Origin: Candidatus Bathyarchaeia archaeon
GTDB taxonomy: Archaea > Halobacteriota > Bog-38 > Methanoflorentales > Methanoflorentaceae
Assembly: GCA_035626195.1 (NCBI GenBank)
Contig: DASPOC010000113.1
Span: forward strand, 1 to 57,516
DNA length: 57,516 nucleotides
Direction: 5' to 3'
Shown: positions 1 through 57,516 of the stretch, in pieces
How the letters are laid out: every line of letters begins with the position of its first letter
Numbering within the stretch: position 1 is the stretch's first letter
The notes under the pieces: generated by a model
Told to the model about the DNA's origin: nothing
Seen by the model: the letters and a program-made list of their open reading frames with translations, nothing else
Databases searched by the model: none
Made by a program: the position numbers and the translations under genes

Positions 1-94
1 GTCAGCGACACCGACCTGCGCCCGCCGCATCCCATTAAAAAGCTTGAAGATCTAGGTCCGATTATAGATCACCGTCCGCATGTAGACCTCCAGC
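1..94. repeat. Direct repeat copy 1 (94 nt, may extend beyond the window edge)
   Basis: nt 1-94 equal nt 274-367 except one base (88 c versus 361 t). Confidence 0.95.
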
Positions 95-522
95 CGCCCA
101 CCGCTGAACCCGAACCACAGCTCACTGCTGAACCCGAACCACAGCCGACCGCTGAACCGGAACCACAGCCCACCCCTGAACCCGAACCACAGCCCACCCC
201 TGAACCCGAACCACAGCCCACCGCTGGACCCGAACCACAGCCCACCGCCGGGCTCTCTCCGTTCGTCCTCCCCGTCAGCGACACCGACCTGCGCCCGCCG
301 CATCCCATTAAAAAGCTTGAAGATCTAGGTCCGATTATAGATCACCGTCCGCATGTAGACTTCCAGCTCCCCCCCTTGGAACCGTCTCCAAAAGTGGCCG
401 TTGCCAAAGATACAGACGTGCGCTCGATGGAGGAACCCCTCCGCGTCATAGGCAAAGACGACCGCATTGTGTTGGAGAGCGGCCTTTTTAAATCACACGC
501 TCCACGGGAAAAGCAGGCCTGA
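1..522 (+). CDS. 3' part of a gene entering from the left edge: Pro/Glu/Thr-rich repeat protein, C-terminal fragment (possible surface-protein stalk)
   Basis: Frame +1 is open from nt 1 to TGA 520-522. It is missing from the ORF track because no start codon lies in the window. Translation: VSDTDLRPPHPIKKLEDLGPIIDHRPHVD, then six (A/P)EPEPQPT-like units, then the same 29-aa block again, ending ...KSHAPREKQA*. Minus-strand ORFs 52..303 and 69..308 are low-complexity mirror images of it. Confidence 0.5.
   Translation, partial: VSDTDLRPPHPIKKLEDLGPIIDHRPHVDLQPPTAEPEPQLTAEPEPQPTAEPEPQPTPEPEPQPTPEPEPQPTAGPEPQPTAGLSPFVLPVSDTDLRPPHPIKKLEDLGPIIDHRPHVDFQLPPLEPSPKVAVAKDTDVRSMEEPLRVIGKDDRIVLESGLFKSHAPREKQA
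103..246. repeat. Tandem array of six 24-nt units (consensus gctgaacccgaaccacagcccacc), in frame with the partial CDS
   Basis: Units start at 103, 127, 151, 175, 199 and 223, head to tail with no spacers. Each encodes 8 aa, (A/P)(E/G)PEPQ(P/L)T. Confidence 0.95.
274..367. repeat. Direct repeat copy 2 (94 nt)
   Basis: Matches nt 1-94 with one mismatch. Confidence 0.95.
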
Positions 523-698
523 AGCGCAGTAACTGCAATATCAACGTGTAGCGTTGAGCGCCGAGGAAACAACGCTAGCAAGAGTACGTAGCGGTCATAG
601 ATTTGCCGGGCCTATATCGTACATCAAGATGATGAGTCTGTGAGCCCTGCGGTGTAATCGGTGCGCCCGATCCGAGGCGCTCTGCCGTAATTTTTGAC

Positions 699-1898
699 CT
701 AGCATACTTTTTGCCGCAGCAGGAGGCGGAGTTCGGGGGCAATCCCAGCTGGGGAGAATTGATCTCTTCTTGCCAATATGTTGTCTTGTTGGCAGCTGTA
801 ACGACCGATAGGTTTCGTTTCTAAGACGTCTAAAACAGCACTCTTCACGTCATCGTAACTCTGGCACAGGTACCCGATGTCTCCCATCTTGTTGAAGTAA
901 TATTCAGAGAGTGGGGTCTTTAGTGCGATAATTGGCTTGAGATGTGAAAATGCGTCCAACATCGCAGCAGTTCCATTCAATTCGTAAGCACTCGCCGCAT
1001 GAAAAAAGAGGGCATAATCGACGCGTTTAGCATATTTGTCATACTCCTCTTGAGCGAGGGGCTCGTCAGGGGCGGGGATATTGACAGACGTATGCTGCAT
1101 CTCTTTGAGCTGCTCGTCTCTTATATCACCAATGAGAACAAAAATTGGCCGATATTTTGTTCTTGTAGAGCTTACGTCATTTGCCAACTTGAAAAAAATG
1201 TCCGCTCCCTTGCGCAAACTCGCGTGACCATAGAAACCAAAATGAATGGCATCATCTTTGAACGGTTCGCTGCCGGCAAAATCGGCAAAGACATAAGGGG
1301 TGTCTATCGGCGAAATGCAGTTTTGCAGACGTGGCAAGTAATTCTTCAATCCCAGTTCCATAAGGGGCGGGGGTCCGGGGAGTAAGTAATGTATTTGCGA
1401 CGTGTTGCCTGCTAGAAGCCAGTGTCGATATGAAAGAAACTTAGGTGTCAGACGCTTTGGTTGAGGCGTGCTGATTTTGTCCTGCAGATCGTGTAGGACA
1501 ACAACACAGGAGATCTGAGAAAATTCTCTCAGCATTACTTTGATTATGACGAGATCGTTCCTATGAGCTGCTGTGCACAACACTATTTGGCTCGCCCGAT
1601 TTTTGTTGGCCAATCTAAATATCCGCCTGTACAGGGCTAGCTCCTCGCGGAGCGCTGCAAAGGGCACGCGCCGACCTCGTTGCTCTTCGCGCAGGGCTCT
1701 ATCGGGAAGTTCGACTTCGATAAACCTGACTGTAGCGACGCGCGTATCGACACCCTTCTTGACAGCGTTTAAATGCTCGCGTTCCGCACAAAATATCAGC
1801 TGCTCTTCAGGGAAAGCCTCAGCGACCAAAGCAACCAGGGCTGCATTGAATTGCGCGTGCCCAAAACCGCGAAAATGCAGTTCGCATATAACTATCAT
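699..1898 (-). CDS. Hypothetical protein, possibly a GT-B-fold glycosyltransferase-like enzyme
   Basis: 399-aa ORF with no long overlap. The C-terminal half (FGFYGHASLRKGADIFFKL...VLIGD...ALFFHAASAYELNGTAAMLDAFSHLKPIIALKTP) resembles a GT-B C-domain, but I see no clean EX7E motif. Lies in glycan-island context. Confidence 0.5.
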   Translation of the reverse strand: MIVICELHFRGFGHAQFNAALVALVAEAFPEEQLIFCAEREHLNAVKKGVDTRVATVRFIEVELPDRALREEQRGRRVPFAALREELALYRRIFRLANKNRASQIVLCTAAHRNDLVIIKVMLREFSQISCVVVLHDLQDKISTPQPKRLTPKFLSYRHWLLAGNTSQIHYLLPGPPPLMELGLKNYLPRLQNCISPIDTPYVFADFAGSEPFKDDAIHFGFYGHASLRKGADIFFKLANDVSSTRTKYRPIFVLIGDIRDEQLKEMQHTSVNIPAPDEPLAQEEYDKYAKRVDYALFFHAASAYELNGTAAMLDAFSHLKPIIALKTPLSEYYFNKMGDIGYLCQSYDDVKSAVLDVLETKPIGRYSCQQDNILARRDQFSPAGIAPELRLLLRQKVC

Positions 1899-2468
1899 AA
1901 GCTCTCTATATCATTAATCGGTTGATCCATCGATTGCGTTTTTTCATCAACTCTGCTTTGTGATAATGTCGGTTTCATTAACACATTGAAAGTGGTTCCA
2001 GCCCTTGAGCTTTCCAGATGCACGGACATGCCTTGATTTGCCAATATATAGTTAACGCTGCAGGGAAGCCCCATCTACCAGGAAGCTTGCCTGTCAGAAT
2101 ATTTCAGTTCACCAGCAAGCCTCGGCATCCGCCCGAGAGACCGTCTTACAATTGCCAAGCCAAACGTCCAACCCCAATCAAAAAGGCGTTAGAAAAAGCG
2201 ATCAGCCAGAATCTCTTCAGTTCCGATGCCGCAAAAAAGATAACAATGACCTCGTTCCATTTCCGAACGAGCTGGTTAGCACGCTCATAGAAGTGGTTTC
2301 ATTTTTGTGCAAGCGTCATACGGCTCATACCTCAACAAACCATTGAATCACATGGCACTTGCGTGTTTATTGGTAAAGAAAGGCAAAAAAACCTACGTCA
2401 CATAATTACAGCAAACCCAACTTTCGCTCCACGCGTATTCTTTGCTGATCAATCCTAAGCCCTTCTCA

Positions 2469-3134
2469 TTATTCCTTTACCACTTCACACCATATGTTTT
2501 CGTAGAAGGTTTTCGAAGAGAAGATCCTAGAAAGAAGAAAGACCGCGCGTTTCGCCATCTGACTGTTCCATAAATTTATACCCACTGTCGCATTTATCTT
2601 GGTCATCTCTTTGTAGCTTCGGATCTTTCCCCCACTTAAGCGCACGATATTATTTACTTCTCCTTGTGAAAAACCACAATGTTGATGAGTTTTGTCGAGT
2701 TGATGGTATTCAACAACTCCGCGTTCCCAGAGCGCCTCATTTCTTTTCGGAACGCATAAAAGGACATTCTTTTGGCAACTCTCGATAGATTTACTCAATA
2801 GAGCACATGGATCTTCTACGTGCTCTAACAACCAATACAAAACCACGGTGTCGATTTTTGGGAAGGTAACCGTCGTTGCATCGTTCGTTATGAGCTCAAC
2901 GCCCGCCGGGTACGCGTAATCATCGTACCGTTGTGCGTCAATGCCAATGTATTGCCCTGTCCATTCTCTTTGGCTTAAGAAGTTGTACAATCGGCACGTG
3001 CCGCAGCCCACATCAAGGATATCTCCTTTTTGGTATTCCAGAGCCAAGAGGTCGGCTTCGTATGTAGAATGACCTGCTTTCCACCCAAAATCGAATTCTT
3101 TCTTGACTATTTCTGAGCAGTCGTTCTTGATCAT
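2469..3134 (-). CDS. Class I SAM-dependent methyltransferase
   Basis: Motif I DILDVGCGTCRLY, and post-motif VVLYWLLEHVEDP. 221 aa. Confidence 0.85.
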   Translation of the reverse strand: MIKNDCSEIVKKEFDFGWKAGHSTYEADLLALEYQKGDILDVGCGTCRLYNFLSQREWTGQYIGIDAQRYDDYAYPAGVELITNDATTVTFPKIDTVVLYWLLEHVEDPCALLSKSIESCQKNVLLCVPKRNEALWERGVVEYHQLDKTHQHCGFSQGEVNNIVRLSGGKIRSYKEMTKINATVGINLWNSQMAKRAVFLLSRIFSSKTFYENIWCEVVKE

Positions 3135-3276
3135 TTCTTACGCGCCAGCATTCGAATTGCTTCTTTTGATTGGCCTAATATAAAACCATTTAACTCGGCT
3201 GCAGTTTTAATGCTTCTGGGCCTGAACGTGCAAACATGTTGCCATCGTGAACTCGATTTTTAGCCAGGGGTTTTTG

Positions 3277-3892
3277 CTATGTCGAAAGACTGGTATTGCT
3301 CCACCCGTCAGCGAACTTGAAATCATTCACGACGAGTATTCCAAAATCATATCTTGCAAGATTCTGCTTTTTGTAGACTACCGTAAAATGAACGATGCAT
3401 TTTGAGCATAAGGGCTCTTGCCAAAGATCCCCGTTCTTGTTTGCCGAACGCGTCGTTTCCGAGTCGTTTACTGAAGCTTTTTCCTCGGGGTCGTCCTGCG
3501 CGGTCAATGATTTCCTCCTCTGACCAATCGCTCAAATCATCGTCGCGTTCAAGAACCGCAAGTTGCTCCATAAGCTTATCAGATACCCAGACCCATCAGA
3601 ATCTATTTGGGCTATAAATTTCCCTTTTGCCGCTTCGATGGTCGTAACAGGATCTCAAGATGCCCAAATCGCTTCGTGAAATTACGCTAAGTCGCGCATC
3701 GTGCTTTGCATTGCGTTCGATAACCCGCTTCGCTGCGTCGGCCGAGACACCATTCACTATGACGAGTTCGAGGTATTCGAAATCCTGCCTTAAAGCACTC
3801 TCGATGGTCTCGCCGATGAACCGTTCGCTTCAGCGTTTGCGCACAAACGCTACGGCACGATTGTCCACCACTATGGCCCGCTTCTCACGCAT
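3277..3892 (-). pseudogene. Decayed GT2-family glycosyltransferase
   Basis: Reverse translation from ATG at 3892 gives MREKRAIVVDNRAVAFVRKR*SERFIGETIESALRQDFEYLELVIVNGVSADAAKRVIERNAKHDARLSVISRSDLGI, a GT-A N-terminal signature with an in-frame TGA. AKGKFIAQIDSDG and DKLMEQLAVLERDDDL follow in two other frames. Confidence 0.7.
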
Positions 3893-4535
3893 AGATTGCA
3901 ATCTGTATTACGTTGCCGCTCCTTGCGCTTCTATGATGTTGGAAATGCGACGCTTTCTTGGCTTAGCGGTATATGTTGTTTACAGCGACAAGGCAGAGGA
4001 TGTGCGCGACCAATAGTGTCAGGACAACGTCGAACTGCCATTCGGCTCAATGGTAAACTGTTGTAGCTGCTTCTACAGATACTTTTAGAGCGGGCGTTAG
4101 GCACTTTATTGCCCTTGCAGATGGTGCGATGGCCCTACACTGTGTCTCGAAACTCTTACGTCTTAAAGGTGAAGTTATAACGAGGTCGTTTGCTTTGCAG
4201 CAACGACGAATGCTATATTCTGAAAAATTCAGTGTCAGTTTTTCAGATCGTTGATCAATCGCTTTGTTTTCATTTTCTTGCTCATATGCGCGCCCGCCTC
4301 ATTCGGTGACACTTCGTGCCGTTGATGTCTCGCGGTGCGATACCACAGTTGCCCCATTTGAAGAGCGCAGCAAAAAGCACGTTGCGTGCAGAAAAATCTT
4401 TTTCGGGCATCGCTTAGACATTAATGAGCGCCTAAAAGGCTAACCGAAAGACACGGCACTTGCGAAGCGCATTTGAAAGTACACAATGCTGAAACTTTTA
4501 TAGTCTATTTTTTAAGCTACTTCAAATAAGCTGCG

Positions 4536-5987
4536 TTAATCAGAGCCCTTGTAAATATGATATATGAGTTTAGTCTCCTGGATCGTGAAACCCCGCAGCG
4601 CAAGCAAAATGGCAAAATAGATAACTGCGGCAAGTGCGATCGATACAACTATGCTGAAGAACCCAGAGGGATTCCATAAGAGCAGAAACAAGGCGATAAC
4701 ACCCGAGCCGCAAGCACTCTTCACAATGAATCTGCCGTTCACGTTAAACGTAAAGTATCTAAATGAATAGACTGTAATCAACACGAAAGCGAGCAGGAAG
4801 GCGAGGAAAGTAGTTATTGCAGCACCTACGACGCCTAAATACGGGATGAGTACTATATTCAGACCGAAATTCAATGCGGCACTGAGTATCCATATCGTGC
4901 CGATGATCGCAGTCTTCTTTTTTAATGCGAGTATCATGATAGTCACTGAGCACGCTCCAATGAGCGCAGTTCCCGCGGCAACAAACGGGGTGACTAAATA
5001 GCCGTTTGTCGCGATCTCCTGCGTGGTTAACACAAGCAAAATCGGTTTTGATAAGACGGATAAGGCAACCACGCACGGCAGGGCAATTCCGATATAGTAC
5101 TTCAGCGAGTACGTCATGATCGTGCGCACATCGGAAATCTGGTTCTCGTCGTAGTGTTTTGAAAGAATCGCGGGAAGCAGCGTCCCAAACGGTGCTGCGA
5201 CCATGGCGATGGTAGTTCCCGCGGTGTATCCTGGCGAATAATAGCCCACCGCTGCGGTACCTAAAAAAAAAGCAATGAGATAACGATCGCTTGAATTTAC
5301 GATCCAACTCGAAATACTCCCTGGGACTAATGGCACGCCATAATTGAGGTACTGCCTTACGTGCGTAAGCTTGGGGATAGCAAGCCCGATCTCAGCGACG
5401 ATGAGATACATCATAACGGAGAACACCACGAGCTGCTCGATTAAGAGCGCAATCACGGCGCCTTCCAATCCGTACCCTGAGAGGACAAAATAGGCAACGA
5501 GGGCCGTCTCCAAATACGCGTTAAAAAGGCTTAACCAAGTGTACCGTTTGATCTGCTGGAATGTCACAAAATATTGCAAAACAAAAGAGCTCAGGCAGGC
5601 GATTAACACGTTTGGCGCAAGCAGCAGGGCTGTGGTGAGATTGTTTTGAAACAAGCTTGCCGCTATTTGTGGCGCAAACAAAAGAAACAGCCCGGAAAGC
5701 GTCAAACTCACGACCAAAACGATGCAGCCCATAGAATAGAACAACTCTTGGATGTCGTGTTTGTTCGTCGCCGCGGCGCCAAACCGAACTATTGAACTTT
5801 GTAGCCCTAAAGCCGCAAGGGTGGGCAACAGGCCGAGCGTAATCAGAATCAAAGCAAAGGCACCATAATCAGCGATAACCAGGTTCCTTGTTAGGATAGG
5901 AAGCAGAATGATATTGCTCAGATAAACTAGAGGAGTTATTACTGCGCTCAATCCTATTCGCCGAACAGTGAGTGTGTATTTTCCCAT
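4536..5987 (-). CDS. Wzx-like oligosaccharide/polysaccharide flippase (MOP superfamily, Polysacc_synt type)
   Basis: 483 aa, hydrophobic throughout (about 12-14 TM segments). Typical N-terminus RRIGLSAVITPLVYLSNIILLPILTRNL..ADYGAFAL. Glycan-cluster context. Confidence 0.85.
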   Translation of the reverse strand: MGKYTLTVRRIGLSAVITPLVYLSNIILLPILTRNLVIADYGAFALILITLGLLPTLAALGLQSSIVRFGAAATNKHDIQELFYSMGCIVLVVSLTLSGLFLLFAPQIAASLFQNNLTTALLLAPNVLIACLSSFVLQYFVTFQQIKRYTWLSLFNAYLETALVAYFVLSGYGLEGAVIALLIEQLVVFSVMMYLIVAEIGLAIPKLTHVRQYLNYGVPLVPGSISSWIVNSSDRYLIAFFLGTAAVGYYSPGYTAGTTIAMVAAPFGTLLPAILSKHYDENQISDVRTIMTYSLKYYIGIALPCVVALSVLSKPILLVLTTQEIATNGYLVTPFVAAGTALIGACSVTIMILALKKKTAIIGTIWILSAALNFGLNIVLIPYLGVVGAAITTFLAFLLAFVLITVYSFRYFTFNVNGRFIVKSACGSGVIALFLLLWNPSGFFSIVVSIALAAVIYFAILLALRGFTIQETKLIYHIYKGSD

Positions 5988-6886
5988 TTACGTGGTTCTT
6001 CTGCGAATCTGCAGGACTGTTGCTCGGCCGTTTTTTTGATCTGTCGATGCCTTGTAACGCTAGCGCTCGGTCACAAAAACGGCAGACTTGACCTTTGATC
6101 CGCCTTAGCGTGGTTCTTTAATCGTCTTTTTTTCACTATTTGTCGCACTTCGCGGGAAGCCCTTTCAGAAAGGAATTCAGATAGCGCGACATTTATAGCT
6201 TCGTCACGAAATTCGTTGGCGCATTTGACTCTTCATTCTCATAACAGTCAATTTAACAAATACTCATTGGTTCAGTACTAACCTGGTGCCGAAACCTCTT
6301 CGTAAAAGGAACGGTCGGCGCCCTTTCCTATGAGCAATGGGATAGCACGCCGGCCTGGTCTGCGTCGACGTCGCTCGCCGGAGTTCTGACGTCAGGCTCC
6401 GCTGCCCCGTCTCAAGACACAAGGTGATCACCGTCTTTGTGCGCAGCAGCGACGGCACCCTTTGTCGAGGAGGCGCGAATGAGCGCGCCTCATAGAGCGC
6501 CTGGGCCTATCTCGCCGGGCAGATTGCTGTCGGCTCAGGCGACCGCGCCGATGATAATAAGCGGCTTTGCTTAGGGCTGCTCCGACGCCTGCGCCGAGGC
6601 CTACACCGACACCCTGGCCGCCGTAATGGCACATTAGGCGGGTCAATCGGCTTGCCTCTTTTTTTTGTCTTTGAGCGTATTAAGGCCGCTGCTCGACGAG
6701 GGAGTACTCCTTTATACCGCGTACATTACTGTTCATTATTCGATTCCCAGCGTTTGAAGGGCCCCGTTCACGACTCACGCGCAACTTAGTTATGGCGGCC
6801 ACGCGCAAACCGCAACCTTTATGGCTCTTCTTCTGCGTGTAGGGATGGAATCCTAGAGGTACTTTGCCACATTAAATTGTTTTCAC

Positions 6887-8620
6887 ATGTTCGCGGAAAA
6901 GATGAAACGTAAACGCACAGCGATCGGCGTTGCCTTAGTCACTCTGATGCTCGTCTCGCTTTTTGCTGTGGTTAGCAGTCAGGCGAGCGTGAGTGGCCGA
7001 GCGAGCGGAACGACTGCACCAGTTGCTACGAACCTGGTCGGCAGCACGATGACGGGCACCGGCCCCGCCGCGAGCACCTCGTTTACTACTGGAGAAGCCG
7101 AAATCTTTGCCGTCGACCCCAGTGGTACTCTCTGGAACACGTCGATAGGGCCAAGCGGTAACGGTACCTGGAACCCCCTCGGTGGCGCGAGCACCTCATC
7201 ACCTGCCGCCATCTCCATGAACTACAGCTACTTCAGCGTCGACGTTTTTGTGCGTGGCACTGACGGCGCCCTCTGGGAGAAGCACTATCAGAATGGCTGG
7301 TCCACCTGGATATCACTCGGCGGGCAACTTGCTGCAGGTACCGGCCCCGCGGTCGCTTCTTGGTCAGCAGGTCGTCTCGACGTCTTTGTAGATGGCACCG
7401 ACGGCGCCCTGTGGCATAAATGGTATAACGGCACATCGTGGTCTGGCTGGGAATCCCTCGGCGGGCAACTGACATCAGCACCCGCTGCGACTTCACCGGC
7501 CAGCGGTGCGATATACGTCTTTGCCCGCGGCACCGACGGCGCCATCTGGGAGAAGCCTTATAGCAACGGATGGTCTAGTTGGCGCTCTCTTGGCGGCCAG
7601 GTTGCTGCCGGCACAGGACCCGCCGTGAGCCAAGCCCTCTGGCTCTTTGTGCAAGGCACGGACCATCAGCTCTCGCGAATGCGTGTTGGGGGCGGTTCCG
7701 TCAAATCGACCGGCTTGGGCACCCTCGCCGGAGCGCCTCCCGAGGCGCTGTCCACCTCGTCACCGGGCGCCGTCGTCTCCACCACCGGCGAAACCCTGGT
7801 GTGCGTCAGCAGCGCCAGCGGGAAGGTCTGGTATTCCGGGGATAGTAATGCCAACTGGAATAACTGGGTGTCCGCTAGTAGCCCGCCCGTGATAATCCAC
7901 CGTCCCACACTGACGCAGGGCATCGCAAACGACGGTACGTACTACTACGGCATAAGCAACACCGCGCTATACAAGTACGACACGAACTGGAAACTCATTG
8001 CAACGAACGGCAATGCTGCGGCTCAATGCGGCGGCAACCATATGGGGTCTGGCAGTGCCTATAATGGTGTCCTCTATGTGCCTTGTACCGCAGATCCCCC
8101 AGCACAGGAGCTTGCACATGTGGGGCTGTTCAATACGAGCACCTTGAGCTTTATAAAGGCGGTTAATTTGGCCCACCTAGGATTCTTTGCACCGACTGCC
8201 GATCAAATAAATATAGCTGCCGTCACTGTTAACCCCGATGCTGGTCTCCTTGCAGCACTCTCATATGGCCCTTATGGTAGCACCGCTGCTGCAGGCGCTT
8301 CAGTATTTACATATAGTTTAACAACGTTCGCATACAAGGGCTCCTTTCAGGCGTCAAGCAACCCCACAATATACAATCAAGGCATCAGCTACTATAACGG
8401 CCACTATTATTACGCATATGACAACCCACCGGTCGGTTCAGCCTCATCAGTAAATGGCGGCGTCGCGATAATGAATACTGATGGAAGCAATGCGAAACAA
8501 ATAATCTCACCGTCTAGGATGATGGCTGGCGGCGGCACCGATGAGATAGAAGGCTTATGCATTACTAACGGCAATATTTACGTGCTCCGTGGCGACTACG
8601 TCTACATGTTCCCGACCTAG
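6887..8620 (+). CDS. Secreted protein with an N-terminal PLL/DUF346-type beta-propeller repeat domain (putative lectin) and an uncharacterised C-terminal domain
   Basis: Signal-peptide-like N-terminus KRKRTAIGVALVTLMLVSLFAVVSSQASVSG. About six ~45-50-aa repeats of the form DVF.RGTDGALW.K.Y.NGWS.W.SLGGQL...PA. The C-terminal ~240 aa are rich in Y/G/N. Confidence 0.85.
   Translation: MFAEKMKRKRTAIGVALVTLMLVSLFAVVSSQASVSGRASGTTAPVATNLVGSTMTGTGPAASTSFTTGEAEIFAVDPSGTLWNTSIGPSGNGTWNPLGGASTSSPAAISMNYSYFSVDVFVRGTDGALWEKHYQNGWSTWISLGGQLAAGTGPAVASWSAGRLDVFVDGTDGALWHKWYNGTSWSGWESLGGQLTSAPAATSPASGAIYVFARGTDGAIWEKPYSNGWSSWRSLGGQVAAGTGPAVSQALWLFVQGTDHQLSRMRVGGGSVKSTGLGTLAGAPPEALSTSSPGAVVSTTGETLVCVSSASGKVWYSGDSNANWNNWVSASSPPVIIHRPTLTQGIANDGTYYYGISNTALYKYDTNWKLIATNGNAAAQCGGNHMGSGSAYNGVLYVPCTADPPAQELAHVGLFNTSTLSFIKAVNLAHLGFFAPTADQINIAAVTVNPDAGLLAALSYGPYGSTAAAGASVFTYSLTTFAYKGSFQASSNPTIYNQGISYYNGHYYYAYDNPPVGSASSVNGGVAIMNTDGSNAKQIISPSRMMAGGGTDEIEGLCITNGNIYVLRGDYVYMFPT
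7094..7891 (+). repeat. Intragenic blade repeats (about 6 units of ~140-150 nt)
   Basis: The recurring nucleotide core ggcac(c/t)gacggcgcc(c/a)t(c/g)tgg sits near 7258, 7396 and 7528. Protein repeats are listed under the CDS. Confidence 0.8.
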
Positions 8621-8831
8621 GCCACGTGGGGGGACAAGGGAAGAGCGCGATTAAGATTTAGAGTTACAGAGCGCAACCGTATCGTGGTTATATGAAAAAA
8701 TGAACTGAACCGCGCCGCTCGCTTAAAGCGAGTTCGCATTATATCAACTGTGATCTCAATAAGGCAAACACATGCGGCGTGCTGCCCCTGCATGTATAAG
8801 GCCGGGGTTTAAAGCTGCATCTCCCCATCAG

Positions 8832-9630
8832 CTACACAACCAAGTCTTTCAAAACATCTGACAACACTTTTCGCTCAACAGATCCCATAGGAGAGGTATA
8901 TAAGTCCCACTCGGCCCGGACCCCTCCCTTTTCGTTCCACCTCAACAAACCCTTACAAGCCAACTCTGCTATCAATTCGGATAAGGTTTTATATGATGCA
9001 TGTTCTCGTCCATCAAAGCTTACGATAGTGTTAAATTCCTGACAAACTTGGGTCGGAGACTGCTCTTCCTCTTTACTGTAGACACAGCTTAGACCTTATG
9101 AGGAGGTGACAAACGGCCACTTCGCCGTGTCAAGGAGGCCTCAGGCAATCGCTGGGCCCGTCTCAGGTCGTCTTCTGTTACCGTGTTGTGACCCTCTTCC
9201 TGACAGTAATAAGCAGCAGTTGCAAGCAGATCCAGCGCATATCGGGCATCACCGTTTCGTTGGGCCGCAAGTGCGCCGCGCAAAAGAATAGTCTGCTTCA
9301 AGAGTGTTGGGATAAAAAAACGCCGTCTCGACACGGTATCTAGGATGGTCTTCAATTGGTTCGCATTATTGGTAGGGAAGGTCAACGTAATGTTCGGATG
9401 ACTGATCCGAGCGTTCGTGATCAACTCAGGAATGTCTATTTGTTGGTGATTCCGACACTGCAATTCCGAGCAAAGCATAAAATCAAGGGCGTGATCGCGT
9501 TCGCTGGAATTCTAAAACAGTAACTATTGCTTGGTCAAAATGCTTGTCGCGCCGTATCCAGGGAATTCGTTGTATAACGAATCATTACAGTGTTTTTTTA
9601 AGGTGCCACCAAAGCCGCTGTTGTGTACAA
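8832..9630 (-). pseudogene. orc1/cdc6 (archaeal replication initiator) remnant, 5'-truncated and frameshifted
   Basis: ORF 9089..9478 encodes ITLTFPTNNANQLKTILDTVSRR...RNGDARYALDLLATAAYYCQEEGHNTVTEDDLRRAQ, the AAA+ C-terminal part and lid with the GDAR.A.DLL signature. The winged-helix part EQSPTQVCQEFNTIVSFDGREHASYKTLSELIAELACKGLLRWNEKGGVRAEWDLY lies in another frame (about 9098 down to stop 8832-8834). Upstream sequence (9479-9630) has in-frame stops, and the N-terminal Walker A region is missing or unrecognisable. Confidence 0.75.
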
Positions 9631-9636
9631 CAGTCA

Positions 9637-10896
9637 TTAAAGCGATTTTTTGATCATATTATATACTCTTTCTGAGTTTTTACAATCTCGAAATTCATTA
9701 AAACGGTGGCAAATTTCCTTCCGTTGTGTTTTGTAGTCATCACATTGAAGATTGCGTTCCACAAACTCTAGGACCCCCTTCCAGTCTGTGGCTTTAGGGC
9801 CTGGCGTCACTTCATCATAGTCATAGAATAACTCTTGACCGTCCAAATCAACAAACTCGCGAAGATCAAAAGGAGCAAATATAATGGGCCGATCTAACAG
9901 CAAAAAATCAAAATAGACGCTCGAATAATCTGTAATCAGGAGATTGACACGTTTCAAAAGAGGATATATATCAGGCAATGCCGTGTCGGAAGGCGTAAAA
10001 ATTCTGCTTTTTTGGTTGCCATATTCTGGATGTAGCCCTATTTCAGCTCCTCGCTCATGCACTTTCATTATTAGAATTGCATTTATCCGGGTGAGCAATG
10101 CTTCTACTTCGTCAATATCGAATCCGTAATCAAAAAGCAGATCCCTCTTTTGGCCAATGTCTTGGCGCCGCCACGTTGGCAGGTAACAAATCACAAACGT
10201 AAAATCAACTATACGTTTTATATTCTCAAGATACGGGCAGTTATCATCGGACCACCATGCGTCTAGCAATACATCATTTCGTGGATATCCCGTAACAACT
10301 ACATTCATATTAGATCGAAAGGCTGGAAGTTCGTCGAAGGCGGATAACATCGTTTCTCTTGACTCTTGGGATGTCGCGATGGTAAGATCATAGTGTTCAG
10401 CCTCAAAGCCAAATATGCTAGCCATCAGGCTTCTCACGAACAGCCACAAACGAAGCGTGAGTTTATGATTCCTAAAGCGGTATTTACTGGTTACGAGCAG
10501 TTTCTTTAGTGGGGTGCCGTGCCAGAGTTGCACTACTTTTGCTCCTCTGATCAGGCTTCGATTGACGTCCCACAACGAAGTTGAAACGATTACGCATCCG
10601 GCCCGTAATGAGTGCAAAATACCCTCTAGGCTGCTCACGTGATACGCACAATATCCGTTCTCCCTCAGCATTTCGATGATATCTGTATTGCGCGATAACC
10701 AAACACAAGTAATATCGGGGTAGTTCTCTGTTACATAAAGAAAGAGGTATTTCGAATTATCTGCAAATTTCTGGCCGAGTGGGGACCCAAAAATCCATAT
10801 ATTTGGATCTTTATGGAAAAATCCTGAAGCAAAATACTCAATGTTGAAAGTAACGTTAGCAAGAGTGTGCTTGAGTTTCAAGTAACACTTATTCAT
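9637..10896 (-). CDS. CDP-glycerol/ribitol glycerophosphotransferase family protein (TagB/TagF-like)
   Basis: Motifs [19 protein letters not shown] and [30 protein letters not shown] are typical of the Glyphos_transf family. 419 aa. Confidence 0.85.
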
Positions 10897-11679
10897 AATT
10901 CCAAAAAAGATGCATTGGGCGGAGGTCTAATCGGCATCGAGCGCCTCTTTTGACGTTCTGCACCGGACGTTACGCTGTCCTTTCTATCAAACTTCGCCAT
11001 CTGTTGGATACACGGCCACGTCCCATCATAGTCAAATCGATGCGATCGCAAGGCCAATTTGTTAATAAAGCTTTCGCATATAGTCTGCGCACGCTCTGTG
11101 CGCTCCTGGTAGCGGCTTTCTCATAGGCGGCACTCCACAACAATCGCGTGACAATCGTTACTCTCGGGTGCTTGTTTGGTCATTTTTGAGCCTGAGGCCT
11201 TTTCAGCAAGAAATAATGGATCAAATGGTAATTTCATTTTTTTGCTCATTAGAGCAGCCGAATTCACAGGTTGCCTTTTTTCGTTTTTCCATATAATGGT
11301 TATGATCTCAGTTCTCACGCACAAACTACTGCTCATATTCGTTCTTGTTGTAAAGCCACGTTCGACGGTTTGAATCGAAATTTGGCGAAAGGATCCAACT
11401 CTTCGCGAATTGCTGCTCGGAAGATAAACATATCGGCGGTCGGTTGATCCCGCCGGTGCAGCCAGGTACTGATGCGAGCGAGGCATGCAAAAATACCGGA
11501 GCATAATAGCTAAATTCGCGCGTGTGACAGCGCTATACTTCTCGAGGGTATTGTTGCATCAATCGTCGGAAAAGAGCAGCTATCAAGAGTAGAGTTTGCT
11601 TTGATTAGACTCCTAACGCGCTTTCGCGAGGCTTCACGATCATTTGCCCGCATCTTGCTGGTTTGATGCAAGGCGCACC

Positions 11680-12708
11680 TCATTCAAGAATGCACCGACA
11701 GAATTCTTCAACGCACCCATAAGGCCATTCGTTTCTGAGGTTCGATACGAGGCACTTCACGTAGGCATCCAACGTTTTTTTCGCGCATATTTCGCTTTTC
11801 ATGGCGGATTTGATGAACAGCACACAGAGCGAATATACAAACGCGGTCGCAAATTGCCATCTTGACAAGCTCTCCGTGACAAAATAGAGCCATGAAAAGG
11901 TCAGCAAGTATCTATTCTTCGAGCAGCACTGCTTACCGTGACTGGGATGGATCACGTAACCTAAATGTTCTGGACGAACCTTGTTGATAACCGCACCAAG
12001 CTTTGATTCGTCTCTCGGTCTAAGTGGGGACTCTTGCAACGCTTTTTTGAGCCGAAGGTCTGGGTGTCGGACTTCGGCTGCGTCGACCGCTATAATGGCA
12101 ATTTTCGCGGGCAGCGCGCGACGCGCGTAATCATAATCTTCCAAACCGACGAAGAAATGACAAGCGTCATAATATCCGATCAAGTCCATAACTTTCTTTG
12201 AAATGAGAACTCCGTGTGTGCCAAAAGCGTCTATCTGGGACATGTCCGCACTCAAACGAACGGGACGCAGATGTCCAAAAAAGTTTTTCTTCAGCCTTTC
12301 GCGCGTAAAAACCACCCAAGGCCGGTCTATATCGACCTTTTTGGGACAAAGAATGTCACCGTCATCAGCGTGCTTCAGCAACTCGGTTAGACAGAGATCT
12401 GATGCAACCCCATCCTGATCTACGGGCCATAGCCAATCGAAACCATTCTCATGGGCAACTTTCATACCGTGGTGAAAGCCGCCGGCAGAGCCCGCGTTGC
12501 TTTTGGTTTGGTGGTAATAGGTAAAGGGGTACTGTCTAGAGTGCGTGTCGAATACTTTTTTGTTTTCTGCTAAGTATCTATGATCTGAGTTATCGATAAC
12601 GATGAGCCCACGTAAAGCCGGCCCTTGATTCGTGAGTGACGAGAGCAGACGCGCAAGTTCTTTTGGTTCGTTGTAGGCGACTGTTGCTGCGCAAACCTGC
12701 ACTGTCAT
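11680..12708 (-). CDS. GT2-family glycosyltransferase (rhamnosyltransferase-like) with a hydrophobic C-terminal tail
   Basis: VCAATVAYNEPKELARLLSSL...LIVIDNSD...NAGSAGGFHHGMKVAHENGFDWLWPVDQDG. Confidence 0.85.
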   Translation of the reverse strand: MTVQVCAATVAYNEPKELARLLSSLTNQGPALRGLIVIDNSDHRYLAENKKVFDTHSRQYPFTYYHQTKSNAGSAGGFHHGMKVAHENGFDWLWPVDQDGVASDLCLTELLKHADDGDILCPKKVDIDRPWVVFTRERLKKNFFGHLRPVRLSADMSQIDAFGTHGVLISKKVMDLIGYYDACHFFVGLEDYDYARRALPAKIAIIAVDAAEVRHPDLRLKKALQESPLRPRDESKLGAVINKVRPEHLGYVIHPSHGKQCCSKNRYLLTFSWLYFVTESLSRWQFATAFVYSLCVLFIKSAMKSEICAKKTLDAYVKCLVSNLRNEWPYGCVEEFCRCILE

Positions 12709-12857
12709 TTTCGAATCGTAGATTTAATTGTGCGATTTATAACTGTTCGTTCTCGCCGATGACCTTTGTTGACGCGGCCGCCTCGTAGCTGCTATCCTCG
12801 ACTAAATGCTGTGCATAGTCCGGTCATAAAGACGCCATTTGATGTTGCACAATGGGT

Positions 12858-13979
12858 CTAATCTGCATTTAAGGACTCTTTTGACGTTCTGCAGCGCGCG
12901 TTACAGTGCGCCTTTTGACACACGGCGTCTGCTATTTTTTCTGCCATTAATCTCGCCGTCGTTAGCTTTCCCCCAATAATATGGAACATGTTGCTCGGAT
13001 CCTCGATCACCTTAAAATCACGAGACTTCAAGCGTCCGTCTGCGTCGTGCCGACCCAACTCGACCGCGCCGTGATCGCCGTCTGCGAGTGCCCTTACACC
13101 AGTGAACATGCGCAGCGTAGGGCGGCGCTTTACATTTGGAAGGATGTGAGCGAATTCATTTTTTAGATACGTGTCAGCCCAAGGTTCAGGATGTGCGTCT
13201 TCCGGTCTCTGGATTGTTGTCGAAGTTGTGCCTAGCCAGCCATACCCGTTGTGTACAATGTACGCGTCTGCATCCGACGGCTCGCGCAAATGCTGGATAC
13301 CTCGTGAGCAGAGCGCCTTTTGAACGATAATGGTTCCTTGGCTGTAGGTTAATGGAATGGTCGCGTCAACGATACTCGCTACGGTATTTACCCACGGGCC
13401 GGTTGCGTTAATTACGTAGTTGGCCTTCAATTTGCCTAAGCTGGTAGATATTACGAATTCCTGTTCAGCTTTGTGTATCGACCGAAGCTCTTGGTTCTCG
13501 AACAGACTCCCTCCATTTTGCTTTGCAGAATAACAGTTCAGCCAACAAAATCGCTGCGCGTTTATGTTTTTATCGGCCGTTTCCACAGCAACGTTTAGAT
13601 CTCTGTTTAATTCAGGAATCTCCTTCAATACTTCATGAATATCAACTTCTTTCGCTTGAATGTGTAGCTTTTTGGCTGCCTGCAACGCAGATAGTGCGTA
13701 TTCGCTAGTCACCCCGACGAAGTAGTTCAGCACATCTCCGACCACTTCTGAAGCGATATCAGAAATGATTTCGTTCTCTTTGGCGCATTCTTGCGCAACT
13801 ACTGGATCTTTCAAAACGTACCGCATCCCGCCCAGTAAGTTTTGATGGGAAGACGAAGTCGTGCCGCTCGCTATAGTTCGTTTTTCGATGAGGGCCACTG
13901 AGAAGCCCCTCATTGATAAATCTCGAAAAGTGGCGGTGCCTGTCGCCCCGCCACCAAATATAACTACTTCATATCTCAT
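12858..13979 (-). CDS. FAD-dependent oxidoreductase, glycerol-3-phosphate dehydrogenase (GlpA/GlpD)-like
   Basis: MRYEVVIFGGGATGTATFRDLSMRGFSVALIEKR...GTTSSSHQNLLGGMRY. I prefer the start at 13979 (MRYEV). The listed ORF runs to 14018, and that extension overlaps the upstream gene. Confidence 0.8.
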   Translation of the reverse strand: MRYEVVIFGGGATGTATFRDLSMRGFSVALIEKRTIASGTTSSSHQNLLGGMRYVLKDPVVAQECAKENEIISDIASEVVGDVLNYFVGVTSEYALSALQAAKKLHIQAKEVDIHEVLKEIPELNRDLNVAVETADKNINAQRFCWLNCYSAKQNGGSLFENQELRSIHKAEQEFVISTSLGKLKANYVINATGPWVNTVASIVDATIPLTYSQGTIIVQKALCSRGIQHLREPSDADAYIVHNGYGWLGTTSTTIQRPEDAHPEPWADTYLKNEFAHILPNVKRRPTLRMFTGVRALADGDHGAVELGRHDADGRLKSRDFKVIEDPSNMFHIIGGKLTTARLMAEKIADAVCQKAHCNARCRTSKESLNAD

Positions 13980-14712
13980 GCGTTCCGTGCTCGAGCTGTG
14001 TGATTCTTTGGCGAACAAGTCGTGCTTGAATTAGATCATCATACGTGTCTATTTCACAGCGGAGCATCCCATCTGTATGAAGGACGTGCACTGCGGAGGG
14101 AAATTTAAGTAGAAGTCTATTCAGCGGTTCGGAATACCATTCGAGTTTTGCTCTTGGCTTTTTCAGCGCTTGCTTGAATTCGTTTAAGAGCTCATTACTC
14201 ATCTTAATCATACTCGTATACACGGTGTTGCCTGGAACTGACTTACCAATGCTCGCGGCGGAACCATTTTTTACCAGGACCTTGCAATCTTCAGGTTCTA
14301 TTTTTTTTCCATTTTCGACTACACAGGCGTTGTCGTGCGGTGACTGGACCAATCTTCTCAGTAACTCAAATTCAAACAATATATCGCCATCCAGGACGAG
14401 GACAGCGTCTACAGCGGGATCGACGTGTTCCAAGGCAAGTGACAAGCTATATGCATTGTCGGTTTCATAAAACAATTTGTTATCGACGATAGTGACCGGC
14501 AGATTATAGTCTGACTCCTTTATGTGCTTCTGTATCAAACCACGCTTATAACCTGCAACAACCAGGGCGCATTTGATCTCCAGTTTTGCCAAACGCCGCA
14601 TCTGATAATCGAGGATGGTTTCATCATTGAGGCATAACAAGCATTTAGGCACCTCTTCGGTCAGTGGCCGAAGTCTGGTTGACCTACCGGCTGCGAGAAT
14701 TATCGCTTTCAT
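13969..14712 (-). CDS. LicC-type nucleotidyltransferase (probable CDP-alcohol-forming cytidylyltransferase)
   Basis: MKAIILAAGRSTRLRPLTEEVPKCLL, plus DNKLFYETDNAYSLSLAL resembling LicC-family NDKY..NN.YSL. Preferred start is 14712 (the ORF track extends to 14736). It overlaps the downstream dehydrogenase gene by 11 nt. Confidence 0.75.
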   Translation of the reverse strand: MKAIILAAGRSTRLRPLTEEVPKCLLCLNDETILDYQMRRLAKLEIKCALVVAGYKRGLIQKHIKESDYNLPVTIVDNKLFYETDNAYSLSLALEHVDPAVDAVLVLDGDILFEFELLRRLVQSPHDNACVVENGKKIEPEDCKVLVKNGSAASIGKSVPGNTVYTSMIKMSNELLNEFKQALKKPRAKLEWYSEPLNRLLLKFPSAVHVLHTDGMLRCEIDTYDDLIQARLVRQRITQLEHGTHEI

Positions 14713-15193
14713 CCTCTGCCCACCCTTATCTCTCATTGGTCACCGGCTGTTTTTTAAGGTCGTTAACAACTCAAGATATTCAGCGTCTTCTACTCATAGG
14801 GGTAAATTATTGCCACATAAATAGCTACAGACAAAGTGACTACTATAATCACGTCTCGAGTCTAGTGCTCTCTGTGACTTAAGTTACAAAAAGACCGGCT
14901 AATAAAACTTGTGCTATACTTTTCATCGTTGCTCATGTCAAGCGCCTATTCTGTGCGCGAAAAAATGACGTCTACAGTCCAATCAGCCCCATTACTCATG
15001 TGAGGACCGCTGAGCTAATGTAACTAATCACGCTATACAAACGAGCTCACGTCTCGCTACAACTTTGGGGGACAAAGTGGACATGGTCTCCAATCCTGAG
15101 ATCTTTCATCAAATATGAATTTAAGGGATAGAAAGTAAGCGAATAAAAACGCTTCTTCACGTCAATAACGAAACGCACCTTGCTGATCTAGTT

Positions 15194-16459
15194 TCATACC
15201 GCATATTCGCCGCCGCCGTAGTATCTATTAAAAAGAGCATCATAAACATCGATATTTTTCTTCGCGACGTTGTGCCAATGGTAGTAGTTTTTCGCGCGTT
15301 CTCTGTTTGCACGAAACGGTGCACCGTCCTCAAGAACCTTGACTACTGCGCTTGCAATTGCATTGGAATCCCTGGGCGGGATCAGCACTCCTGCTTCAAA
15401 CTGCTCGACCAGACTCGGTATCCCTTCGACGTTGGTTCCGATAAACGGTGTTCCGCACGCCATTGCTTCGATCCCCACAACCCCTAGTCCTTCAATCAGA
15501 GACGGGAGAACAAACACATCTGCTGCGTTATAGTAAAGTGGCAATTTCTCATCGGGAACCCTGGGTTCAGAATCTGTAGCTGGAATGAAATGAATCTTGT
15601 CCTGAATGTGTAGCTTCTGGGCCAAAAGTTGAAGGTGATTTTTATAGTATCCTTCTCCAACCAAAAGCAGTTCGGTATCGGGCAGCCTCTCGCGTATAGG
15701 TAGCATGGACCGAATCAGATAGCCCAACCCCTTCCTCTCGACCATCCCCGCGACGCATAATACGTACTTTTTGTTGGAATCTAACCCTAAGTCGTCTCTT
15801 GCTCCGTTCTTGTCGAGTCTCCTATACACAGAGAAATCGATCCCCATTGTCGAGATGTGGACTTTTTCTGCTCCAGCCAAGCGTGAAAAGTATCTTTCAG
15901 TAGGCTTATTGAGAACAAGGAAACAGTCGACGCGTTTTTTTAAGGCTCTTTCGAAAAAGAATCCTTTTAACAAGTAAGACGCTAAATAGTTGTATCTCAC
16001 CCGTTCTGGAGTTTCCAAAAAGAGCTGCAAGAGCGATCTATCTTCGTGGCATTGAACTAATATCGGAGTTTTCTTGATGAAGATAGATGCAAAAACAGTT
16101 GTCCAAGTGAACGCCGAGTGCAAGTGCACAAGCGAATTCTGTTTTTTCACTTCGATGCGCAATTCTCGCAATAATGGCCAAGAAATCTCTCCGAGGTTGA
16201 TTCGATCGGATCCCACGTATTGTGCGGGGAAGAATCGATAAAGTACGTCGCCCTCCTTCGTTGCAAATTCTTTCTCTAACTGGTTTTCGATGCTCCAACA
16301 CTCTAGGTCATATCTGTCCGTGCTCTTTGCAATCTGCTGAGCGAGTCGAACGTGCCACCCGCCGCCATAAGGAAGTTCGTTAATCTCTTCTTTTGCTCGA
16401 AAGTCGGGTAAAAAAGAAGAAAACGAATGCGTATTGGCTAATATAACTTTTTCTTTCAT
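15194..16459 (-). CDS. GT4-family (GT-B) glycosyltransferase
   Basis: C-terminal signature ADVFVLPSLIEGLGVVGIEAMACGTPFIGTNVEGIPSLV. Confidence 0.9.
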   Translation of the reverse strand: MKEKVILANTHSFSSFLPDFRAKEEINELPYGGGWHVRLAQQIAKSTDRYDLECWSIENQLEKEFATKEGDVLYRFFPAQYVGSDRINLGEISWPLLRELRIEVKKQNSLVHLHSAFTWTTVFASIFIKKTPILVQCHEDRSLLQLFLETPERVRYNYLASYLLKGFFFERALKKRVDCFLVLNKPTERYFSRLAGAEKVHISTMGIDFSVYRRLDKNGARDDLGLDSNKKYVLCVAGMVERKGLGYLIRSMLPIRERLPDTELLLVGEGYYKNHLQLLAQKLHIQDKIHFIPATDSEPRVPDEKLPLYYNAADVFVLPSLIEGLGVVGIEAMACGTPFIGTNVEGIPSLVEQFEAGVLIPPRDSNAIASAVVKVLEDGAPFRANRERAKNYYHWHNVAKKNIDVYDALFNRYYGGGEYAV

Positions 16460-16504
16460 CGCCGTGCACTCCGCTCGAGTGACGAAGCGTCCCTGCTCTT
16501 TTGA

Positions 16505-17593
16505 CTATAGGATGGAATCGTATGCGTTTATGGTATTTTGAACGGTTGTTTCCCAGCTAAATCTATGTGCTCGTGTAGAGCCCTTGGATCGTAAACTTTC
16601 ACGCAAACTCTCATCGGTTGTTATATCGAGAATCTTTCCTGAGATGTCTGCCGAGTTCAGCGGATCGTCTATGTATAGTCCTGCATCTCCCGCAACTTCT
16701 CTCAGCGAACTGTTGTCTGAGAGCACGACCGGAGCGTTGCACGCCATGGCTTCAAGAGGTGGCAGTCCAAACCCTTCATAAAGTGATGGGAAGATCAAAG
16801 CAGTCGCTGCGCCATAAATTCGTGGCAAGTCTTCGTACGCTACGTATCCGAGCACTTTTATTCTTCTTTGCGCTTCCTTTTTGACGTGACTGGGAAGGTC
16901 GCTCGAATTAATGTAACCTCGTATCTTGTTCTCGTTAATCGGTCCAATAAGCACCAAATCGTCAGATATTTCTTGAAAAACGCTCACGTACGCGCTAATC
17001 AGGGTTTTTAGGTTCTTTCGCGGACCGTCGTCGCCAACGCAGAGCAAATAACTACGTCGAAGGTTATATTTGCGCGTAACTTGACTGCAGTCGCTCTGAG
17101 GATGAAAAAAAGACGTGTCGACCCCTAAATGGATAACTGTAAGCTTCTCTTTGCGAACTCCAAATTTTGCGATCAAATCTGTCATCGTAGAGTAGCTGTC
17201 TACTATGATTAAATCACAGTTTTCGATCAGCCTTGGGAGTACGATCGCAAAATCAAACCGTAGTATGCGATCGGGCACGACTCGCGTGTAGTATTCCGGC
17301 AGCATAACCGGCGCAATATCGTGAACGGTGAGCACCTTTTTTGCTGGAAGGTTCCGGTGTCGAAAGAGAAACGGTCCGAGGTTATCCACATTATGTATGA
17401 GAGAGGTCGACTCATTCGTTATCAGATGCTTCAATAGCAGACTGCCCAAGAAAACTCTTGCGTTTGGGCGGTTTAATGCAAAATGGTGCAACACCTTCAC
17501 ATCAATGTCTCGCGCTCGCAAGCCTCGTATCAGGTGTCTGTTTAGCGCCCACTCCCCAGTTTTGGTTGTCGGTGGTATTATAGCTACTCTCAT
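16505..17593 (-). CDS. GT4-family (GT-B) glycosyltransferase
   Basis: ALIFPSLYEGFGLPPLEAMACNAPVVLSDNSSLREVAGDAG. Confidence 0.9.
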   Translation of the reverse strand: MRVAIIPPTTKTGEWALNRHLIRGLRARDIDVKVLHHFALNRPNARVFLGSLLLKHLITNESTSLIHNVDNLGPFLFRHRNLPAKKVLTVHDIAPVMLPEYYTRVVPDRILRFDFAIVLPRLIENCDLIIVDSYSTMTDLIAKFGVRKEKLTVIHLGVDTSFFHPQSDCSQVTRKYNLRRSYLLCVGDDGPRKNLKTLISAYVSVFQEISDDLVLIGPINENKIRGYINSSDLPSHVKKEAQRRIKVLGYVAYEDLPRIYGAATALIFPSLYEGFGLPPLEAMACNAPVVLSDNSSLREVAGDAGLYIDDPLNSADISGKILDITTDESLRESLRSKGSTRAHRFSWETTVQNTINAYDSIL

Positions 17594-18216
17594 AACGCGC
17601 CTAATTCACTATCACACCGTGCTGCCCCCATATTAAAATTGTTTTGTTGGGATCGGCGTAAACGAAGGTGACGGCTCCTCTGACAATGGGCACTGCGACG
17701 CGCACCCTGCGTCAGATAACGCGAACCGGTCGGTTTGTCCAATCGCGCACGTCCGCAGCTCTTTAAGATCCTTCGCGATGAGCGACTGGGACTCTTTCGC
17801 ACGCAGTTCGCCAACCTGCCCGCGCAGTGTTTCGCCGCCTGACATACACATAAAATTGCTTTCCACTTTTGCATATCTGCCGGTCAGCATACATCCTATC
17901 GCAGACAACGACCTTTTGATGGGCTGCAGTTAGCGGTCTCGCCCTCCAACAAAAGCGGGTTAGGCTTACCAAAAACCGTGCCCGCTTTGGGCGATCGCCG
18001 CGACGAAACTCACGCTCAAGTAGAGTAATCGGGATGTTTGCGATTGGCTGGCGCTTGGGACGCTGAATGTGCGTGTCGGTTGCATATCAAGCAGTTGCAC
18101 ATAGCAGACAGTAAACCGTGCTACCGCTGTGTTTAACGCTCACATGTGCGAGCAAAACCGGAAGCCTTATAGCTTCTTTCTACATCGTCCGCGTTATAAA
18201 CGGTTAGGCGACTATC

Positions 18217-19416
18217 TTGAATCCAGGTAAACTTCCCCCTATACTTATCGCGATCCTTGTGCTGACGATGCTATTGGCCGCGCTCGTGAACGTCTCTGCA
18301 ACAGCGCAAGATAGCTCGGGGTTCATTAACAGTTCCACACCTACCGCCGCGAGTGTCAATGCGCCGGTCATTCCCGCGGGGGTGACTTCAACAAGTACTG
18401 CGAAGAAGAACGTCGTTTTTCGAGACGATGATGTCTACTTCGGGAATCTGAGCGCTTTGGAGGCTGTTAATCAAGTTCACATTGAGGAGCATGTGCCGGT
18501 GACGCTTGCGATCATCCCGCACGCGGATCCGTGCGGCCAAGGAAATGAGATGCTCCAGGATACGTCGGTCACCAATTATTTGCTGTCGATAGAGCACAAC
18601 CCGCTTTTTGAGTTTGCACAACACGGCTACAATCACTATGATTACGCGGAAAAGGGAGCCCCTAACTGTGCCGCATCGGGTGCGGGCGCAGGCGTGCCGC
18701 GGGTCGCGGGCCCAGCAGGGCCTTACTACGAGGCCGGTGAGCGGCCAGGCCCCGAGGGTAAACTCGTGGGCGCGACGTTCCCCAGCGAGTTCTACGGGAG
18801 ACCATACGCAGATCAGTACAACGTAATCAACCAGGGACGGCAAGATATGATACGGGCGCTCGGCGTGGCACCAAAGACCTTTATCCCGCCTTTTGACGCC
18901 GGAGACCAGAATACGCTGACCGCTTTGTCTGCACTCGGATTCACGCTCTATAACACGGGGCCGGGAGACTTCAACGTCAACGATGTGATCCTGGACGGGA
19001 TCATGGTGCAGGCGTCGTCGTCGCTCAGTATTGGCTGGGCCAACGACACGGCGTGGCAAACCGGAATGTCGCATCTCACAGCGCAGACCGACGCGTTACT
19101 GAACAGCACGACGCCCGGCGAAAGCCTTGTTATAGCGTACCACTTCTGGGTCTTCCAAAGATCTGACGGCTCGGTCGACCCAGCCAGAATCGCACTATTC
19201 AAGCAGTACATCGATCATCTGAAGAGTCGTGGAGACGTGAGCTTTAGCACGCTTGGCGGTCAACCGCTGATGAACCCCTCTCTAGCGCATGCCGTGAGCA
19301 CACAGAACGGGAGTCCCCTCGGCGTCTTTACGCAAGGCACGCAGCGTACCTCTGGAACAACCAATACCAACTGGGGTCAGCGAGGTCGGCGGGGGAATAC
19401 CTCGGCGAGTATTTGA
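18217..19416 (+). CDS. Secreted polysaccharide deacetylase-like protein (CE4/DUF2334-like), probably truncated by a frameshift
   Basis: TTG start, followed by a signal/TM segment ILIAILVLTMLLAALVNVSATAQ. Motifs VVFRDDDV, VPVTLAIIPH, NPLFEFAQHGYNH and TFIPPFDAGDQNTL. Paralogue of 23667..24785. Confidence 0.8.
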   Translation: MNPGKLPPILIAILVLTMLLAALVNVSATAQDSSGFINSSTPTAASVNAPVIPAGVTSTSTAKKNVVFRDDDVYFGNLSALEAVNQVHIEEHVPVTLAIIPHADPCGQGNEMLQDTSVTNYLLSIEHNPLFEFAQHGYNHYDYAEKGAPNCAASGAGAGVPRVAGPAGPYYEAGERPGPEGKLVGATFPSEFYGRPYADQYNVINQGRQDMIRALGVAPKTFIPPFDAGDQNTLTALSALGFTLYNTGPGDFNVNDVILDGIMVQASSSLSIGWANDTAWQTGMSHLTAQTDALLNSTTPGESLVIAYHFWVFQRSDGSVDPARIALFKQYIDHLKSRGDVSFSTLGGQPLMNPSLAHAVSTQNGSPLGVFTQGTQRTSGTTNTNWGQRGRRGNTSASI

Positions 19417-19901
19417 CGTCGTCATCGGCTGTGACGTCACCGGGTAATGATACGACCGACGTATTTGCACGCGGCACCAGCGGCGCTTCTTTGAGAGACC
19501 TACAACAATGGGTGGGACCCTGGACCTCCATTGGCAGTACGGTCGTGACCCCGTGCCCGCTCTGCGGACGCTACCGCTCCAGTACGTTCCACACCCGAGC
19601 TATACGCCGCCCGGCACCGAGAACGAACTGCCACCAACACCGCCTACAGTGTCGGCCAATCGTTACCTTGGGTCTCTTTTATGAAAGGCGCATGGGACTT
19701 TTCCCAACCATTACCATTTGTAACTTCTACAGCGGCGTCCGCTCCAACGACACCACTGCGACAACCGACGCGAATGGTCAGCTCTCCGACAGGACCACTT
19801 GGGCCTCGCTGAAACTCACGACGTGGCAACGGCTGCTCGTGAGCTCTAGGTTCTTTGTTGAGCGGGGCACTTCGACCAAGGCTGATCCAGAGTGCGTTTA
19901 A
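19344..19901 (+). pseudogene. Out-of-frame, decayed lectin-type (DUF346/PLL-like) repeat extension of the preceding deacetylase gene
   Basis: The frame shifted by one base from about 19344 reads AYLWNNQYQLGSARSAGEYLGEYLTSSSAVTSPGNDTTDVFARGTSGASLRDLQQWVGPWTSIGS. This matches the repeat WESLGGQLTSAPAATSPASGAIYVFARGTDGAIW...W.SLGG of 6887..8620. Further downstream the similarity dissolves. Confidence 0.55.
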
Positions 19902-20107
19902 TGGTTGCGTTCGCTGCCGTGAGCTCATTGAAGGGTCGTAATAGATAACCGATCTCATTTGGGGGGTCTTCCCATGTAAGAGACGCTTAGCGTGCAACAT
20001 AATACCTATAAGCCTGTCAGATTAGCGCGTTAACAGATCAACAGCAAACTTTATGTCCGGTCCACACACGGTACAAATAGATTAAACGCACAGCAGGCGC
20101 TATAACT

Positions 20108-21079
20108 TTGTCCACCTCCGAACAGAACCCAACGGATATGACGGAACTCGACGCTATGTCTCGCGGCGCAGCGTCCTCAACGGTCGTGGTTGGTATTCCG
20201 TGCTACAACGAGGAGGTGGCAATTGGCAGCCTCGTATTGCGCGCCTCTCAGTATGCGGACCAGGTCGTCGTTCTTGATGACGGTTCCACAGACAAGACAG
20301 CGGAGGTCGCGCGCTTCGCTGGCGCTCGCGTGCTCGTTCACGAAATCAATATGGGCAAGGGCGCCGCCTTACGTGATCTTTTTCAGTACGCGACGCAAGC
20401 TGGTTTCGATATCCTCGTCATTATCGACGGTGATGGTCAGCACAACCCTGATGACATCCCGAAGCTAGTCACGCCGCTCCTGCGCGACGAGGCCGACGTC
20501 ATCAACGGAAGCCGCTACCTGAACGGGGGGGCGGGCAGCACGCCGCGCTACCGCCGGTTAGGGCAGATGGTTCTCGACAAAGTCATCCGTTTCGGGCTCA
20601 ACGGCGACCTCACCATCACCGATACGCAAAGCGGTTTTCGCGCTTTCTCGATGAAAACCGCACCGTTTTTCAAGTTCAGCGCAGACAAGATGACGATCGA
20701 CAGCGAGATGCTTATGGACGCGGCAAACGCGCACCTGCGGATAAAGGAGGTGGCCGTCGGGGTTCGCTACGACGTGGGGCTTTCATCTGAGCACCCGGTC
20801 AGTCACGGGCTGCAGGTGCTCGCGGGCGTGCTGCGCAGCATCGAGTTTAATAGGCCGCTGCTCGCGTTCACCGTTCCCGGGTTGATCATGGTCGCCATTG
20901 CGGCCGGACTCGCCGCGTTCGTGATTCAAGCCTATTTCATCGTCCGCCACGTCGTCTTGGGTCCGACGCTGCTGATGCTGCTTCTCACTGTAGTAGGGAC
21001 GTTTTTGGTGTTTACGGGCATCATCCTTCACTCTCTGTCTGGGCTCATTGATTCACGGGCCGAAATGCGGGGGAAATAA
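20108..21079 (+). CDS. GT2 polyprenyl(dolichyl)-phosphate hexose synthase-like glycosyltransferase (DPM1/GtrB/ArnC/AglJ architecture)
   Basis: VVVGIPCYNEE...VVVLDDGSTDKTA...DGDGQHNPDDIPKLV...TDTQSGFRAF, followed by two C-terminal TM helices. TTG start at 20108; in-frame ATGs follow at codons 11 and 17. Confidence 0.85.
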   Translation: MSTSEQNPTDMTELDAMSRGAASSTVVVGIPCYNEEVAIGSLVLRASQYADQVVVLDDGSTDKTAEVARFAGARVLVHEINMGKGAALRDLFQYATQAGFDILVIIDGDGQHNPDDIPKLVTPLLRDEADVINGSRYLNGGAGSTPRYRRLGQMVLDKVIRFGLNGDLTITDTQSGFRAFSMKTAPFFKFSADKMTIDSEMLMDAANAHLRIKEVAVGVRYDVGLSSEHPVSHGLQVLAGVLRSIEFNRPLLAFTVPGLIMVAIAAGLAAFVIQAYFIVRHVVLGPTLLMLLLTVVGTFLVFTGIILHSLSGLIDSRAEMRGK

Positions 21080-21315
21080 CGATAAGCGCGGTCTAGCACT
21101 TGTCTGCGCATTCATTGCCACAGGCTCGCGACGGCAAAGCAACTCGAAAAGGCCGGCGGCCCCACTTAGACGCTGCGATAACTTATCTGCCCTACTGCGC
21201 TCATCGAGCAATCACGAGTTGTTTTGAGCGCTAACACAAAATCAAGGTCCAAGCACACACGAAACGACAAAGTTTTAAGGACTGCACGAGAACACGAACG
21301 CATACTCGGTGAACC

Positions 21316-22452
21316 ATGAAGTCAAGAATCGCACTCCTCGGCTCACGCGGGATACCAGCCAAATACGGTGGGTTTGAGACGTTCACGGAGCGCGTGGCTC
21401 CGGCGCTCGCCGCTGAAGGCCGCGAGGTGTGGGTGAGCTGCGAGGGCACGGCTCGGCCGCGCCCTTCCGAGTACAAAGGGGTTAAGCTGTTTTACTTTCC
21501 ACTCAAGCCCTTCAGGCGCGTTTTCTACGAGACTATATATGATATCTATTCTCTCCTGCGCGCGAGCCTGACGTGCGATTGCGTGATCATGCTGGGCTAC
21601 GGCGCCGGGTTCTTCTTCTTTATTCCGAAGCTTTTCAGAAAAAAAATCGCGGTGAACGTGGACGGCAGGGAGTGGACGCGCGAGAAGTACAATGCCCTCG
21701 AAAAGACTGCGCTTCACGTCAACGAGCTATTTGCGCTACGCTACGCCGATGCGACGATCGCCGACGCGCGGGGAATCCAGGCGTACCTCGAAGCATCGCG
21801 GGCGAGAGGAGCGACCTTTATCCCGTACGGCGTCGACGTGTTCGCAAGTGTCCAATGGGATCCGTCCCGGCTTAGGGCGCTGCCCGGCGACCTCGACCAT
21901 TTGGAGATCGGCGAGTACTTTCTGATCGTTGCGCGTCTTGAGCGCGACAACAACATCACAACGATGATCGAGGGCTTCTTGGCCGCGCGTACCGACAAGA
22001 AGCTGGTCATCGTCGGGAACTTCTCGGATTCGAGTTATGAGCGCGGCAGTCACGCACTTATTGTAGAGCACCGAGGCCAGGATCGAGTCACGTTTAGCGG
22101 GGGAATCTACGAAAAGGACCTTTTGACCATGTTACGCCAACATTGTTTTGCCTATCTCCACGGGCACTCAGCGGGAGGCACCAATCCCTCGCTGCTCGAG
22201 GCGATGATCGCTCGTAACCTCATCATTGCCCACGACAACCCGTACAACCGGGAGGTGTGCGACCGCTTTGCCTTGTTCTTTAACGACCGGGTGAGCCTGC
22301 GCACCTTGATCGAATCAGTTGTTGACCAGCCAGAAGCGTACGACACGCTTCGAGACGGCGCGTTTGACCGGGCGAAAAACGAGTACGCGTGGGATCGCGT
22401 CTTGCGCGAATACGAAGCACTGCTTGACGACGTACTGCGATGCGGGAAATGA
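21316..22452 (+). CDS. GT-B glycosyltransferase with a DUF1972-type N-terminal domain
   Basis: IALLGSRGIPAKYGGFETFTERVAPAL is the DUF1972 signature as I recall it. C-terminal part GHSAGGTNPSLLEAM. Confidence 0.85.
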   Translation: MKSRIALLGSRGIPAKYGGFETFTERVAPALAAEGREVWVSCEGTARPRPSEYKGVKLFYFPLKPFRRVFYETIYDIYSLLRASLTCDCVIMLGYGAGFFFFIPKLFRKKIAVNVDGREWTREKYNALEKTALHVNELFALRYADATIADARGIQAYLEASRARGATFIPYGVDVFASVQWDPSRLRALPGDLDHLEIGEYFLIVARLERDNNITTMIEGFLAARTDKKLVIVGNFSDSSYERGSHALIVEHRGQDRVTFSGGIYEKDLLTMLRQHCFAYLHGHSAGGTNPSLLEAMIARNLIIAHDNPYNREVCDRFALFFNDRVSLRTLIESVVDQPEAYDTLRDGAFDRAKNEYAWDRVLREYEALLDDVLRCGK

Positions 22453-23567
22453 AGCTGCTCTTCGTCAACTACATGGAAACGACCGCTGCTGGCGGAATCA
22501 ACACGGTTGTGCGAGAGGTGGGGGGTGCACTCGCGCACCAGGGACACGAGGTCACGGTGCTTCAGCCTAATCTTCATCACCGCGCGTCGGAAGAGCTCTG
22601 CCAGGGTTTTAGAATCCGGCGGGTGCGTGCGCCGCTGAGTGGCCTCCTGTATGGGTTTGACATCCGGCTGCGGAGGGACATGGCCGTGCTATACAGCACG
22701 TTCACGCCCGATGTGGTTCACGTGCATGGCTTTCACTCGCTATTTTCGGCTGAGGCCGTGTACTGTGTGAGGCGGATCGCCGCCGACGTCCCACTCGTCT
22801 TCTCGTACCACTTGGACGTATATCGCGAGCGGTTCTTTGCCAGACGGCTTTGGAATGCGTACAAACAGGTCGGAAAGAATATGCTGGGCGCGCTCACGCA
22901 CGTCATCGCATTTTCTCAGTTCGAAGCTGACACGATCGGCCGCGAGTTTCACGTGCCGCGCGAGGGTATGTCTCTGATACCGCACGGCGTACCGGTCATC
23001 GATACGCGCAAAACGCGTGCGCAGGGAGTCGGCCCGCGTCTCCTGTACGTCGGTCACCTGTTGAAGCGAAAGAACGTGCAAGCGATCGTGGAAAGTTTGG
23101 ATGTGCTAGTGCACCGGGAAAAGGTGCCAGACGCATCGCTGACGATCGTTGGCGCGGGCCCTGAGCGGGCACACATCAGCCGTTTGATTCGCGACCGGGG
23201 GTTGGAAGCGCACGTGACGCAGAAACCGTTTTTGGCGCCAGCAGACCTCTTTTGTGAGATGAAACGCGCCGATCTGCTCCTACTGCTGTCAAACTCAGAA
23301 GCGTACGGCATCGTCGTTGCAGAAGCGCTCGCGCTGGGTACGCCGTGTATCGTGGCGGATGCGACTGCGCTGCACGAATTCATCGTGGAGCCCGGCTGTT
23401 TTGGAGTTGCGTACCCCCCCGACCCCGAAGAGGTCGCCCCGCTCATCACGGAGGTCTTTAAAAGCACGGCGCAGGTGGGGCCGTTCAGCGGCAAGATACG
23501 TACGTGGGAGGAGGTTGGTCGCGCCTACGAACGTCTGTACTGTCGGTGCGCCGAGGGCGATTCGTGA
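22440..23567 (+). CDS. GT4-family glycosyltransferase
   Basis: GGINTVVREVGGALAHQGHEVTVL...LLLSNSEAYGIVVAEALALGTPCIVAD. An alternative start at 22449 would give an ATGA overlap with the upstream stop. Confidence 0.85.
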   Translation: MREMKLLFVNYMETTAAGGINTVVREVGGALAHQGHEVTVLQPNLHHRASEELCQGFRIRRVRAPLSGLLYGFDIRLRRDMAVLYSTFTPDVVHVHGFHSLFSAEAVYCVRRIAADVPLVFSYHLDVYRERFFARRLWNAYKQVGKNMLGALTHVIAFSQFEADTIGREFHVPREGMSLIPHGVPVIDTRKTRAQGVGPRLLYVGHLLKRKNVQAIVESLDVLVHREKVPDASLTIVGAGPERAHISRLIRDRGLEAHVTQKPFLAPADLFCEMKRADLLLLLSNSEAYGIVVAEALALGTPCIVADATALHEFIVEPGCFGVAYPPDPEEVAPLITEVFKSTAQVGPFSGKIRTWEEVGRAYERLYCRCAEGDS

Positions 23568-23666
23568 GGGTTGTTCCTCAGTCGCCGAGGCGCTTGTTGC
23601 GGGGTTTGAGCACAGCGTCGCGACGACGAGTTGACTTCCTGCGGCGACTCTAAACGCAAAAGTCAT

Positions 23667-24785
23667 TCACTTGCTGCGGTTCCCTCTGGTTGCGACGAAC
23701 CAAGCGATAGCGAGCAGGTAAGCGATCCCAACACCGCCCAAGAGCCACAGCAGATATGGCGTCAGGGCACCGCTCACGTCTATCAGGCTTACAGCAGCGC
23801 CGTAGATAGCTGCTGTACTGACCGTGACCTGAGGGAGGCTTAAAGCGGCTCCAGGGGCGGCTCCTGTAATCACCACCTGACGATCGAGGCGAGTGAACTG
23901 CACGCCTTCCTTGCTTTTTACGTAATCAATATAGTCACGCAAAAGCTGCACCTTGCGCGGGTCGGCCGAGCCTCCGGGTCCGCTGAAAGTCCACCAATGG
24001 TACGCGACAATCAACGTATCGTTGGAGGGGTCGCTGAAAAACTGGTCGGTCGTGTTTTTTGCGAACTGAAAGCTCGTGGCGAGGGCGGTGTAGTTCGAGC
24101 CGACGATATTGGTGGTGGCCGGTTCCACCCGTATTCCGTATGCTTGGCCTTGCAGTGTCGTGAGGTCCCCGCGCCCCGAACAATAGTCCGTAAATCCGAG
24201 CGCTCCTAATGCCGCTAGCGTGTTGCTATCGCCGTGGTCGAAGGGGGGAACGAAGGTGGTTGGTGTTATCCCGAACGCGTCCCTGATATCGTCACGCCCC
24301 TTTTGTATGGCTTCGTACTGTACTTGAAAGGGCTCGCCATAGAACTCGCTGGGCTCGCTGGGGCTCAAGAAATGATCATCCTTGTGCGAGTATCCGTGCT
24401 GCGCGAACTCAAACAGAGGGTTCGAGCTGATCGACCGCATGTACGTGAGAAACGCAGGATCTTGGAATAGTTTGTTGTCCGGGCTTGTGCCAAGGATTGG
24501 CGGAACGCCCAGTGTGAGTTGGCTATTCGAGAGTAGGAATACTTGGCTGTCGGGTCCTGTGGCGTTAGGATCCGGAACGATTGCCAGCGTCACGGGCACG
24601 TTTTCTTCGACGTGCACATGATTCACAGCTTGCAGCGTATCTCCGTGACACCACCCCGGCGCGACGTCATCGTCACGAAAGATGACGTACTTTTTCACGC
24701 CGACCGTTTGTGCATTGACGGGCGCTGTGGAAAACAAAACCGCTAGAACGAGTAGCGAGGCGAAAAAGATCGTGCGTTTTTTCAT
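23667..24785 (-). CDS. Secreted, C-terminally membrane-anchored polysaccharide deacetylase-like protein (paralogue of 18217..19416)
   Basis: Signal peptide MKKRTIFFASLLVLAVLFSTAPVNAQ. Motifs VIFRDDDV, VPVTLAIVPD, NPLFEFAQHGYSH and TFVPPFDHGDSNTL. C-terminal TM plus basic tail LLWLLGGVGIAYLLAIAWFVATRGNRSK. Confidence 0.85.
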   Translation of the reverse strand: MKKRTIFFASLLVLAVLFSTAPVNAQTVGVKKYVIFRDDDVAPGWCHGDTLQAVNHVHVEENVPVTLAIVPDPNATGPDSQVFLLSNSQLTLGVPPILGTSPDNKLFQDPAFLTYMRSISSNPLFEFAQHGYSHKDDHFLSPSEPSEFYGEPFQVQYEAIQKGRDDIRDAFGITPTTFVPPFDHGDSNTLAALGALGFTDYCSGRGDLTTLQGQAYGIRVEPATTNIVGSNYTALATSFQFAKNTTDQFFSDPSNDTLIVAYHWWTFSGPGGSADPRKVQLLRDYIDYVKSKEGVQFTRLDRQVVITGAAPGAALSLPQVTVSTAAIYGAAVSLIDVSGALTPYLLWLLGGVGIAYLLAIAWFVATRGNRSK

Positions 24786-25886
24786 TGATCCTCATTGCGG
24801 CGCGTGCTGTTCGGTGCACTCTCTTACCCTTGTTTACTGTTCCACTGAGTCTGGCAATAAAGCTTTTTCCGGCGGAGCATCCTGCGTAGTTAATAATCTC
24901 TCCTTCCGGCCCGGCGATCAGGTCCTCGTCGCATTCAGGAACCGTAAGTTGCTTCGAGCGGTTATCAGCTACCTACTCATAAGAAGCTATTTGTGCATAA
25001 ACCCTTTTCCTTTTCAACGTCATAGTTACGGTTTTTCGAGGTGCCCTTGTTGTAATCGTTAAACTATCATCGGAATCCGAGGGTCCTTCGCGCAATGATC
25101 TATTTCGAAGCTTTCATCGACGAGGTGGACGCGAATTATCTTGGATAAGAAAATCGGTTTCTTCATCGTCTATCGGCAGGGTACGGAGGCGACGTTCTAT
25201 AGGCAATCGCTGGCTTTAGAACGCCCCGATCTCGCAGTTAATTGGGCCGTAACCGGTTCACTCGAAGGCACGTAATCCCTGGTTGGACTGCACTGATTGG
25301 GGCCTCCTCGGAGTCTCGCCGCTTTCGGTGCTCGCAGCAGCGATAACTATAGAAAGAGGGCAAAAAATACGCGCGCTACTAAGACTTTTGCCAGCCATAT
25401 CCGCTCTATTAGCCGAGTAGTGACGATGTATCCTTCGATTTACGTAACCTTGGTGAAGATCCGTAGTCTCGCTTCAAGATCTTCCTAGACTGCAGCTTTT
25501 TGTCGATCTGGCACTATCATGCACGGCTTTCGCGAGGTTACAAGAAACAGTCGTGTTGACCCTCGGATCAGTTTCCCTCTCTTCAATCCTTCTTCTAAAG
25601 CTGCACCGCCTTTTAAAGGTTGGGAGTATCCGTCGAGAGGGGTTCGCTGCAGACTCATTCGCGCCATGATCCGTTTCACAAGCGCGCTCTAATGGAGTGC
25701 ATTGTTGGAACAAATGAATGCATACACATGTGAAACTTCTTACTACACTCATTAAGAAACTAGATATAGAGTATGAACGAACAACTGAATCGCGAAGCGC
25801 GCTCGTACGGCTCTCTATCCCTTCGCGGGCAATGAAATCGCTCGCCTGAAAACGTATTCACGAAGAGGGCCACCGATGTCGTATCC

Positions 25887-28190
25887 ATGAAACTCAACAA
25901 TCCACTCGAAGCAAACGACTGGGGCATCGCTACGTTCTTCAAGCTCATCGCGTCGCTTCAGATATCTGTCTGGATAGTTTTAGCTCTAGACGCCGTCGGT
26001 GTGCACGTGCCGATTCTAAGAGGGGGGCTGGTGCTCGTTTATCTACTCTTCGTGCCCGGGATCATTCTCTTGCGAGTTCTCAGGTTGCACGAGCTCAACG
26101 TCATTGAAGGTTTTTTTTACACGGTGGGCTTAAGCGTAGCAACGATTATGCTCACGGGCCTCTTTATGAACACCCTTTATGTTTTTGGCATTACGTCGAC
26201 GCCGCTCACACTCGCTCCGTTCATCGCCACAATGAGCGGGGTTGTCCTGGCGCTTTGTATGCTAAGCTATCGTCGCGACCGGGATTATTCTCGTTCGACG
26301 ACGATCGACGCGCGTGTAGTCCTTTCGCCAGTGACACTCGGTTTGTTGCTACTGCCATTCATGGGCGTCTTTGGGGCGTACCTCTTCAACACACTTAGCA
26401 CGAGCATCGGAACCGTTCTCGTGCTGCTCGCTGTCACCGCCGTGATTTTCGTATGTGGCTTTACTGGTTACGTGCCGAAACGCTACTACTCTCTCGCGAT
26501 TGTGGCGATCGCCTTGGCGCTGCTGCTCCATAACGCGCTGATTACGAACTATCTGTGGGGATTCGATATCCAAATCGAAAACTTCGTAGCGCAGAGTGTC
26601 GTCAGCAACGGTTTCTGGGGGAGCGCTCCGAACCTCAATTACAACACATTGAATCTCAATTCAATGCTGAGCATTGCTATGCTCGCTCCGCTGCTCTCTA
26701 TCTCGACCGGTATCAGCGTGACGTGGGTCCTGAAGCTCATTTTTCCGCTGCTTTTCGCTATGGTGCCTCTCGGTCTCTATAGGCTGTACGAAAAACAAAC
26801 ATCCCCTCGCATTGCTTTGTTCGGCGTATTTTTTTTTATGGTGACTTTTTCGTTTTATACCGAGCTCCTTACCATGGCACGCCAGGAAATCGCGGAATTC
26901 TTTTTCGTGGCGCTGCTGTTGCTGCTCGTAGACAAACAGATGCGTAGGATGCCGCGGTTCTCTCTCTTCGGCATATTTGGCTTCTCGTTGATCGTCTCGC
27001 ACTACGCATTGACGTACGTCTTTCTATTCTGTTTCATTCTCGCGTGGCTCATGCTTTTGGTGGTGGGGAGCTTCGACGTGCGAGCGCTAACACAGCGGAT
27101 CTCCCGCAAAGGAGATGCGGACCGCTCTGTACCGCCGTTTCGTCGGCCGCATCGACTGCGCAACGGCATTAGTGCGGTTTTCGTTGTCGGCTTCACGCTC
27201 ATCGCGGCCCTTTGGTACCGCTTCGCGAATAACTCACAACCGTTTGACTCGTTTGCGCGCATAGTCGCAACGACCCTCTTGTACCTCGGAATGCCGGGAC
27301 TCTACGCGCAACTTAACGGGGCAAGCAACCTCTCTGATATACCACTCCCCTCCATTGCCTCACGCGCGAACGGCGGGCTCGATACTACAGGACTCCAATC
27401 AATTCTCGCGTCCAAGCTTCCGTTGCACCAGGTCACTGAATATCTCATCCTCATCGCACTCATCATGGCTTTCGTGGGGCTTCTTTTCGCCTTGAAAGAG
27501 CGATCAAGGCTTAAATTTTCGAATGAGTACCTAGCGTTTTCTGCTGCTATGTTGGTCGTTCTCTACCTCTGTCTCGTGCAGCCCCTCTTTGCGGCGAGTC
27601 TAAACCTCTCGCGGTTCGTGCAAATATCGCAGCTAGTGCTGAGCGTGTTTCTCGTCGTCGGCTTTGCTGGGGTTTTCAGCGTTGTTAAGAAGCGAGGCGC
27701 GAATTTTGCTTCACAAGGAACGATATCCCCCCCCTTTAAGGCCTTGGCGTGTTTTATGGTCGTATTGTTTCTCTTTAACGCAGGCCTCGTGTACAAGGTG
27801 GCTGGAGAACTCAATGATAGCCCTACTGTCATGGCGTTAGACACGAGCGTCGACTTTGGAAAGTTCAATACGCAAGAAATGATCGCCGCGAAGTGGATAG
27901 GTGGAAACGCTTCTGGTGGCATCATCGCCGCCGATGATTTCCGATACTATGCTGTCTACACGTTTGACCCCGGTCAGGCGACCATGCTTCCCAGCGGCGG
28001 CTCTTGGGCGGATCTCGCACCTGGATCGTACATCTATCTCGGCACCCCCAACGTGCAAACGGGGAAACTCGTCGTCGGCTTGAACACCCTAACCAATCTG
28101 CCTATGGAACTGGACGCGCGCTATTATGTGGGTGGCAGCAGCAACATCTATTCTAACGGTTATGCTCAAGTCTATCGCGTGAATGGGTAA
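25887..28190 (+). CDS. DUF2206-type polytopic membrane protein (function unknown; candidate GT-C-like enzyme)
   Basis: 767 aa with many hydrophobic segments and a ~130-aa non-hydrophobic C-terminus. Shares motifs with 31978..34332: LLFVPG..LR.LRLH.L, WGFDIQ, ARQEIAEFF and SHYAL. Confidence 0.8.
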   Translation: MKLNNPLEANDWGIATFFKLIASLQISVWIVLALDAVGVHVPILRGGLVLVYLLFVPGIILLRVLRLHELNVIEGFFYTVGLSVATIMLTGLFMNTLYVFGITSTPLTLAPFIATMSGVVLALCMLSYRRDRDYSRSTTIDARVVLSPVTLGLLLLPFMGVFGAYLFNTLSTSIGTVLVLLAVTAVIFVCGFTGYVPKRYYSLAIVAIALALLLHNALITNYLWGFDIQIENFVAQSVVSNGFWGSAPNLNYNTLNLNSMLSIAMLAPLLSISTGISVTWVLKLIFPLLFAMVPLGLYRLYEKQTSPRIALFGVFFFMVTFSFYTELLTMARQEIAEFFFVALLLLLVDKQMRRMPRFSLFGIFGFSLIVSHYALTYVFLFCFILAWLMLLVVGSFDVRALTQRISRKGDADRSVPPFRRPHRLRNGISAVFVVGFTLIAALWYRFANNSQPFDSFARIVATTLLYLGMPGLYAQLNGASNLSDIPLPSIASRANGGLDTTGLQSILASKLPLHQVTEYLILIALIMAFVGLLFALKERSRLKFSNEYLAFSAAMLVVLYLCLVQPLFAASLNLSRFVQISQLVLSVFLVVGFAGVFSVVKKRGANFASQGTISPPFKALACFMVVLFLFNAGLVYKVAGELNDSPTVMALDTSVDFGKFNTQEMIAAKWIGGNASGGIIAADDFRYYAVYTFDPGQATMLPSGGSWADLAPGSYIYLGTPNVQTGKLVVGLNTLTNLPMELDARYYVGGSSNIYSNGYAQVYRVNG

Positions 28191-28347
28191 TCGGCCGCAA
28201 ACGCCGTTTTCCTGCTGCAGCGAGGCCCTATGAATAGGAGATTTTCTTTGAGAGGGCATAATCGGTGGGAGCTTCATAGGTTAATTCCTCTCAAGCAACC
28301 GATAAGGCGGGGTTGCAGAGCCGCATAGCAGCCGCCGTCTGAAACTA

Positions 28348-28851
28348 ATGAGCCTTTTCAAGCCGCGTTTGATCGCATTTGCGGCGCAAGCAAACATTTA
28401 TGAGCAAAGTTGTCCGAATCAGAGCCGCGTGAATCGTAACATCGCCCTTACCGTGGTTCTTGCCATCGTCTTGGTCCTCGCGATATGTGGAACGATACTG
28501 ATCGTGGTGCTCCCCCAGCCAGGCGAGCCGTTCACCGAGCTGTTCCTTCTGGGCCCCGGTGGGACGGCGAGCGACTACCCGACCAATCTGACCGCCGGCC
28601 AGACGGGCAACGTGACCGTTGGCGTCATCAATCACGAGAACGCGGACGCTAACTACACACTGGTGGTCAGACTCGACAACGCGACTGTCGCTACGCACGC
28701 ATTTAGCCTGGCGAACGATGAGCAGTGGGAACACTCCGTGTCGTTTACGCCGACGCACAGCGGCATGGGGCAAAAGCTGGAGTTCGCCTTATATAAGGGC
28801 AGCGACCCGAGCGTGTACCGCTCGGTGTACCTCTATCTCACCGTGACGTGA
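28348..28851 (+). CDS. DUF1616-like single-TM protein
   Basis: One TM segment (IALTVVLAIVLVLAICGTILIVVL), then PFTELFLLGPGGTASDYPTNLTAGQTGNVTVGVINHENADANYTLVV, which is the DUF1616 pattern as I recall it. It is shorter than typical family members. Confidence 0.65.
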   Translation: MSLFKPRLIAFAAQANIYEQSCPNQSRVNRNIALTVVLAIVLVLAICGTILIVVLPQPGEPFTELFLLGPGGTASDYPTNLTAGQTGNVTVGVINHENADANYTLVVRLDNATVATHAFSLANDEQWEHSVSFTPTHSGMGQKLEFALYKGSDPSVYRSVYLYLTVT

Positions 28852-28866
28852 GTTCGAGAAGCTCGC

Positions 28867-28872
28867 TTTTTT
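28867..28872 (+). terminator. Oligo-T tract, possible archaeal intrinsic terminator
   Basis: gctcgcTTTTTTgcg lies 16 nt after the stop of 28348..28851. Confidence 0.35.
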
Positions 28873-29068
28873 GCGTGCGCTCGCGTAGGCAGGCGTTGAT
28901 TGCTGATTTCGTTCCTAGCAGCTGTGATTCCGCTCTCAACCAGCGTGTAAGCGACACGTGGTAGATGGTTGTAGGTCCAACCAGCTCGCTGCAGCGCGCT
29001 CACACAGCGGTACGAGCCACAAACCCTGCAGCAAATTCATATAGGTGCACCGCAGTCATTGGTGATGA

Positions 29069-30055
<987 letters not shown>

Positions 30056-30118
30056 GGGTTTAGCGCTAACTCTTCTCTTAACGGCACGCGCGATCTCTGT
30101 TGAATACGTCGAAGCCCA

Positions 30119-31303
30119 ATGCGGCTCACCGATGGCCGAGCATCCAAAATGAGGGTGACGCTGATTAGAGGGCGGGGGATAGAGCCGAGCATCAACAAAA
30201 TAGCGAGAGCGCTGGCAACGCACGGCTATTCGGTCAAGCTGCTGATTTGGGATCGCGATGGCGTTGCCGAGTCGTACAATGCGGCGCTGTATCGCACGTA
30301 CAAGTGTAGGATCAGGGCTACATACGATCGACCGGCGGCGCTGCTGTATCTGCCGCTCTGGTGGGCATATGAGCTCGTGTTCCTTCTGCGAGACGACAGC
30401 GATGTCATACATGCGAGCGACTTAGACACGCTACTCCCAGCCATAATCGCCAAACTCATCAGGAAGCGAAAGCTCTGCTATTTCATCTACGACTTCTATG
30501 CAGATAATCTGCCCGACGGGGGATTTCAGAGACTGAGACAGCGCATTAGGCGTTTTGTCGCGCGCCTTGAACGCACAGGAATCGGCTTCGCTGACGTGCT
30601 TTTTTTGGTGGATGAGTCGCGCTTTGAAGAGGTCGACGGTGCACATATTAACAAGCTCTATTACGTGTGCAACTCTCCGATTGACTACCTGACGATGCCC
30701 CGCGCGATGGCGGCAGGAACCGCATCGAGGGTGTCGGCTGACGAGATGGTCATATTCTATGCGGGGGCGATGCACGGCTCTCGCGGACTCAACTACATGT
30801 TCGACGCGGTGAGCGGTGTCGAAGGCGTGCGGCTCAAAATGGCCGGGCCGATCACCGACAATGATCGGGTTCTCGACGAGATGGACCGTATCGGGAAAAA
30901 GGCGCAGTATCTAGGGTTCTTGCCCTCGTATGACGACGTCATTAGGGAGACGCTGAAGGCGGATCTTTTGTTCCGGTTTGAAGATCCTAGGGTTCCCAAG
31001 ACGAAGTATGCGAGCCCCGCTAAACTGTTTGAAGCGATGATGTGTGGTAAGCCAATCATTGTGAGCGACGGGAGTGCAATGGCGAACATCGTTCGAAAGG
31101 AGCGGTGCGGGGCGGTGGTGGCGTACGGCGACGTGCCCGCGCTCATTGACGCGCTGAAAACGTGCAGGGAGGACCCGCAGCTCCGAGCCGAGCTAGGCAA
31201 CAACGGGCGTAAGGCGTATGAAGAACGTTACAGCTGGGCGATTATGGAGGAACGTCTGCTTAGCGGCTACCGCTCTCTTGACCAGCTCGCGCGCGCAGTT
31301 TGA
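30119..31303 (+). CDS. GT4-family glycosyltransferase
   Basis: MRVTLIRGRGIEPSINKIARALATHGYSV (likely start at 30149), then ...KYASPAKLFEAMMCGKPIIVSDGSAMANIV. Confidence 0.85.
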   Translation: MRLTDGRASKMRVTLIRGRGIEPSINKIARALATHGYSVKLLIWDRDGVAESYNAALYRTYKCRIRATYDRPAALLYLPLWWAYELVFLLRDDSDVIHASDLDTLLPAIIAKLIRKRKLCYFIYDFYADNLPDGGFQRLRQRIRRFVARLERTGIGFADVLFLVDESRFEEVDGAHINKLYYVCNSPIDYLTMPRAMAAGTASRVSADEMVIFYAGAMHGSRGLNYMFDAVSGVEGVRLKMAGPITDNDRVLDEMDRIGKKAQYLGFLPSYDDVIRETLKADLLFRFEDPRVPKTKYASPAKLFEAMMCGKPIIVSDGSAMANIVRKERCGAVVAYGDVPALIDALKTCREDPQLRAELGNNGRKAYEERYSWAIMEERLLSGYRSLDQLARAV

Positions 31304-31975
31304 GGATTCTCGTGATTGTCGTAGACAGACTATCCACGTCGGCCTCTCGTAGCCGAAGAATGGGGCACAGGAGAGGTACGCCAATCTGGCGAGACAGCTC
31401 CTCGTCAGAGACAACAGCGTCATCTTGCTCCATGTCGCGGAGTTCGTCGATCCTCACGACGCGTCGCCCGCTACGATTTACTCGTAACGCGATCTCGAGT
31501 TTACTGGTCGGACTGCGCGTTTTTTGCCACCTAGCACCTCCACCACGCATGATCAACTCAAACGTCTTGTTTTTGGTGGGCGGCGCCGGCGCGCCGACAT
31601 TTGAGCGAGAGAATGTGCACTCCGTCGGCTTCACGGAGGACTTGCCGCGTTTTTTCGCGGTAGGGGATATCGGAACTTGCCTAAAGACGCTGGAAGCGAA
31701 ACGCGGCTAAAGCTCTTTCAATGCACGAATGGGGGGTTTCCATCGTAACCACTGAAAAAGGTATTGAGGGCATATCAGCACACAACGGGGAATACGGCCT
31801 CTTCCTCCGGCGGGTCGACGCGCGGTTGGTTGATGAAGTGGCGTACCTTCTTGAAAATGAATTCGAACGAGCACAGTTTGGTGCCAACGCACGAAAGCTG
31901 CTTGAAGCGAAGCACACGCTGGATACCAGCGGCGCGCTATTTTTCGCCGTACACCAGCGCGTACTGGAGGGCCTT
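31300..31975 (+). pseudogene. Decayed GT4 glycosyltransferase (multiple frameshifts, probably internally deleted)
   Basis: A TTG start overlaps the upstream stop (TTGA) and gives MRILVIVVDRL. GAQERYANLARQLLVRDNSVILLHV is in a second frame. VLFLVGGAGAPTFERENVHSVGFTEDLPRFFAVGD and HEWGVSIVTTEKGIEGISAHNGEYGLFLRRVDARLVDEVAYLLENEFERAQFGANARKLLE lie in two frames. Confidence 0.6.
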
Positions 31976-31977
31976 CC

Positions 31978-34332
31978 ATGGTTCTTAATCCTCTCGTGAT
32001 GAACGATTGGCCGCGCAAACGGACGCTCACAACGGTCCTCGGCCTGCAGTTTCTTGTCTGGGCCCTTATCGGACTCGACGCGGCAGGGGTGCAGATACTG
32101 CTTTTGCGGGCCCTGTTTGCCTTTGCGTACCTCTTGTTCGTTCCCGGTATGCTCGTCCTTCGGGCCCTCCGCCTACACAAGCTCGGCGGCGTGCGCACGC
32201 CGCTCTTCGCTGTTGGCCTGAGCCTCGCGGCAGTCATGGCGATAGGACTTCTTATGACAATGTTGTATCCGGTGTTTGGGTTCGAGCGGCCGCTCGCGCT
32301 TGTCCCGGTCGTGATGACGGAAGGCGTCATCATCACCTTCCTGGCCGTACTGAGCTATTGGCGCGATCCGGGTCCAACTGATGGCGGTACCATCGATCGA
32401 CGTGACGTACTATCGCCGCCGGTGTTAGCGCTTTGTGTGCTCCCCTTTGTGAGCATATTTGCAACGTACGCGATGAACGCGTACGGTAGCAACCTGCTCC
32501 TGCTCGCGCTCATCATCATAATCGCGATCACGGCGCTTTGGATCAGCACATCGGCATCCGTTCCAAAGGAGCTTTATCCGCTCGCGGTATTCGTCATCGC
32601 ACTCGCTCTCCTGTATCACGCATCGCTGATATCGCCTTACGTCTGGGGGTGGGACATCCAGAAGGAGCTCTATAGCGCTAACGCTGTCCTTACCAACGCG
32701 CAGTGGAGTGTGCACGCGCCTGGCGCAACCAATGCTGTGCTGAGCGTTACCCTGCTCGCTCCGATTACATCAATTGTGTCAGGCGTGAGTGTGGTGTGGA
32801 TCTTCAAAACGATCTATCCCCTATTGTTCGCTCTCGTCCCCGTCGGCCTGTTCGTCGTTTTTCAAAAACAGACGAGCGACAGAATTGCCTTCTTAGCCTC
32901 CCTCTTTGTCACCTTTTTGTTCACGTTCTTCACCGAAATGCCGTCACTCGCGCGACAGGAAATCGCTGAGCTTTTTCTTGTGCTGCTCCTAATGTTGCTG
33001 GTCGACAAACGCGTCGGCTCCGAGGCAGGGAAACCGCTCCTCTATACGATCTGCGCCATATTTGCGGCATCCGTTGTTGTGTCGCACTATGCACTCGCGC
33101 TCATCTTTATCACATATCTCGTCGTCGCGTGGCTCATGCTCTTCCTCGTCGACAACCCCGCCATGCGCCGCCTGCAAAGGGCCGCCTCGTCTGGGCCGTC
33201 AGCAAAGCCTTCCTCTCGCCCGAAAAGGATGCTGACGCTGCCCTTCATCGTGTCGTTCGCCGCCTTCACGGCCGCATGGTACGTGACTCTCGGGTCCGCG
33301 GCGCTGAGCGGTGACATCGCCCCTATATTCGCCCAGATTGGCCGCACGCTTTTCACGCCTTCTAACGTCGCCCTCGCCCTCGGGATCGGCGCTGCGGTGT
33401 ACGCCTGCGCCCTTGTGATCGTCTACGTGCTCGCCAAAAGAGCCCAGCGGAAGCCGTCGACGCTGCTGTTCGGGGTGCCGGTCGTCTCTCTCTCGGCATC
33501 ACTTGCGCTGGCGCGCTATTACGGGGTTTCGGCAAATCAACTGCTCCAGGCCGCGACGCTCTCGCCGCTCCACGAGGTGGCGGAACTCCTCTACTTACTC
33601 GGCTTCATTCTCATCATTTTGGGCCTCGCTGCGCTTGCGCTCCGCCGTTGCCGTTTCACGTTTGATCAAGAGTTTGCTGCGCTCGCGCTCGCGAGCTTTG
33701 TCATATTAATGACAGCCGCCGCCATACCGCTTTTGGCCCTCACCGTCAATACTACGAGGCTCTATCAGATCTCAACGCTCTTACTGGCCCCCTTTTGCGT
33801 TACCGGAGCGCTGCTGATTGGGTGGGTTCCTGGGCTCCTGCCCGCGAGACAGCGTGAAAAGACAGGCGTGAGCCTCGCTTACAAGCTCGTCGCAGTGCTC
33901 TTTGTCGTAATGTTGCTGTTTGGCACTGGACTCGTTTATGAGGTCACGCGGCAGGATCCGACCTCATTCTTCTTAAATGATGCCATCGATGCTCCCCGTT
34001 TCAACGCGAGAGAGGTGGCTGGGGCTCAGTGGCTCTACGCGGTGAAAGCATCCGCGCGGCCCGTGTATGCCGACCTGTATCGCGGCCTTCTCTGGACCAG
34101 TCTTGATTCTAATCATTCGCTCGTACGCCTCCCCAGTCACGCGCCGCACACGCCACTCGCGGGGTATGTCTATCTGGGGACTTTCAATTTGCTCACGGGG
34201 ACGAGCGCGCAGCAGGTAAATGCACGGTCACTCCTGAGCGGCACACAGACAAGCCACTCGAGTTTGGTCGGTATCGCGGACGGCCGCAATCGTGTTTTTG
34301 ACGACGGGGGCGCCGTCGTATTTTACCACTAG
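31978..34332 (+). CDS. DUF2206-type polytopic membrane protein (paralogue of 25887..28190)
   Basis: 784 aa with the same motif set: LLFVPGMLVLRALRLHKL, WGWDIQKE, ARQEIAELF and SHYAL. Confidence 0.8.
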   Translation: MVLNPLVMNDWPRKRTLTTVLGLQFLVWALIGLDAAGVQILLLRALFAFAYLLFVPGMLVLRALRLHKLGGVRTPLFAVGLSLAAVMAIGLLMTMLYPVFGFERPLALVPVVMTEGVIITFLAVLSYWRDPGPTDGGTIDRRDVLSPPVLALCVLPFVSIFATYAMNAYGSNLLLLALIIIIAITALWISTSASVPKELYPLAVFVIALALLYHASLISPYVWGWDIQKELYSANAVLTNAQWSVHAPGATNAVLSVTLLAPITSIVSGVSVVWIFKTIYPLLFALVPVGLFVVFQKQTSDRIAFLASLFVTFLFTFFTEMPSLARQEIAELFLVLLLMLLVDKRVGSEAGKPLLYTICAIFAASVVVSHYALALIFITYLVVAWLMLFLVDNPAMRRLQRAASSGPSAKPSSRPKRMLTLPFIVSFAAFTAAWYVTLGSAALSGDIAPIFAQIGRTLFTPSNVALALGIGAAVYACALVIVYVLAKRAQRKPSTLLFGVPVVSLSASLALARYYGVSANQLLQAATLSPLHEVAELLYLLGFILIILGLAALALRRCRFTFDQEFAALALASFVILMTAAAIPLLALTVNTTRLYQISTLLLAPFCVTGALLIGWVPGLLPARQREKTGVSLAYKLVAVLFVVMLLFGTGLVYEVTRQDPTSFFLNDAIDAPRFNAREVAGAQWLYAVKASARPVYADLYRGLLWTSLDSNHSLVRLPSHAPHTPLAGYVYLGTFNLLTGTSAQQVNARSLLSGTQTSHSSLVGIADGRNRVFDDGGAVVFYH

Positions 34333-34466
34333 CGAAGGTCACGCGCTCGCTCCTGGTGTCCTTCCCGGGGCTACGGATGTCGCGGCACCCCGCTGAAGTC
34401 GGCGCCAGTAGCGATCCGAAGAACGCGCTGCTGCCCGTTCGAGCAACGTAGAGGCAATGTTAGCGT

Positions 34467-34655
34467 CTCGCGCGGTGTTGGAGCAACAGGCGCACCGAGG
34501 ATGAGGCTGGGTTCTTTTTTTGCGCAAACGGCAACCAGAGCAGCGTCAGTAATGGTATCTATCTATAACGAAGCGCACCCAAAGAAAATGGGAGAGTGTG
34601 CGCGTCTGCGCGTCGCAAGAACTACAGCGATGCCTTTAAAACCGACTTCGGCGGC
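34467..34655 (+). repeat. Copy A of a ~190-nt duplicated intergenic module (T-run, TATA-like box, conserved leader, first ~25 nt of a GT2 CDS)
   Basis: Aligns by eye with 37206..37399. The 31-nt core at 34572-34602 is identical to 37314-37344. T7 run at 34515-34521. A relic ATG at 34630 opens only a 33-codon ORF (MPLKPTSAAA...). Confidence 0.85.
34561..34568 (+). promoter_or_regulatory. TATA-like box (atctataa) in duplicated module copy A
   Basis: Positional homologue of atttataa at 37303-37310. Confidence 0.35.
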
Positions 34656-35247
34656 GGCGCTAATAATCAACATAAAGGTCGCCAAAAGTCCTGGTGCGGT
34701 CACTAAGTGGGACCCACTTTTGGCGAACTAGTCGACGATTACGAGGGGTGTACGCAAACCTTGTAGACGCAAGCGAGTGGGCTAAACGTACAGTCTGCTA
34801 CAAATAACCGAAAACATCTGCGCATGCCGCGTTTCGCTATCAGCTAAGACATTCGAAGCACGATAATCCTCTTTTTGGGTTGTATAGACAAGTCGAAACG
34901 GATAAAGCTTCCCATCGCTCTTTCGCTTTCTTAAAAACGCTCTGATCCGTCATTGGTGCTCGAGGACCAGCACGAGGCGATGAAGAGATCCAATGTGGCT
35001 ATTTAACAGATTTATCTAAAACTATGAAGGCGACTGGAAAATGCCCCGCGTAACGCGCGAATGGTAAGGGCTGGCAAGCGAAACGTCAGACTCACGGTTG
35101 CATTGAAGGTGGAACAGCTTTATAGTCGATGCGTGTCGAAATAGGTTGTGTAGGGCGAGCTACCCTTGCTGCTCCACTCGGTGACGAGAATGAGTCCTTA
35201 CACAGGCGCATCCTGCGGCCAATACGCGACTGTGACTAGAGTCTGCA

Positions 35248-36477
35248 ATGAACATCCTAATGATATGGGAAGAGCGTCCATCACCGTACAGCGGAACGGC
35301 CCTACCGGCATTCAACGTCTTAAAGCACTTAAGCAGAAGTCACACTATTCGGCTTTTGTATCTCAACAATGATCTCGCCGCGCCGAGATCCTATCCGGAA
35401 CTGGAACGGTACTGTTCACAAATCGATTCAGTGTCCTGGCATCCTCAATCGCACAGTAATAAACTTCTTTCTGTTGCTCGCGACAGCTGTGCCCCGCGAA
35501 AACTCTTTTCGGACTATCGGTGTTTCTTGACGACCGCGTACTTGCCAGCGATGGCATCATTGATACAAGACGTTCGTCACGACAAGTACGACATCGTTTA
35601 TGCGAGCGAACCGGTCGCGTTCTACGCGTGGCGATTTAGCACCCCAAAAGTGATGCACGCATTCGATTGCAGGTCTGCCGAGTTCTACCGAGAGTACCTG
35701 AGAGCGCGCAGGTCTATGGACAAGCTTTATTGGTTCTGCACGTATCTCGCTACTAGATCGGCGGAGAAAAAGCTCCTTACTGCGTTTGATGCAACCATTG
35801 TCGTCAACGACAGGGAATATCACGCAATGAAAATGCTGTGCCCCGAAGCAAAGTGCGCAGCCGTTCCTAATGGGGTCGATACGGACTTCTTCAAGCCGCT
35901 GGGGATAAGCGAAGAATGGCCCTCATTGGTCTTCGTCGGCTACATGTCCAGTCTTCCAAACATCGATGCGATAAAGTATTTTCATTCTCAGGTTTACGAC
36001 ACGCTCAAGCGGCGATTTCCAAACCTGAAGCTATTCGTGGTCGGTCAAAATCCGCCTCCTGCCATTCGCGCCCTCGCCAAGGACCCGTCAATTTGCGTGA
36101 CGGGATTCGTGGAGGACGTGCGTCCGTATGTTGCCCGTGCTTCAGTTGCAATCGCTCCTTTCGTATCGGGAATGGGAATAAAAAACAAGGTCTTGGAGGC
36201 GATGGCTATGGGAAAGCCTGTGGTCACTACCTCAATCGGTGTACGAGGGATTAACGCTACACCCGACGCCCAACTTTGTATCGCGGACAGTCCTGTCGAA
36301 TTTGCCGATCAGGTGGAAGGACTGTTGCTCGACAAGGCCAAACAGCAACGAATCGGGCGCCAGGCGCGCGAATTTGTGAAGAAGTACCATTCTTGGGCAC
36401 GCGTAACCGACAAAATAGATGCAATCTTTCACGAAGTGCAAATAGGTGACGTTTGCTGTGCAACCCGTTACTTTTAA
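35248..36477 (+). CDS. GT4-family glycosyltransferase (N-terminus resembles the exosortase-associated EpsH1-type sugar transferase subfamily)
   Basis: MNILMIWEERPSPYSGTALPAFNVLKHLSRSHTIRLLYL...VAIAPFVSGMGIKNKVLEAMAMGKPVVTTSIGVRGI. The subfamily call is from memory only. Confidence 0.85.
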   Translation: MNILMIWEERPSPYSGTALPAFNVLKHLSRSHTIRLLYLNNDLAAPRSYPELERYCSQIDSVSWHPQSHSNKLLSVARDSCAPRKLFSDYRCFLTTAYLPAMASLIQDVRHDKYDIVYASEPVAFYAWRFSTPKVMHAFDCRSAEFYREYLRARRSMDKLYWFCTYLATRSAEKKLLTAFDATIVVNDREYHAMKMLCPEAKCAAVPNGVDTDFFKPLGISEEWPSLVFVGYMSSLPNIDAIKYFHSQVYDTLKRRFPNLKLFVVGQNPPPAIRALAKDPSICVTGFVEDVRPYVARASVAIAPFVSGMGIKNKVLEAMAMGKPVVTTSIGVRGINATPDAQLCIADSPVEFADQVEGLLLDKAKQQRIGRQAREFVKKYHSWARVTDKIDAIFHEVQIGDVCCATRYF

Positions 36478-36700
36478 TGATTGGGAACTAAAAAAACAAT
36501 ATTTGTCCCCGCGGTTCTTCAGGTGTGTTTCTGGGGAGTGCTGGCCTTGAATTCTTCGGGCCGCCCTTTTCATCCAGCATTCGACTGAGTGCATTTTTTC
36601 TGCTTTTTATTGCGGGCATTCTCCGCAGCCATATGTCGAAAAAACTACTTTACGGTCTGTTGCGTGCCTAGTCAGAGATTTGCTTCAGGGAGGTGAAAAA

Positions 36701-36946
36701 ATGGCGCGCCAACACAACCAACGAACCGCAAACACAGCAACCGATGCAGCAACCGATGCAGAGAAGTCAGATGGAGGGAGAAGTCTACACATTAGATATT
36801 TGCAAGAAATATACGTGCACACTATGGGATCGGATCAGAGCCCGTTGACTGAATACACTTTCAGTCCGAAAGAGTTGAGCGCGATTGCGCGTCCTGAAGA
36901 TCCACAGCCTCGGTCTTTAGTTAACCTCCATACGCCGTCGGCTTGA
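36701..36946 (+). CDS. Small hypothetical protein (81 aa)
   Basis: ATG at 36701 is preceded by a strong Shine-Dalgarno-like ggaggtga (36688-36695). I recognise no homology. Contains a 2 x 12-nt repeat gcaaccgatgca. Confidence 0.4.
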   Translation: MARQHNQRTANTATDAATDAEKSDGGRSLHIRYLQEIYVHTMGSDQSPLTEYTFSPKELSAIARPEDPQPRSLVNLHTPSA

Positions 36947-37205
36947 GTATCGCAACGCTGACTTTAGCCGATTTTTAATTAATAAGGCGTATGCACACCT
37001 CCGTTTCACGCGACCGATAGCTTCCCTATTTTATTGATAACGCGTAGCGCCGAAGTGGATATCCGGTGTTTAGCAGCTATCGTCAGAGACCAGGACCTTT
37101 TCAGGCGCTGACTCGCTTGAATTTCGAGCGGTTGCATCGCTACTCCCCTCGCTCTGTGCCCGATCCCATTTGTTGGCATCTTTGAGACCTACGCGATGAA
37201 CGGCA

Positions 37206-37399
37206 CTCTGCGCGGTGCGAAGCAACAGGCGCGCCGAGGATCAGCTGGGGTCTTTTTTTGTTGCGTAATGGCAGGAAGAGAGCAGAGTCAGGTCATGTAT
37301 CTATTTATAACAGAGCGCACCCAAAGAAAATGGGAGAGTGTGCGGCCTTGTACGTCGCATGAACCACAACGATGCCCTTTCAAAACGAATTCGACGGCG
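37206..37399 (+). repeat. Copy B of the duplicated module, here functional as the 5' region of GT2 gene 37372..38343
   Basis: See copy A. T7 run at 37253-37259, TATA-like box at 37303-37310, core at 37314-37344, ATG at 37372. Confidence 0.85.
37303..37310 (+). promoter_or_regulatory. TATA-like box (atttataa) upstream of the GT2 gene
   Basis: Lies 62-69 nt upstream of ATG 37372, implying a ~40-nt leader if transcription starts ~25 nt downstream of the box. Confidence 0.45.
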
Positions 37400-38343
37400 C
37401 GACACAGCCTGCTAATCGTGCGACCGGCGCTGCTATGCGGGCGACCAACGCACACGGCAGCATGGTGGCGATCCCCGCATACAATGAAGAGCTTACCATA
37501 GGCAGCGTTGTCGCCCGAGCACGGCGCCACGCTGACCGAGTCGTTGTCGTCGACGACGGCTCTGATGATGCTACTGCGTACGTTGCTGAGCTGGTCGGCG
37601 CCGAGGTCTTCCGGCACCTCACGAACGAGGGGTACGGCAGTGCCATACGCGATTGTTTTGAGATAGCACGAGACTGCGACGTCGACGTGCTCGTAACGCT
37701 CGACGGGGACGGACAACACAATCCCGATGACATCCCGCAGCTTATCGACGAGATGAGAGAAAGCGGCGCCGATGTCGTGATTGGCTCACGCTTTGCGCGC
37801 GGGGTGAAAAACCGGACGATTCCTCGCTACCGGAAACTTGGGATGAAGATACTGGATCGCGCAACAATGCTGAGCTCAGGGCTCAGGTTGACCGATTCGC
37901 AAAGCGGGTTTCGCGCATACTCGCGGAAGGCGCTTCACGCGATCGACGTGAATCAGAATGGTATGGGTGTGAGCTCTGAGATCATCATCAGGGCCGCCGA
38001 TAGCAAGCTCAAAATCAGAGAAGCGGGAATTGTGACCCGTTATGACGGTATTCGCGATTCGAGCAAGGGCCCCGTGCGTCACGGACTCGATGTCATCAAC
38101 TCGATCGTTCGCGTGGTCGCGCAAAAACACCCGATCTTATTCTTCGGCGTTCCGGGGCTTTTCTTTTTAGGGGCGGGGGTAATCCTGTTTCTTCATGCGC
38201 TTGACGTGTTCAATCGCACCAACAACTTGATCACTATCTATATGCTGGGGTGGCTCTTCTGTGCCGCCGTGGGTCTTTATGGGCTGCTTGCAGCACTCTT
38301 GCTGTGGTCCGTCCAGGATATCAACGCGCGGGCCACAAGGTAG
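37372..38343 (+). CDS. GT2 polyprenyl(dolichyl)-phosphate hexose synthase-like glycosyltransferase (paralogue of 20108..21079)
   Basis: VAIPAYNEE...VVVVDDGSDDATA...DGDGQHNPDDIPQLI...TDSQSGFRAY, followed by two C-terminal TM helices. Confidence 0.85.
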   Translation: MPFQNEFDGATQPANRATGAAMRATNAHGSMVAIPAYNEELTIGSVVARARRHADRVVVVDDGSDDATAYVAELVGAEVFRHLTNEGYGSAIRDCFEIARDCDVDVLVTLDGDGQHNPDDIPQLIDEMRESGADVVIGSRFARGVKNRTIPRYRKLGMKILDRATMLSSGLRLTDSQSGFRAYSRKALHAIDVNQNGMGVSSEIIIRAADSKLKIREAGIVTRYDGIRDSSKGPVRHGLDVINSIVRVVAQKHPILFFGVPGLFFLGAGVILFLHALDVFNRTNNLITIYMLGWLFCAAVGLYGLLAALLLWSVQDINARATR

Positions 38344-38454
38344 CCCGCTTAATGCGCTGGCTGGGGGAAAAACGTCATATGCGGCTGCGCTCAAGGCTCA
38401 TAGTGAGACGTCGCCGGCAGAACGTGGCTGATTTCCTTTGTAGCGTGTCGTGAA

Positions 38455-39477
38455 ATGGCCGATGAATATCTCATTAGTATCGTTATCGTGACGTACAACA
38501 GCGCTGATTACGTCGAAGCGTGCATCAATTCTATCTGTGCGCGGCGTGGTCGAACAGCTTACGGGCTCGAGATCGTCGTGGTTGACAATCATTCGAGTGA
38601 TGACACCGTTCGAATCCTTAAAGAACGTTTCCCGTCGGTGGAATTGCTCGAAAACGACGAAAACTACGGGTGGGGCCGTGCAAACAATCAGGGCGTAGCT
38701 CGTGCCACGGGCGATTTTGTCGTCATCTTGAATCCCGATACGCTGGCCGAGGAGGGTTGGTTAGACGCGCTTATACAGCCTCTTGTCGGGTGCCGAAGGT
38801 TATTAACCACTCCTAAGATTTTGATCTACGACGGTTCCACAATCGGCAACTGCGGAAACATCGTGCATTTCACCGGCCTCGCATTCACGAGGGGGTACGG
38901 GGCAGAAAAAGACGCATGCGCCGTGTCGGAGCCAGTGAGCTACGTTTCAGGGTGCTGCTTCGCCGTGCGCAGAGACGAGTTTCTGCAACTAGGCGGCTTT
39001 GATGAGGCCCTCTTTCTTTATCATGATGATCTTGATTTCACGTGCAAAGCGTATCTTGCGGGATATGAATCGCTCTACGTCCCTACGTCAATCATTCGAC
39101 ACGATTACCGACTCGATGTCGGTCCGGAGAAGTTTTTTCTGCTGGAGAAGGGACGCTACGTTTTTCTTAGAAAATACCTGTCGACGGGCGATGTGCTAAG
39201 ATTCGTGCCCTCGCTCGTCGTGTCTGAGGTGCTCAGTTTCGGCTTTGCCGCCAAGCTAGGCGTTCGGGGGCTTTTGTGTAAGCTGCGTGCAGCGCGCGAG
39301 GGCTTTTTTGACGACGTGCCGAGGCTTCGCGGCGACAAAGAGAACCTATTCAAGCATTTCAGTCGAACCATACCCAGCGATCAGCTGACCACCAACCGCA
39401 TTGAACGAGCTGGCGTGCGGCTTGCAAATCGGATTTTCGTGCTCAATTATGGGCCGCAGATTGAATCAAGTGGTTGA
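38455..39477 (+). CDS. GT2-family glycosyltransferase (rhamnosyltransferase/WbbL-like)
   Basis: ISIVIVTYNSADYVEACINSI...VVVDNHSSDDT...NYGWGRANNQG...VVILNPDT. Confidence 0.85.
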   Translation: MADEYLISIVIVTYNSADYVEACINSICARRGRTAYGLEIVVVDNHSSDDTVRILKERFPSVELLENDENYGWGRANNQGVARATGDFVVILNPDTLAEEGWLDALIQPLVGCRRLLTTPKILIYDGSTIGNCGNIVHFTGLAFTRGYGAEKDACAVSEPVSYVSGCCFAVRRDEFLQLGGFDEALFLYHDDLDFTCKAYLAGYESLYVPTSIIRHDYRLDVGPEKFFLLEKGRYVFLRKYLSTGDVLRFVPSLVVSEVLSFGFAAKLGVRGLLCKLRAAREGFFDDVPRLRGDKENLFKHFSRTIPSDQLTTNRIERAGVRLANRIFVLNYGPQIESSG

Positions 39478-39710
39478 CAACCTCCTTGCTCTGCGCACTC
39501 TGTGTACCCTGGCACGGGCGCTGTGAGACGACGGCGTGGCCGCCATTTAGCGCCGTTTCACAACGTGACGTTGCTTTGCCCCGCTAAGGAGGTTTCGGCG
39601 GCTCGACCTCGCCCATCCGACCGCCATGTGTCTCCTACGGCTGACCGAGACTATATTTAGAGCTATTGACCTGGGAGATACAATGCTGTCACTGCGAGGG
39701 TGAGGCGCGG

Positions 39711-40471
39711 ATGAAGATCGGCTGGCGGGTTTATTTCGGCCTCCTTCTTATTGCGCTCTCTGCATTGCTCTATACGGTTCACTTCTACTTATTCCACGAT
39801 TTAGCGTATATCAAGATCTACGGACTTGGCGACGTTGCCTTTCTTCCGATCGAGGTGCTTCTTGTCGTCCTAGTCGTTGATTGGGTAATAAGCCGTCAAG
39901 AAAAGCGGAGTCAACTTACAAACTAAACATGGTAATCGTGTTTACTTCAGCGAGGTCGGCATCCCACTCCTGAAACGTTTTCGGACTTTGACGAGCAAGT
40001 CGGGAGGATTCGCGACGAGCTTTTGGTTAAGGGCTCATGGACGAGCCGCAACTTTGCCGACGCGAGTTTGCGCATAAGAAATCACGAATACAACCTCTTT
40101 TTCGAGAAGGGCGACCCAAAAGCGTTGCATTTCCTAGAAAACCTGCGCAATTTTCTCATCTCAGAGCGGACGTTTTTGCTCCGCCTCCTTGAAAATCCGA
40201 ACCTCCTCGAACAAGAAGCCTTCATCGAACAGCTTTGGGCGGTCTTCCACGTCGCTGATGAGCTGCAGTACCGGGTCGACCTCGCGCACTTGCCCGGCGG
40301 TGATCCCGACACCTCGCTGGTGACTTAGGACGAGCATACGGCGCGCTCACCTCCGAGTGGCTAAATTACAAGGCGCACCCCTTAAAGCGATATCCGTACC
40401 TGTTCTCCTTGGCGTTGCGCACAAATCCGTTCGACCCGGCTGCTTCGCCCGTGATCAAAGACGCAGTCTGA
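39711..40471 (+). pseudogene. Frameshifted gene for a conserved membrane-anchored protein of unknown function
   Basis: N-terminus MKIGWRVYFGLLLIALSALLY...REKRSQL. Then two in-frame stops (39924, 39933), with the expected KLNMVI and YFSEVGIPLLKRF pieces in the other two frames. Frame 0 resumes with SDFDEQ...LLENPNLLEQEAFIEQLWAVFHVADEL. A further shift near 40308 gives HLAGDLGRAYGALTSEWLNYKAHPLKRYPYLFSLALRTNPFDPAASPVIKDAV*. Confidence 0.6.
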
Positions 40472-40547
40472 TTCCCTGCAGCAGTATCAAAGACGCCGTG
40501 CACACAGTACCGCAAACGCAGGACGTTGCACAAGTCGATCCCGAAAA

Positions 40548-41771
40548 TTATTCGACGTCGATAATCTCGAGCTCCGCTGCAAGCGCAGGCAGGAAGGTTC
40601 CCACGTCCGTGACGATCCCGATAGCCTGCGCCGTCCCGCGATCGATGAGCTTCGTCACGGTGGCCGGATTAATGTCGACGCAAATCGTCTTGACGTACGA
40701 GGGAAGCATGTTCCCGACGGCGATGGAGTGCAGCATGGTGGCCATCATGAGCACGAGGTCAGCGTCTTTAAGAAGCTCCCGCATGGCATCCTGAGCCGCC
40801 ATCGTATCCGTAATGACTTCGGGCAATGGGCCGTCATCGCGGATGGACCCAGCAAGCACGAACGGCACGTTATTGACGACGCTTTCATACATGACGCCAC
40901 TTTTGACGAGCCCCCGGCGCACCGCTGCTTTAATTGACCCGGAGCGGATCACCTCACTAATGGCGTAGAGGTGGTGCTTGTGTCCCTCGCTGACCAGTTC
41001 GGCTGTCTTGATGTCGAGGCCGAGCGATGTTCCGTACAAGTCACGCTCGATGTCGTGAACCGCGAGCGCATTGCCTGCGAGAAGGGCATTCACGTACCCG
41101 CGGCGTATGATGCTCGCCAGCGCCTCGGCAGCGCCGGTGTGTGATACCGCGGGCCCGGCAACGAAGGCGATTTTCTTGCCTTGCACCTTAGCGTGCACCA
41201 TTTCGATGGCGATTTGGCGTATAAGCGTCGCTGAAGGACGCTCAGACGACACTGCGCCACCCATAAACTCAAAAAGGGAGCGAGAACGCGGTCGTTCAGG
41301 GGGAATGACGCGTACGCCGCGCTGGCCGAGCACGACCTGGTCCCCTTTCACCACTTGGTGAAGCGGCGTGCACCGCGCCCGGTCGTCGCGAACGACGATC
41401 GCGCAGTCCATCTCGATATCCTCGACGGGAATCCAAGCGCCGCGGCGATAAATAAAAGTGGGGTGATTCGTCGTCGAATAGAACCCTTTCGGGACGGCTT
41501 TGTCTTTATCGGCGGCTCCCAAAAGGGCGTCTTCGATCTCTGGAACCTGGGCTCCGAGGCGGTGAAGATCGCTCATAATAGCGTCAAGATGTGCCTCATC
41601 GCGTCCCTTGACAGCGAGCCTGACGTAGCTCGGGTCGCTCTTGTGCTCACCGATCGTGAAGGTGACAATCTCGAACTCACCGTCAAGATCCATGATTTTG
41701 TCGAGCACCCGCGTTAACGTGAGTGAGTCAATGATGTGTCCGTGCAACTCTACTTCGCGAATCGTTCTCAT
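40548..41771 (-). CDS. TIGR00300 / LOR-SDH N-domain family protein (sometimes annotated as archaeal-type ornithine cyclodeaminase)
   Basis: [35 protein letters not shown]...[39 protein letters not shown] trimmed 57 codons from the listed ORF (41942) because that part overlaps argB and is low-complexity Arg/His/Ala. Confidence 0.75.
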
Positions 41772-41818
41772 TGGCACGTTCCCGGCACACAAGCCAGCCG
41801 ATGCGGCGGCCGTTAGGC

Positions 41819-42697
41819 TTACTCCCTTACCATCATCGTTCCGATGCCTCTGTCCGTGAACAGCTCGAGAAGGAGCGCGTGATGGAAATTGCCGTTGATG
41901 ATGTGGGCGTTTTGCACCCCCGCTTCGAGTGCCTTGATGCACGCGTGCACTTTGGGGATCATTCCGCCGCTGATGCTCCCTGTTTCAATCGCGCGCTGCG
42001 CTTCTGCGAATGTCATCCGCGAGATGAGCGTTTCGGGATCGCTCTGGTCGCGTTGAATGCCTCTGACATCGGTCAGCGCGATGAGCTTGCGGGCCATAAG
42101 CGCTGCCGCAATATCTCCGGCGACGGTGTCCGCGTTGAGATTGAGGCTATGACACGTGTTATCGACCGCAATGGGGGCAACCACGGGAATATAGCCCCTC
42201 TCGGCCATGATCATTAGTATCTCTGGGTTGATGACTTCTGTCTCACCGACCCAGCCGAGGTCGACCTCCTGCTCGATCCCGTCATAGACCACCCGCTGGG
42301 GGCCTTTTTTTCGCGCGGCGATCATGCGTCCGTCCTTCCCGGACAACCCGACGCCTTTGCCGCCGTGCTTACCGATGAGCGCGACGAGGCGCGTGTTGAT
42401 GTTGCCCATAAGGACCATTCGGGCGATCTCTAGCGTCTCTTCATCGGTGACGCGTAAGCCAGCGGCGAATTCAGGTTTTTTACCCATCTGCTCCATCTTC
42501 TCGCTGATCTCGGGTCCGCCGCCGTGGACGAGTACCGGCTGCATCCCGACGTACCGCAAGAGCACGATATCTTCGATGATGCCCTCCATGAGACGCTTGT
42601 CGATCATCGCGTGGCCGCCAATCTTGATTACGACGAACGATCCGTAAAACTCACGAATATAGGGCAACGCTTCGATGAGAATTTGCTCCCGCTTCAT
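41819..42697 (-). CDS. argB: Acetylglutamate kinase (ArgB/LysZ family)
   Basis: [25 protein letters not shown]...[10 protein letters not shown]...[17 protein letters not shown]. Confidence 0.9.
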
Positions 42698-42818
42698 TTA
42701 CCTTTAGTTCCGACTGGGAATAGAAATATCTTCCTGCGCGCGCATCCTCAGGCGGCCGATCGGTCGTCGCGAACGCTCAGGGACCGTCTCGCCCTTAAGA
42801 CTATATGCCTCGAAGACT

Positions 42819-43622
42819 ATGAGGCACGTGGTGAACCGTCGGAGGCGAGTGGTGGATCATATGGGGTACAAAGCGGCGTGCATTCAGATGGGTGCGCTCG
42901 GCACGCGTTCGGAAAACGTTGATCACGCAGTCGAGTTAATCGACGAGATGGATGCTGACATCATCGTACTTCCAGAGCTGTTCACCGACTGCAGAGATTT
43001 CAAGGCCGGAGAGCCCATTCCAGGGCCCACGACTGAGGTCTTCGCGCGGCTCGCTCGCGAAAGGGGCAGCTACATCGTCATGGGCAGCATGCTGGAGGTG
43101 GACGACCATCGGCGCATGTTCAACACTAGCGTGCTCATCGATAGAGGCGGCACGATCTGCGCACGGTACCGCAAAATTCATCTGTTCTCCTATCGGTCGA
43201 AAGAGAAATGCTCATTGATCGCAGGAACGGAAGTTGTCGTGACGCCGACCGAGCTTGGCGTCGTCGGCCTTTCGATCTGTTATGACCTGCGTTTTCCTGA
43301 GCTCTATCGGGCTATGGTCAAGCAGGGGGCTGAAATTATTATCTGTCCTGCCGCATGGCCATCCCCGCGCATTGAACATTGGATCGCGCTAAACAGAGCA
43401 CGGGCTATCGAAAACCAGTGTTACTTCATCGGCTGCAATCAAGTGGGCACGCCGGTGCCGACGACTACTTTTGTCGGCGGCAGCATGATTACCGACCCGT
43501 GGGGAGAGACTCTTGCTGCCGCGGGTAACGCTGAAGGTATCATCAGCGCGGTAATAGACGTTGCGGTGGTTAACCAAGTCAGAAAGGAGTATGCTTTTCT
43601 CAACGACATGGTCCTACTTTGA
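42819..43622 (+). CDS. Carbon-nitrogen hydrolase (nitrilase superfamily)
   Basis: YKAACIQMG...DIIVLPELF...YRKIHLF...GLSICYDLRFPELYR (Glu-Lys-Cys triad context). Likely start at 42861 (MGYKAA). Confidence 0.85.
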   Translation: MRHVVNRRRRVVDHMGYKAACIQMGALGTRSENVDHAVELIDEMDADIIVLPELFTDCRDFKAGEPIPGPTTEVFARLARERGSYIVMGSMLEVDDHRRMFNTSVLIDRGGTICARYRKIHLFSYRSKEKCSLIAGTEVVVTPTELGVVGLSICYDLRFPELYRAMVKQGAEIIICPAAWPSPRIEHWIALNRARAIENQCYFIGCNQVGTPVPTTTFVGGSMITDPWGETLAAAGNAEGIISAVIDVAVVNQVRKEYAFLNDMVLL

Positions 43623-43710
43623 CGGCGGCAACGCGCGCCGCGCGCCGCGCAGGTGCGTTCGATTTGCAGGTCGACCGGATGATTTGATGATCGCTCCGCT
43701 GCGAGCAAAG

Positions 43711-43718
43711 TTTAAGAG
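43711..43718 (+). promoter_or_regulatory. TATA-like box (tttaagag) for tRNA-Glu
   Basis: Begins 32 nt upstream of the mature tRNA 5' end, the expected archaeal spacing. Confidence 0.5.
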
Positions 43719-43742
43719 CCCCTGTGCTATAGTAGATGTCTG

Positions 43743-43817
43743 GCTCCGGTAGTGTAGTCCGGCCAATCATGAGGGACTCTCACTCCCTCGACTTGGGTTC
43801 AAATCCCAACCGGAGCA
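43743..43817 (+). tRNA. tRNA-Glu (anticodon CUC), 75 nt, no encoded CCA
   Basis: Acceptor stem GCTCCGG/CCGGAGC plus discriminator A. Anticodon stem AGGGA/TCCCT with loop CT-CTC-AC. T arm TTGGG-TTCAAAT-CCCAA. The 5' half matches the archaeal tRNA-Glu pattern GCUCCGGU.GUGUAGUCCGGCCAAUCAU. Confidence 0.9.
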
Positions 43818-43950
43818 TATTTGATTCGCCGGCGTCTGTGGCCAGTTCTTCAAGTGGTCTATCAAATGGCCACGCGCATGGCCGCTTCGTTTCGCTCTTC
43901 CTGGGAGAAAAAAGGGCGCGGCCGGGCGGCGGTCGTGGCTCGGTTAGCGT

Positions 43951-44340
43951 TCACTCATGGAGCAACCTCTCGCGTGCGATCTGCATTGCATTGATTGCGG
44001 CCGGAAAGCCCGCATAGACTGCCATCATCAGGATGGTCTCGACAAGCTCCTGTCGCGTGCAGCCGATGTTGAGAGCTGCCTGAATGTGGTCGCGAAGTTG
44101 ATCCTCTCGATTGCCGAGGGCAGTTAGGGCGGCGACGATGCAGAGTTCCCGCTGTTTCGCACGTAGTCCCGGACGAGTGTAAACATCTCCGTACGCAAAC
44201 TCAATAACATAACGTGCAAGGTCGGGCGCAACAGCGTCCATGCTCTGAATGAGGTTTGTGATACCCTCTTCGTTCACCTTGCGCAGCGCTTCGATCCCGC
44301 GCTTATATCGTTGGTCTTCCAAGCTTATCTTCACACGCAT
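43951..44340 (-). CDS. Carboxymuconolactone decarboxylase (CMD/AhpD-like) family protein
   Basis: RPGLRAKQRELCIVAALTALGNREDQLRDHIQAALNIGCTRQELVETILMMAVYAGFPAAINAM. Confidence 0.8.
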   Translation of the reverse strand: MRVKISLEDQRYKRGIEALRKVNEEGITNLIQSMDAVAPDLARYVIEFAYGDVYTRPGLRAKQRELCIVAALTALGNREDQLRDHIQAALNIGCTRQELVETILMMAVYAGFPAAINAMQIARERLLHE

Positions 44341-44457
44341 GGCGCCGCGTGGATATAAGCGCTGTTATAGGTCAGCGGCATTCGAATGCAATCTTTGTGG
44401 CCGGGCCCGCCGTCACTACCTTTTTATAAACGCGTAGAAGTGTTGTAAGCGATCAAA

Positions 44458-44928
44458 GTGACTGGGTGCCTATCGCTGCCTTTCATCACTAATTACGGCT
44501 TGCTTGAACTGTTTCTCGTCAGCGCCACCTCATCAGTGCTCCCTATCCCGACAGAGCCCACAATCGCGCTGCTGCTGAGCGAGAACGTGAATCTGCTAGT
44601 CATCCTGCTCGTGCTGATTCCTGCGTCGGTTCTTGGCGCCTCAGTGGGGTACCTCTTGGGCAAATACGGGGTACGCAGGATCATACCCTTCCATAACCCC
44701 GAACGCGAAGAGAGGGTCCAGGCTTGGTTTGGTAAATATGGGGCAGCGCTGTTGATAATCTCGCCATGGATTCCATTTGCCGGCGATGTGGTGCCCATCG
44801 TCGCTGGAGTCGAAGAGTTTAACCCGACCACCTTTCTCATTATCATGTTTGTAGCCAAGGCTATAAAAGGCACAGCGGTCGTGTTCTTCCTCTCCTTCTT
44901 CGTTCAGCTGGTTGGCGTACACTTCTAA
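44458..44928 (+). CDS. Small DedA/YqaA-like (VTT domain) membrane protein
   Basis: GTG start, four hydrophobic segments, LPIPTEPTIALLLS motif. Confidence 0.65.
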   Translation: MTGCLSLPFITNYGLLELFLVSATSSVLPIPTEPTIALLLSENVNLLVILLVLIPASVLGASVGYLLGKYGVRRIIPFHNPEREERVQAWFGKYGAALLIISPWIPFAGDVVPIVAGVEEFNPTTFLIIMFVAKAIKGTAVVFFLSFFVQLVGVHF

Positions 44929-45029
44929 CGCGTCAGCTACTCACAGCTTAACAAGGCGGGGCAAAGCGGCACCGCGTCTGGCTCTTAGCATGGACAAAAA
45001 AAGAGGTGACGCCGTGCGGGAACGTGAGG

Positions 45030-45236
45030 TCACTCTTCGACGAAGGAGATAGCCTCAGTCGGGCAGCTGTCAGCAGCCTCTTGACACTCGCATTCGCTGC
45101 AGGCAGTCGCGTCGATGACGTGCGACAATCCATCATCCTGAAGCTCAAAGACGTCAGGGCATATGTCTTCACACGCTCCACATCCGACGCATAGCTCGAC
45201 ATCTATTTTGGGTACTAACATGGTCACGCTAACCAT
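45030..45236 (-). CDS. Small ferredoxin (single-cluster type)
   Basis: CVGCGACEDICP ... CSECECQEAADSCP. Acidic, ~63-68 aa; the start may be 45221. Confidence 0.8.
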   Translation of the reverse strand: MVSVTMLVPKIDVELCVGCGACEDICPDVFELQDDGLSHVIDATACSECECQEAADSCPTEAISFVEE

Positions 45237-45388
45237 GCTGCTTACTCTTTAGGTTTATAATTATCGGTCTTCTGGCTCAGGTAGCCCATTTGAACCCCTA
45301 GGACGGCAACGCTTACGAAATTGTTTCTCTGAATCGCACGGAACGCTCATGCATAACACATAAGACTCAAGACTGCGCTCATACGCTC

Positions 45389-46129
45389 GTGTTTGATACG
45401 CATGCCCACATGGACACTCGTCCGTATGAGGACTTTGAACTGATGGGGGTCGCTGGCATCTCTGACGTGCTCACGCTCGCGCATGACCCGATGCGAATGT
45501 CAACCGCAGACGTCCTGCTCGACCACTTTCACAAGCTTGCGCACGGCGAAGTGCGGCGAGGCGCGGAAAATGGCATCAGCGTGCACGTCGGTCTCGGTGT
45601 TCACCCGCGCTCTATAAACGCCCAAGTCGACGAAACGCTGCGGGCGCTGCCCGAGTATCTCTCGCATCCAGATGTGGTCGCCGTTGGGGAGATCGGTCTA
45701 GAACGATGCACTGACTTCGAGGAGCGGGTTTTTCGCGCGCAGCTCGAGATCGATTACTATCCTAAAGTCATCCACACGCCGCGGCGCGGGAAGAGAGAGG
45801 CGCTCGAGCGAATCGTTGCGATCGTCGACGACGTTGGGGCAAAGGACGTGGTTATCGATCACATCGATCCGTCTACGATCGATATCGCGCTCGAAGCGGG
45901 GACGTATGTCGGTATTACCGTCCAGCCAGGCAAAGCATCGGTGCAAGATGCGGTGGAATTGATCAGAGAGTATCCTGAAGCGAAGTTTGTCGTCAACAGC
46001 GACATGAGCGCGCAGCGATCGGATTGCTTGTCGGTCGCACGGGTGTTCCACGCGCTCAGCCTAGAGGGGTACGCCGATCGAGGACAGAAGGCGTGCGTAC
46101 AAAACGGCCTCGACCTATTTCTGCGATAA
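45389..46129 (+). CDS. TatD-related metal-dependent hydrolase
   Basis: FDTHAHMD at the N-terminus, VAVGEIGLE, VIHTPR, VIDH. GTG start. Confidence 0.75.
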   Translation: MFDTHAHMDTRPYEDFELMGVAGISDVLTLAHDPMRMSTADVLLDHFHKLAHGEVRRGAENGISVHVGLGVHPRSINAQVDETLRALPEYLSHPDVVAVGEIGLERCTDFEERVFRAQLEIDYYPKVIHTPRRGKREALERIVAIVDDVGAKDVVIDHIDPSTIDIALEAGTYVGITVQPGKASVQDAVELIREYPEAKFVVNSDMSAQRSDCLSVARVFHALSLEGYADRGQKACVQNGLDLFLR

Positions 46130-46218
46130 CGTTTGCGTCTTGAAGCGCTGCTTCATGATCTGTCTTTTCCTTGCGTATACTTTATTACCTTCTGAGCGCT
46201 ACTAAATTTGATGATACT

Positions 46219-46719
46219 ATGACCGACGAAAAGAAAGAAGAAAAGAAAGAAGAGAAGAGAATCACGCCGAAGGACTATTGGATGAGTGACCCCTTCGCCG
46301 AGATGCGCCGCATGTTCGACACGTTCCGCGCCAATATGGAGGACTCCCTCGAGCGCGTGTTCCCCTCACAAGCGCCGATGCCCGTTCTGAAACAGCCAAG
46401 CGTAGATGTCCTTGACCTTGGCGACGCCCTTCAGGTAGTCGCAGATATGCCCGGAGTGCAGAAGGAGGATATCGAGATCAACCTTACCCCCGAACGGATT
46501 GAGATCAGCGCTGAATCGAGCACCGAAACGGAACGCAAGGATGAGGATTACACCTATCGCGAGCGCGGCTACGCATCGTACCGCCGGATGCTCGACCTCC
46601 CCGCTGACGTTCTTCCAGATAAGGCAGAAGCAACGTTCAAGAACGGAGTGCTCGAGGTGAAAATCCCGAAGAAGGAGCCCACTGAGGTGGAAAAGAAAAC
46701 GCGAGTGACCGTTAAGTAG
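46219..46719 (+). CDS. hsp20: Small heat-shock protein (Hsp20/alpha-crystallin family)
   Basis: PSVDVLDLGDALQVVADMPGVQKEDIEINL...YRRMLDLPADVLPDKAEATFKNGVLEVKIPK. Preferred ATG is 46219 (the ORF track starts at TTG 46171). Confidence 0.88.
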   Translation: MTDEKKEEKKEEKRITPKDYWMSDPFAEMRRMFDTFRANMEDSLERVFPSQAPMPVLKQPSVDVLDLGDALQVVADMPGVQKEDIEINLTPERIEISAESSTETERKDEDYTYRERGYASYRRMLDLPADVLPDKAEATFKNGVLEVKIPKKEPTEVEKKTRVTVK

Positions 46720-46730
46720 GTTGGTGCGCC

Positions 46731-47387
46731 ATGGAAGAACGCAAGTACCCCTTCGAGGCGACCATTTCTCCCGAGGTGCTCGAACGGGGGCGCCACTGGA
46801 TCATGGTCCAGCTGAGGAACATATCAACGGAGCGCCTCGTCGACGTAAGCGCGACGCTGTATACTTACAACTCGTACGATCTCGACGTATTGCCAAGCGG
46901 CTCATTTCATTTTGTGAAAGAGTTGGCCCCGCACGACACTGCCGCGCTTAACTTTCACGTTTTTGCGAACCACACTGGACGGGTCTATCTACACGTCACG
47001 GCGTACCGCGACGGTGCTCTCGTGAGCTGGTACTCTCCGGATCAGCAGGTTCGACTCACTGAAGATCCCGCCGAGATCCAGACATTTTTCGCGAATCGGC
47101 CCTACTGGGCGTATGAAGAAACAATCGAGACGGAAACGGTAGTGCACGCCCACCGCGACGTGTCGAATCTCCGGCTCGAAATCGCTGCAACTCCCCCGTC
47201 AAAAGCCCACAAGCTTATGGACGTGATCGATATCGATTTGATAGCAGAAGGCGGCACGAAGCGATTCGTAAGCGAGCTCTACGCGAGTGAAGAAGGCACA
47301 TATCTCCTCACAGCGCGCCTTTTTCACGAACAGAAGCTCATTAGCAGCAAGCAGACTTCCTGCTACGTTGCGCCCTTTGAGGAGTGA
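46731..47387 (+). CDS. Hypothetical cytoplasmic protein with two beta-sandwich (CARDB-like pattern) halves
   Basis: 218 aa with no signal peptide or TM segment. Starts 12 nt after the hsp20 stop. Both halves show the alternating pattern v.L.N.s...l.dV...l...............f.v.a...G.y.l.v. Confidence 0.6.
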   Translation: MEERKYPFEATISPEVLERGRHWIMVQLRNISTERLVDVSATLYTYNSYDLDVLPSGSFHFVKELAPHDTAALNFHVFANHTGRVYLHVTAYRDGALVSWYSPDQQVRLTEDPAEIQTFFANRPYWAYEETIETETVVHAHRDVSNLRLEIAATPPSKAHKLMDVIDIDLIAEGGTKRFVSELYASEEGTYLLTARLFHEQKLISSKQTSCYVAPFEE

Positions 47388-47399
47388 ATCTACGGCTCG

Positions 47400-48410
47400 T
47401 TGGATACCAACAATAACCACTCCCTCACGAATTCGTTCGTCACACAACCGCAGCGAGGCATAATGAACAGAAATGTGCGGGCCCTTAGAGGGTACTTTTC
47501 GAACTACATCCGAAACGATTTCGACAATCCGTTCTACGCCTCATTCAAGATCACCCACCGGTGCAACCTGCGGTGTGGCTTTTGCAACGTCTGGGCAGAT
47601 AAGATCCCTGACCTTAACACGAATGACGTGCTCACCGTCATCGATAATCTGTCTCAAGCAAGCACCTTTACTATCAGCTTTGAAGGGGGAGAGCCGCTAC
47701 TGCGCAAGGATATCGGTGAAATTCTCCGCTACACACACGACTGCTCAAACTATATTCTGTTTACCACCAACGGACTACTCATCGACCGACGGCCATTTGC
47801 AGAGTACGCACGGTACTTCGATTTTCTGCAGTTATCCATTGACGAGGGCCACGGCAACATGCACAAGCTTGACCGGCTCGACTTCTTCTCTGATCTTGGC
47901 ATCAAGACGACGGTGCAAACAGTCGTAACGAAGCGCGACCTCGATAAGATCGAGGAAAAGGTGGAAAAAGTGCACGCTCAAGGCCACAAGATTCTCATTA
48001 TGCCTGCGTTCAACTTTGAAGGCACCGAAGACCTCGCGCCGGATCTGATGGCACTTCGCGAGATCGTTACGCGCCTGAAGCGCGAGTACGGGAGCACCCT
48101 CACAACAAGTCGCTCGTACATCGAGAGTTTTGACCAACCGTACACGTGCCGAACGCTTAGCGTCATGATCGAGCCTAACGGCGACATTATTTACCCGTGC
48201 ATGCCCATCGGCACGAAGTTAGGCAACCTGCTCGAAAACGACCTTCAGACCCTTATGACTTCGAAACGGGCACAGGCTGACCGTGAGCAGATGCTGCGGT
48301 GCGACAGGCACTGTCTTATTTATTGTCACGCTGAAACGTCCCATCTCATGTCACTGCGCAAGCTCGTCCCCTACGCGCGAAACATCGTGACTTTCCGCGC
48401 GTTTGGCTAG
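47400..48410 (+). CDS. Radical SAM protein (MoaA/NifB/PqqE-like core with a Cys-containing C-terminal extension)
   Basis: ITHRCNLRCGFCNVW (CX3CX2C), ISFEGGEPLL, and C-terminal cysteines ...YTC...YPC...RCDRHCLIYC. TTG start at 47400, or ATG at 47463. Confidence 0.85.
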   Translation: MDTNNNHSLTNSFVTQPQRGIMNRNVRALRGYFSNYIRNDFDNPFYASFKITHRCNLRCGFCNVWADKIPDLNTNDVLTVIDNLSQASTFTISFEGGEPLLRKDIGEILRYTHDCSNYILFTTNGLLIDRRPFAEYARYFDFLQLSIDEGHGNMHKLDRLDFFSDLGIKTTVQTVVTKRDLDKIEEKVEKVHAQGHKILIMPAFNFEGTEDLAPDLMALREIVTRLKREYGSTLTTSRSYIESFDQPYTCRTLSVMIEPNGDIIYPCMPIGTKLGNLLENDLQTLMTSKRAQADREQMLRCDRHCLIYCHAETSHLMSLRKLVPYARNIVTFRAFG

Positions 48411-48583
48411 GCAAGTGGCATCACAGTCCAGGAGAGTCATTTGATCTGTCCTCGTTCGCGCATTGTGTTCAAGGCTCACATCAACGCGAGAAGAACAAGG
48501 CTCGCGATCGTTGTACGGGCGCAGCGAGCTGCAGACGAGGACCGGGAAATATCATCAAGCGACGCTCAACTATTTTAGAAACT

Positions 48584-49594
48584 ATGGAAGGTCATAACGT
48601 GATAAAAGATGCCATGTTGTGGGAACCGATCGAAAACGAGGCAGTACACTGTTTTGCGTGCTCACACGAGTGCAAGATTAAGAAGTGGGAGCGTGGGATC
48701 TGTCACGTGCGGCAGAATCTCGACGGCAAGCTCAAAACCCTCATCTATGCGGAGGTGAGCTCAATGAACGTCGATCCGATCGAAAAGAAGCCGCTGTATC
48801 ATTTTTACCCCGGATCAAAGGTGTTTTCGCTCGGTTCGGTGAGCTGCAACTTCCGGTGTGAGCACTGCCAGAACTACGACATCTCCTTCGCGGAAGTCGG
48901 AGAGCTAGGCACGACGGAAATCCCTCCGGAGCGTTCCGTGCAGCTCGCTCTCGAGCGCAACTGCCGCGGGATTGCTTGGACGTACAATGAGCCGACGATC
49001 TGGTTTGAGTATACGTACGATTCTGCGATCCTCGCCAAAGAAGCCGGTTTGTACACGGTGTACGTCACCAATGGTTATATGACGTCGCAAGCTCTCGAAA
49101 AGATCGGACCCTATCTCGATGCGGCAAACGTCGACGTGAAAGGCTTCAACAAGAAGTTCTACAGCGGCGTCTGCAAGGCACGCCTCGATCCCGTGCTCAA
49201 AACGTGCGAGCGCATGCGCGAGCACGGTATCCACCTCGAACTGACGTATCTCGTTATTCCCGGACTGAACGATGACGAAGCACAGCTCACCGCTTTTAGC
49301 GAGTGGGTGGCGGCCGTTGACTGCGACACACCGGTTCACTTCTCGCGCTTCCATCCTGATTGGCGTATGCTTGACCGTCCTGCAACACCCATAGAAACGC
49401 TCGAAAAGGCGCATAGCGCCGCAGTACGGGCCGGACTGCGCTACGTCTACCTGGGCAATGTTCCGAGCCAGCACGAGAATACGTTCTGCCCCGAATGCGG
49501 CGCCGTCATTATCGAACGAACAGGCTTTGCCATCAAAAAACGAGGTAAACAGTGTCCCGGATGCGGGCGCGAAGCGCCCATCATCGATCAGTAA
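48584..49594 (+). CDS. AmmeMemoRadiSam-system radical SAM enzyme (PFL-activase-related)
   Basis: VHCFACSHECKIKKWERGICHVRQN...DPIEKKPLYHFYPGSKVFSLGSVSCNFRCEHCQNYDIS...C-terminal CPECG...CPGCG. Confidence 0.85.
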   Translation: MEGHNVIKDAMLWEPIENEAVHCFACSHECKIKKWERGICHVRQNLDGKLKTLIYAEVSSMNVDPIEKKPLYHFYPGSKVFSLGSVSCNFRCEHCQNYDISFAEVGELGTTEIPPERSVQLALERNCRGIAWTYNEPTIWFEYTYDSAILAKEAGLYTVYVTNGYMTSQALEKIGPYLDAANVDVKGFNKKFYSGVCKARLDPVLKTCERMREHGIHLELTYLVIPGLNDDEAQLTAFSEWVAAVDCDTPVHFSRFHPDWRMLDRPATPIETLEKAHSAAVRAGLRYVYLGNVPSQHENTFCPECGAVIIERTGFAIKKRGKQCPGCGREAPIIDQ

Positions 49595-49816
49595 GACTTC
49601 CGGGTGATGGTGAGGCACACCTTCAGTATCTTTTTCATTCGGTCGATGCTGAGCTCTTTACGGGCCATCGCGATGTCGCTCATCAGGTCTTTCCTGCTCA
49701 TGCGCGTGTAATGCTCGTTTCTTTCTATTTAAGTACTTCGAAATGAGTCTTGTGCGTAAAGATTGGCGCATGGGGCTTATCCATAAAGGTTAATACCGTG
49801 TCGCGTCCTATCGGGT

Positions 49817-51091
49817 GTGACCATGATCTGTAAACGCTTATCTGAGGTGACCGACGCCGAATTCGACCGTCTTCTCGACCGTGGTGCGGCCGTACGTGAG
49901 GTTATGGGCCACGTCCAGAAAATCATTAACGATGTGAAAGAAAACGGCGACACCGCCGTCATGCAATACACCTTAGAATATGACAAAGCCGACATCGTCG
50001 GGCTTCGAGTAACAGAAGGGGAGCTCCTCTCGGCGTACGAAAATGCTTCGCAAGATGTCATCGACGCGTTGTATAATCTATCCGACAACATCACGTCGTT
50101 CCACATGCGACAGGTGCAAAGCGACGTATGGCTTCACGAGGTTGCTCCGGGAGTTGTCTTCGGGCAAAAGACCACGCCGCTCGATCGCATCGGCGCCTAC
50201 GCGCCCGGAGGATTTGCTCTGTACCCTTCGACAGCACTCATGAATATCGTGCCGGCCAAGGTAGCCGGTGTGCGCGAGGTCGTCGTGTGTATTCCGCCGA
50301 TGCCTGATGGCACCGTGCCGGTGGCAACGCTTCTCGCTGCAGATATTGCAGGTGCGAACGCTGTCTATAAGATTGGGGGGGCGCAGGCGATCGCTGCAAT
50401 GGCGTATGGGACAGAAAGCGTCGCAAAGGTAGACAAGATCGTCGGACCAGGCAACGTGTACGTAACGGCCGCAAAGCTTCTGGTGCAGAGTGCGGTCGAA
50501 ATCGACTTCCCCGCGGGCCCAAGTGAAATTGCGGTGCTCGCCGATGGAGGGAATCCCGAGTTTATCGCCGCTGATATCCTCGCCCAACTCGAGCACGGCC
50601 CTACGTCATCCGGCTTCCTGCTGACCCCGTCTCCAGAACTCGCACGCGAGGTCAAAAAGGAGCTCACTGCACAGCGCGAAGCAGCCCCGCGAAAGGATCT
50701 CATTGATCTGAGCAACACTGCCGTTCTTGTGGGCGACAGCGTGGATTCTTGCATTTCGTTCATCAACGACCTCGCTCCCGAGCACCTCGAACTCATGGTG
50801 CGCGATCCGATTACCGTGTTGCAAAAGATCCGCAATGCCGGGACCGTCTGCGTGGGGGACTATACGCCCGCAGCTGCTGGTGATTACGCTACCGGAATAA
50901 GCTCCACGTTGCCAACCGGCGGATCCGCCAAGTACGTCAGCGGGCTTAATGTTGACCACTTTACTAAGAAGATGAGCGTGCAAGTGCTAACGAAAGACGG
51001 GTTGGACAGCCTTGCGGACCTCGTCCGTTCGCTTGCACAGATCGAGGGGTTGCCTGGACACGCAGCGTCAGTGCTGCGGAGGCTTCAATGA
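49817..51091 (+). CDS. hisD: Histidinol dehydrogenase
   Basis: IGAYAPGG...YKIGGAQAIAAMAYGTESV.KVDKIVGPGNVYVTAAK...QLEHGP...APEHLEL. Confidence 0.93.
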   Translation: MTMICKRLSEVTDAEFDRLLDRGAAVREVMGHVQKIINDVKENGDTAVMQYTLEYDKADIVGLRVTEGELLSAYENASQDVIDALYNLSDNITSFHMRQVQSDVWLHEVAPGVVFGQKTTPLDRIGAYAPGGFALYPSTALMNIVPAKVAGVREVVVCIPPMPDGTVPVATLLAADIAGANAVYKIGGAQAIAAMAYGTESVAKVDKIVGPGNVYVTAAKLLVQSAVEIDFPAGPSEIAVLADGGNPEFIAADILAQLEHGPTSSGFLLTPSPELAREVKKELTAQREAAPRKDLIDLSNTAVLVGDSVDSCISFINDLAPEHLELMVRDPITVLQKIRNAGTVCVGDYTPAAAGDYATGISSTLPTGGSAKYVSGLNVDHFTKKMSVQVLTKDGLDSLADLVRSLAQIEGLPGHAASVLRRLQ

Positions 51092-52350
51092 AGCTCACGC
51101 GCTCGAGCGCGATTGTCCCAGAAACTGACGTGACCGTTGCGGGGTGGGTGCATGAGCTTCGTGACCTCGGGGGTATCAGCTTCCTTCTGCTCCGTGATCG
51201 CGACGGCGTTATGCAAATCACCATGCCGAAGAAGAAGGTCCCCCCTGAACTTGTCGAACATGTGCGAAGTCTCAGCCGGGAGTCTGTCGTCCGCGTCGCG
51301 GGACTCGTCAAGGAGGAGCTGAAAGCGCCGCAAGGCTTTGAGATTATTCCCTACGAGGTTGAGCTGCTCAACGCTGCGGAATCACCGCTTCCGCTTGACG
51401 TTACCGGCAAGGTGCGGGCCGATCTAGATACGCGCCTCGACGCGCGGTTCATGGACGTGCGGCTTCCAGCCACGCGCGCTATCTTCCTTATTCGTGCGAC
51501 GGTGCTCCACGAGGTGCGGGCGTTTCTATCAGCCCACGATTTTATCGAAATTCAGACTCCTAAAATGGTAGCTACGGCGACTGAGGGTGGGACGCAGCTC
51601 TTCCCCATATCGTACTTTGACCGTGAAGCGTTCCTGAACCAGAGCCCGCAGCTCTACAAGCAGATGATGATGGCGGCCGGCTTGGAACGGGTTTTTGAGG
51701 TTGGTCCCATATTTCGCGCCGAGGAGCACGATACGCGTAAGCATCTTAATGAAGTGACCTCGATCGACATTGAGGCCTCATTTTTGGACGATAATGAGGT
51801 CATGGAGCTCCTCGAAGAGGTCATTCAGCACGTCTATGTCGCCGTTGCCGAGCACTGCAGCGCGCCGCTCCAATCGTTGGGCGTGACGCTTTCGATCCCC
51901 TCCATTCCCTTCAAACGAATCGCTTATGCTGAGGCGATTGAAATCGCAGATATCCCATGGGGAGACGATCTCGACACCGCGGCAGAGAAAGCGGTCGGCG
52001 AGGAGATCGCTGAGCACTACTTCATCGTGGACTGGCCGGTCGAGCTGAAACCGTTCTACGTGCAGCCACGCAACAATCTCTGCTACGCTTTCGACCTCAT
52101 GCACCCGAGGATGGAACTCGCGTCAGGTGCGCGACGGATTCATGATTACGCCCTCCTCGTCGAACAGCTTGCCGGCAAATCGCTCGCGCCTGAAAACTTT
52201 GGGTTCTATCTGGACGCATTTCGTTTCGGCATGCCGCCTCACGCGGGGTGGGGTTTGGGGGCGGAGCGTCTTCTCGTAACCATGCTCGGTCTCGCCAACA
52301 TTCGGGAAAGCGTTCTTTTCCCTCGTGATCGACGGCGGATTACGCCATAA
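51088..52350 (+). CDS. aspS: Aspartyl-tRNA synthetase, archaeal type
   Basis: [24 protein letters not shown]...FIEIQTPKM...[14 protein letters not shown]...[19 protein letters not shown] overlap with the hisD stop. Confidence 0.93.
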
Positions 52351-52430
52351 AACCGAATTACGCGTTTGCGGTTCGAGTACATACCATAAAGTATAAGGTG
52401 CGAACCCCGCACTACTTTACGAGGTAGGGT

Positions 52431-52793
52431 ATGCGTTATCAAGACGATCCAGATGAGGTGCCGCTTCGCTTGAGGGTCAAACAAGGGGTTCCGCGCTCGA
52501 CGCTCGATCAGCGCGTGACGAAGCTCGAGCACAAAGTTGCTGAATTGTCGAGCCTCCTAAACGGTATCACTCAACAGCTCGTCGACGTCAGTTCTTCAGT
52601 CCACGATATGGCACTGCTTCCGAACGTAAACGACAGCAACGAGCTTCCAAGCGAAACAGAGCCGGTCGAGCCTTCGCTTCTCCCACAACAGACCAAGAAG
52701 AAGACGACCTATATCATCGCGGATGCGGATTGTGCTCCCGAGCCCCAGCGTCGCCTAGGCAACGATATAATCATCGCTGATCGCGAATTGTGA
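52431..52793 (+). CDS. Hypothetical small protein with a predicted coiled-coil segment
   Basis: gaggt lies 7-11 nt upstream of the ATG. Heptad-like LDQRVTKLEHKVAELSSLLNGITQQLVDV. I recognise no family. Confidence 0.5.
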   Translation: MRYQDDPDEVPLRLRVKQGVPRSTLDQRVTKLEHKVAELSSLLNGITQQLVDVSSSVHDMALLPNVNDSNELPSETEPVEPSLLPQQTKKKTTYIIADADCAPEPQRRLGNDIIIADREL

Positions 52794-52817
52794 GCGGGCT
52801 CGCGGCCCGATGAAACT

Positions 52818-55800
52818 ATGTTCATTAGAGAACTTGAGATTCACAACTTCAAGTCATTTGGAAAAAAGGTGAAAATTCCTTTTTTTGACGATTTTACGGC
52901 CGTTTCTGGACCTAACGGTTCAGGGAAGTCGAACATCGTCGATAGCGTACTCTTTTGTCTCGGGCTCTCGAGTTCGCGGACTATGCGCGCTGAGAAACTC
53001 ACCGACCTGATTTTTAACGGGAATGGCGCTGAAGAAGCAATGGTCAAGGTGAAGTTTGATAACGCCGACGCCGAACTGCCCACCGACGCGGAAGTGACGG
53101 TTGCGCGAAAGGTGCGCCGCACGGCAAGCGGGTACTATAGCTATTACTACCTGGACGGCAAGCCGTGTACGTTGGCGGACATTCACGAGCTCCTCTCGAA
53201 AGCGTGCATCACCCCAGAAGGCTACAATGTTGTGCTCCAAGGCGACATAACGCGCATCATCGAGGTAAGCCCACTTGAGCGTCGTAAAATCATCGATGAG
53301 ATCGCCGGTATTGCTGAGTTTGACCGAAGGCGGGATCGAGCGCTGAACGAGCTCGAAGTAGTCCGCGAACGCGTCGAGCGCGTCGACATCATACTCAACG
53401 AGGTGGCGCTCCGGCTCGAGCAGCTTAAGGTCGAAAGGGAGCACGCCCTCAGGTATCAAGAGCTCAAAGCTAAGAAAAGGGATTATGAAAAAATGGTCTT
53501 TGCGTCAAAGCTCAACAAGCTCGCGAGAGAGATCGAGGCGATCGAAGGTGACTTGGCGCGCAAGCAGCGGAGCAAGGACAAGGCGGTTCGCGAGCTCAGC
53601 GCAACGCGAGACGCGATCTATGATTTTGAGAGTCAGCTGAGCGCACTCAACAGCGCCGTGTCCGAAAAAGGCGAAAACGAGCAATTCGAATTGACAAAAC
53701 ACATTGAGAGCATCAAAGGGAGTCTTGGGCAACATCAAAGCAGGATCGATTTTGTGACCAAGGAGGCAGACAACCTCGAATCACAGAAGCGCAAGGTATT
53801 CATCGAAGTGAACGCCCTCAAGCAGAAGCACGAGGCACTGCAGAGCGATCTGGGAGCTGAAGCGGTGCGACGGGCAAGCCTTTCAAGCGAGCTCGAAGAG
53901 CAGGAGCAGGATCTCAACGCGCTTAAAGAACAGCTTGCCACGCTCGACGAAAATGTGACTCAGGCGCGCGACGAACTCTTTGAGAAGCGCAAAATGCTTG
54001 GCGAGGAAAAGGACAAGCGGGGGGACGTCGTACGCGCCCGAGACCGGGTGCTCGACGTCTTACGTCGCGCCTCAACGGACGTGCACGCGCTCGAGGGGAA
54101 GATTGACGGCGTGCGGTCAGACGCGGCTTCTGTCGAGCGTGATTTGGAGAAGATCCATCAGAACCGCGCCGCGCTTGCGCGAAAATTGGAGAACGCGCGC
54201 GAGAACATCAAAGACCTCGAGGTGCGACGCGAGGACCTAAAGCTCGCCATGGAAACGGTCGAAAGACGGCTGAATCAAGCGCATCAGGAGTTCGTCCGCG
54301 CAGAAGCGCGCCTCAAAGAGAGCTTCGGCAAAGCGGTGGAAGCGATAATGGCCGCCCAGTTGCCTGGGGTCCGTGGCGTCGTAGCGGAGCTGGGCAAGGT
54401 CGATCCGCGGTATACCACGGCGCTCGAAATTGCGGCAGGCCCGCGCTTGCGAAACATCGTCGTCGACACGGATGCGGACGCGGCGCACGCGATCGCCTAT
54501 TTGAACGAGCAGAACGTGGGCCGTGCGACATTTCTGCCTCTGAACAAGATGAAGTCTGTCCACCGCGAAGCGCTCCCGGCGCGCCACGGCATCGTCGACT
54601 ATGCCATCAATCTCATTGATTATGACCAGGAGTACGCAGCGGCGTTTTCGTACGTGTTTGGCAAGACCGTTGTGGTCAATGAGCTCGAGCCGGCTCGCAC
54701 CCTGATTGGCCGGTACCGCATGGTGACGCTCGATGGTGAGCTGCTCGAAATGAGCGGGGCCATGACGGGGGGCATCGACCGACGGGCGCTGAGGTTTATC
54801 GCCGGCGAGGAGCAACAGCTGCACAAGCTTAGTCGCCAGATACGCGAGTACGAAAAGGAACGTGAACGCCTGCAGCAGGAGCTCAACGACGTGGACGACC
54901 TTTTGCTACAAGCCCGGCACGACCTCGTCACGGCTGATGGCGAGCGGGAGCGTTTGGCGCGGGAGGCTGAAGCTTTCGAGGCGCGAAAGGAGCAGGCTAA
55001 CGCAGAATCGGACGCTGAAATCATCCACCTCGCTGCAATGCGGGCGGAGAAAGAGCAAGCGGGCGTAAACATCAATGAGCTTGAGGAACGAGAGGCGCTA
55101 CACGGTTCAGCCATTGCCGCCCTTGAACATGACATCGCGGAACTTGAAAAGCGGCTCAAGGGTACCGACGCGTCAAAGCTTACCGAAAACCTCGCTCAGA
55201 TCGCGGACGAGGTCCGACGGCTGCAGGGTCGCATCAGCAAATGCGACGCATCTACTGCTGATTTCCGCCTTCAGGAAGACTACAACGAGAAGAAGCTTGC
55301 TGACGCCAAAGAGCATTTGGAAACGACCGATAAGCGGATCAGGGAGCTCCGGGCCAGCATCCGTGAATATTCCGAGGCTTCTGCGCATCTCGAACAAGAG
55401 CTCGCTGACGTTTGCGGCCGCGAGCGCGAACTCGCCCGCGAGCTTTCAGAACTGCGTGAAGGACGGGATGCCCTGCTGGAACAGATCAGCCTGAAGGAGA
55501 CGGAGAAAGCGGATCTCCAGCACAAGATTGATCGCGCCGATCAGGCGCTGGAAACCCTCGATTATCAGCGGTTGGAGCTCGAAGCCCGCCGAGACGAGCT
55601 CAAAGCAGAGGCGGGCGAGATCGACGACGTGCCGCCTGAGGAGCCGCATGAGGCCATCGTGGCAGCGCTGAGAACCCTCGAAGCGCAGCTCGAGTCGATG
55701 AATGACGTCAACATGCGTGCCATCGAGGATTATGGCAACGTCGCGCGACGACAACAGGACCTCGCCGCACGCAAGGACACGCTTTTCAATGAACGCGCTG

Positions 55801-56288
55801 AGATACTCGAGCGCATCGACCGCTACGGCCTGATGAAAAAGGAGGCGCTGCTCACGGCGTTTGAACGCATCAATGCGAACTTCAAGGTCATCTATGCGGA
55901 GCTCTCGGGAGCCACGGGTGAGCTTGCTCTGGAGAACTACGAGGATCCCTTCGACGGCGGCCTGTTCATCCACTCATGGCAGCGTGGCAAGCACGTGCAG
56001 CGAATCGAGGCGATGTCGGGCGGAGAGAAGAGCCTTGCAGCGCTGGCGATGATCTTCGCCATTCAACGGTACATGCCGGCGCCGTTCTATATGTTCGACG
56101 AAATCGACATGTTCTTGGACGGTGCAAACTCCGAACGGGTCGCGCGCATGATCAAGAAGCTCTCCTCGAACGCTCAGTTCATAGTTGTTTCTCTGCGAAA
56201 ACCCATGATCGAAGCGGCCAGTCGCACGATCGGCGTCTCAATGCAGGAGGGCAACATCTCGAGCGTCACTGGGGTGAAGCTCAATTGA
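52818..56288 (+). CDS. smc: SMC chromosome segregation ATPase
   Basis: Walker A GPNGSGKSN, long coiled coils, hinge around GVRGVVAELGKVDPRYTTALEIAAG, signature MSGGEKSLAALA, Walker B FYMFDEID. Confidence 0.95.
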   Translation: MFIRELEIHNFKSFGKKVKIPFFDDFTAVSGPNGSGKSNIVDSVLFCLGLSSSRTMRAEKLTDLIFNGNGAEEAMVKVKFDNADAELPTDAEVTVARKVRRTASGYYSYYYLDGKPCTLADIHELLSKACITPEGYNVVLQGDITRIIEVSPLERRKIIDEIAGIAEFDRRRDRALNELEVVRERVERVDIILNEVALRLEQLKVEREHALRYQELKAKKRDYEKMVFASKLNKLAREIEAIEGDLARKQRSKDKAVRELSATRDAIYDFESQLSALNSAVSEKGENEQFELTKHIESIKGSLGQHQSRIDFVTKEADNLESQKRKVFIEVNALKQKHEALQSDLGAEAVRRASLSSELEEQEQDLNALKEQLATLDENVTQARDELFEKRKMLGEEKDKRGDVVRARDRVLDVLRRASTDVHALEGKIDGVRSDAASVERDLEKIHQNRAALARKLENARENIKDLEVRREDLKLAMETVERRLNQAHQEFVRAEARLKESFGKAVEAIMAAQLPGVRGVVAELGKVDPRYTTALEIAAGPRLRNIVVDTDADAAHAIAYLNEQNVGRATFLPLNKMKSVHREALPARHGIVDYAINLIDYDQEYAAAFSYVFGKTVVVNELEPARTLIGRYRMVTLDGELLEMSGAMTGGIDRRALRFIAGEEQQLHKLSRQIREYEKERERLQQELNDVDDLLLQARHDLVTADGERERLAREAEAFEARKEQANAESDAEIIHLAAMRAEKEQAGVNINELEEREALHGSAIAALEHDIAELEKRLKGTDASKLTENLAQIADEVRRLQGRISKCDASTADFRLQEDYNEKKLADAKEHLETTDKRIRELRASIREYSEASAHLEQELADVCGRERELARELSELREGRDALLEQISLKETEKADLQHKIDRADQALETLDYQRLELEARRDELKAEAGEIDDVPPEEPHEAIVAALRTLEAQLESMNDVNMRAIEDYGNVARRQQDLAARKDTLFNERAEILERIDRYGLMKKEALLTAFERINANFKVIYAELSGATGELALENYEDPFDGGLFIHSWQRGKHVQRIEAMSGGEKSLAALAMIFAIQRYMPAPFYMFDEIDMFLDGANSERVARMIKKLSSNAQFIVVSLRKPMIEAASRTIGVSMQEGNISSVTGVKLN

Positions 56289-56983
56289 CCAGCGATGGAC
56301 GCGCCGGCGCCACAGCCAACGGTGAAGCGCTTGAAGATTTTGATGAACGATCAATTGATATTCTAGTCTCGCTCGCGAAAAACGGCGAGATCGATCCTTG
56401 GGATATCGACATCGTCGACGTCACCGACAAGTTCTTAGCCCAAGTCGCGGAGCTCGAAAAACTCGACTTGCGGGTGTCGAGTCGAACGCTCCTTTTTGCA
56501 TCTATACTGCTGAGGATGAAGGCGGACGCGCTAGAGGAATCGGAACCGCAAGACGTAGACGAAGAAGAATTGCCCGAAGAAGAGCTTCGCGCGTGCTTCC
56601 CCGCCCTCAAGCCTAAGGTACGGCGGCACGCGAAGCGTCGCGTCACTCTGTCAGAACTCATCCACGAGCTTAAAAAAGCGACAAAGCGACGGGAAAAGTC
56701 AGACGTGCGCCGGCTCATACAGCTTCAAGCACAGGAGTTTGACGCTCTCGCAGTTGCGCACACAGAAGACATCGAGCGGCAGGTCAAACAAGTGCAGCGC
56801 GAGCTTAAGCGACGCTTCGGGAAGCAGGATCAGGTGCTTTTTAGCGAGCTCGTCGTCGATAATACTGCTGAGCATATCGTTCAAACCTACATACCATTAC
56901 TCTTTATGGCAACGAGGCGACAGATACAGCTCGAGCAGAAGGAATTATTCGGTGACATCTTGATCCAATGCAAAAACCTTTAA
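56285..56983 (+). CDS. scpA: Segregation and condensation protein A (kleisin)
   Basis: IDILVSLAKNGEIDPWDIDIVDVTDKFLAQV...LRVSSRTLLFASILLRMKA. TTG start at 56285 overlaps the smc stop (TTGA). The listed ORF 55976..56983 extends spuriously into smc. Confidence 0.8.
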   Translation: MTSDGRAGATANGEALEDFDERSIDILVSLAKNGEIDPWDIDIVDVTDKFLAQVAELEKLDLRVSSRTLLFASILLRMKADALEESEPQDVDEEELPEEELRACFPALKPKVRRHAKRRVTLSELIHELKKATKRREKSDVRRLIQLQAQEFDALAVAHTEDIERQVKQVQRELKRRFGKQDQVLFSELVVDNTAEHIVQTYIPLLFMATRRQIQLEQKELFGDILIQCKNL

Positions 56984-57009
56984 CGCCCTTGCCTCGTTCA
57001 TGAACGATA

Positions 57010-57498
57010 ATGAACGATAGAGACCTCATCGAGGCAGCGCTCTTCGTTGCAGGCAGGCCATTGACCCTTCTCGAACTTGAGTCTACGGTTAGCTTTGATG
57101 CTGATGTCGAAGAAATCGTCGAATCGCTCATCGAAGAATATCGGAAGAATGGCGCGCTTGAGATCGTTCGGACCGGCGAAGACATCGTGATGCAGGTGAA
57201 GGGCGAGTACGCTGACGCGGTCCGCACGATCGCTCAGCGTGATCTCGAGACGCCCGTACTGCGAACGCTTGCCGTTATTGCGTTTCATCAACCGGTCACA
57301 CAATCAAAGGTAGCTGAAATTCGAGGTAACAAAGCGTACGGACACGTGCATGAGCTTGAGGCGCGCAAGCTCGTTGAATCGGAGCCTTACGGCAGAACTA
57401 GGGTGCTCAGAACTACCAAAGCTTTCGCGGACTATTTTGGTTTCGAGACGGAAAGCCTCGAGGAGATTAAGCAAAAAATCGGGCTACTTCTCCGGTAG
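57010..57498 (+). CDS. scpB: Segregation and condensation protein B
   Basis: LIEAALFVAGRPLTLLEL...LRTLAVIAFHQPVTQSKVAEIRG. Confidence 0.85.
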   Translation: MNDRDLIEAALFVAGRPLTLLELESTVSFDADVEEIVESLIEEYRKNGALEIVRTGEDIVMQVKGEYADAVRTIAQRDLETPVLRTLAVIAFHQPVTQSKVAEIRGNKAYGHVHELEARKLVESEPYGRTRVLRTTKAFADYFGFETESLEEIKQKIGLLLR

Positions 57499-57516
57499 CC
57501 GCGCGTGCGCGGTGTA

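Follow-up and report, generated by a model that had tools for sequence, protein, structure and literature searches.

The window, i.e. the whole analysed stretch of 57,516 nucleotides, comes from an uncultured archaeon, a peat methanogen, represented by a 'Halobacteriota' MAG, with the Stordalen isolate bog_38 among its closest relatives. The minus strand carries the four co-directional genes described in the earlier note. ORF translation recovered all four, together with the motifs quoted for them (a 24-residue stretch continuing to ...PIIF, VVIFGGGATG and MKAIILAAGRSTRLRPLT). They are listed here with three further genes of the same strand:

4536..5987, minus strand: Wzx-type (Polysacc_synt) flippase (PF01943, 84.1 bits)
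9637..10896, minus strand: CDP-polyol phosphotransferase of the TagF/TagB family, 419 aa, consisting of the catalytic domain alone (PF04464)
11680..12708, minus strand: GT2 glycosyltransferase, 342 aa, separating the TagF-like gene from the cassette (PF00535)
12858..13979, minus strand: short GlpA-like FAD oxidoreductase of 373 aa that lacks the BFD [2Fe-2S] C-terminal domain (PF01266, TIGR03377)
13969..14736, minus strand: LicC-type (phospho-alcohol) nucleotidyltransferase, 255 aa (PF12804, PF00483)
15194..16459, minus strand: GT4 glycosyltransferase, upstream of the cassette (PF00534, 126.4 bits)
16505..17593, minus strand: second GT4 glycosyltransferase, first gene of the co-directional run (PF00534, 87.9 bits; PF13439, 47.6 bits)

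The ORF of the oxidoreductase, below called the flavoenzyme, extends over 12858-14018 and gives 386 aa from a TTG. Its real start is ATG 13979 (373 aa), as homologues likewise begin MRYEVV. With this start, the stop of the nucleotidyltransferase gene overlaps the start of the flavoenzyme gene by 11 nt (13969-13979), the figure given previously.

All four genes sit in a glycan island of approximately 39 kb that also encodes a Wzx-like flippase and numerous glycosyltransferases; the nucleotidyltransferase and flavoenzyme genes are together called the cassette. Relatives whose DNA is approximately 89-91% identical show the same gene order. The GT2 gene (PF00535, 53.7 bits; weak GlfT1-like match) keeps this place in closer relatives only, and is a member of the local glycan pathway outside the conserved core. 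The position of the first GT4 gene is conserved in loci L014, L015 and L037-L047, the synteny of the second is conserved in relatives, and Wzx homologues occur close to the cassette in L001-L004, L012, L014, L016, L045, L048-L050, L053 and L055. All genes are covered by peat metatranscriptome contigs from strains 90-95% identical. One 3.3-kb peat RNA contig (12674-15969) joins the GT2 5' end with the flavoenzyme, nucleotidyltransferase and GT4 genes, and the GT4 gene at 15194..16459 is probably co-transcribed with the cassette.

The HMM scores of the locus proteins place the family assignments far beyond chance. The TagF-like protein, assigned earlier to the TagB/TagF family, belongs to Glyphos_transf and matches PF04464 with 189.1 bits (cut-off 22.1) over profile positions 10-366 of 367, and aligns with Staphylococcus epidermidis TagF (3L7I) with 78.7 bits. 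Both catalytic histidines, which we take to be H444/H584 in TagF numbering, are kept: H126 sits in WHGTPLK, a motif identical in TagF, and H280 aligns with the single residue separating 3L7I (His) from 3L7M (Ala). Among curated models TarF is best and is matched over the full length, with 108.6 bits against a cut-off of 550, followed by TarL (53.5 against 1000) and TarB (18.5 against 500). A homologue (P0326), 43% identical in the TagF-like domain, is fused to a glycerol-3-phosphate cytidylyltransferase domain which is genuinely TagD-type (TIGR01518, 185.9 bits, exceeding the cut-off of 165.4). This fusion indicates CDP-glycerol as the donor for the TagF-like subfamily.

The nucleotidyltransferase scores 58.9 bits with PF12804 and 54.8 bits with PF00483. 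When its family profile was searched against PDB sequences, LicC (1JYK) was the best match, with a full-length alignment scoring 105.6 bits. PntC, a phosphonate cytidylyltransferase, came second (80.3 bits, also full length) and a mannose-1-phosphate guanylyltransferase third (75.0 bits, partial match); GlmU and RmlA reached at most 48.5 bits. The only full-length matches among solved structures were LicC, PntC, 4JD0 and IPCT. On sequence, the enzyme is thus LicC-type and not RmlA/GlmU-like, as the earlier note had it; the fold search alone leaves it unseparated from the sugar-1-phosphate enzymes RmlA and MurU (AF2 model, pLDDT 92.7). It reaches no curated NCBIfam cut-off, and its best, sub-cut-off matches there are the N-terminal halves of sugar-1-phosphate enzymes (archaeal GlmU-type, AglF). 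Identity to any solved member is approximately 20-25% at most. One LicC Trp, which may take part in choline binding, is replaced at the aligned position by a conserved EDxK motif. We propose that the enzyme may be a CTP:glycerol-phosphate cytidylyltransferase.

The flavoenzyme is a GlpA/GlpD relative, in agreement with the earlier description. It matches DAO (PF01266, 111.6 bits) and GlpA (TIGR03377, 272.9 bits, profile positions 1-376 of 530), and its AF2 model (pLDDT 89.5) finds GlpD, including the DHAP complex, as best fold match (TMq 0.83). The Fe-S C-terminus of GlpA (BFD [2Fe-2S]) is absent, and there is no C-terminal extension. The phosphate-binding residues of GlpD are kept: R54/Y55, R317, R332 and K354 correspond to R53/Y54, R296, R320 and K338, all invariant in the clade. 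This clade is small and distinct, with members of 345-384 aa scoring 393-604 bits against at most 314 bits for all else; beyond it, scores fall sharply to GlpA proteins of approximately 530 aa. We propose that it may be a DHAP/glycerol-phosphate oxidoreductase, which would supply the nucleotidyltransferase.

Conservation of the neighbourhood was surveyed across genomes, using flavoenzyme lineages dereplicated at 90% identity (23 lineages, 21 of them evaluable for the upstream gene). In 21/21 evaluable lineages, the gene immediately upstream of the flavoenzyme gene codes for a LicC-type nucleotidyltransferase, and the two overlap or stand a few nt apart. The hosts include Thorarchaeota as well as MAGs of peat methanogens, of one Methanophagales member and of one Anaerolinea member. 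The surrounding glycosyltransferases vary while this adjacency holds; the pair is a fixed two-gene cassette. It is also associated with two unrelated families of CDP-alcohol-using enzymes: 12 lineages have a TagF-like gene in the flank, 4 have a CDP-alcohol phosphotransferase gene directly downstream, and 7 have no consumer gene inside the available flank. None of 39 canonical GlpA loci (approximately 500 aa) has a LicC-type nucleotidyltransferase, a TagF-like gene or a CDP-alcohol phosphotransferase as neighbour. This strict conservation beside CDP-alcohol users is the new observation made here. It strengthens the suggestion of a non-canonical substrate supply, which had been drawn from the unusual coupling of a LicC-like activator with an FAD dehydrogenase.

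Two other arrangements bear on the division of labour. In CPR bacteria, the LicC-type nucleotidyltransferase is present without the flavoenzyme and is paired instead with a phosphoglycerate-mutase-like His_Phos_1 protein; bacteria already have G3P, which would fit. The Anaerolinea MAG (L023) carries the cassette although a bacterium should need no extra G3P source, which counts against reading the flavoenzyme as a G3P supplier. At another locus (P0182), the flavoenzyme gene has no LicC-type nucleotidyltransferase gene alongside; instead, it runs at its end into the first gene of a CDP-OH_P_transf pair, with which it overlaps, and a CDP-archaeol synthase gene is adjacent on the opposite strand. 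This fits a flavoenzyme supplying a small glycerol-phosphate substrate rather than editing the product of the nucleotidyltransferase.

The explanation we favour, with a confidence somewhat above even, is that the cassette makes CDP-glycerol and that the TagF-like enzyme attaches glycerol phosphate to a cell-surface glycan. The flavoenzyme would interconvert dihydroxyacetone phosphate and glycerol phosphate, most plausibly running from DHAP to sn-glycerol-3-phosphate, an enantiomer not supplied by the archaeal lipid pathway. FAD-dependent GlpA, GlpD and GlpO are known as oxidative enzymes and no reductant partner is encoded nearby, so that a reductive reaction has to be assumed on thermodynamic and physiological grounds. 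From glycerol phosphate and CTP the nucleotidyltransferase would form CDP-glycerol. The neighbouring GT4 and GT2 enzymes would build a lipid-linked oligosaccharide, to which the TagF-like enzyme would transfer glycerol phosphate at the cytoplasmic membrane face, and the Wzx-type flippase would export the finished lipid-linked product. The end product would be a glycan with phosphodiester-linked glycerol. A decoration or short chain appears likelier than a long teichoic-acid polymer, given the Wzx-type flippase and the lack of TagO, TagA and TagGH counterparts in the window. The earlier proposal of a phosphodiester-linked polyol on a surface glycan is thereby supported, through the family assignments and the conserved cassette. 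What we infer within it is that the polyol is glycerol and the nucleotide CTP, what the acceptor is and how long the chain, and in which direction and with which stereochemistry the flavoenzyme works. According to a review, typical G3P-forming enzymes are missing from some archaea, and the glycerol-phosphate enantiomer of the archaetidylglycerol headgroup is given as unknown (PMC9385802). We found no glycerol-phosphate-containing archaeal glycan documented in the literature searched; the proposed pathway, if true, would represent a surface-glycan chemistry so far not shown in archaea.

The flavoenzyme may also act after activation, oxidising the C2 hydroxyl of CDP-glycerol, or of already transferred glycerol phosphate, to a keto (dihydroxyacetone-phosphate) moiety, or inverting sn-1 to sn-3 by re-reduction, with archaeal sn-glycerol-1-phosphate as the true nucleotidyltransferase substrate. 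The nucleotidyltransferase always precedes the flavoenzyme with overlapping or abutting reading frames, the loss of the whole C-terminal domain of GlpA could make room in the active site for a larger, nucleotide-linked substrate, and the abundant G1P is the form of glycerol phosphate whose synthesis is known from archaea. A partially purified cytidylyltransferase activity of A. fulgidus indeed prefers G1P (PMC8262930). We nevertheless regard this as unlikely, as the flavoenzyme keeps all residues gripping a free phosphate monoester in GlpD, and at P0182 it adjoins a CDP-archaeol synthase and headgroup transferases with no LicC-type enzyme. Furthermore, we know of no flavin-dependent CDP-polyol oxidase or epimerase. 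Rather improbable, too, is that the cassette activates another phospho-alcohol (glycerol-2-phosphate, inositol-1-phosphate, another polyol phosphate, phosphoethanolamine, phosphocholine or a phosphonate), which the flavoenzyme would prepare or modify. The closest solved relatives do use phosphocholine (LicC), 2-aminoethylphosphonate (PntC) and inositol-1-phosphate (IPCT), and Streptococcus pneumoniae Gtp2, the maker of CDP-2-glycerol, is probably also LicC-like. Distant bacterial homologues (29-34% identical) adjoin CDP-OH_P_transf genes, as in CDP-inositol lipid pathways, and the CPR His_Phos_1 partner could be a phosphomutase or phosphatase. Against these stand the partner, specifically a relative of GlpA whose phosphate site of the G3P/DHAP type is intact, and the consumers, since characterised TagF-family enzymes take CDP-glycerol or CDP-ribitol and a genuine G3P cytidylyltransferase domain is fused to a close TagF-like homologue. 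The window encodes no inositol-phosphate synthase, choline or ethanolamine kinase, LicD or PEP mutase, and the EDxK motif at the LicC Trp position argues weakly in the same direction.

The genes could finally be mere neighbours, with the nucleotidyltransferase making an NDP-sugar for nearby glycosyltransferases, the flavoenzyme being a catabolic G3P dehydrogenase, and the TagF-like enzyme using CDP-glycerol from an unlinked TagD-type enzyme. The sub-cut-off GlmU-type and AglF scores would agree with this, as would public annotations, which are generic ('choline kinase', 'glycerol-3-phosphate dehydrogenase', 'NTP transferase domain-containing protein'). We consider it highly improbable, because the pair is invariably adjacent over distant archaeal phyla amid variable glycosyltransferases, two unrelated CDP-alcohol-specific families co-localise with it, and the full-length matches of the nucleotidyltransferase family profile among solved structures are confined to the four named above. 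The locus also carries no glpK, glpF, glpB/C, CoxG or Sdh-type partner, unlike every archaeal G3P dehydrogenase synteny class in PMC11962113; a quinone-linked partner and glycerol kinase are likewise absent from the window.

The favoured pathway, CDP-glycerol synthesis for a glycan decoration, resembles several known systems in part. With TagF, TagB, TarF and TagF-like capsule polymerases, the 419-aa protein shares the complete catalytic domain with its two catalytic histidines; it differs in its archaeal host, in scores far under the equivalog cut-offs, in a window without TagO, TagA, TagD or TagGH counterparts and in the proposed export by a Wzx-type flippase. The nucleotidyltransferase shares with LicC, PntC and IPCT the N-terminal GxGxRL...PK nucleotide-binding motif, a full-length alignment and the predicted fold, but differs in the proposed glycerol-phosphate substrate and the non-conserved LicC Trp position; none of the three has a flavoenzyme partner, whereas the archaeal enzyme has an obligatory one. 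TagD/TarD (PF01467, HxGH family), the canonical CDP-glycerol synthase, makes what is also the proposed product here, likewise feeding a TagF-family enzyme. Its fold and family are unrelated and no window protein matches PF01467, so that the likeness is one of functional replacement and not of homology. For the archaeal cytidylyltransferase activity that prefers G1P, PMC8262930 reports that no gene has been assigned so far.

GlpA, GlpD, GlpO and the truncated Sulfolobus GlpA-CoxG share the DAO fold, FAD motif and phosphate-binding residues with the flavoenzyme, which however lacks a GlpB/C, CoxG, Sdh or NOX/MOX partner and would have an anabolic role. The synteny classes listed for archaeal G3P dehydrogenases in a 2025 survey (PMC11962113) include none linked to a cytidylyltransferase. 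Compared with TarI/TarJ and Gtp1-3, the redox partner here is an FAD GlpA homologue and not an NAD(P)H alcohol dehydrogenase, there is no kinase, and the nucleotidyltransferase is not IspD-type. TarI/TarJ (CDP-ribitol) and pneumococcal Gtp1-3 (CDP-2-glycerol) have a redox enzyme and a cytidylyltransferase side by side, feeding a polyol-phosphate transferase; by analogy, TarJ reduces ribulose-5-phosphate, after which TarI cytidylylates ribitol-5-phosphate. The cassette would follow the same order within a glycan cluster, making the polyol phosphate and then cytidylylating it (for the gtp genes and wchX of the pneumococcal comparison, see PMC1391919).

The four minus-strand genes at 9637-14736 had been read in the earlier note as a teichoic-acid-like polyol-phosphate module. 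All four were recovered as open reading frames in a check of the window, and every peptide motif quoted for them was found in the translations. HMM assignment, also suggested in that note, gave an unambiguous result, with PF04464, PF00535, PF01266 and PF12804 together with PF00483 each on the expected gene:

9637-10896, minus strand: TagF-like enzyme, 419 aa, PF04464
11680-12708, minus strand: GT2 glycosyltransferase, 342 aa, PF00535 (53.7 bits)
12858-14018, minus strand: short GlpA-like flavoenzyme, 386 aa as an ORF from TTG, 373 aa from ATG 13979, PF01266
13969-14736, minus strand: LicC-type nucleotidyltransferase, 255 aa, PF12804 and PF00483

Homologues of the oxidoreductase start with MRY..., so that its true start is ATG 13979 (373 aa), and with this start the overlap of 11 nt with the stop of the upstream nucleotidyltransferase gene is exact. 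The flavoenzyme and nucleotidyltransferase genes are together referred to as the cassette.

The nearest public locus found in a genome scan is a MAG contig of Euryarchaeota archaeon MFD03726.bin.3.148 (transferase 96% identical at the protein level), followed by a MAG contig of Methanobacteriota archaeon isolate bog_38 (89%), which presumably belongs to the Methanoflorens / Rice Cluster II peat methanogens. The window proteins are deposited under a 'Halobacteriota archaeon' MAG with generic names only, and matching DNA comes chiefly from peat, wetland and soil metagenomes. Domain scans of the window place the module within a glycan region of about 39 kb, which encodes a Wzx-type flippase, a methyltransferase, at least six GT4 and at least four GT2 proteins, a GDP-mannose 4,6-dehydratase, two DUF2334 deacetylase-like proteins and two DUF2206 membrane proteins. 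Past 40 kb housekeeping genes are found (hisD, a class II aminoacyl-tRNA synthetase, SMC-ScpA-ScpB and tRNA-Glu), and the window is chromosomal DNA. The module lies inside a stretch at 2-18 kb with 45-49% G+C, most other DNA of the window having 53-60%; within this stretch the part at 6-8 kb has 57.5%. The low G+C content at 2000-18000 suggests, on composition, a horizontally exchanged or hypervariable glycan island.

Several further features of the region were recorded. On the opposite strand, in the 57.5% G+C part, 6887-8620 (plus strand) encodes a predicted secreted protein of 577 aa with DUF346 repeats. A segment of about 840 bp at 8787-9628, bordering the TagF-like gene on its 3' side, holds an ORF at 9089-9478 (minus strand) for a 129-aa Orc1/Cdc6 fragment consisting of the AAA+ lid domain only (PF22703, 53 bits). 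This segment is missing in a comparison locus of about 90% identical DNA (L014), in which only 7 nt separate the counterparts of window positions 9629 and 8786; it is an indel and possibly the remnant of an integrated element. The spacer between the GT2 and TagF-like genes (10897-11679, 783 nt) has a sole ORF at 11121-11504 (127 aa), judged to be spurious. In one peat RNA contig 10953-11229 is replaced by 277 unrelated letters, and the spacer thus varies among strains. The large DUF2206 membrane proteins at 25887-28190 and 31978-34332 (both plus strand) are candidate glycan polymerases or transferases of an uncharacterised type; a DUF2206 gene likewise lies beside the cassette of Methanophagales (L012, 10122-12314). 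The glycan region is closed by a 399-aa ORF without Pfam match at 699-1898 (minus strand), which may, judged from its context, encode a divergent glycosyltransferase-like protein.

The TagF-like protein belongs to the Glyphos_transf family, as had been claimed: PF04464 gives 189.1 bits against a cut-off of 22.1, and residues 28-416 align to positions 10-366 of 367, nearly the whole profile. It aligns end to end with the catalytic domain of S. epidermidis TagF (3L7I, 78.7 bits). In the alignment to 3L7I and 3L7M, His126 sits in WHGTPLK, which is identical in TagF, and His280 matches the sole residue that differs between 3L7I (His) and 3L7M (Ala). By this alignment His126 and His280 are taken to be the catalytic pair corresponding to the TagF histidines, for which we assume the numbering H444 (in WHGTPLK) and H584. 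Compared with TagF, the window protein lacks the N-terminal region of about 310 aa, and in length it resembles TarF or TagB. Scores with the equivalog models of TarF (108.6 vs 550 bits), TarL (53.5 vs 1000 bits) and TarB (18.5 vs 500 bits) are far below the cut-offs, which makes the protein a member of the family without orthology to an enzyme of known function. The donor used by characterised enzymes of the TagF family is CDP-glycerol or CDP-ribitol. Among 5,820 homologues one, the metagenomic protein P0326 (551 aa), carries an N-terminal TIGR01518 glycerol-3-phosphate cytidylyltransferase domain (185.9 bits, cut-off 165.4), and its TagF-like domain is 43% identical to that of the window. Such a fusion suggests that this TagF-like subfamily takes CDP-glycerol as its donor.

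The nucleotidyltransferase matches PF12804 with 58.9 bits and PF00483 with 54.8 bits, and the N-terminal G-x-G-x-R-L ... P-K motif is invariant throughout its family (AAGRSTRLRPLT..PK). In a single-sequence search no curated NCBIfam cut-off was reached, and the top NCBIfam matches were the N-terminal halves of sugar-1-phosphate enzymes. The AF2 model has the expected fold (pLDDT 92.7). Since phospho-alcohol and sugar-1-phosphate enzymes were not told apart by a Foldseek search with this model, a sequence profile built from 16 family members was used to place the protein among solved structures. The best match was LicC (105.6 bits, full length), followed by the phosphonate cytidylyltransferase PntC (80.3 bits, full length) and a mannose-1-phosphate guanylyltransferase (75.0 bits, partial, the N-terminal 176 positions only). 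The inositol-1-phosphate cytidylyltransferases of T. maritima (4JD0, 72.5 bits) and A. fulgidus (IPCT, 69.5 bits) matched over their full length, GlmU scored 48.5 bits and RmlA at most 35 bits. The LicC-type assignment made from the sequence thus stands, and by the profile the protein does not cluster with RmlA or GlmU. In a region where the alignment is weak, the position of a LicC Trp, possibly one of the aromatic choline cage, is taken by an EDxK motif conserved in the family. No module protein matched PF01467 (HxGH) or TIGR01518, while the model does detect the domain in P0326.

PF01266 (DAO) gives 111.6 bits on the flavoenzyme. The TIGR03377 model of GlpA gives 272.9 bits against an equivalog cut-off of 552.8, matching profile positions 1-376 of 530 only; unlike GlpA, the protein stops at position 376 and is without the C-terminal BFD-like [2Fe-2S] domain. 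A homologue search found a tight clade of such short proteins, 345-384 aa long and 41-95% identical to the window flavoenzyme (300-795 bits), whose named members are from Halobacteriota, Woesearchaeota and Methanomassiliicoccales. Below the clade the scores drop sharply to canonical GlpA of about 530 aa, which is about 33% identical and has the BFD [2Fe-2S] domain; PF04324 is missing throughout the clade and present in canonical GlpA matches. Within 1.84 billion representatives the clade makes up a handful of 50%-identity clusters (393-604 bits), all others scoring at most 314 bits, and no fusion of the transferase with the flavoenzyme was found in the same set. R53/Y54, R296, R320 and K338 are invariant in the clade and align with R54/Y55, R317, R332 and K354 of E. 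coli GlpD, so the residues that hold the substrate phosphate in GlpD are all kept. The AF2 model (pLDDT 89.5) has its best fold match in GlpD, including the DHAP complex, with a query-normalised TM-score of 0.83. His233 from the catalytic region of GlpD was tried as a discriminator and rejected: it is missing in the clade, but canonical GlpA likewise lacks it. One metagenome contig (L003, 8702-9885) has the flavoenzyme gene broken into two overlapping ORFs, either by a frameshift or by an assembly error.

Conservation of the neighbourhood was surveyed along the lines suggested in the earlier note. Loci were gathered by exact-protein look-ups, a genome scan and a metagenome scan, and annotated by phmmer against the window proteins. 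For the genome scan the narrower transferase alignment A2 was used, as the broader A1 was too diverse, together with two peptide patterns, which means that distant members are undercounted. Dereplication of the flavoenzymes at 90% identity resulted in 23 lineages, 21 of them with the upstream flank available. The pair is kept in 21/21 evaluable lineages, the transferase gene being directly upstream of the flavoenzyme gene on the same strand, overlapping or a few nucleotides off. In 12 lineages the flank includes a TagF-like gene, with varying place and orientation and from different TagF-like subgroups. A CDP-alcohol phosphotransferase gene (PF01066) directly follows the flavoenzyme gene in four, one of which is a Methanophagales (ANME-1) MAG. 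In total a CDP-alcohol consumer (TagF-like or CDP-OH_P_transf) adjoins in 16/23 lineages, and from this adjacency we infer that the transferase uses CTP together with a phospho-alcohol. None of 39 loci of canonical GlpA relatives (about 500 aa) has transferase, TagF-like or PF01066 neighbours. The cassette is carried by peat methanogen MAGs, Methanophagales, Thorarchaeota and one Anaerolinea MAG. The flavoenzyme operons of the compared lineages contain no glpB/glpC or other electron-transfer or anchor partner; in every lineage the neighbours are instead the cytidylyltransferase and glycan or lipid-headgroup transferases.

Each cassette gene also occurs without the other. Loci of CPR bacteria (Paceibacterota and Saccharibacteria; L009, L019-L022) have a transferase 47-49% identical, with a His_Phos_1 protein and without the flavoenzyme. 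The His_Phos_1 partner is phosphoglycerate-mutase-like, and its gene overlaps the transferase gene in the Paceibacterota loci; no glycan or lipid genes are present in these neighbourhoods, which leave the pairing unexplained. Conversely, P0182, a clade flavoenzyme (48% identical) on a 248-kb archaeal contig (JGI 3300072015), has no LicC-type neighbour. The end of its gene overlaps the first of two CDP-alcohol phosphotransferase genes, a PHP phosphoesterase gene then follows, and a CDP-archaeol synthase gene adjoins on the opposite strand. This locus looks like a lipid-headgroup (perhaps archaetidylglycerol) operon with its own glycerol-phosphate supply.

Because two unrelated families beside the cassette both use CDP-alcohols, the cassette product is very probably a CDP-alcohol. 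The GlpA-type partner with its intact G3P/DHAP-type phosphate site, the TagD-type fusion and the donor range of characterised TagF-family enzymes point to glycerol as the alcohol. The P0182 flavoenzyme is found beside CDP-archaeol-dependent headgroup enzymes without a LicC-type protein, which argues that the flavoenzyme acts on a free small molecule and not on the transferase product; most likely it is a supply enzyme. For their lipids archaea make sn-glycerol-1-phosphate, and DHAP is a central metabolite. With sn-glycerol-1-phosphate and DHAP already at hand, the only GlpA-type reaction that would add something new is that from DHAP to sn-glycerol-3-phosphate. The flavoenzyme would thus reduce DHAP to sn-glycerol-3-phosphate, the transferase would form CDP-glycerol from glycerol phosphate and CTP, and the TagF-like enzyme would transfer glycerol phosphate onto a lipid-linked oligosaccharide before flipping by the Wzx-type flippase (4536-5987, minus strand). 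A role in G3P supply would also explain why the flavoenzyme is missing beside the transferase in CPR bacteria. The Wzx-type flippase, the lack of an ABC exporter in the window and the surrounding glycosyltransferases indicate that the lipid-linked oligosaccharide before flipping is probably the site of transfer, which speaks for a short chain or a decoration and against a long poly(glycerol phosphate). The reductive direction is the weakest of the mechanism steps: GlpA, GlpD and GlpO are known to work oxidatively, and the neighbouring genes include none for a reductant partner.

Taken as a whole, we put forward only tentatively, as one possible account, a previously unrecognised archaeal glycerol-phosphate/CDP-glycerol route, in which the GlpA-like protein is the missing anabolic source of sn-G3P in archaea without GpsA/GlpK and the LicC-type protein represents the long-sought glycerol-phosphate cytidylyltransferase family. 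The flavoenzyme could instead take CDP-glycerol or the already transferred unit as its substrate, oxidising it or inverting it between sn-1 and sn-3, the transferase then using G1P. Gene order and the missing C-terminal domain are compatible with this, but the context of P0182 and the conserved phosphate-monoester site speak against it, and we regard it as rather unlikely. Activation of some other compound of this kind (glycerol-2-phosphate, inositol phosphate, choline or a phosphonate) in place of glycerol-1- or 3-phosphate is somewhat more doubtful still. Solved structures related to the transferase and the His_Phos_1 pairing in CPR would allow it; against it stand the GlpA-type partner, the fusion with a TagD-type domain and the lack of the companion genes that it would need. 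Synteny in 21/21 lineages over several phyla makes it very improbable that the module genes are merely neighbours without functional relation. The window encodes no ABC exporter, TagD-type enzyme, LicD, choline kinase, PEP mutase, glycerol kinase or GlpB/C; a LicC-like choline or PntC-like phosphonate pathway had been considered as a candidate and is less likely, as PEP mutase, LicD and choline kinase are among these.

Among peat metatranscriptome contigs there are matches of 90-95% identity for the genes of the TagF-like enzyme, GT2, the flavoenzyme, the transferase and GT4. One RNA contig of 3.3 kb corresponds to window 12674-15969, from the 5' end of the GT2 gene through the flavoenzyme and transferase genes into the upstream GT4 gene (15194-16459, minus strand). 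This fits co-transcription of these four genes, with DNA carry-over into the libraries being possible. A scan for sigma-70 promoters and terminators gave the same counts as shuffled sequence, the sigma-70 model being unsuited to an archaeon.

The 'lipid divide' that sets archaea apart from bacteria turns on the stereochemistry of glycerol phosphate. The glycerol-phosphate enantiomer used for archaeal headgroups has been called open, as has the source of G3P in the many archaea without a recognised, typical G3P-forming enzyme (PMC9385802). An archaeal glycerol-phosphate cytidylyltransferase activity, forming CDP-glycerol, prefers Gro1P, and its gene was described as unidentified (PMC8262930). 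TagF homologues, phosphate-rich walls and, by inference, unidentified glycopolymers were described in the M. ruminantium genome paper (PMC2812497), and neither teichoic nor phosphodiester-linked glycans come up in a broad review of how archaea build their cell surface (PMC6098224). Archaeal TagF homologues have so far been noted as annotations only. Already known are the single families, under generic names from public pipelines. What is new is a conserved cassette of a LicC-type transferase and a C-terminally truncated GlpA-like flavoenzyme, systematically tied to CDP-alcohol consumers.

The cassette provides clonable candidates for both steps, G3P formation and CDP-glycerol formation, and makes two long-standing questions directly testable. 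It predicts a class of archaeal surface glycans with phosphodiester-linked glycerol. If the proposed route is true, some archaea deliberately make the opposite enantiomer of glycerol phosphate to build their wall glycans and the headgroups of their lipids, and archaea without pseudomurein have teichoic-like glycoconjugates with glycerol phosphate. The carriers are abundant peat and wetland archaea, the closest named relatives being methanogen MAGs, and their envelope chemistry bears on phage and predator recognition and on the reading of peat organic phosphorus.

Compared with the wall teichoic acid pathway (TagO-TagA-TagB-TagD-TagF-TagGH), the window has a Wzx-type flippase and no ABC exporter TagGH. 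Pfam scans of its large ORFs, covering the window only, found none of the companions TagA, TagD and TagGH, with zero matches to PF01467 and zero ABC transporters, the exporter being the Wzx-type flippase; the CTP_transf_like HxGH domain of TagD/TarD is absent from the module. A 2025 survey of archaeal G3P dehydrogenases distinguished the synteny classes GlpABC, GlpA-SdhBCD, GlpA-CoxG, GlpD, GlpO and GlpTk-NOX-MOX (PMC11962113). None of these fits, and a cytidylyltransferase-linked class without C-terminal extension is not among them. With the pneumococcal Gtp1/2/3 proteins (CDP-2-glycerol) the analogy is functional only, and the best 120 flavoenzyme homologues, most of them without source name, include no entry named Streptococcus. 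The proposed route would follow the same order of logic as TarJ and TarI, reduction and then cytidylylation: TarJ reduces a ketose phosphate, and TarI then cytidylylates the polyol phosphate.

Follow-up and report, generated by a model that had tools for sequence, protein, structure and literature searches.

DUF2206 proteins of a Bathyarchaeia glycan island are probable outward-facing glycosyltransferases of the GT-C fold

The two large DUF2206 membrane proteins encoded in a glycan-biosynthesis island of Candidatus Bathyarchaeia archaeon, P1 and P2, probably belong to a previously uncharacterised family of GT-C-fold membrane glycosyltransferases, enzymes of a kind already known. We analysed the whole stretch of 57,516 nucleotides that carries the island (GCA_035626195.1 DASPOC010000113.1:1-57516), which we call the window. 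We consider it highly probable that P1 and P2 act on the outer face of the membrane with a lipid-phosphate-linked donor. For the complete statement, that they are outward-facing GT-C glycosyltransferases supplied in this island with dolichyl-phosphate (Dol-P)-monosaccharides, we estimate a probability of about 0.5. The literature that we searched made no mention of DUF2206.

Both open reading frames were found where the original prediction had placed two paralogues, and both exceeded the gathering score of 35.6 bits for Pfam DUF2206 (PF09971).

25887..28190, + strand: DUF2206 paralogue P1, 767 aa (PF09971, E 3e-47, 161.6 bits)
31978..34332, + strand: DUF2206 paralogue P2, 784 aa (PF09971, E 9e-49, 166.7 bits)

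The proteins share 35% identity from end to end (BLASTP, E 6e-117), and the four motifs ascribed to the pair (LLFVPG..LR.LRLH, WG[FW]DIQ, ARQEIAE[FL]F and SHYAL) were all located in each of them. Hydropathy and AlphaFold2 (AF2) secondary structure gave about 17 TM helices and then a mixed alpha/beta domain of about 128 residues, in agreement with the earlier description of hydrophobic proteins bearing a soluble C-terminal domain. The PF09971 model spans the C-terminal half alone (P1 residues 360-763), and no Pfam model matches the motif-bearing N-terminal half of P1 or P2. Scanning residues 1-360 and the C-terminal domains against Pfam at E up to 10, we found no curated GT-C family. A search of PDB chain sequences with P1 alone or with a family profile gave no meaningful match, and an hhalign comparison of the profile with E. 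coli ArnT as a single sequence was uninformative (probability 0.4%). A Kitasatospora relative offered a weak sequence bridge through sub-threshold PMT_2 (17.9 bits) and DUF6541 (28.8 bits) matches, and two actinobacterial members are labelled PF13231 PMT_2 in precomputed annotation.

The predicted fold points to the GT-C superfamily. When the full-length AF2 model of P1 (pLDDT 83.5, pTM 0.87) was compared with the PDB by Foldseek, the best 15 matches were all GT-C enzymes at probability 1.00; AftA came first (E 5.7e-6), and human and yeast STT3, PglB, ArnT, AglB and ALG9 were among them. With a model of P1 residues 195-767 (pLDDT 81.7), the best 24 matches were all GT-C at probability 1.00, with E down to 3.3e-8 and TMt of 0.43-0.48. 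This model added DPY19, AftD, AftB and Pmt4, matched ArnT at E 3.6e-4 (TMt 0.48), and had STT3 oligosaccharyltransferases (OSTs) as its best matches. The TM-scores of both models to GT-C structures were modest (0.33-0.48), and below the GT-C matches lay transporter noise (probability ≤0.15, TM-score about 0.1). The fold comparison proposed earlier therefore returned GT-C enzymes and, above this noise, no transporter or other non-GT-C family.

25887..26468, + strand: P1 N-terminal six-helix module (TM1-6, residues 1-194), outside the GT-C-matching core
27804..28187, + strand: P1 C-terminal extracytoplasmic alpha/beta domain, about residues 640-767 (AF2 secondary structure)

Removal of residues 1-194 improved the Foldseek E-values of the OST, ArnT and ALG9 matches by one to three orders of magnitude and raised TMt for most targets, with a slight decrease for AftA and 6s7o. 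Since most GT-C matches improve without these residues, we assign the GT-C core to TM7-17 plus the C-terminal domain and regard TM1-6 as a family-specific addition.

26538..26666, + strand: P1 first long extracytoplasmic loop (EL1-like), residues 218-260, with two short helices; WGFD227IQIE231 at 26556..26579
32644..32667, + strand: the corresponding P2 motif, WGWD226IQKE230 (motif positions)

Across 144 family members, the predicted cytoplasmic loops hold 21.1 K+R versus 3.2 in the predicted outside loops, a positive-inside topology. The loop 218-260 of P1 comes after the first helix of the GT-C-matching part and is poor in K+R (0.63 per 38 residues). AF2 places helices within it at residues 226-241 and 252-258, with D227 and E231 at the N-terminus of the first. 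In the resulting signature, G-x-D227-I-Q-x-E231, both acidic residues are 99-100% conserved among 144 archaeal representatives and 50 actinobacterial members, as are K283, R332, H372 and R576. The conserved acidic residue expected in an extracytoplasmic loop is thus present as D227/E231, in the first long outward loop of the GT-C core. Judged from topology, D227 may be the equivalent of the catalytic Asp of known GT-C enzymes. The N-terminal module keeps P57, G81, N95, P106, G163 and N168 in archaea and actinobacteria alike. The C-terminal domain has conserved W670, D683 and Y755, and carries a mean of 1.8 N-glycosylation sequons among family members.

TM-scores below 0.5, and the failure of any curated GT-C sequence model to match P1 or P2, would also suit a protein that shares only its helical-bundle architecture with GT-C enzymes, such as a protein for transport or export, or a scaffold of the envelope-glycan machinery without catalytic activity. 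We regard this as very improbable, given that GT-C structures alone fill the best 15 and best 24 places at probability 1.00 while transporters stay at ≤0.15, that invariant D, E, K, R and H residues lie on the predicted outer face as in GT-C active sites, and that DUF2206 is consistently embedded in glycan-biosynthesis clusters.

Comparing the family with known GT-C enzymes, we find the STT3/AglB/PglB group (GT66) to be the best structural match of the core (E down to 3.3e-8, TMt 0.43-0.47). In both, a polytopic N-terminal membrane domain precedes a C-terminal extracytoplasmic domain, an acidic residue opens the first long loop on the outer side, and a further long outside loop, a flexible one, comes later in the membrane domain. 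They differ in sequence, as P1 and P2 show no similarity to STT3 (no STT3 Pfam match, no PDB sequence match, and no WWDYG/WWD motif), and in build, as the DUF2206 core has 11 helices instead of 13, a six-helix N-terminal add-on and a C-terminal domain of only about 128 aa. The known OST partners are absent among DUF2206 neighbours.

AftA, AftD and AftB are outer-face GT-C arabinofuranosyltransferases of mycobacteria that use decaprenyl-P-arabinose donors. DUF2206 proteins resemble them in the first rank of AftA for the full-length P1 model, in a C-terminal outside domain and in the occurrence of tandem paralogues within cell-envelope clusters, and probably also in outer-face action with a lipid-P-monosaccharide donor. 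There is no sequence similarity between the two groups, and DUF2206 is accompanied by DPM1/AglJ-like GT2 enzymes whereas the Aft proteins work with the PRPP-based DPA pathway.

The window has two synthase-like GT2 genes alongside its two DUF2206 genes.

20108..21079, + strand: GT2a, a DPM1/AglJ-like polyprenyl-phosphate glycosyltransferase with two C-terminal TM helices (PDB 5mlz, E 1.2e-13)
37372..38343, + strand: GT2b, a DPM1/AglJ/PpgS-like polyprenyl-phosphate glycosyltransferase with two C-terminal TM helices (PDB 5mlz, E 8.5e-18)

Their identification as enzymes of the polyprenyl-P synthase type held, both being Dol-P-mannose synthase/AglJ/ArnC-like with two C-terminal hydrophobic helices each. 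The best PDB matches were P. furiosus Dol-P-Man synthase (5mlz) and also ArnC. The best NCBIfam matches (AglJ, PpgS, Dol-P hexose transferase and ArnC) all scored below the equivalog cut-offs, so the sugar is not assignable from family matches. Each GT2 may be paired with one DUF2206 paralogue.

The other genes of the island are the following.

4536..5987, - strand: Wzx-type (MOP superfamily, Polysacc_synt) flippase, 12 TM helices (PF01943, PF13440; TM scan)
18217..19416, + strand: DUF2334 (polysaccharide-deacetylase-like) protein (PF10096, E 3e-11)
21316..23567, + strand: two GT4 glycosyltransferases, 21316..22452 and 22440..23567 (Pfam; Cps2T-like, 220 bits)
23667..24785, - strand: DUF2334/polysaccharide deacetylase-like protein with N-terminal hydrophobic segments (PF10096, E 1e-14; Polysacc_deac_1, E 1.6e-5; TM scan)
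28348..28851, + strand: short-form DUF1616 protein (Pfam PF07760, E 6e-32, 111.6 bits against a cut-off of 31.6)
29093..30055, + strand: GDP-mannose 4,6-dehydratase gene gmd (TIGR01472, 419.1 bits against a cut-off of 415)
30119..31303, + strand: GT4 glycosyltransferase (Pfam Glycos_transf_1 and GT4 families)
31304..31977, + strand: GT4 gene remnant (pseudogene), including a 136-aa ORF at 31300..31710 (blastx)
35248..36477, + strand: GT4 glycosyltransferase (Pfam; TIGR03087-like, 240 bits)
38455..39477, + strand: soluble GT2 glycosyltransferase, GT2c (Pfam Glycos_transf_2; no TM helix)

By blastx, the remnant consists of pieces, in different frames, of an intact 405-413-aa GT4 of the DUF2206 loci L001, L003 and L004. 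The Wzx-type flippase is the sole further polytopic protein of the island. It had gone unmentioned when no small GtrA-like flippase was thought evident, and the TM scan confirmed that the window has no small (about 4-TM) ORF of the GtrA or ArnE/F type.

The DUF1616 protein has one TM helix and an outside domain of about 110 aa with four N-X-S/T sequons. It aligns to positions 137-298 of the 307-position DUF1616 model, the C-terminal part, and so is missing the N-terminal multi-TM part of long forms such as that of L023 (318 aa, full-length match). A search of PDB sequences with DUF1616 gave nothing significant. The proposal that DUF1616 is an accessory subunit finds a basis in its adjacency to DUF2206 in the window's two clades, but no fusion or other link was found; the adjacency is compatible with a subunit role. 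A candidate natural DUF1616-DUF2206 fusion (P0107, with a precomputed PF07760 label) was discarded after BLAST and our own DUF1616 HMM found no DUF1616 similarity in it, nor in any other DUF2206 protein.

We checked the gene neighbourhoods of DUF2206 across genomes, with 84 DUF2206 genes clustered and with counts taken over 77 loci or over the 46 fully flanked ones. AglJ-like GT2 genes were called at an HMM score of at least 126 bits, from a bimodal score distribution with a clear gap; an earlier phmmer screen had undercounted them. Such a gene lies within 10 kb of DUF2206 in 16 of the 46 fully flanked loci and is absent from 30. In the window's clades the two gene types are closely linked, with arrays at L023, L066, L041 and L074, and AglJ-like GT2 genes also occur in the DUF2206 clusters of Kitasatospora, Halocatena, Natronococcus, L007 and L027. 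Hence the predicted co-occurrence with polyprenyl-P synthases was seen in several distant clades, haloarchaea and Kitasatospora included, but reaches only the 16/46 given above. The commonest neighbours family-wide are GT4 genes, directly upstream of DUF2206 in 41/84 clustered genes, and the Wzx-type flippase, present in 26/46 fully flanked loci and found within 500 bp in 28/77 and within 10 kb in 45-46/77 of all loci. DUF1616, gmd and DUF2334 accompany DUF2206 in the window's two clades only, and DUF1616 adjoins it there and in L067 only. Deacetylase association as a family-wide feature was rejected, being limited to the window's clades, haloarchaea and Kitasatospora.

The combination of a lipid-P-sugar synthase, a flippase and a GT-C transferase follows a well-known general logic. 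The ArnC/ArnD/ArnE-F/ArnT, Gtr and GT136 systems resemble the island in combining a GT-C transferase, predicted in our case, with a GT2 synthase of polyprenyl-P sugars that has TM helices at its C-terminus. The Arn system further resembles the island in a deacetylase-family enzyme (ArnD there, DUF2334 here) and in the significant structural match of ArnT to P1, against which stands the negative hhalign result for ArnT. Unlike Arn and Gtr, the island has many GT4 genes and no small SMR- or GtrA-type flippase. A flippase of the MATE family serves the GT136 system (PMC11127046), and AglR is a MOP/MATE-type precedent (PMC3871713). Haloferax volcanii AglD, AglR and AglS are a Dol-P-Man synthase, a Wzx-like flippase and an outer-face Dol-P-Man mannosyltransferase, respectively (PMC3871713, PMC4973528). 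The island, likewise an archaeal surface-glycan cluster, encodes the same types of protein: a GT2 enzyme of the synthase type, a membrane protein of the Wzx type and, in DUF2206, a polytopic candidate for the outer-face transferase. AglS is described as distantly PMT-like (PMC4973528), and our search found no DUF2206 homologue in Haloferax.

In the mechanism that we favour, the active site would lie on the cell exterior around G-x-D-I-Q-x-E, where the first long extracytoplasmic loop begins, with K283, R332, H372 and R576 completing it at the outer membrane interface. DUF2206 would there transfer a sugar from a donor linked to dolichyl phosphate to a surface glycan or glycoprotein. Dol-P-monosaccharides are the most likely donors here, and the two DPM1/AglJ-like GT2 enzymes would synthesise them at the cytoplasmic side of the membrane. 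A GDP-6-deoxyhexose formed via gmd may be the source of one donor, and the DUF2334 deacetylase-like proteins may trim one. Flipping would fall to a MOP-type rather than a GtrA-type flippase, and the whole scheme would follow the logic of the AglD/AglR/AglS, ArnC/ArnD/ArnT and Gtr systems. Of the original proposal of an outer-face transferase or polymerase, the predicted fold, topology and acidic motif stood; the link to synthases is partial, and a subunit role of DUF1616 was not established. Because the GT2 linkage is partial, and GT4 genes and the Wzx-type flippase dominate, the donor could be either a Dol-P-monosaccharide or a flipped Dol-P-oligosaccharide, the latter for a transferase or polymerase.

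An oligosaccharide donor would mean en-bloc action. AglJ starts a glycan on Dol-P in Haloferax; here, an AglJ-like GT2 would initiate on Dol-P, GT4 enzymes extend, the Wzx-type protein flip, and DUF2206 transfer or polymerise, either as an AglB-independent OST or ligase to protein or lipid or as a functional Wzy analogue. The frequent Wzx-type and upstream GT4 neighbours counted above favour it. DUF2206 also occupies the genomic slot of Wzy/WaaL, being the one polytopic protein without an assignment that is encoded next to Wzx and the cytoplasmic GTs, and no other Wzy- or WaaL-like polytopic protein was found in the DUF2206 loci or the window. The Methanoculleus loci L019 and L068 have the AglJ-like domain in fusion with GT4, which suggests that this domain can be the initiating enzyme of a Dol-P-oligosaccharide rather than a donor synthase. 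In the Kitasatospora operon (GT2, deacetylase, GT4, DUF2206, GT4, Wzx, GT4), no further enzyme for initiation or polymerisation is encoded. Nearby pyruvyl transferase, deacetylase and beta-helix genes are typical of repeat-unit exopolysaccharide clusters, and STT3 OSTs lead the matches of the 195-767 model. An AglB-independent OST of haloarchaea is also on record as unidentified (PMC3871713).

Several results run counter to en-bloc action, and we judge it possible but doubtful. P1 and P2 lack the STT3 sequence signature and have no Wzy_C or O-antigen-polymerase Pfam match, and no WaaL- or Wzy-type structure is among the best 50 Foldseek matches of the P1 models. The window and its relatives have two or three tandem DUF2206 paralogues, more typical of decorating or elongating GT-C enzymes (Emb, Aft) than of a single polymerase. 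In L023 and L066, AglJ-like GT2, DUF1616, gmd and DUF2206 form a tight co-directional array with no GT4 in it. Our search for haloarchaeal DUF2206 homologues recovered them from Halocatena, Halococcus, Natronococcus and one Halobacteriaceae genome alone, with none in Haloferax, and within its sensitivity we rejected the family as the missing AglB-independent OST of H. volcanii.

The tandem paralogues, the first rank of AftA, the AftD and AftB matches of the 195-767 model and the PpgS-like GT2 enzymes would also agree with processive polymer synthesis on the outer face, as by the mycobacterial Emb/Aft/Mpt enzymes, in which P1 and P2 would build or branch a homopolymer or side chains from one Dol-P-monosaccharide instead of adding a single decorating sugar. 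We think this improbable: Foldseek ranks OSTs equal or higher, and the GT4-rich context implies a heteroglycan assembled in the cytoplasm.

The DUF2206 family is large (5267 clusters at 50% identity) and ranges over methanogens, ANME and Methanoperedens, Archaeoglobales, some haloarchaea, many Streptomyces, Kitasatospora and Actinoplanes. In a bolder and rather unlikely form of the en-bloc idea, it would be a second, STT3-independent class of en-bloc transferase/polymerase in methanogens, some haloarchaea and actinomycetes. Its substrates would be oligosaccharides on polyprenyl monophosphate, flipped by Wzx, whose synthesis an AglJ/DPM1-like GT2 would start in place of a phosphoglycosyl transferase; their ligation or polymerisation would take place on the cell surface. 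The conserved six-helix N-module (and DUF1616 in some clades) would handle the carrier lipid or chain. If true, this idea would imply that bacteria have a repeat-unit pathway linked to monophosphate and independent of both Wzy and WaaL; unless it is, the present result is an annotation advance and not a new principle. For the favoured outer-face GT-C reading, the fold placement and the outward D-x3-E motif give a concrete catalytic hypothesis with point mutants to try, and the actinomycete members open the family to experiment. Many surface-glycan clusters of archaea and actinomycetes have Wzx and cytoplasmic GT genes without a recognisable polymerase, ligase or decorating enzyme, and DUF2206 likely supplies the outer-face step that they lack.

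Both large hydrophobic proteins matched the Pfam family DUF2206, and all four motifs on which the original prediction had paired them were present in each. The single-TM DUF1616-like ORF after the first paralogue and the two GT2 genes with two C-terminal TM helices were also found as described.

25887..28190, + strand: P1, DUF2206 protein, 767 aa (Pfam PF09971, E 3e-47)
31978..34332, + strand: P2, DUF2206 paralogue, 784 aa (Pfam PF09971, E 9e-49)
28348..28851: DUF1616 protein (C-terminal part of Pfam DUF1616, E 6e-32), one TM helix, four N-X-S/T sequons
20108..21079: GT2a, two C-terminal TM helices
37372..38343: GT2b, two C-terminal TM helices

Aligned along their whole length, P1 and P2 share 35% identity (BLASTP E 6e-117). 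Hydropathy and AlphaFold2 secondary structure point to about 17 transmembrane helices, after which the chain ends in an alpha/beta domain of about 128 aa. The Pfam DUF2206 model spans only residues 360-763 of P1, the C-terminal half. No Pfam model matched the N-terminal half containing LLFVPG, WGxDIQ and ARQEIAE, even at E 10.

The DUF2206 proteins had been proposed to be outer-face GT-C transferases. Building an AlphaFold2 model of P1 (55 aligned sequences; pLDDT 83.5, pTM 0.87) and searching the PDB with Foldseek, we find that the best 15 matches were all GT-C enzymes (probability 0.87-1.00), including AftA (E 5.7e-6), human and yeast STT3, PglB, ArnT, AglB and ALG9. The matches that followed were transporters at probability ≤0.15, with TM-scores of about 0.1. 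Since the first helix of P1 lacks a long outside loop after it, we modelled residues 195-767 separately (pLDDT 81.7). The best 24 matches were then all GT-C enzymes, with DPY19, AftD and Pmt4 newly included. Dropping residues 1-194 improved the E-values for the OST, ArnT and ALG9 matches by one to three orders of magnitude (STT3A, 1.3e-5 to 3.3e-8). The target-normalised TM-score mostly rose (ArnT 0.44 to 0.48, ALG9 0.37 to 0.45, yeast STT3 0.44 to 0.47), with AftA as an exception (0.42 to 0.39) and a slight decrease for PDB entry 6s7o (0.46 to 0.44). The better matches of the shorter model argue that the GT-C-like core comprises TM7-TM17 and the C-terminal domain; residues 1-194 (TM1-6) are, as modelled, a family-specific N-terminal module. 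This module keeps P57, G81, N95, P106, G163 and N168 in archaea and actinobacteria alike. A Natronococcus DUF2206 protein (L079:11881-13584) has just 567 aa and seems to lack most of the six-helix module, of which tblastn detected no trace upstream of the gene.

We also checked the topology by assigning loops from the AlphaFold2 helices and averaging K+R counts over 144 family members. The predicted cytoplasmic loops held 21.1 K+R on average and the predicted outside loops 3.2, which supports a model-based topology with the N-terminus inside and the C-terminus outside. The C-terminal domain, predicted to lie outside, has a mean of 1.8 sequons in the same members. TM7, which opens the GT-C-matching core, is followed by the first long loop on the outside (residues 218-260), which contains two short helices resembling the EL1 juxtamembrane helices of known GT-C enzymes. 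The N-terminus of the first of these two carries G225-x-D227-I-Q-x-E231. Consistent with the conserved extracytoplasmic acidic residue expected of such enzymes, D227 and E231 are conserved in 99% of 144 representatives (29-36% identical to P1) and in all 50 actinobacterial members. K283, R332, H372 (in S-H-Y) and R576 are essentially invariant too, and W244, W443, W670 and D683 are likewise conserved. In the AlphaFold2-based topology, R332, H372 and R576 lie at the outer interface of the membrane. For a GT-C active site using a lipid-phosphate donor, two invariant acidic residues together with basic ones on the predicted outer face would be the expected picture. With a probability of roughly 0.8, we predict P1 and P2 to be GT-C glycosyltransferases that work on the outer face with a lipid-phosphate-linked donor, a well-supported reading.

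The surroundings of both genes (window ~2.4-39.5 kb) are devoted almost throughout to glycan biosynthesis.

4536..5987, - strand: Wzx-type MOP flippase
In the island: bona fide gmd (TIGR01472, 419 bits against a cut-off of 415)
In the island: TagF-like glycerophosphotransferase, nucleotidyl transferase, several GT4 and GT2 genes, two DUF2334 deacetylase-like genes

Wzx, P1 and P2 are the only polytopic membrane proteins of the island, and no GtrA-like or Wzy-like ORF was seen there. The earlier remark that a GtrA-like flippase is missing thus stands, but the island does encode a flippase, of the Wzx type. GT2a and GT2b best matched the NCBIfam models AglJ, PpgS, haloarchaeal Dol-P hexose transferase and ArnC, all under the equivalog cut-offs; in the PDB, they best matched Pyrococcus Dol-P-Man synthase (5mlz) and ArnC.

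Several further features were noticed in the window. Its close relatives carry the label 'Halobacteriota archaeon' or are Methanomicrobia MAGs, and several of them come from peat or bog samples. The TagF-like CDP-glycerol glycerophosphotransferase gene (PF04464, E 1.5e-55) lies with GT2, FAD oxidoreductase and nucleotidyl transferase genes at 9637..14736 (- strand), which hints at a glycerol-phosphate-containing, teichoic-acid-like surface polymer. A GT4 remnant occupies 31304..31977, between a GT4 gene (30119..31303) and P2, as fragments in different frames, including a 136-aa ORF (31300..31710); the relatives L001, L003 and L004 carry an intact 405-413-aa GT4 there. A gene of ~270-295 aa without a Pfam family is split across two reading frames at 39478..40547, owing to a frameshift or to an error in the assembly. 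Two TM helices are present in its N-terminal piece (39666..39926), and intact counterparts (74-86% identity) lie downstream of the soluble GT2 gene GT2c in three other loci (L004, L041, L074). Three gaps of ~0.9-1.1 kb in the co-directional array (24786..25886, 34333..35247, 36478..37371) have no long ORFs; blastx detected conserved DNA or ORF fragments in close relatives and no clear gene. A VTT/DedA-domain membrane protein, of a family implicated in polyprenyl-phosphate recycling, is encoded 5 kb past the island (44458..44928).

Scanning genomes at species level, we found 77 DUF2206 loci, and counted their neighbours raw, with neither kinship (~22 of the 77 are Methanoculleus) nor a genome-wide background factored in. 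A GT4 gene lies directly upstream of 41 of the 84 DUF2206 genes clustered. A Wzx-type flippase occurs within 500 bp in 28/77 loci and within 10 kb in 45-46/77 (two score cut-offs). AglJ/DPM1-like GT2 genes, called at ≥126 bits by HMM (generic GT2, ≤59), were near DUF2206 in 18/77 loci and in 7 of 22 clusters (50% identity), and are present too in Halocatena, Natronococcus and Kitasatospora clusters. The anticipated co-occurrence with polyprenyl-phosphate synthases was partial: it was seen in several distant clades, but in 16 of 46 fully flanked loci, against 26 of 46 for Wzx. In two loci of the P1 and P2 clades (L023, L066), AglJ-like GT2, DUF1616, gmd and DUF2206 form a compact co-directional array. 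A Kitasatospora plasmid operon (L080; NZ_CP108248.1, 537256-546632) encodes a DPM1/AglJ-like GT2, a 162-aa hypothetical protein, polysaccharide deacetylase, GT4, DUF2206-like protein, GT4, Wzx and GT4, a gene content that mirrors the archaeal clusters across domains. Pyruvyl-transferase and beta-helix genes are close by in several clades. Right-handed beta-helix genes, possibly for glycanases or epimerases, adjoin DUF2206 in Halocatena (L078:13533-14846) and Natronococcus (L079:14097-15596); in Methanoculleus, a beta-helix protein with CARDB and dockerin domains lies just past the adjacent Wzx gene (L019:13768-16461).

These neighbourhoods raise the question of the donor. DUF2206 could transfer or polymerise a flipped Dol-P-oligosaccharide, as its association with Wzx and GT4 across the family and the lack of another polymerase or ligase candidate would suggest. 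A further point for this reading comes from Methanoculleus (L019:713-3289 and L068:6-2624, both - strand), where a single protein of ~860 aa, encoded 7 kb from DUF2206, combines an AglJ/DPM1-like GT2 domain with a complete GT4 domain. We regard an oligosaccharide donor as less likely than a monosaccharide one. In the window, Dol-P-monosaccharide donors from the two DPM1/AglJ-like GT2 enzymes are favoured by the pairing of two synthase-like with two DUF2206 genes, the tight array of synthase, gmd and DUF2206 in sister loci, the deacetylase-like genes (compare ArnD of the Arn pathway) and the tandem paralogues, reminiscent of Emb and Aft enzymes. The two GT2 enzymes would make Dol-P-monosaccharides, a MOP-type flippase would flip them outward, and P1 and P2 would transfer the sugars outside. 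MOP-type flippases have precedents in AglR (PMC3871713) and the GT136 system (PMC11127046).

DUF1616, gmd and DUF2334 genes beside DUF2206 are nearly confined to the clades of P1 and P2. It is gene neighbourhood that suggests a possible role of DUF1616 as an accessory subunit; P0107, a DUF2206 protein with a precomputed DUF1616 label and the sole apparent natural fusion, was not reproduced and was rejected. A Haloferax DUF1616 protein is an N-glycoprotein (PMC8241124), which fits an extracellular domain and is silent on function.

A DUF2206 profile search (E ≤1e-3) retrieved 5267 representative clusters (50% identity), nearly all of 700-800 aa. The scanned loci came from methanogens (Methanoculleus, Methanospirillum, Methanoregulaceae, Methanocella, Methanobacteriaceae), Methanoperedens, ANME-2, Methanosaeta, Archaeoglobales and a few bacterial MAGs. 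Searches of plasmids and proteins extended the range to Halocatena, Halococcus and Natronococcus, and to many members of Streptomyces, Kitasatospora, Actinoplanes and Streptacidiphilus. Some actinobacterial members carry weak PMT_2 (PF13231) or DUF6541 labels, perhaps a tenuous link, at the sequence level, with a curated GT-C family. Our literature search found 'DUF2206' in no paper.

DUF2206 resembles GT-C enzymes in predicted fold and in its proposed working mode. Lacking an STT3 signature, it falls outside GT66; it does not belong to the Wzy/WaaL family either, and it had no significant sequence match to ArnT or PMT models. The description that suits it best is a new family in a known superfamily and a known type of pathway, and the Pfam GT-C clan may already list PF09971. 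It departs from the known pattern in its six-helix N-terminal module and, for some clades, in having DUF1616 as a partner. A new principle would follow only if oligosaccharides were transferred or polymerised en bloc. For a large family shared by archaea and bacteria, the finding provides an annotation that is useful and can be tested, with genetic access through the actinomycete members.
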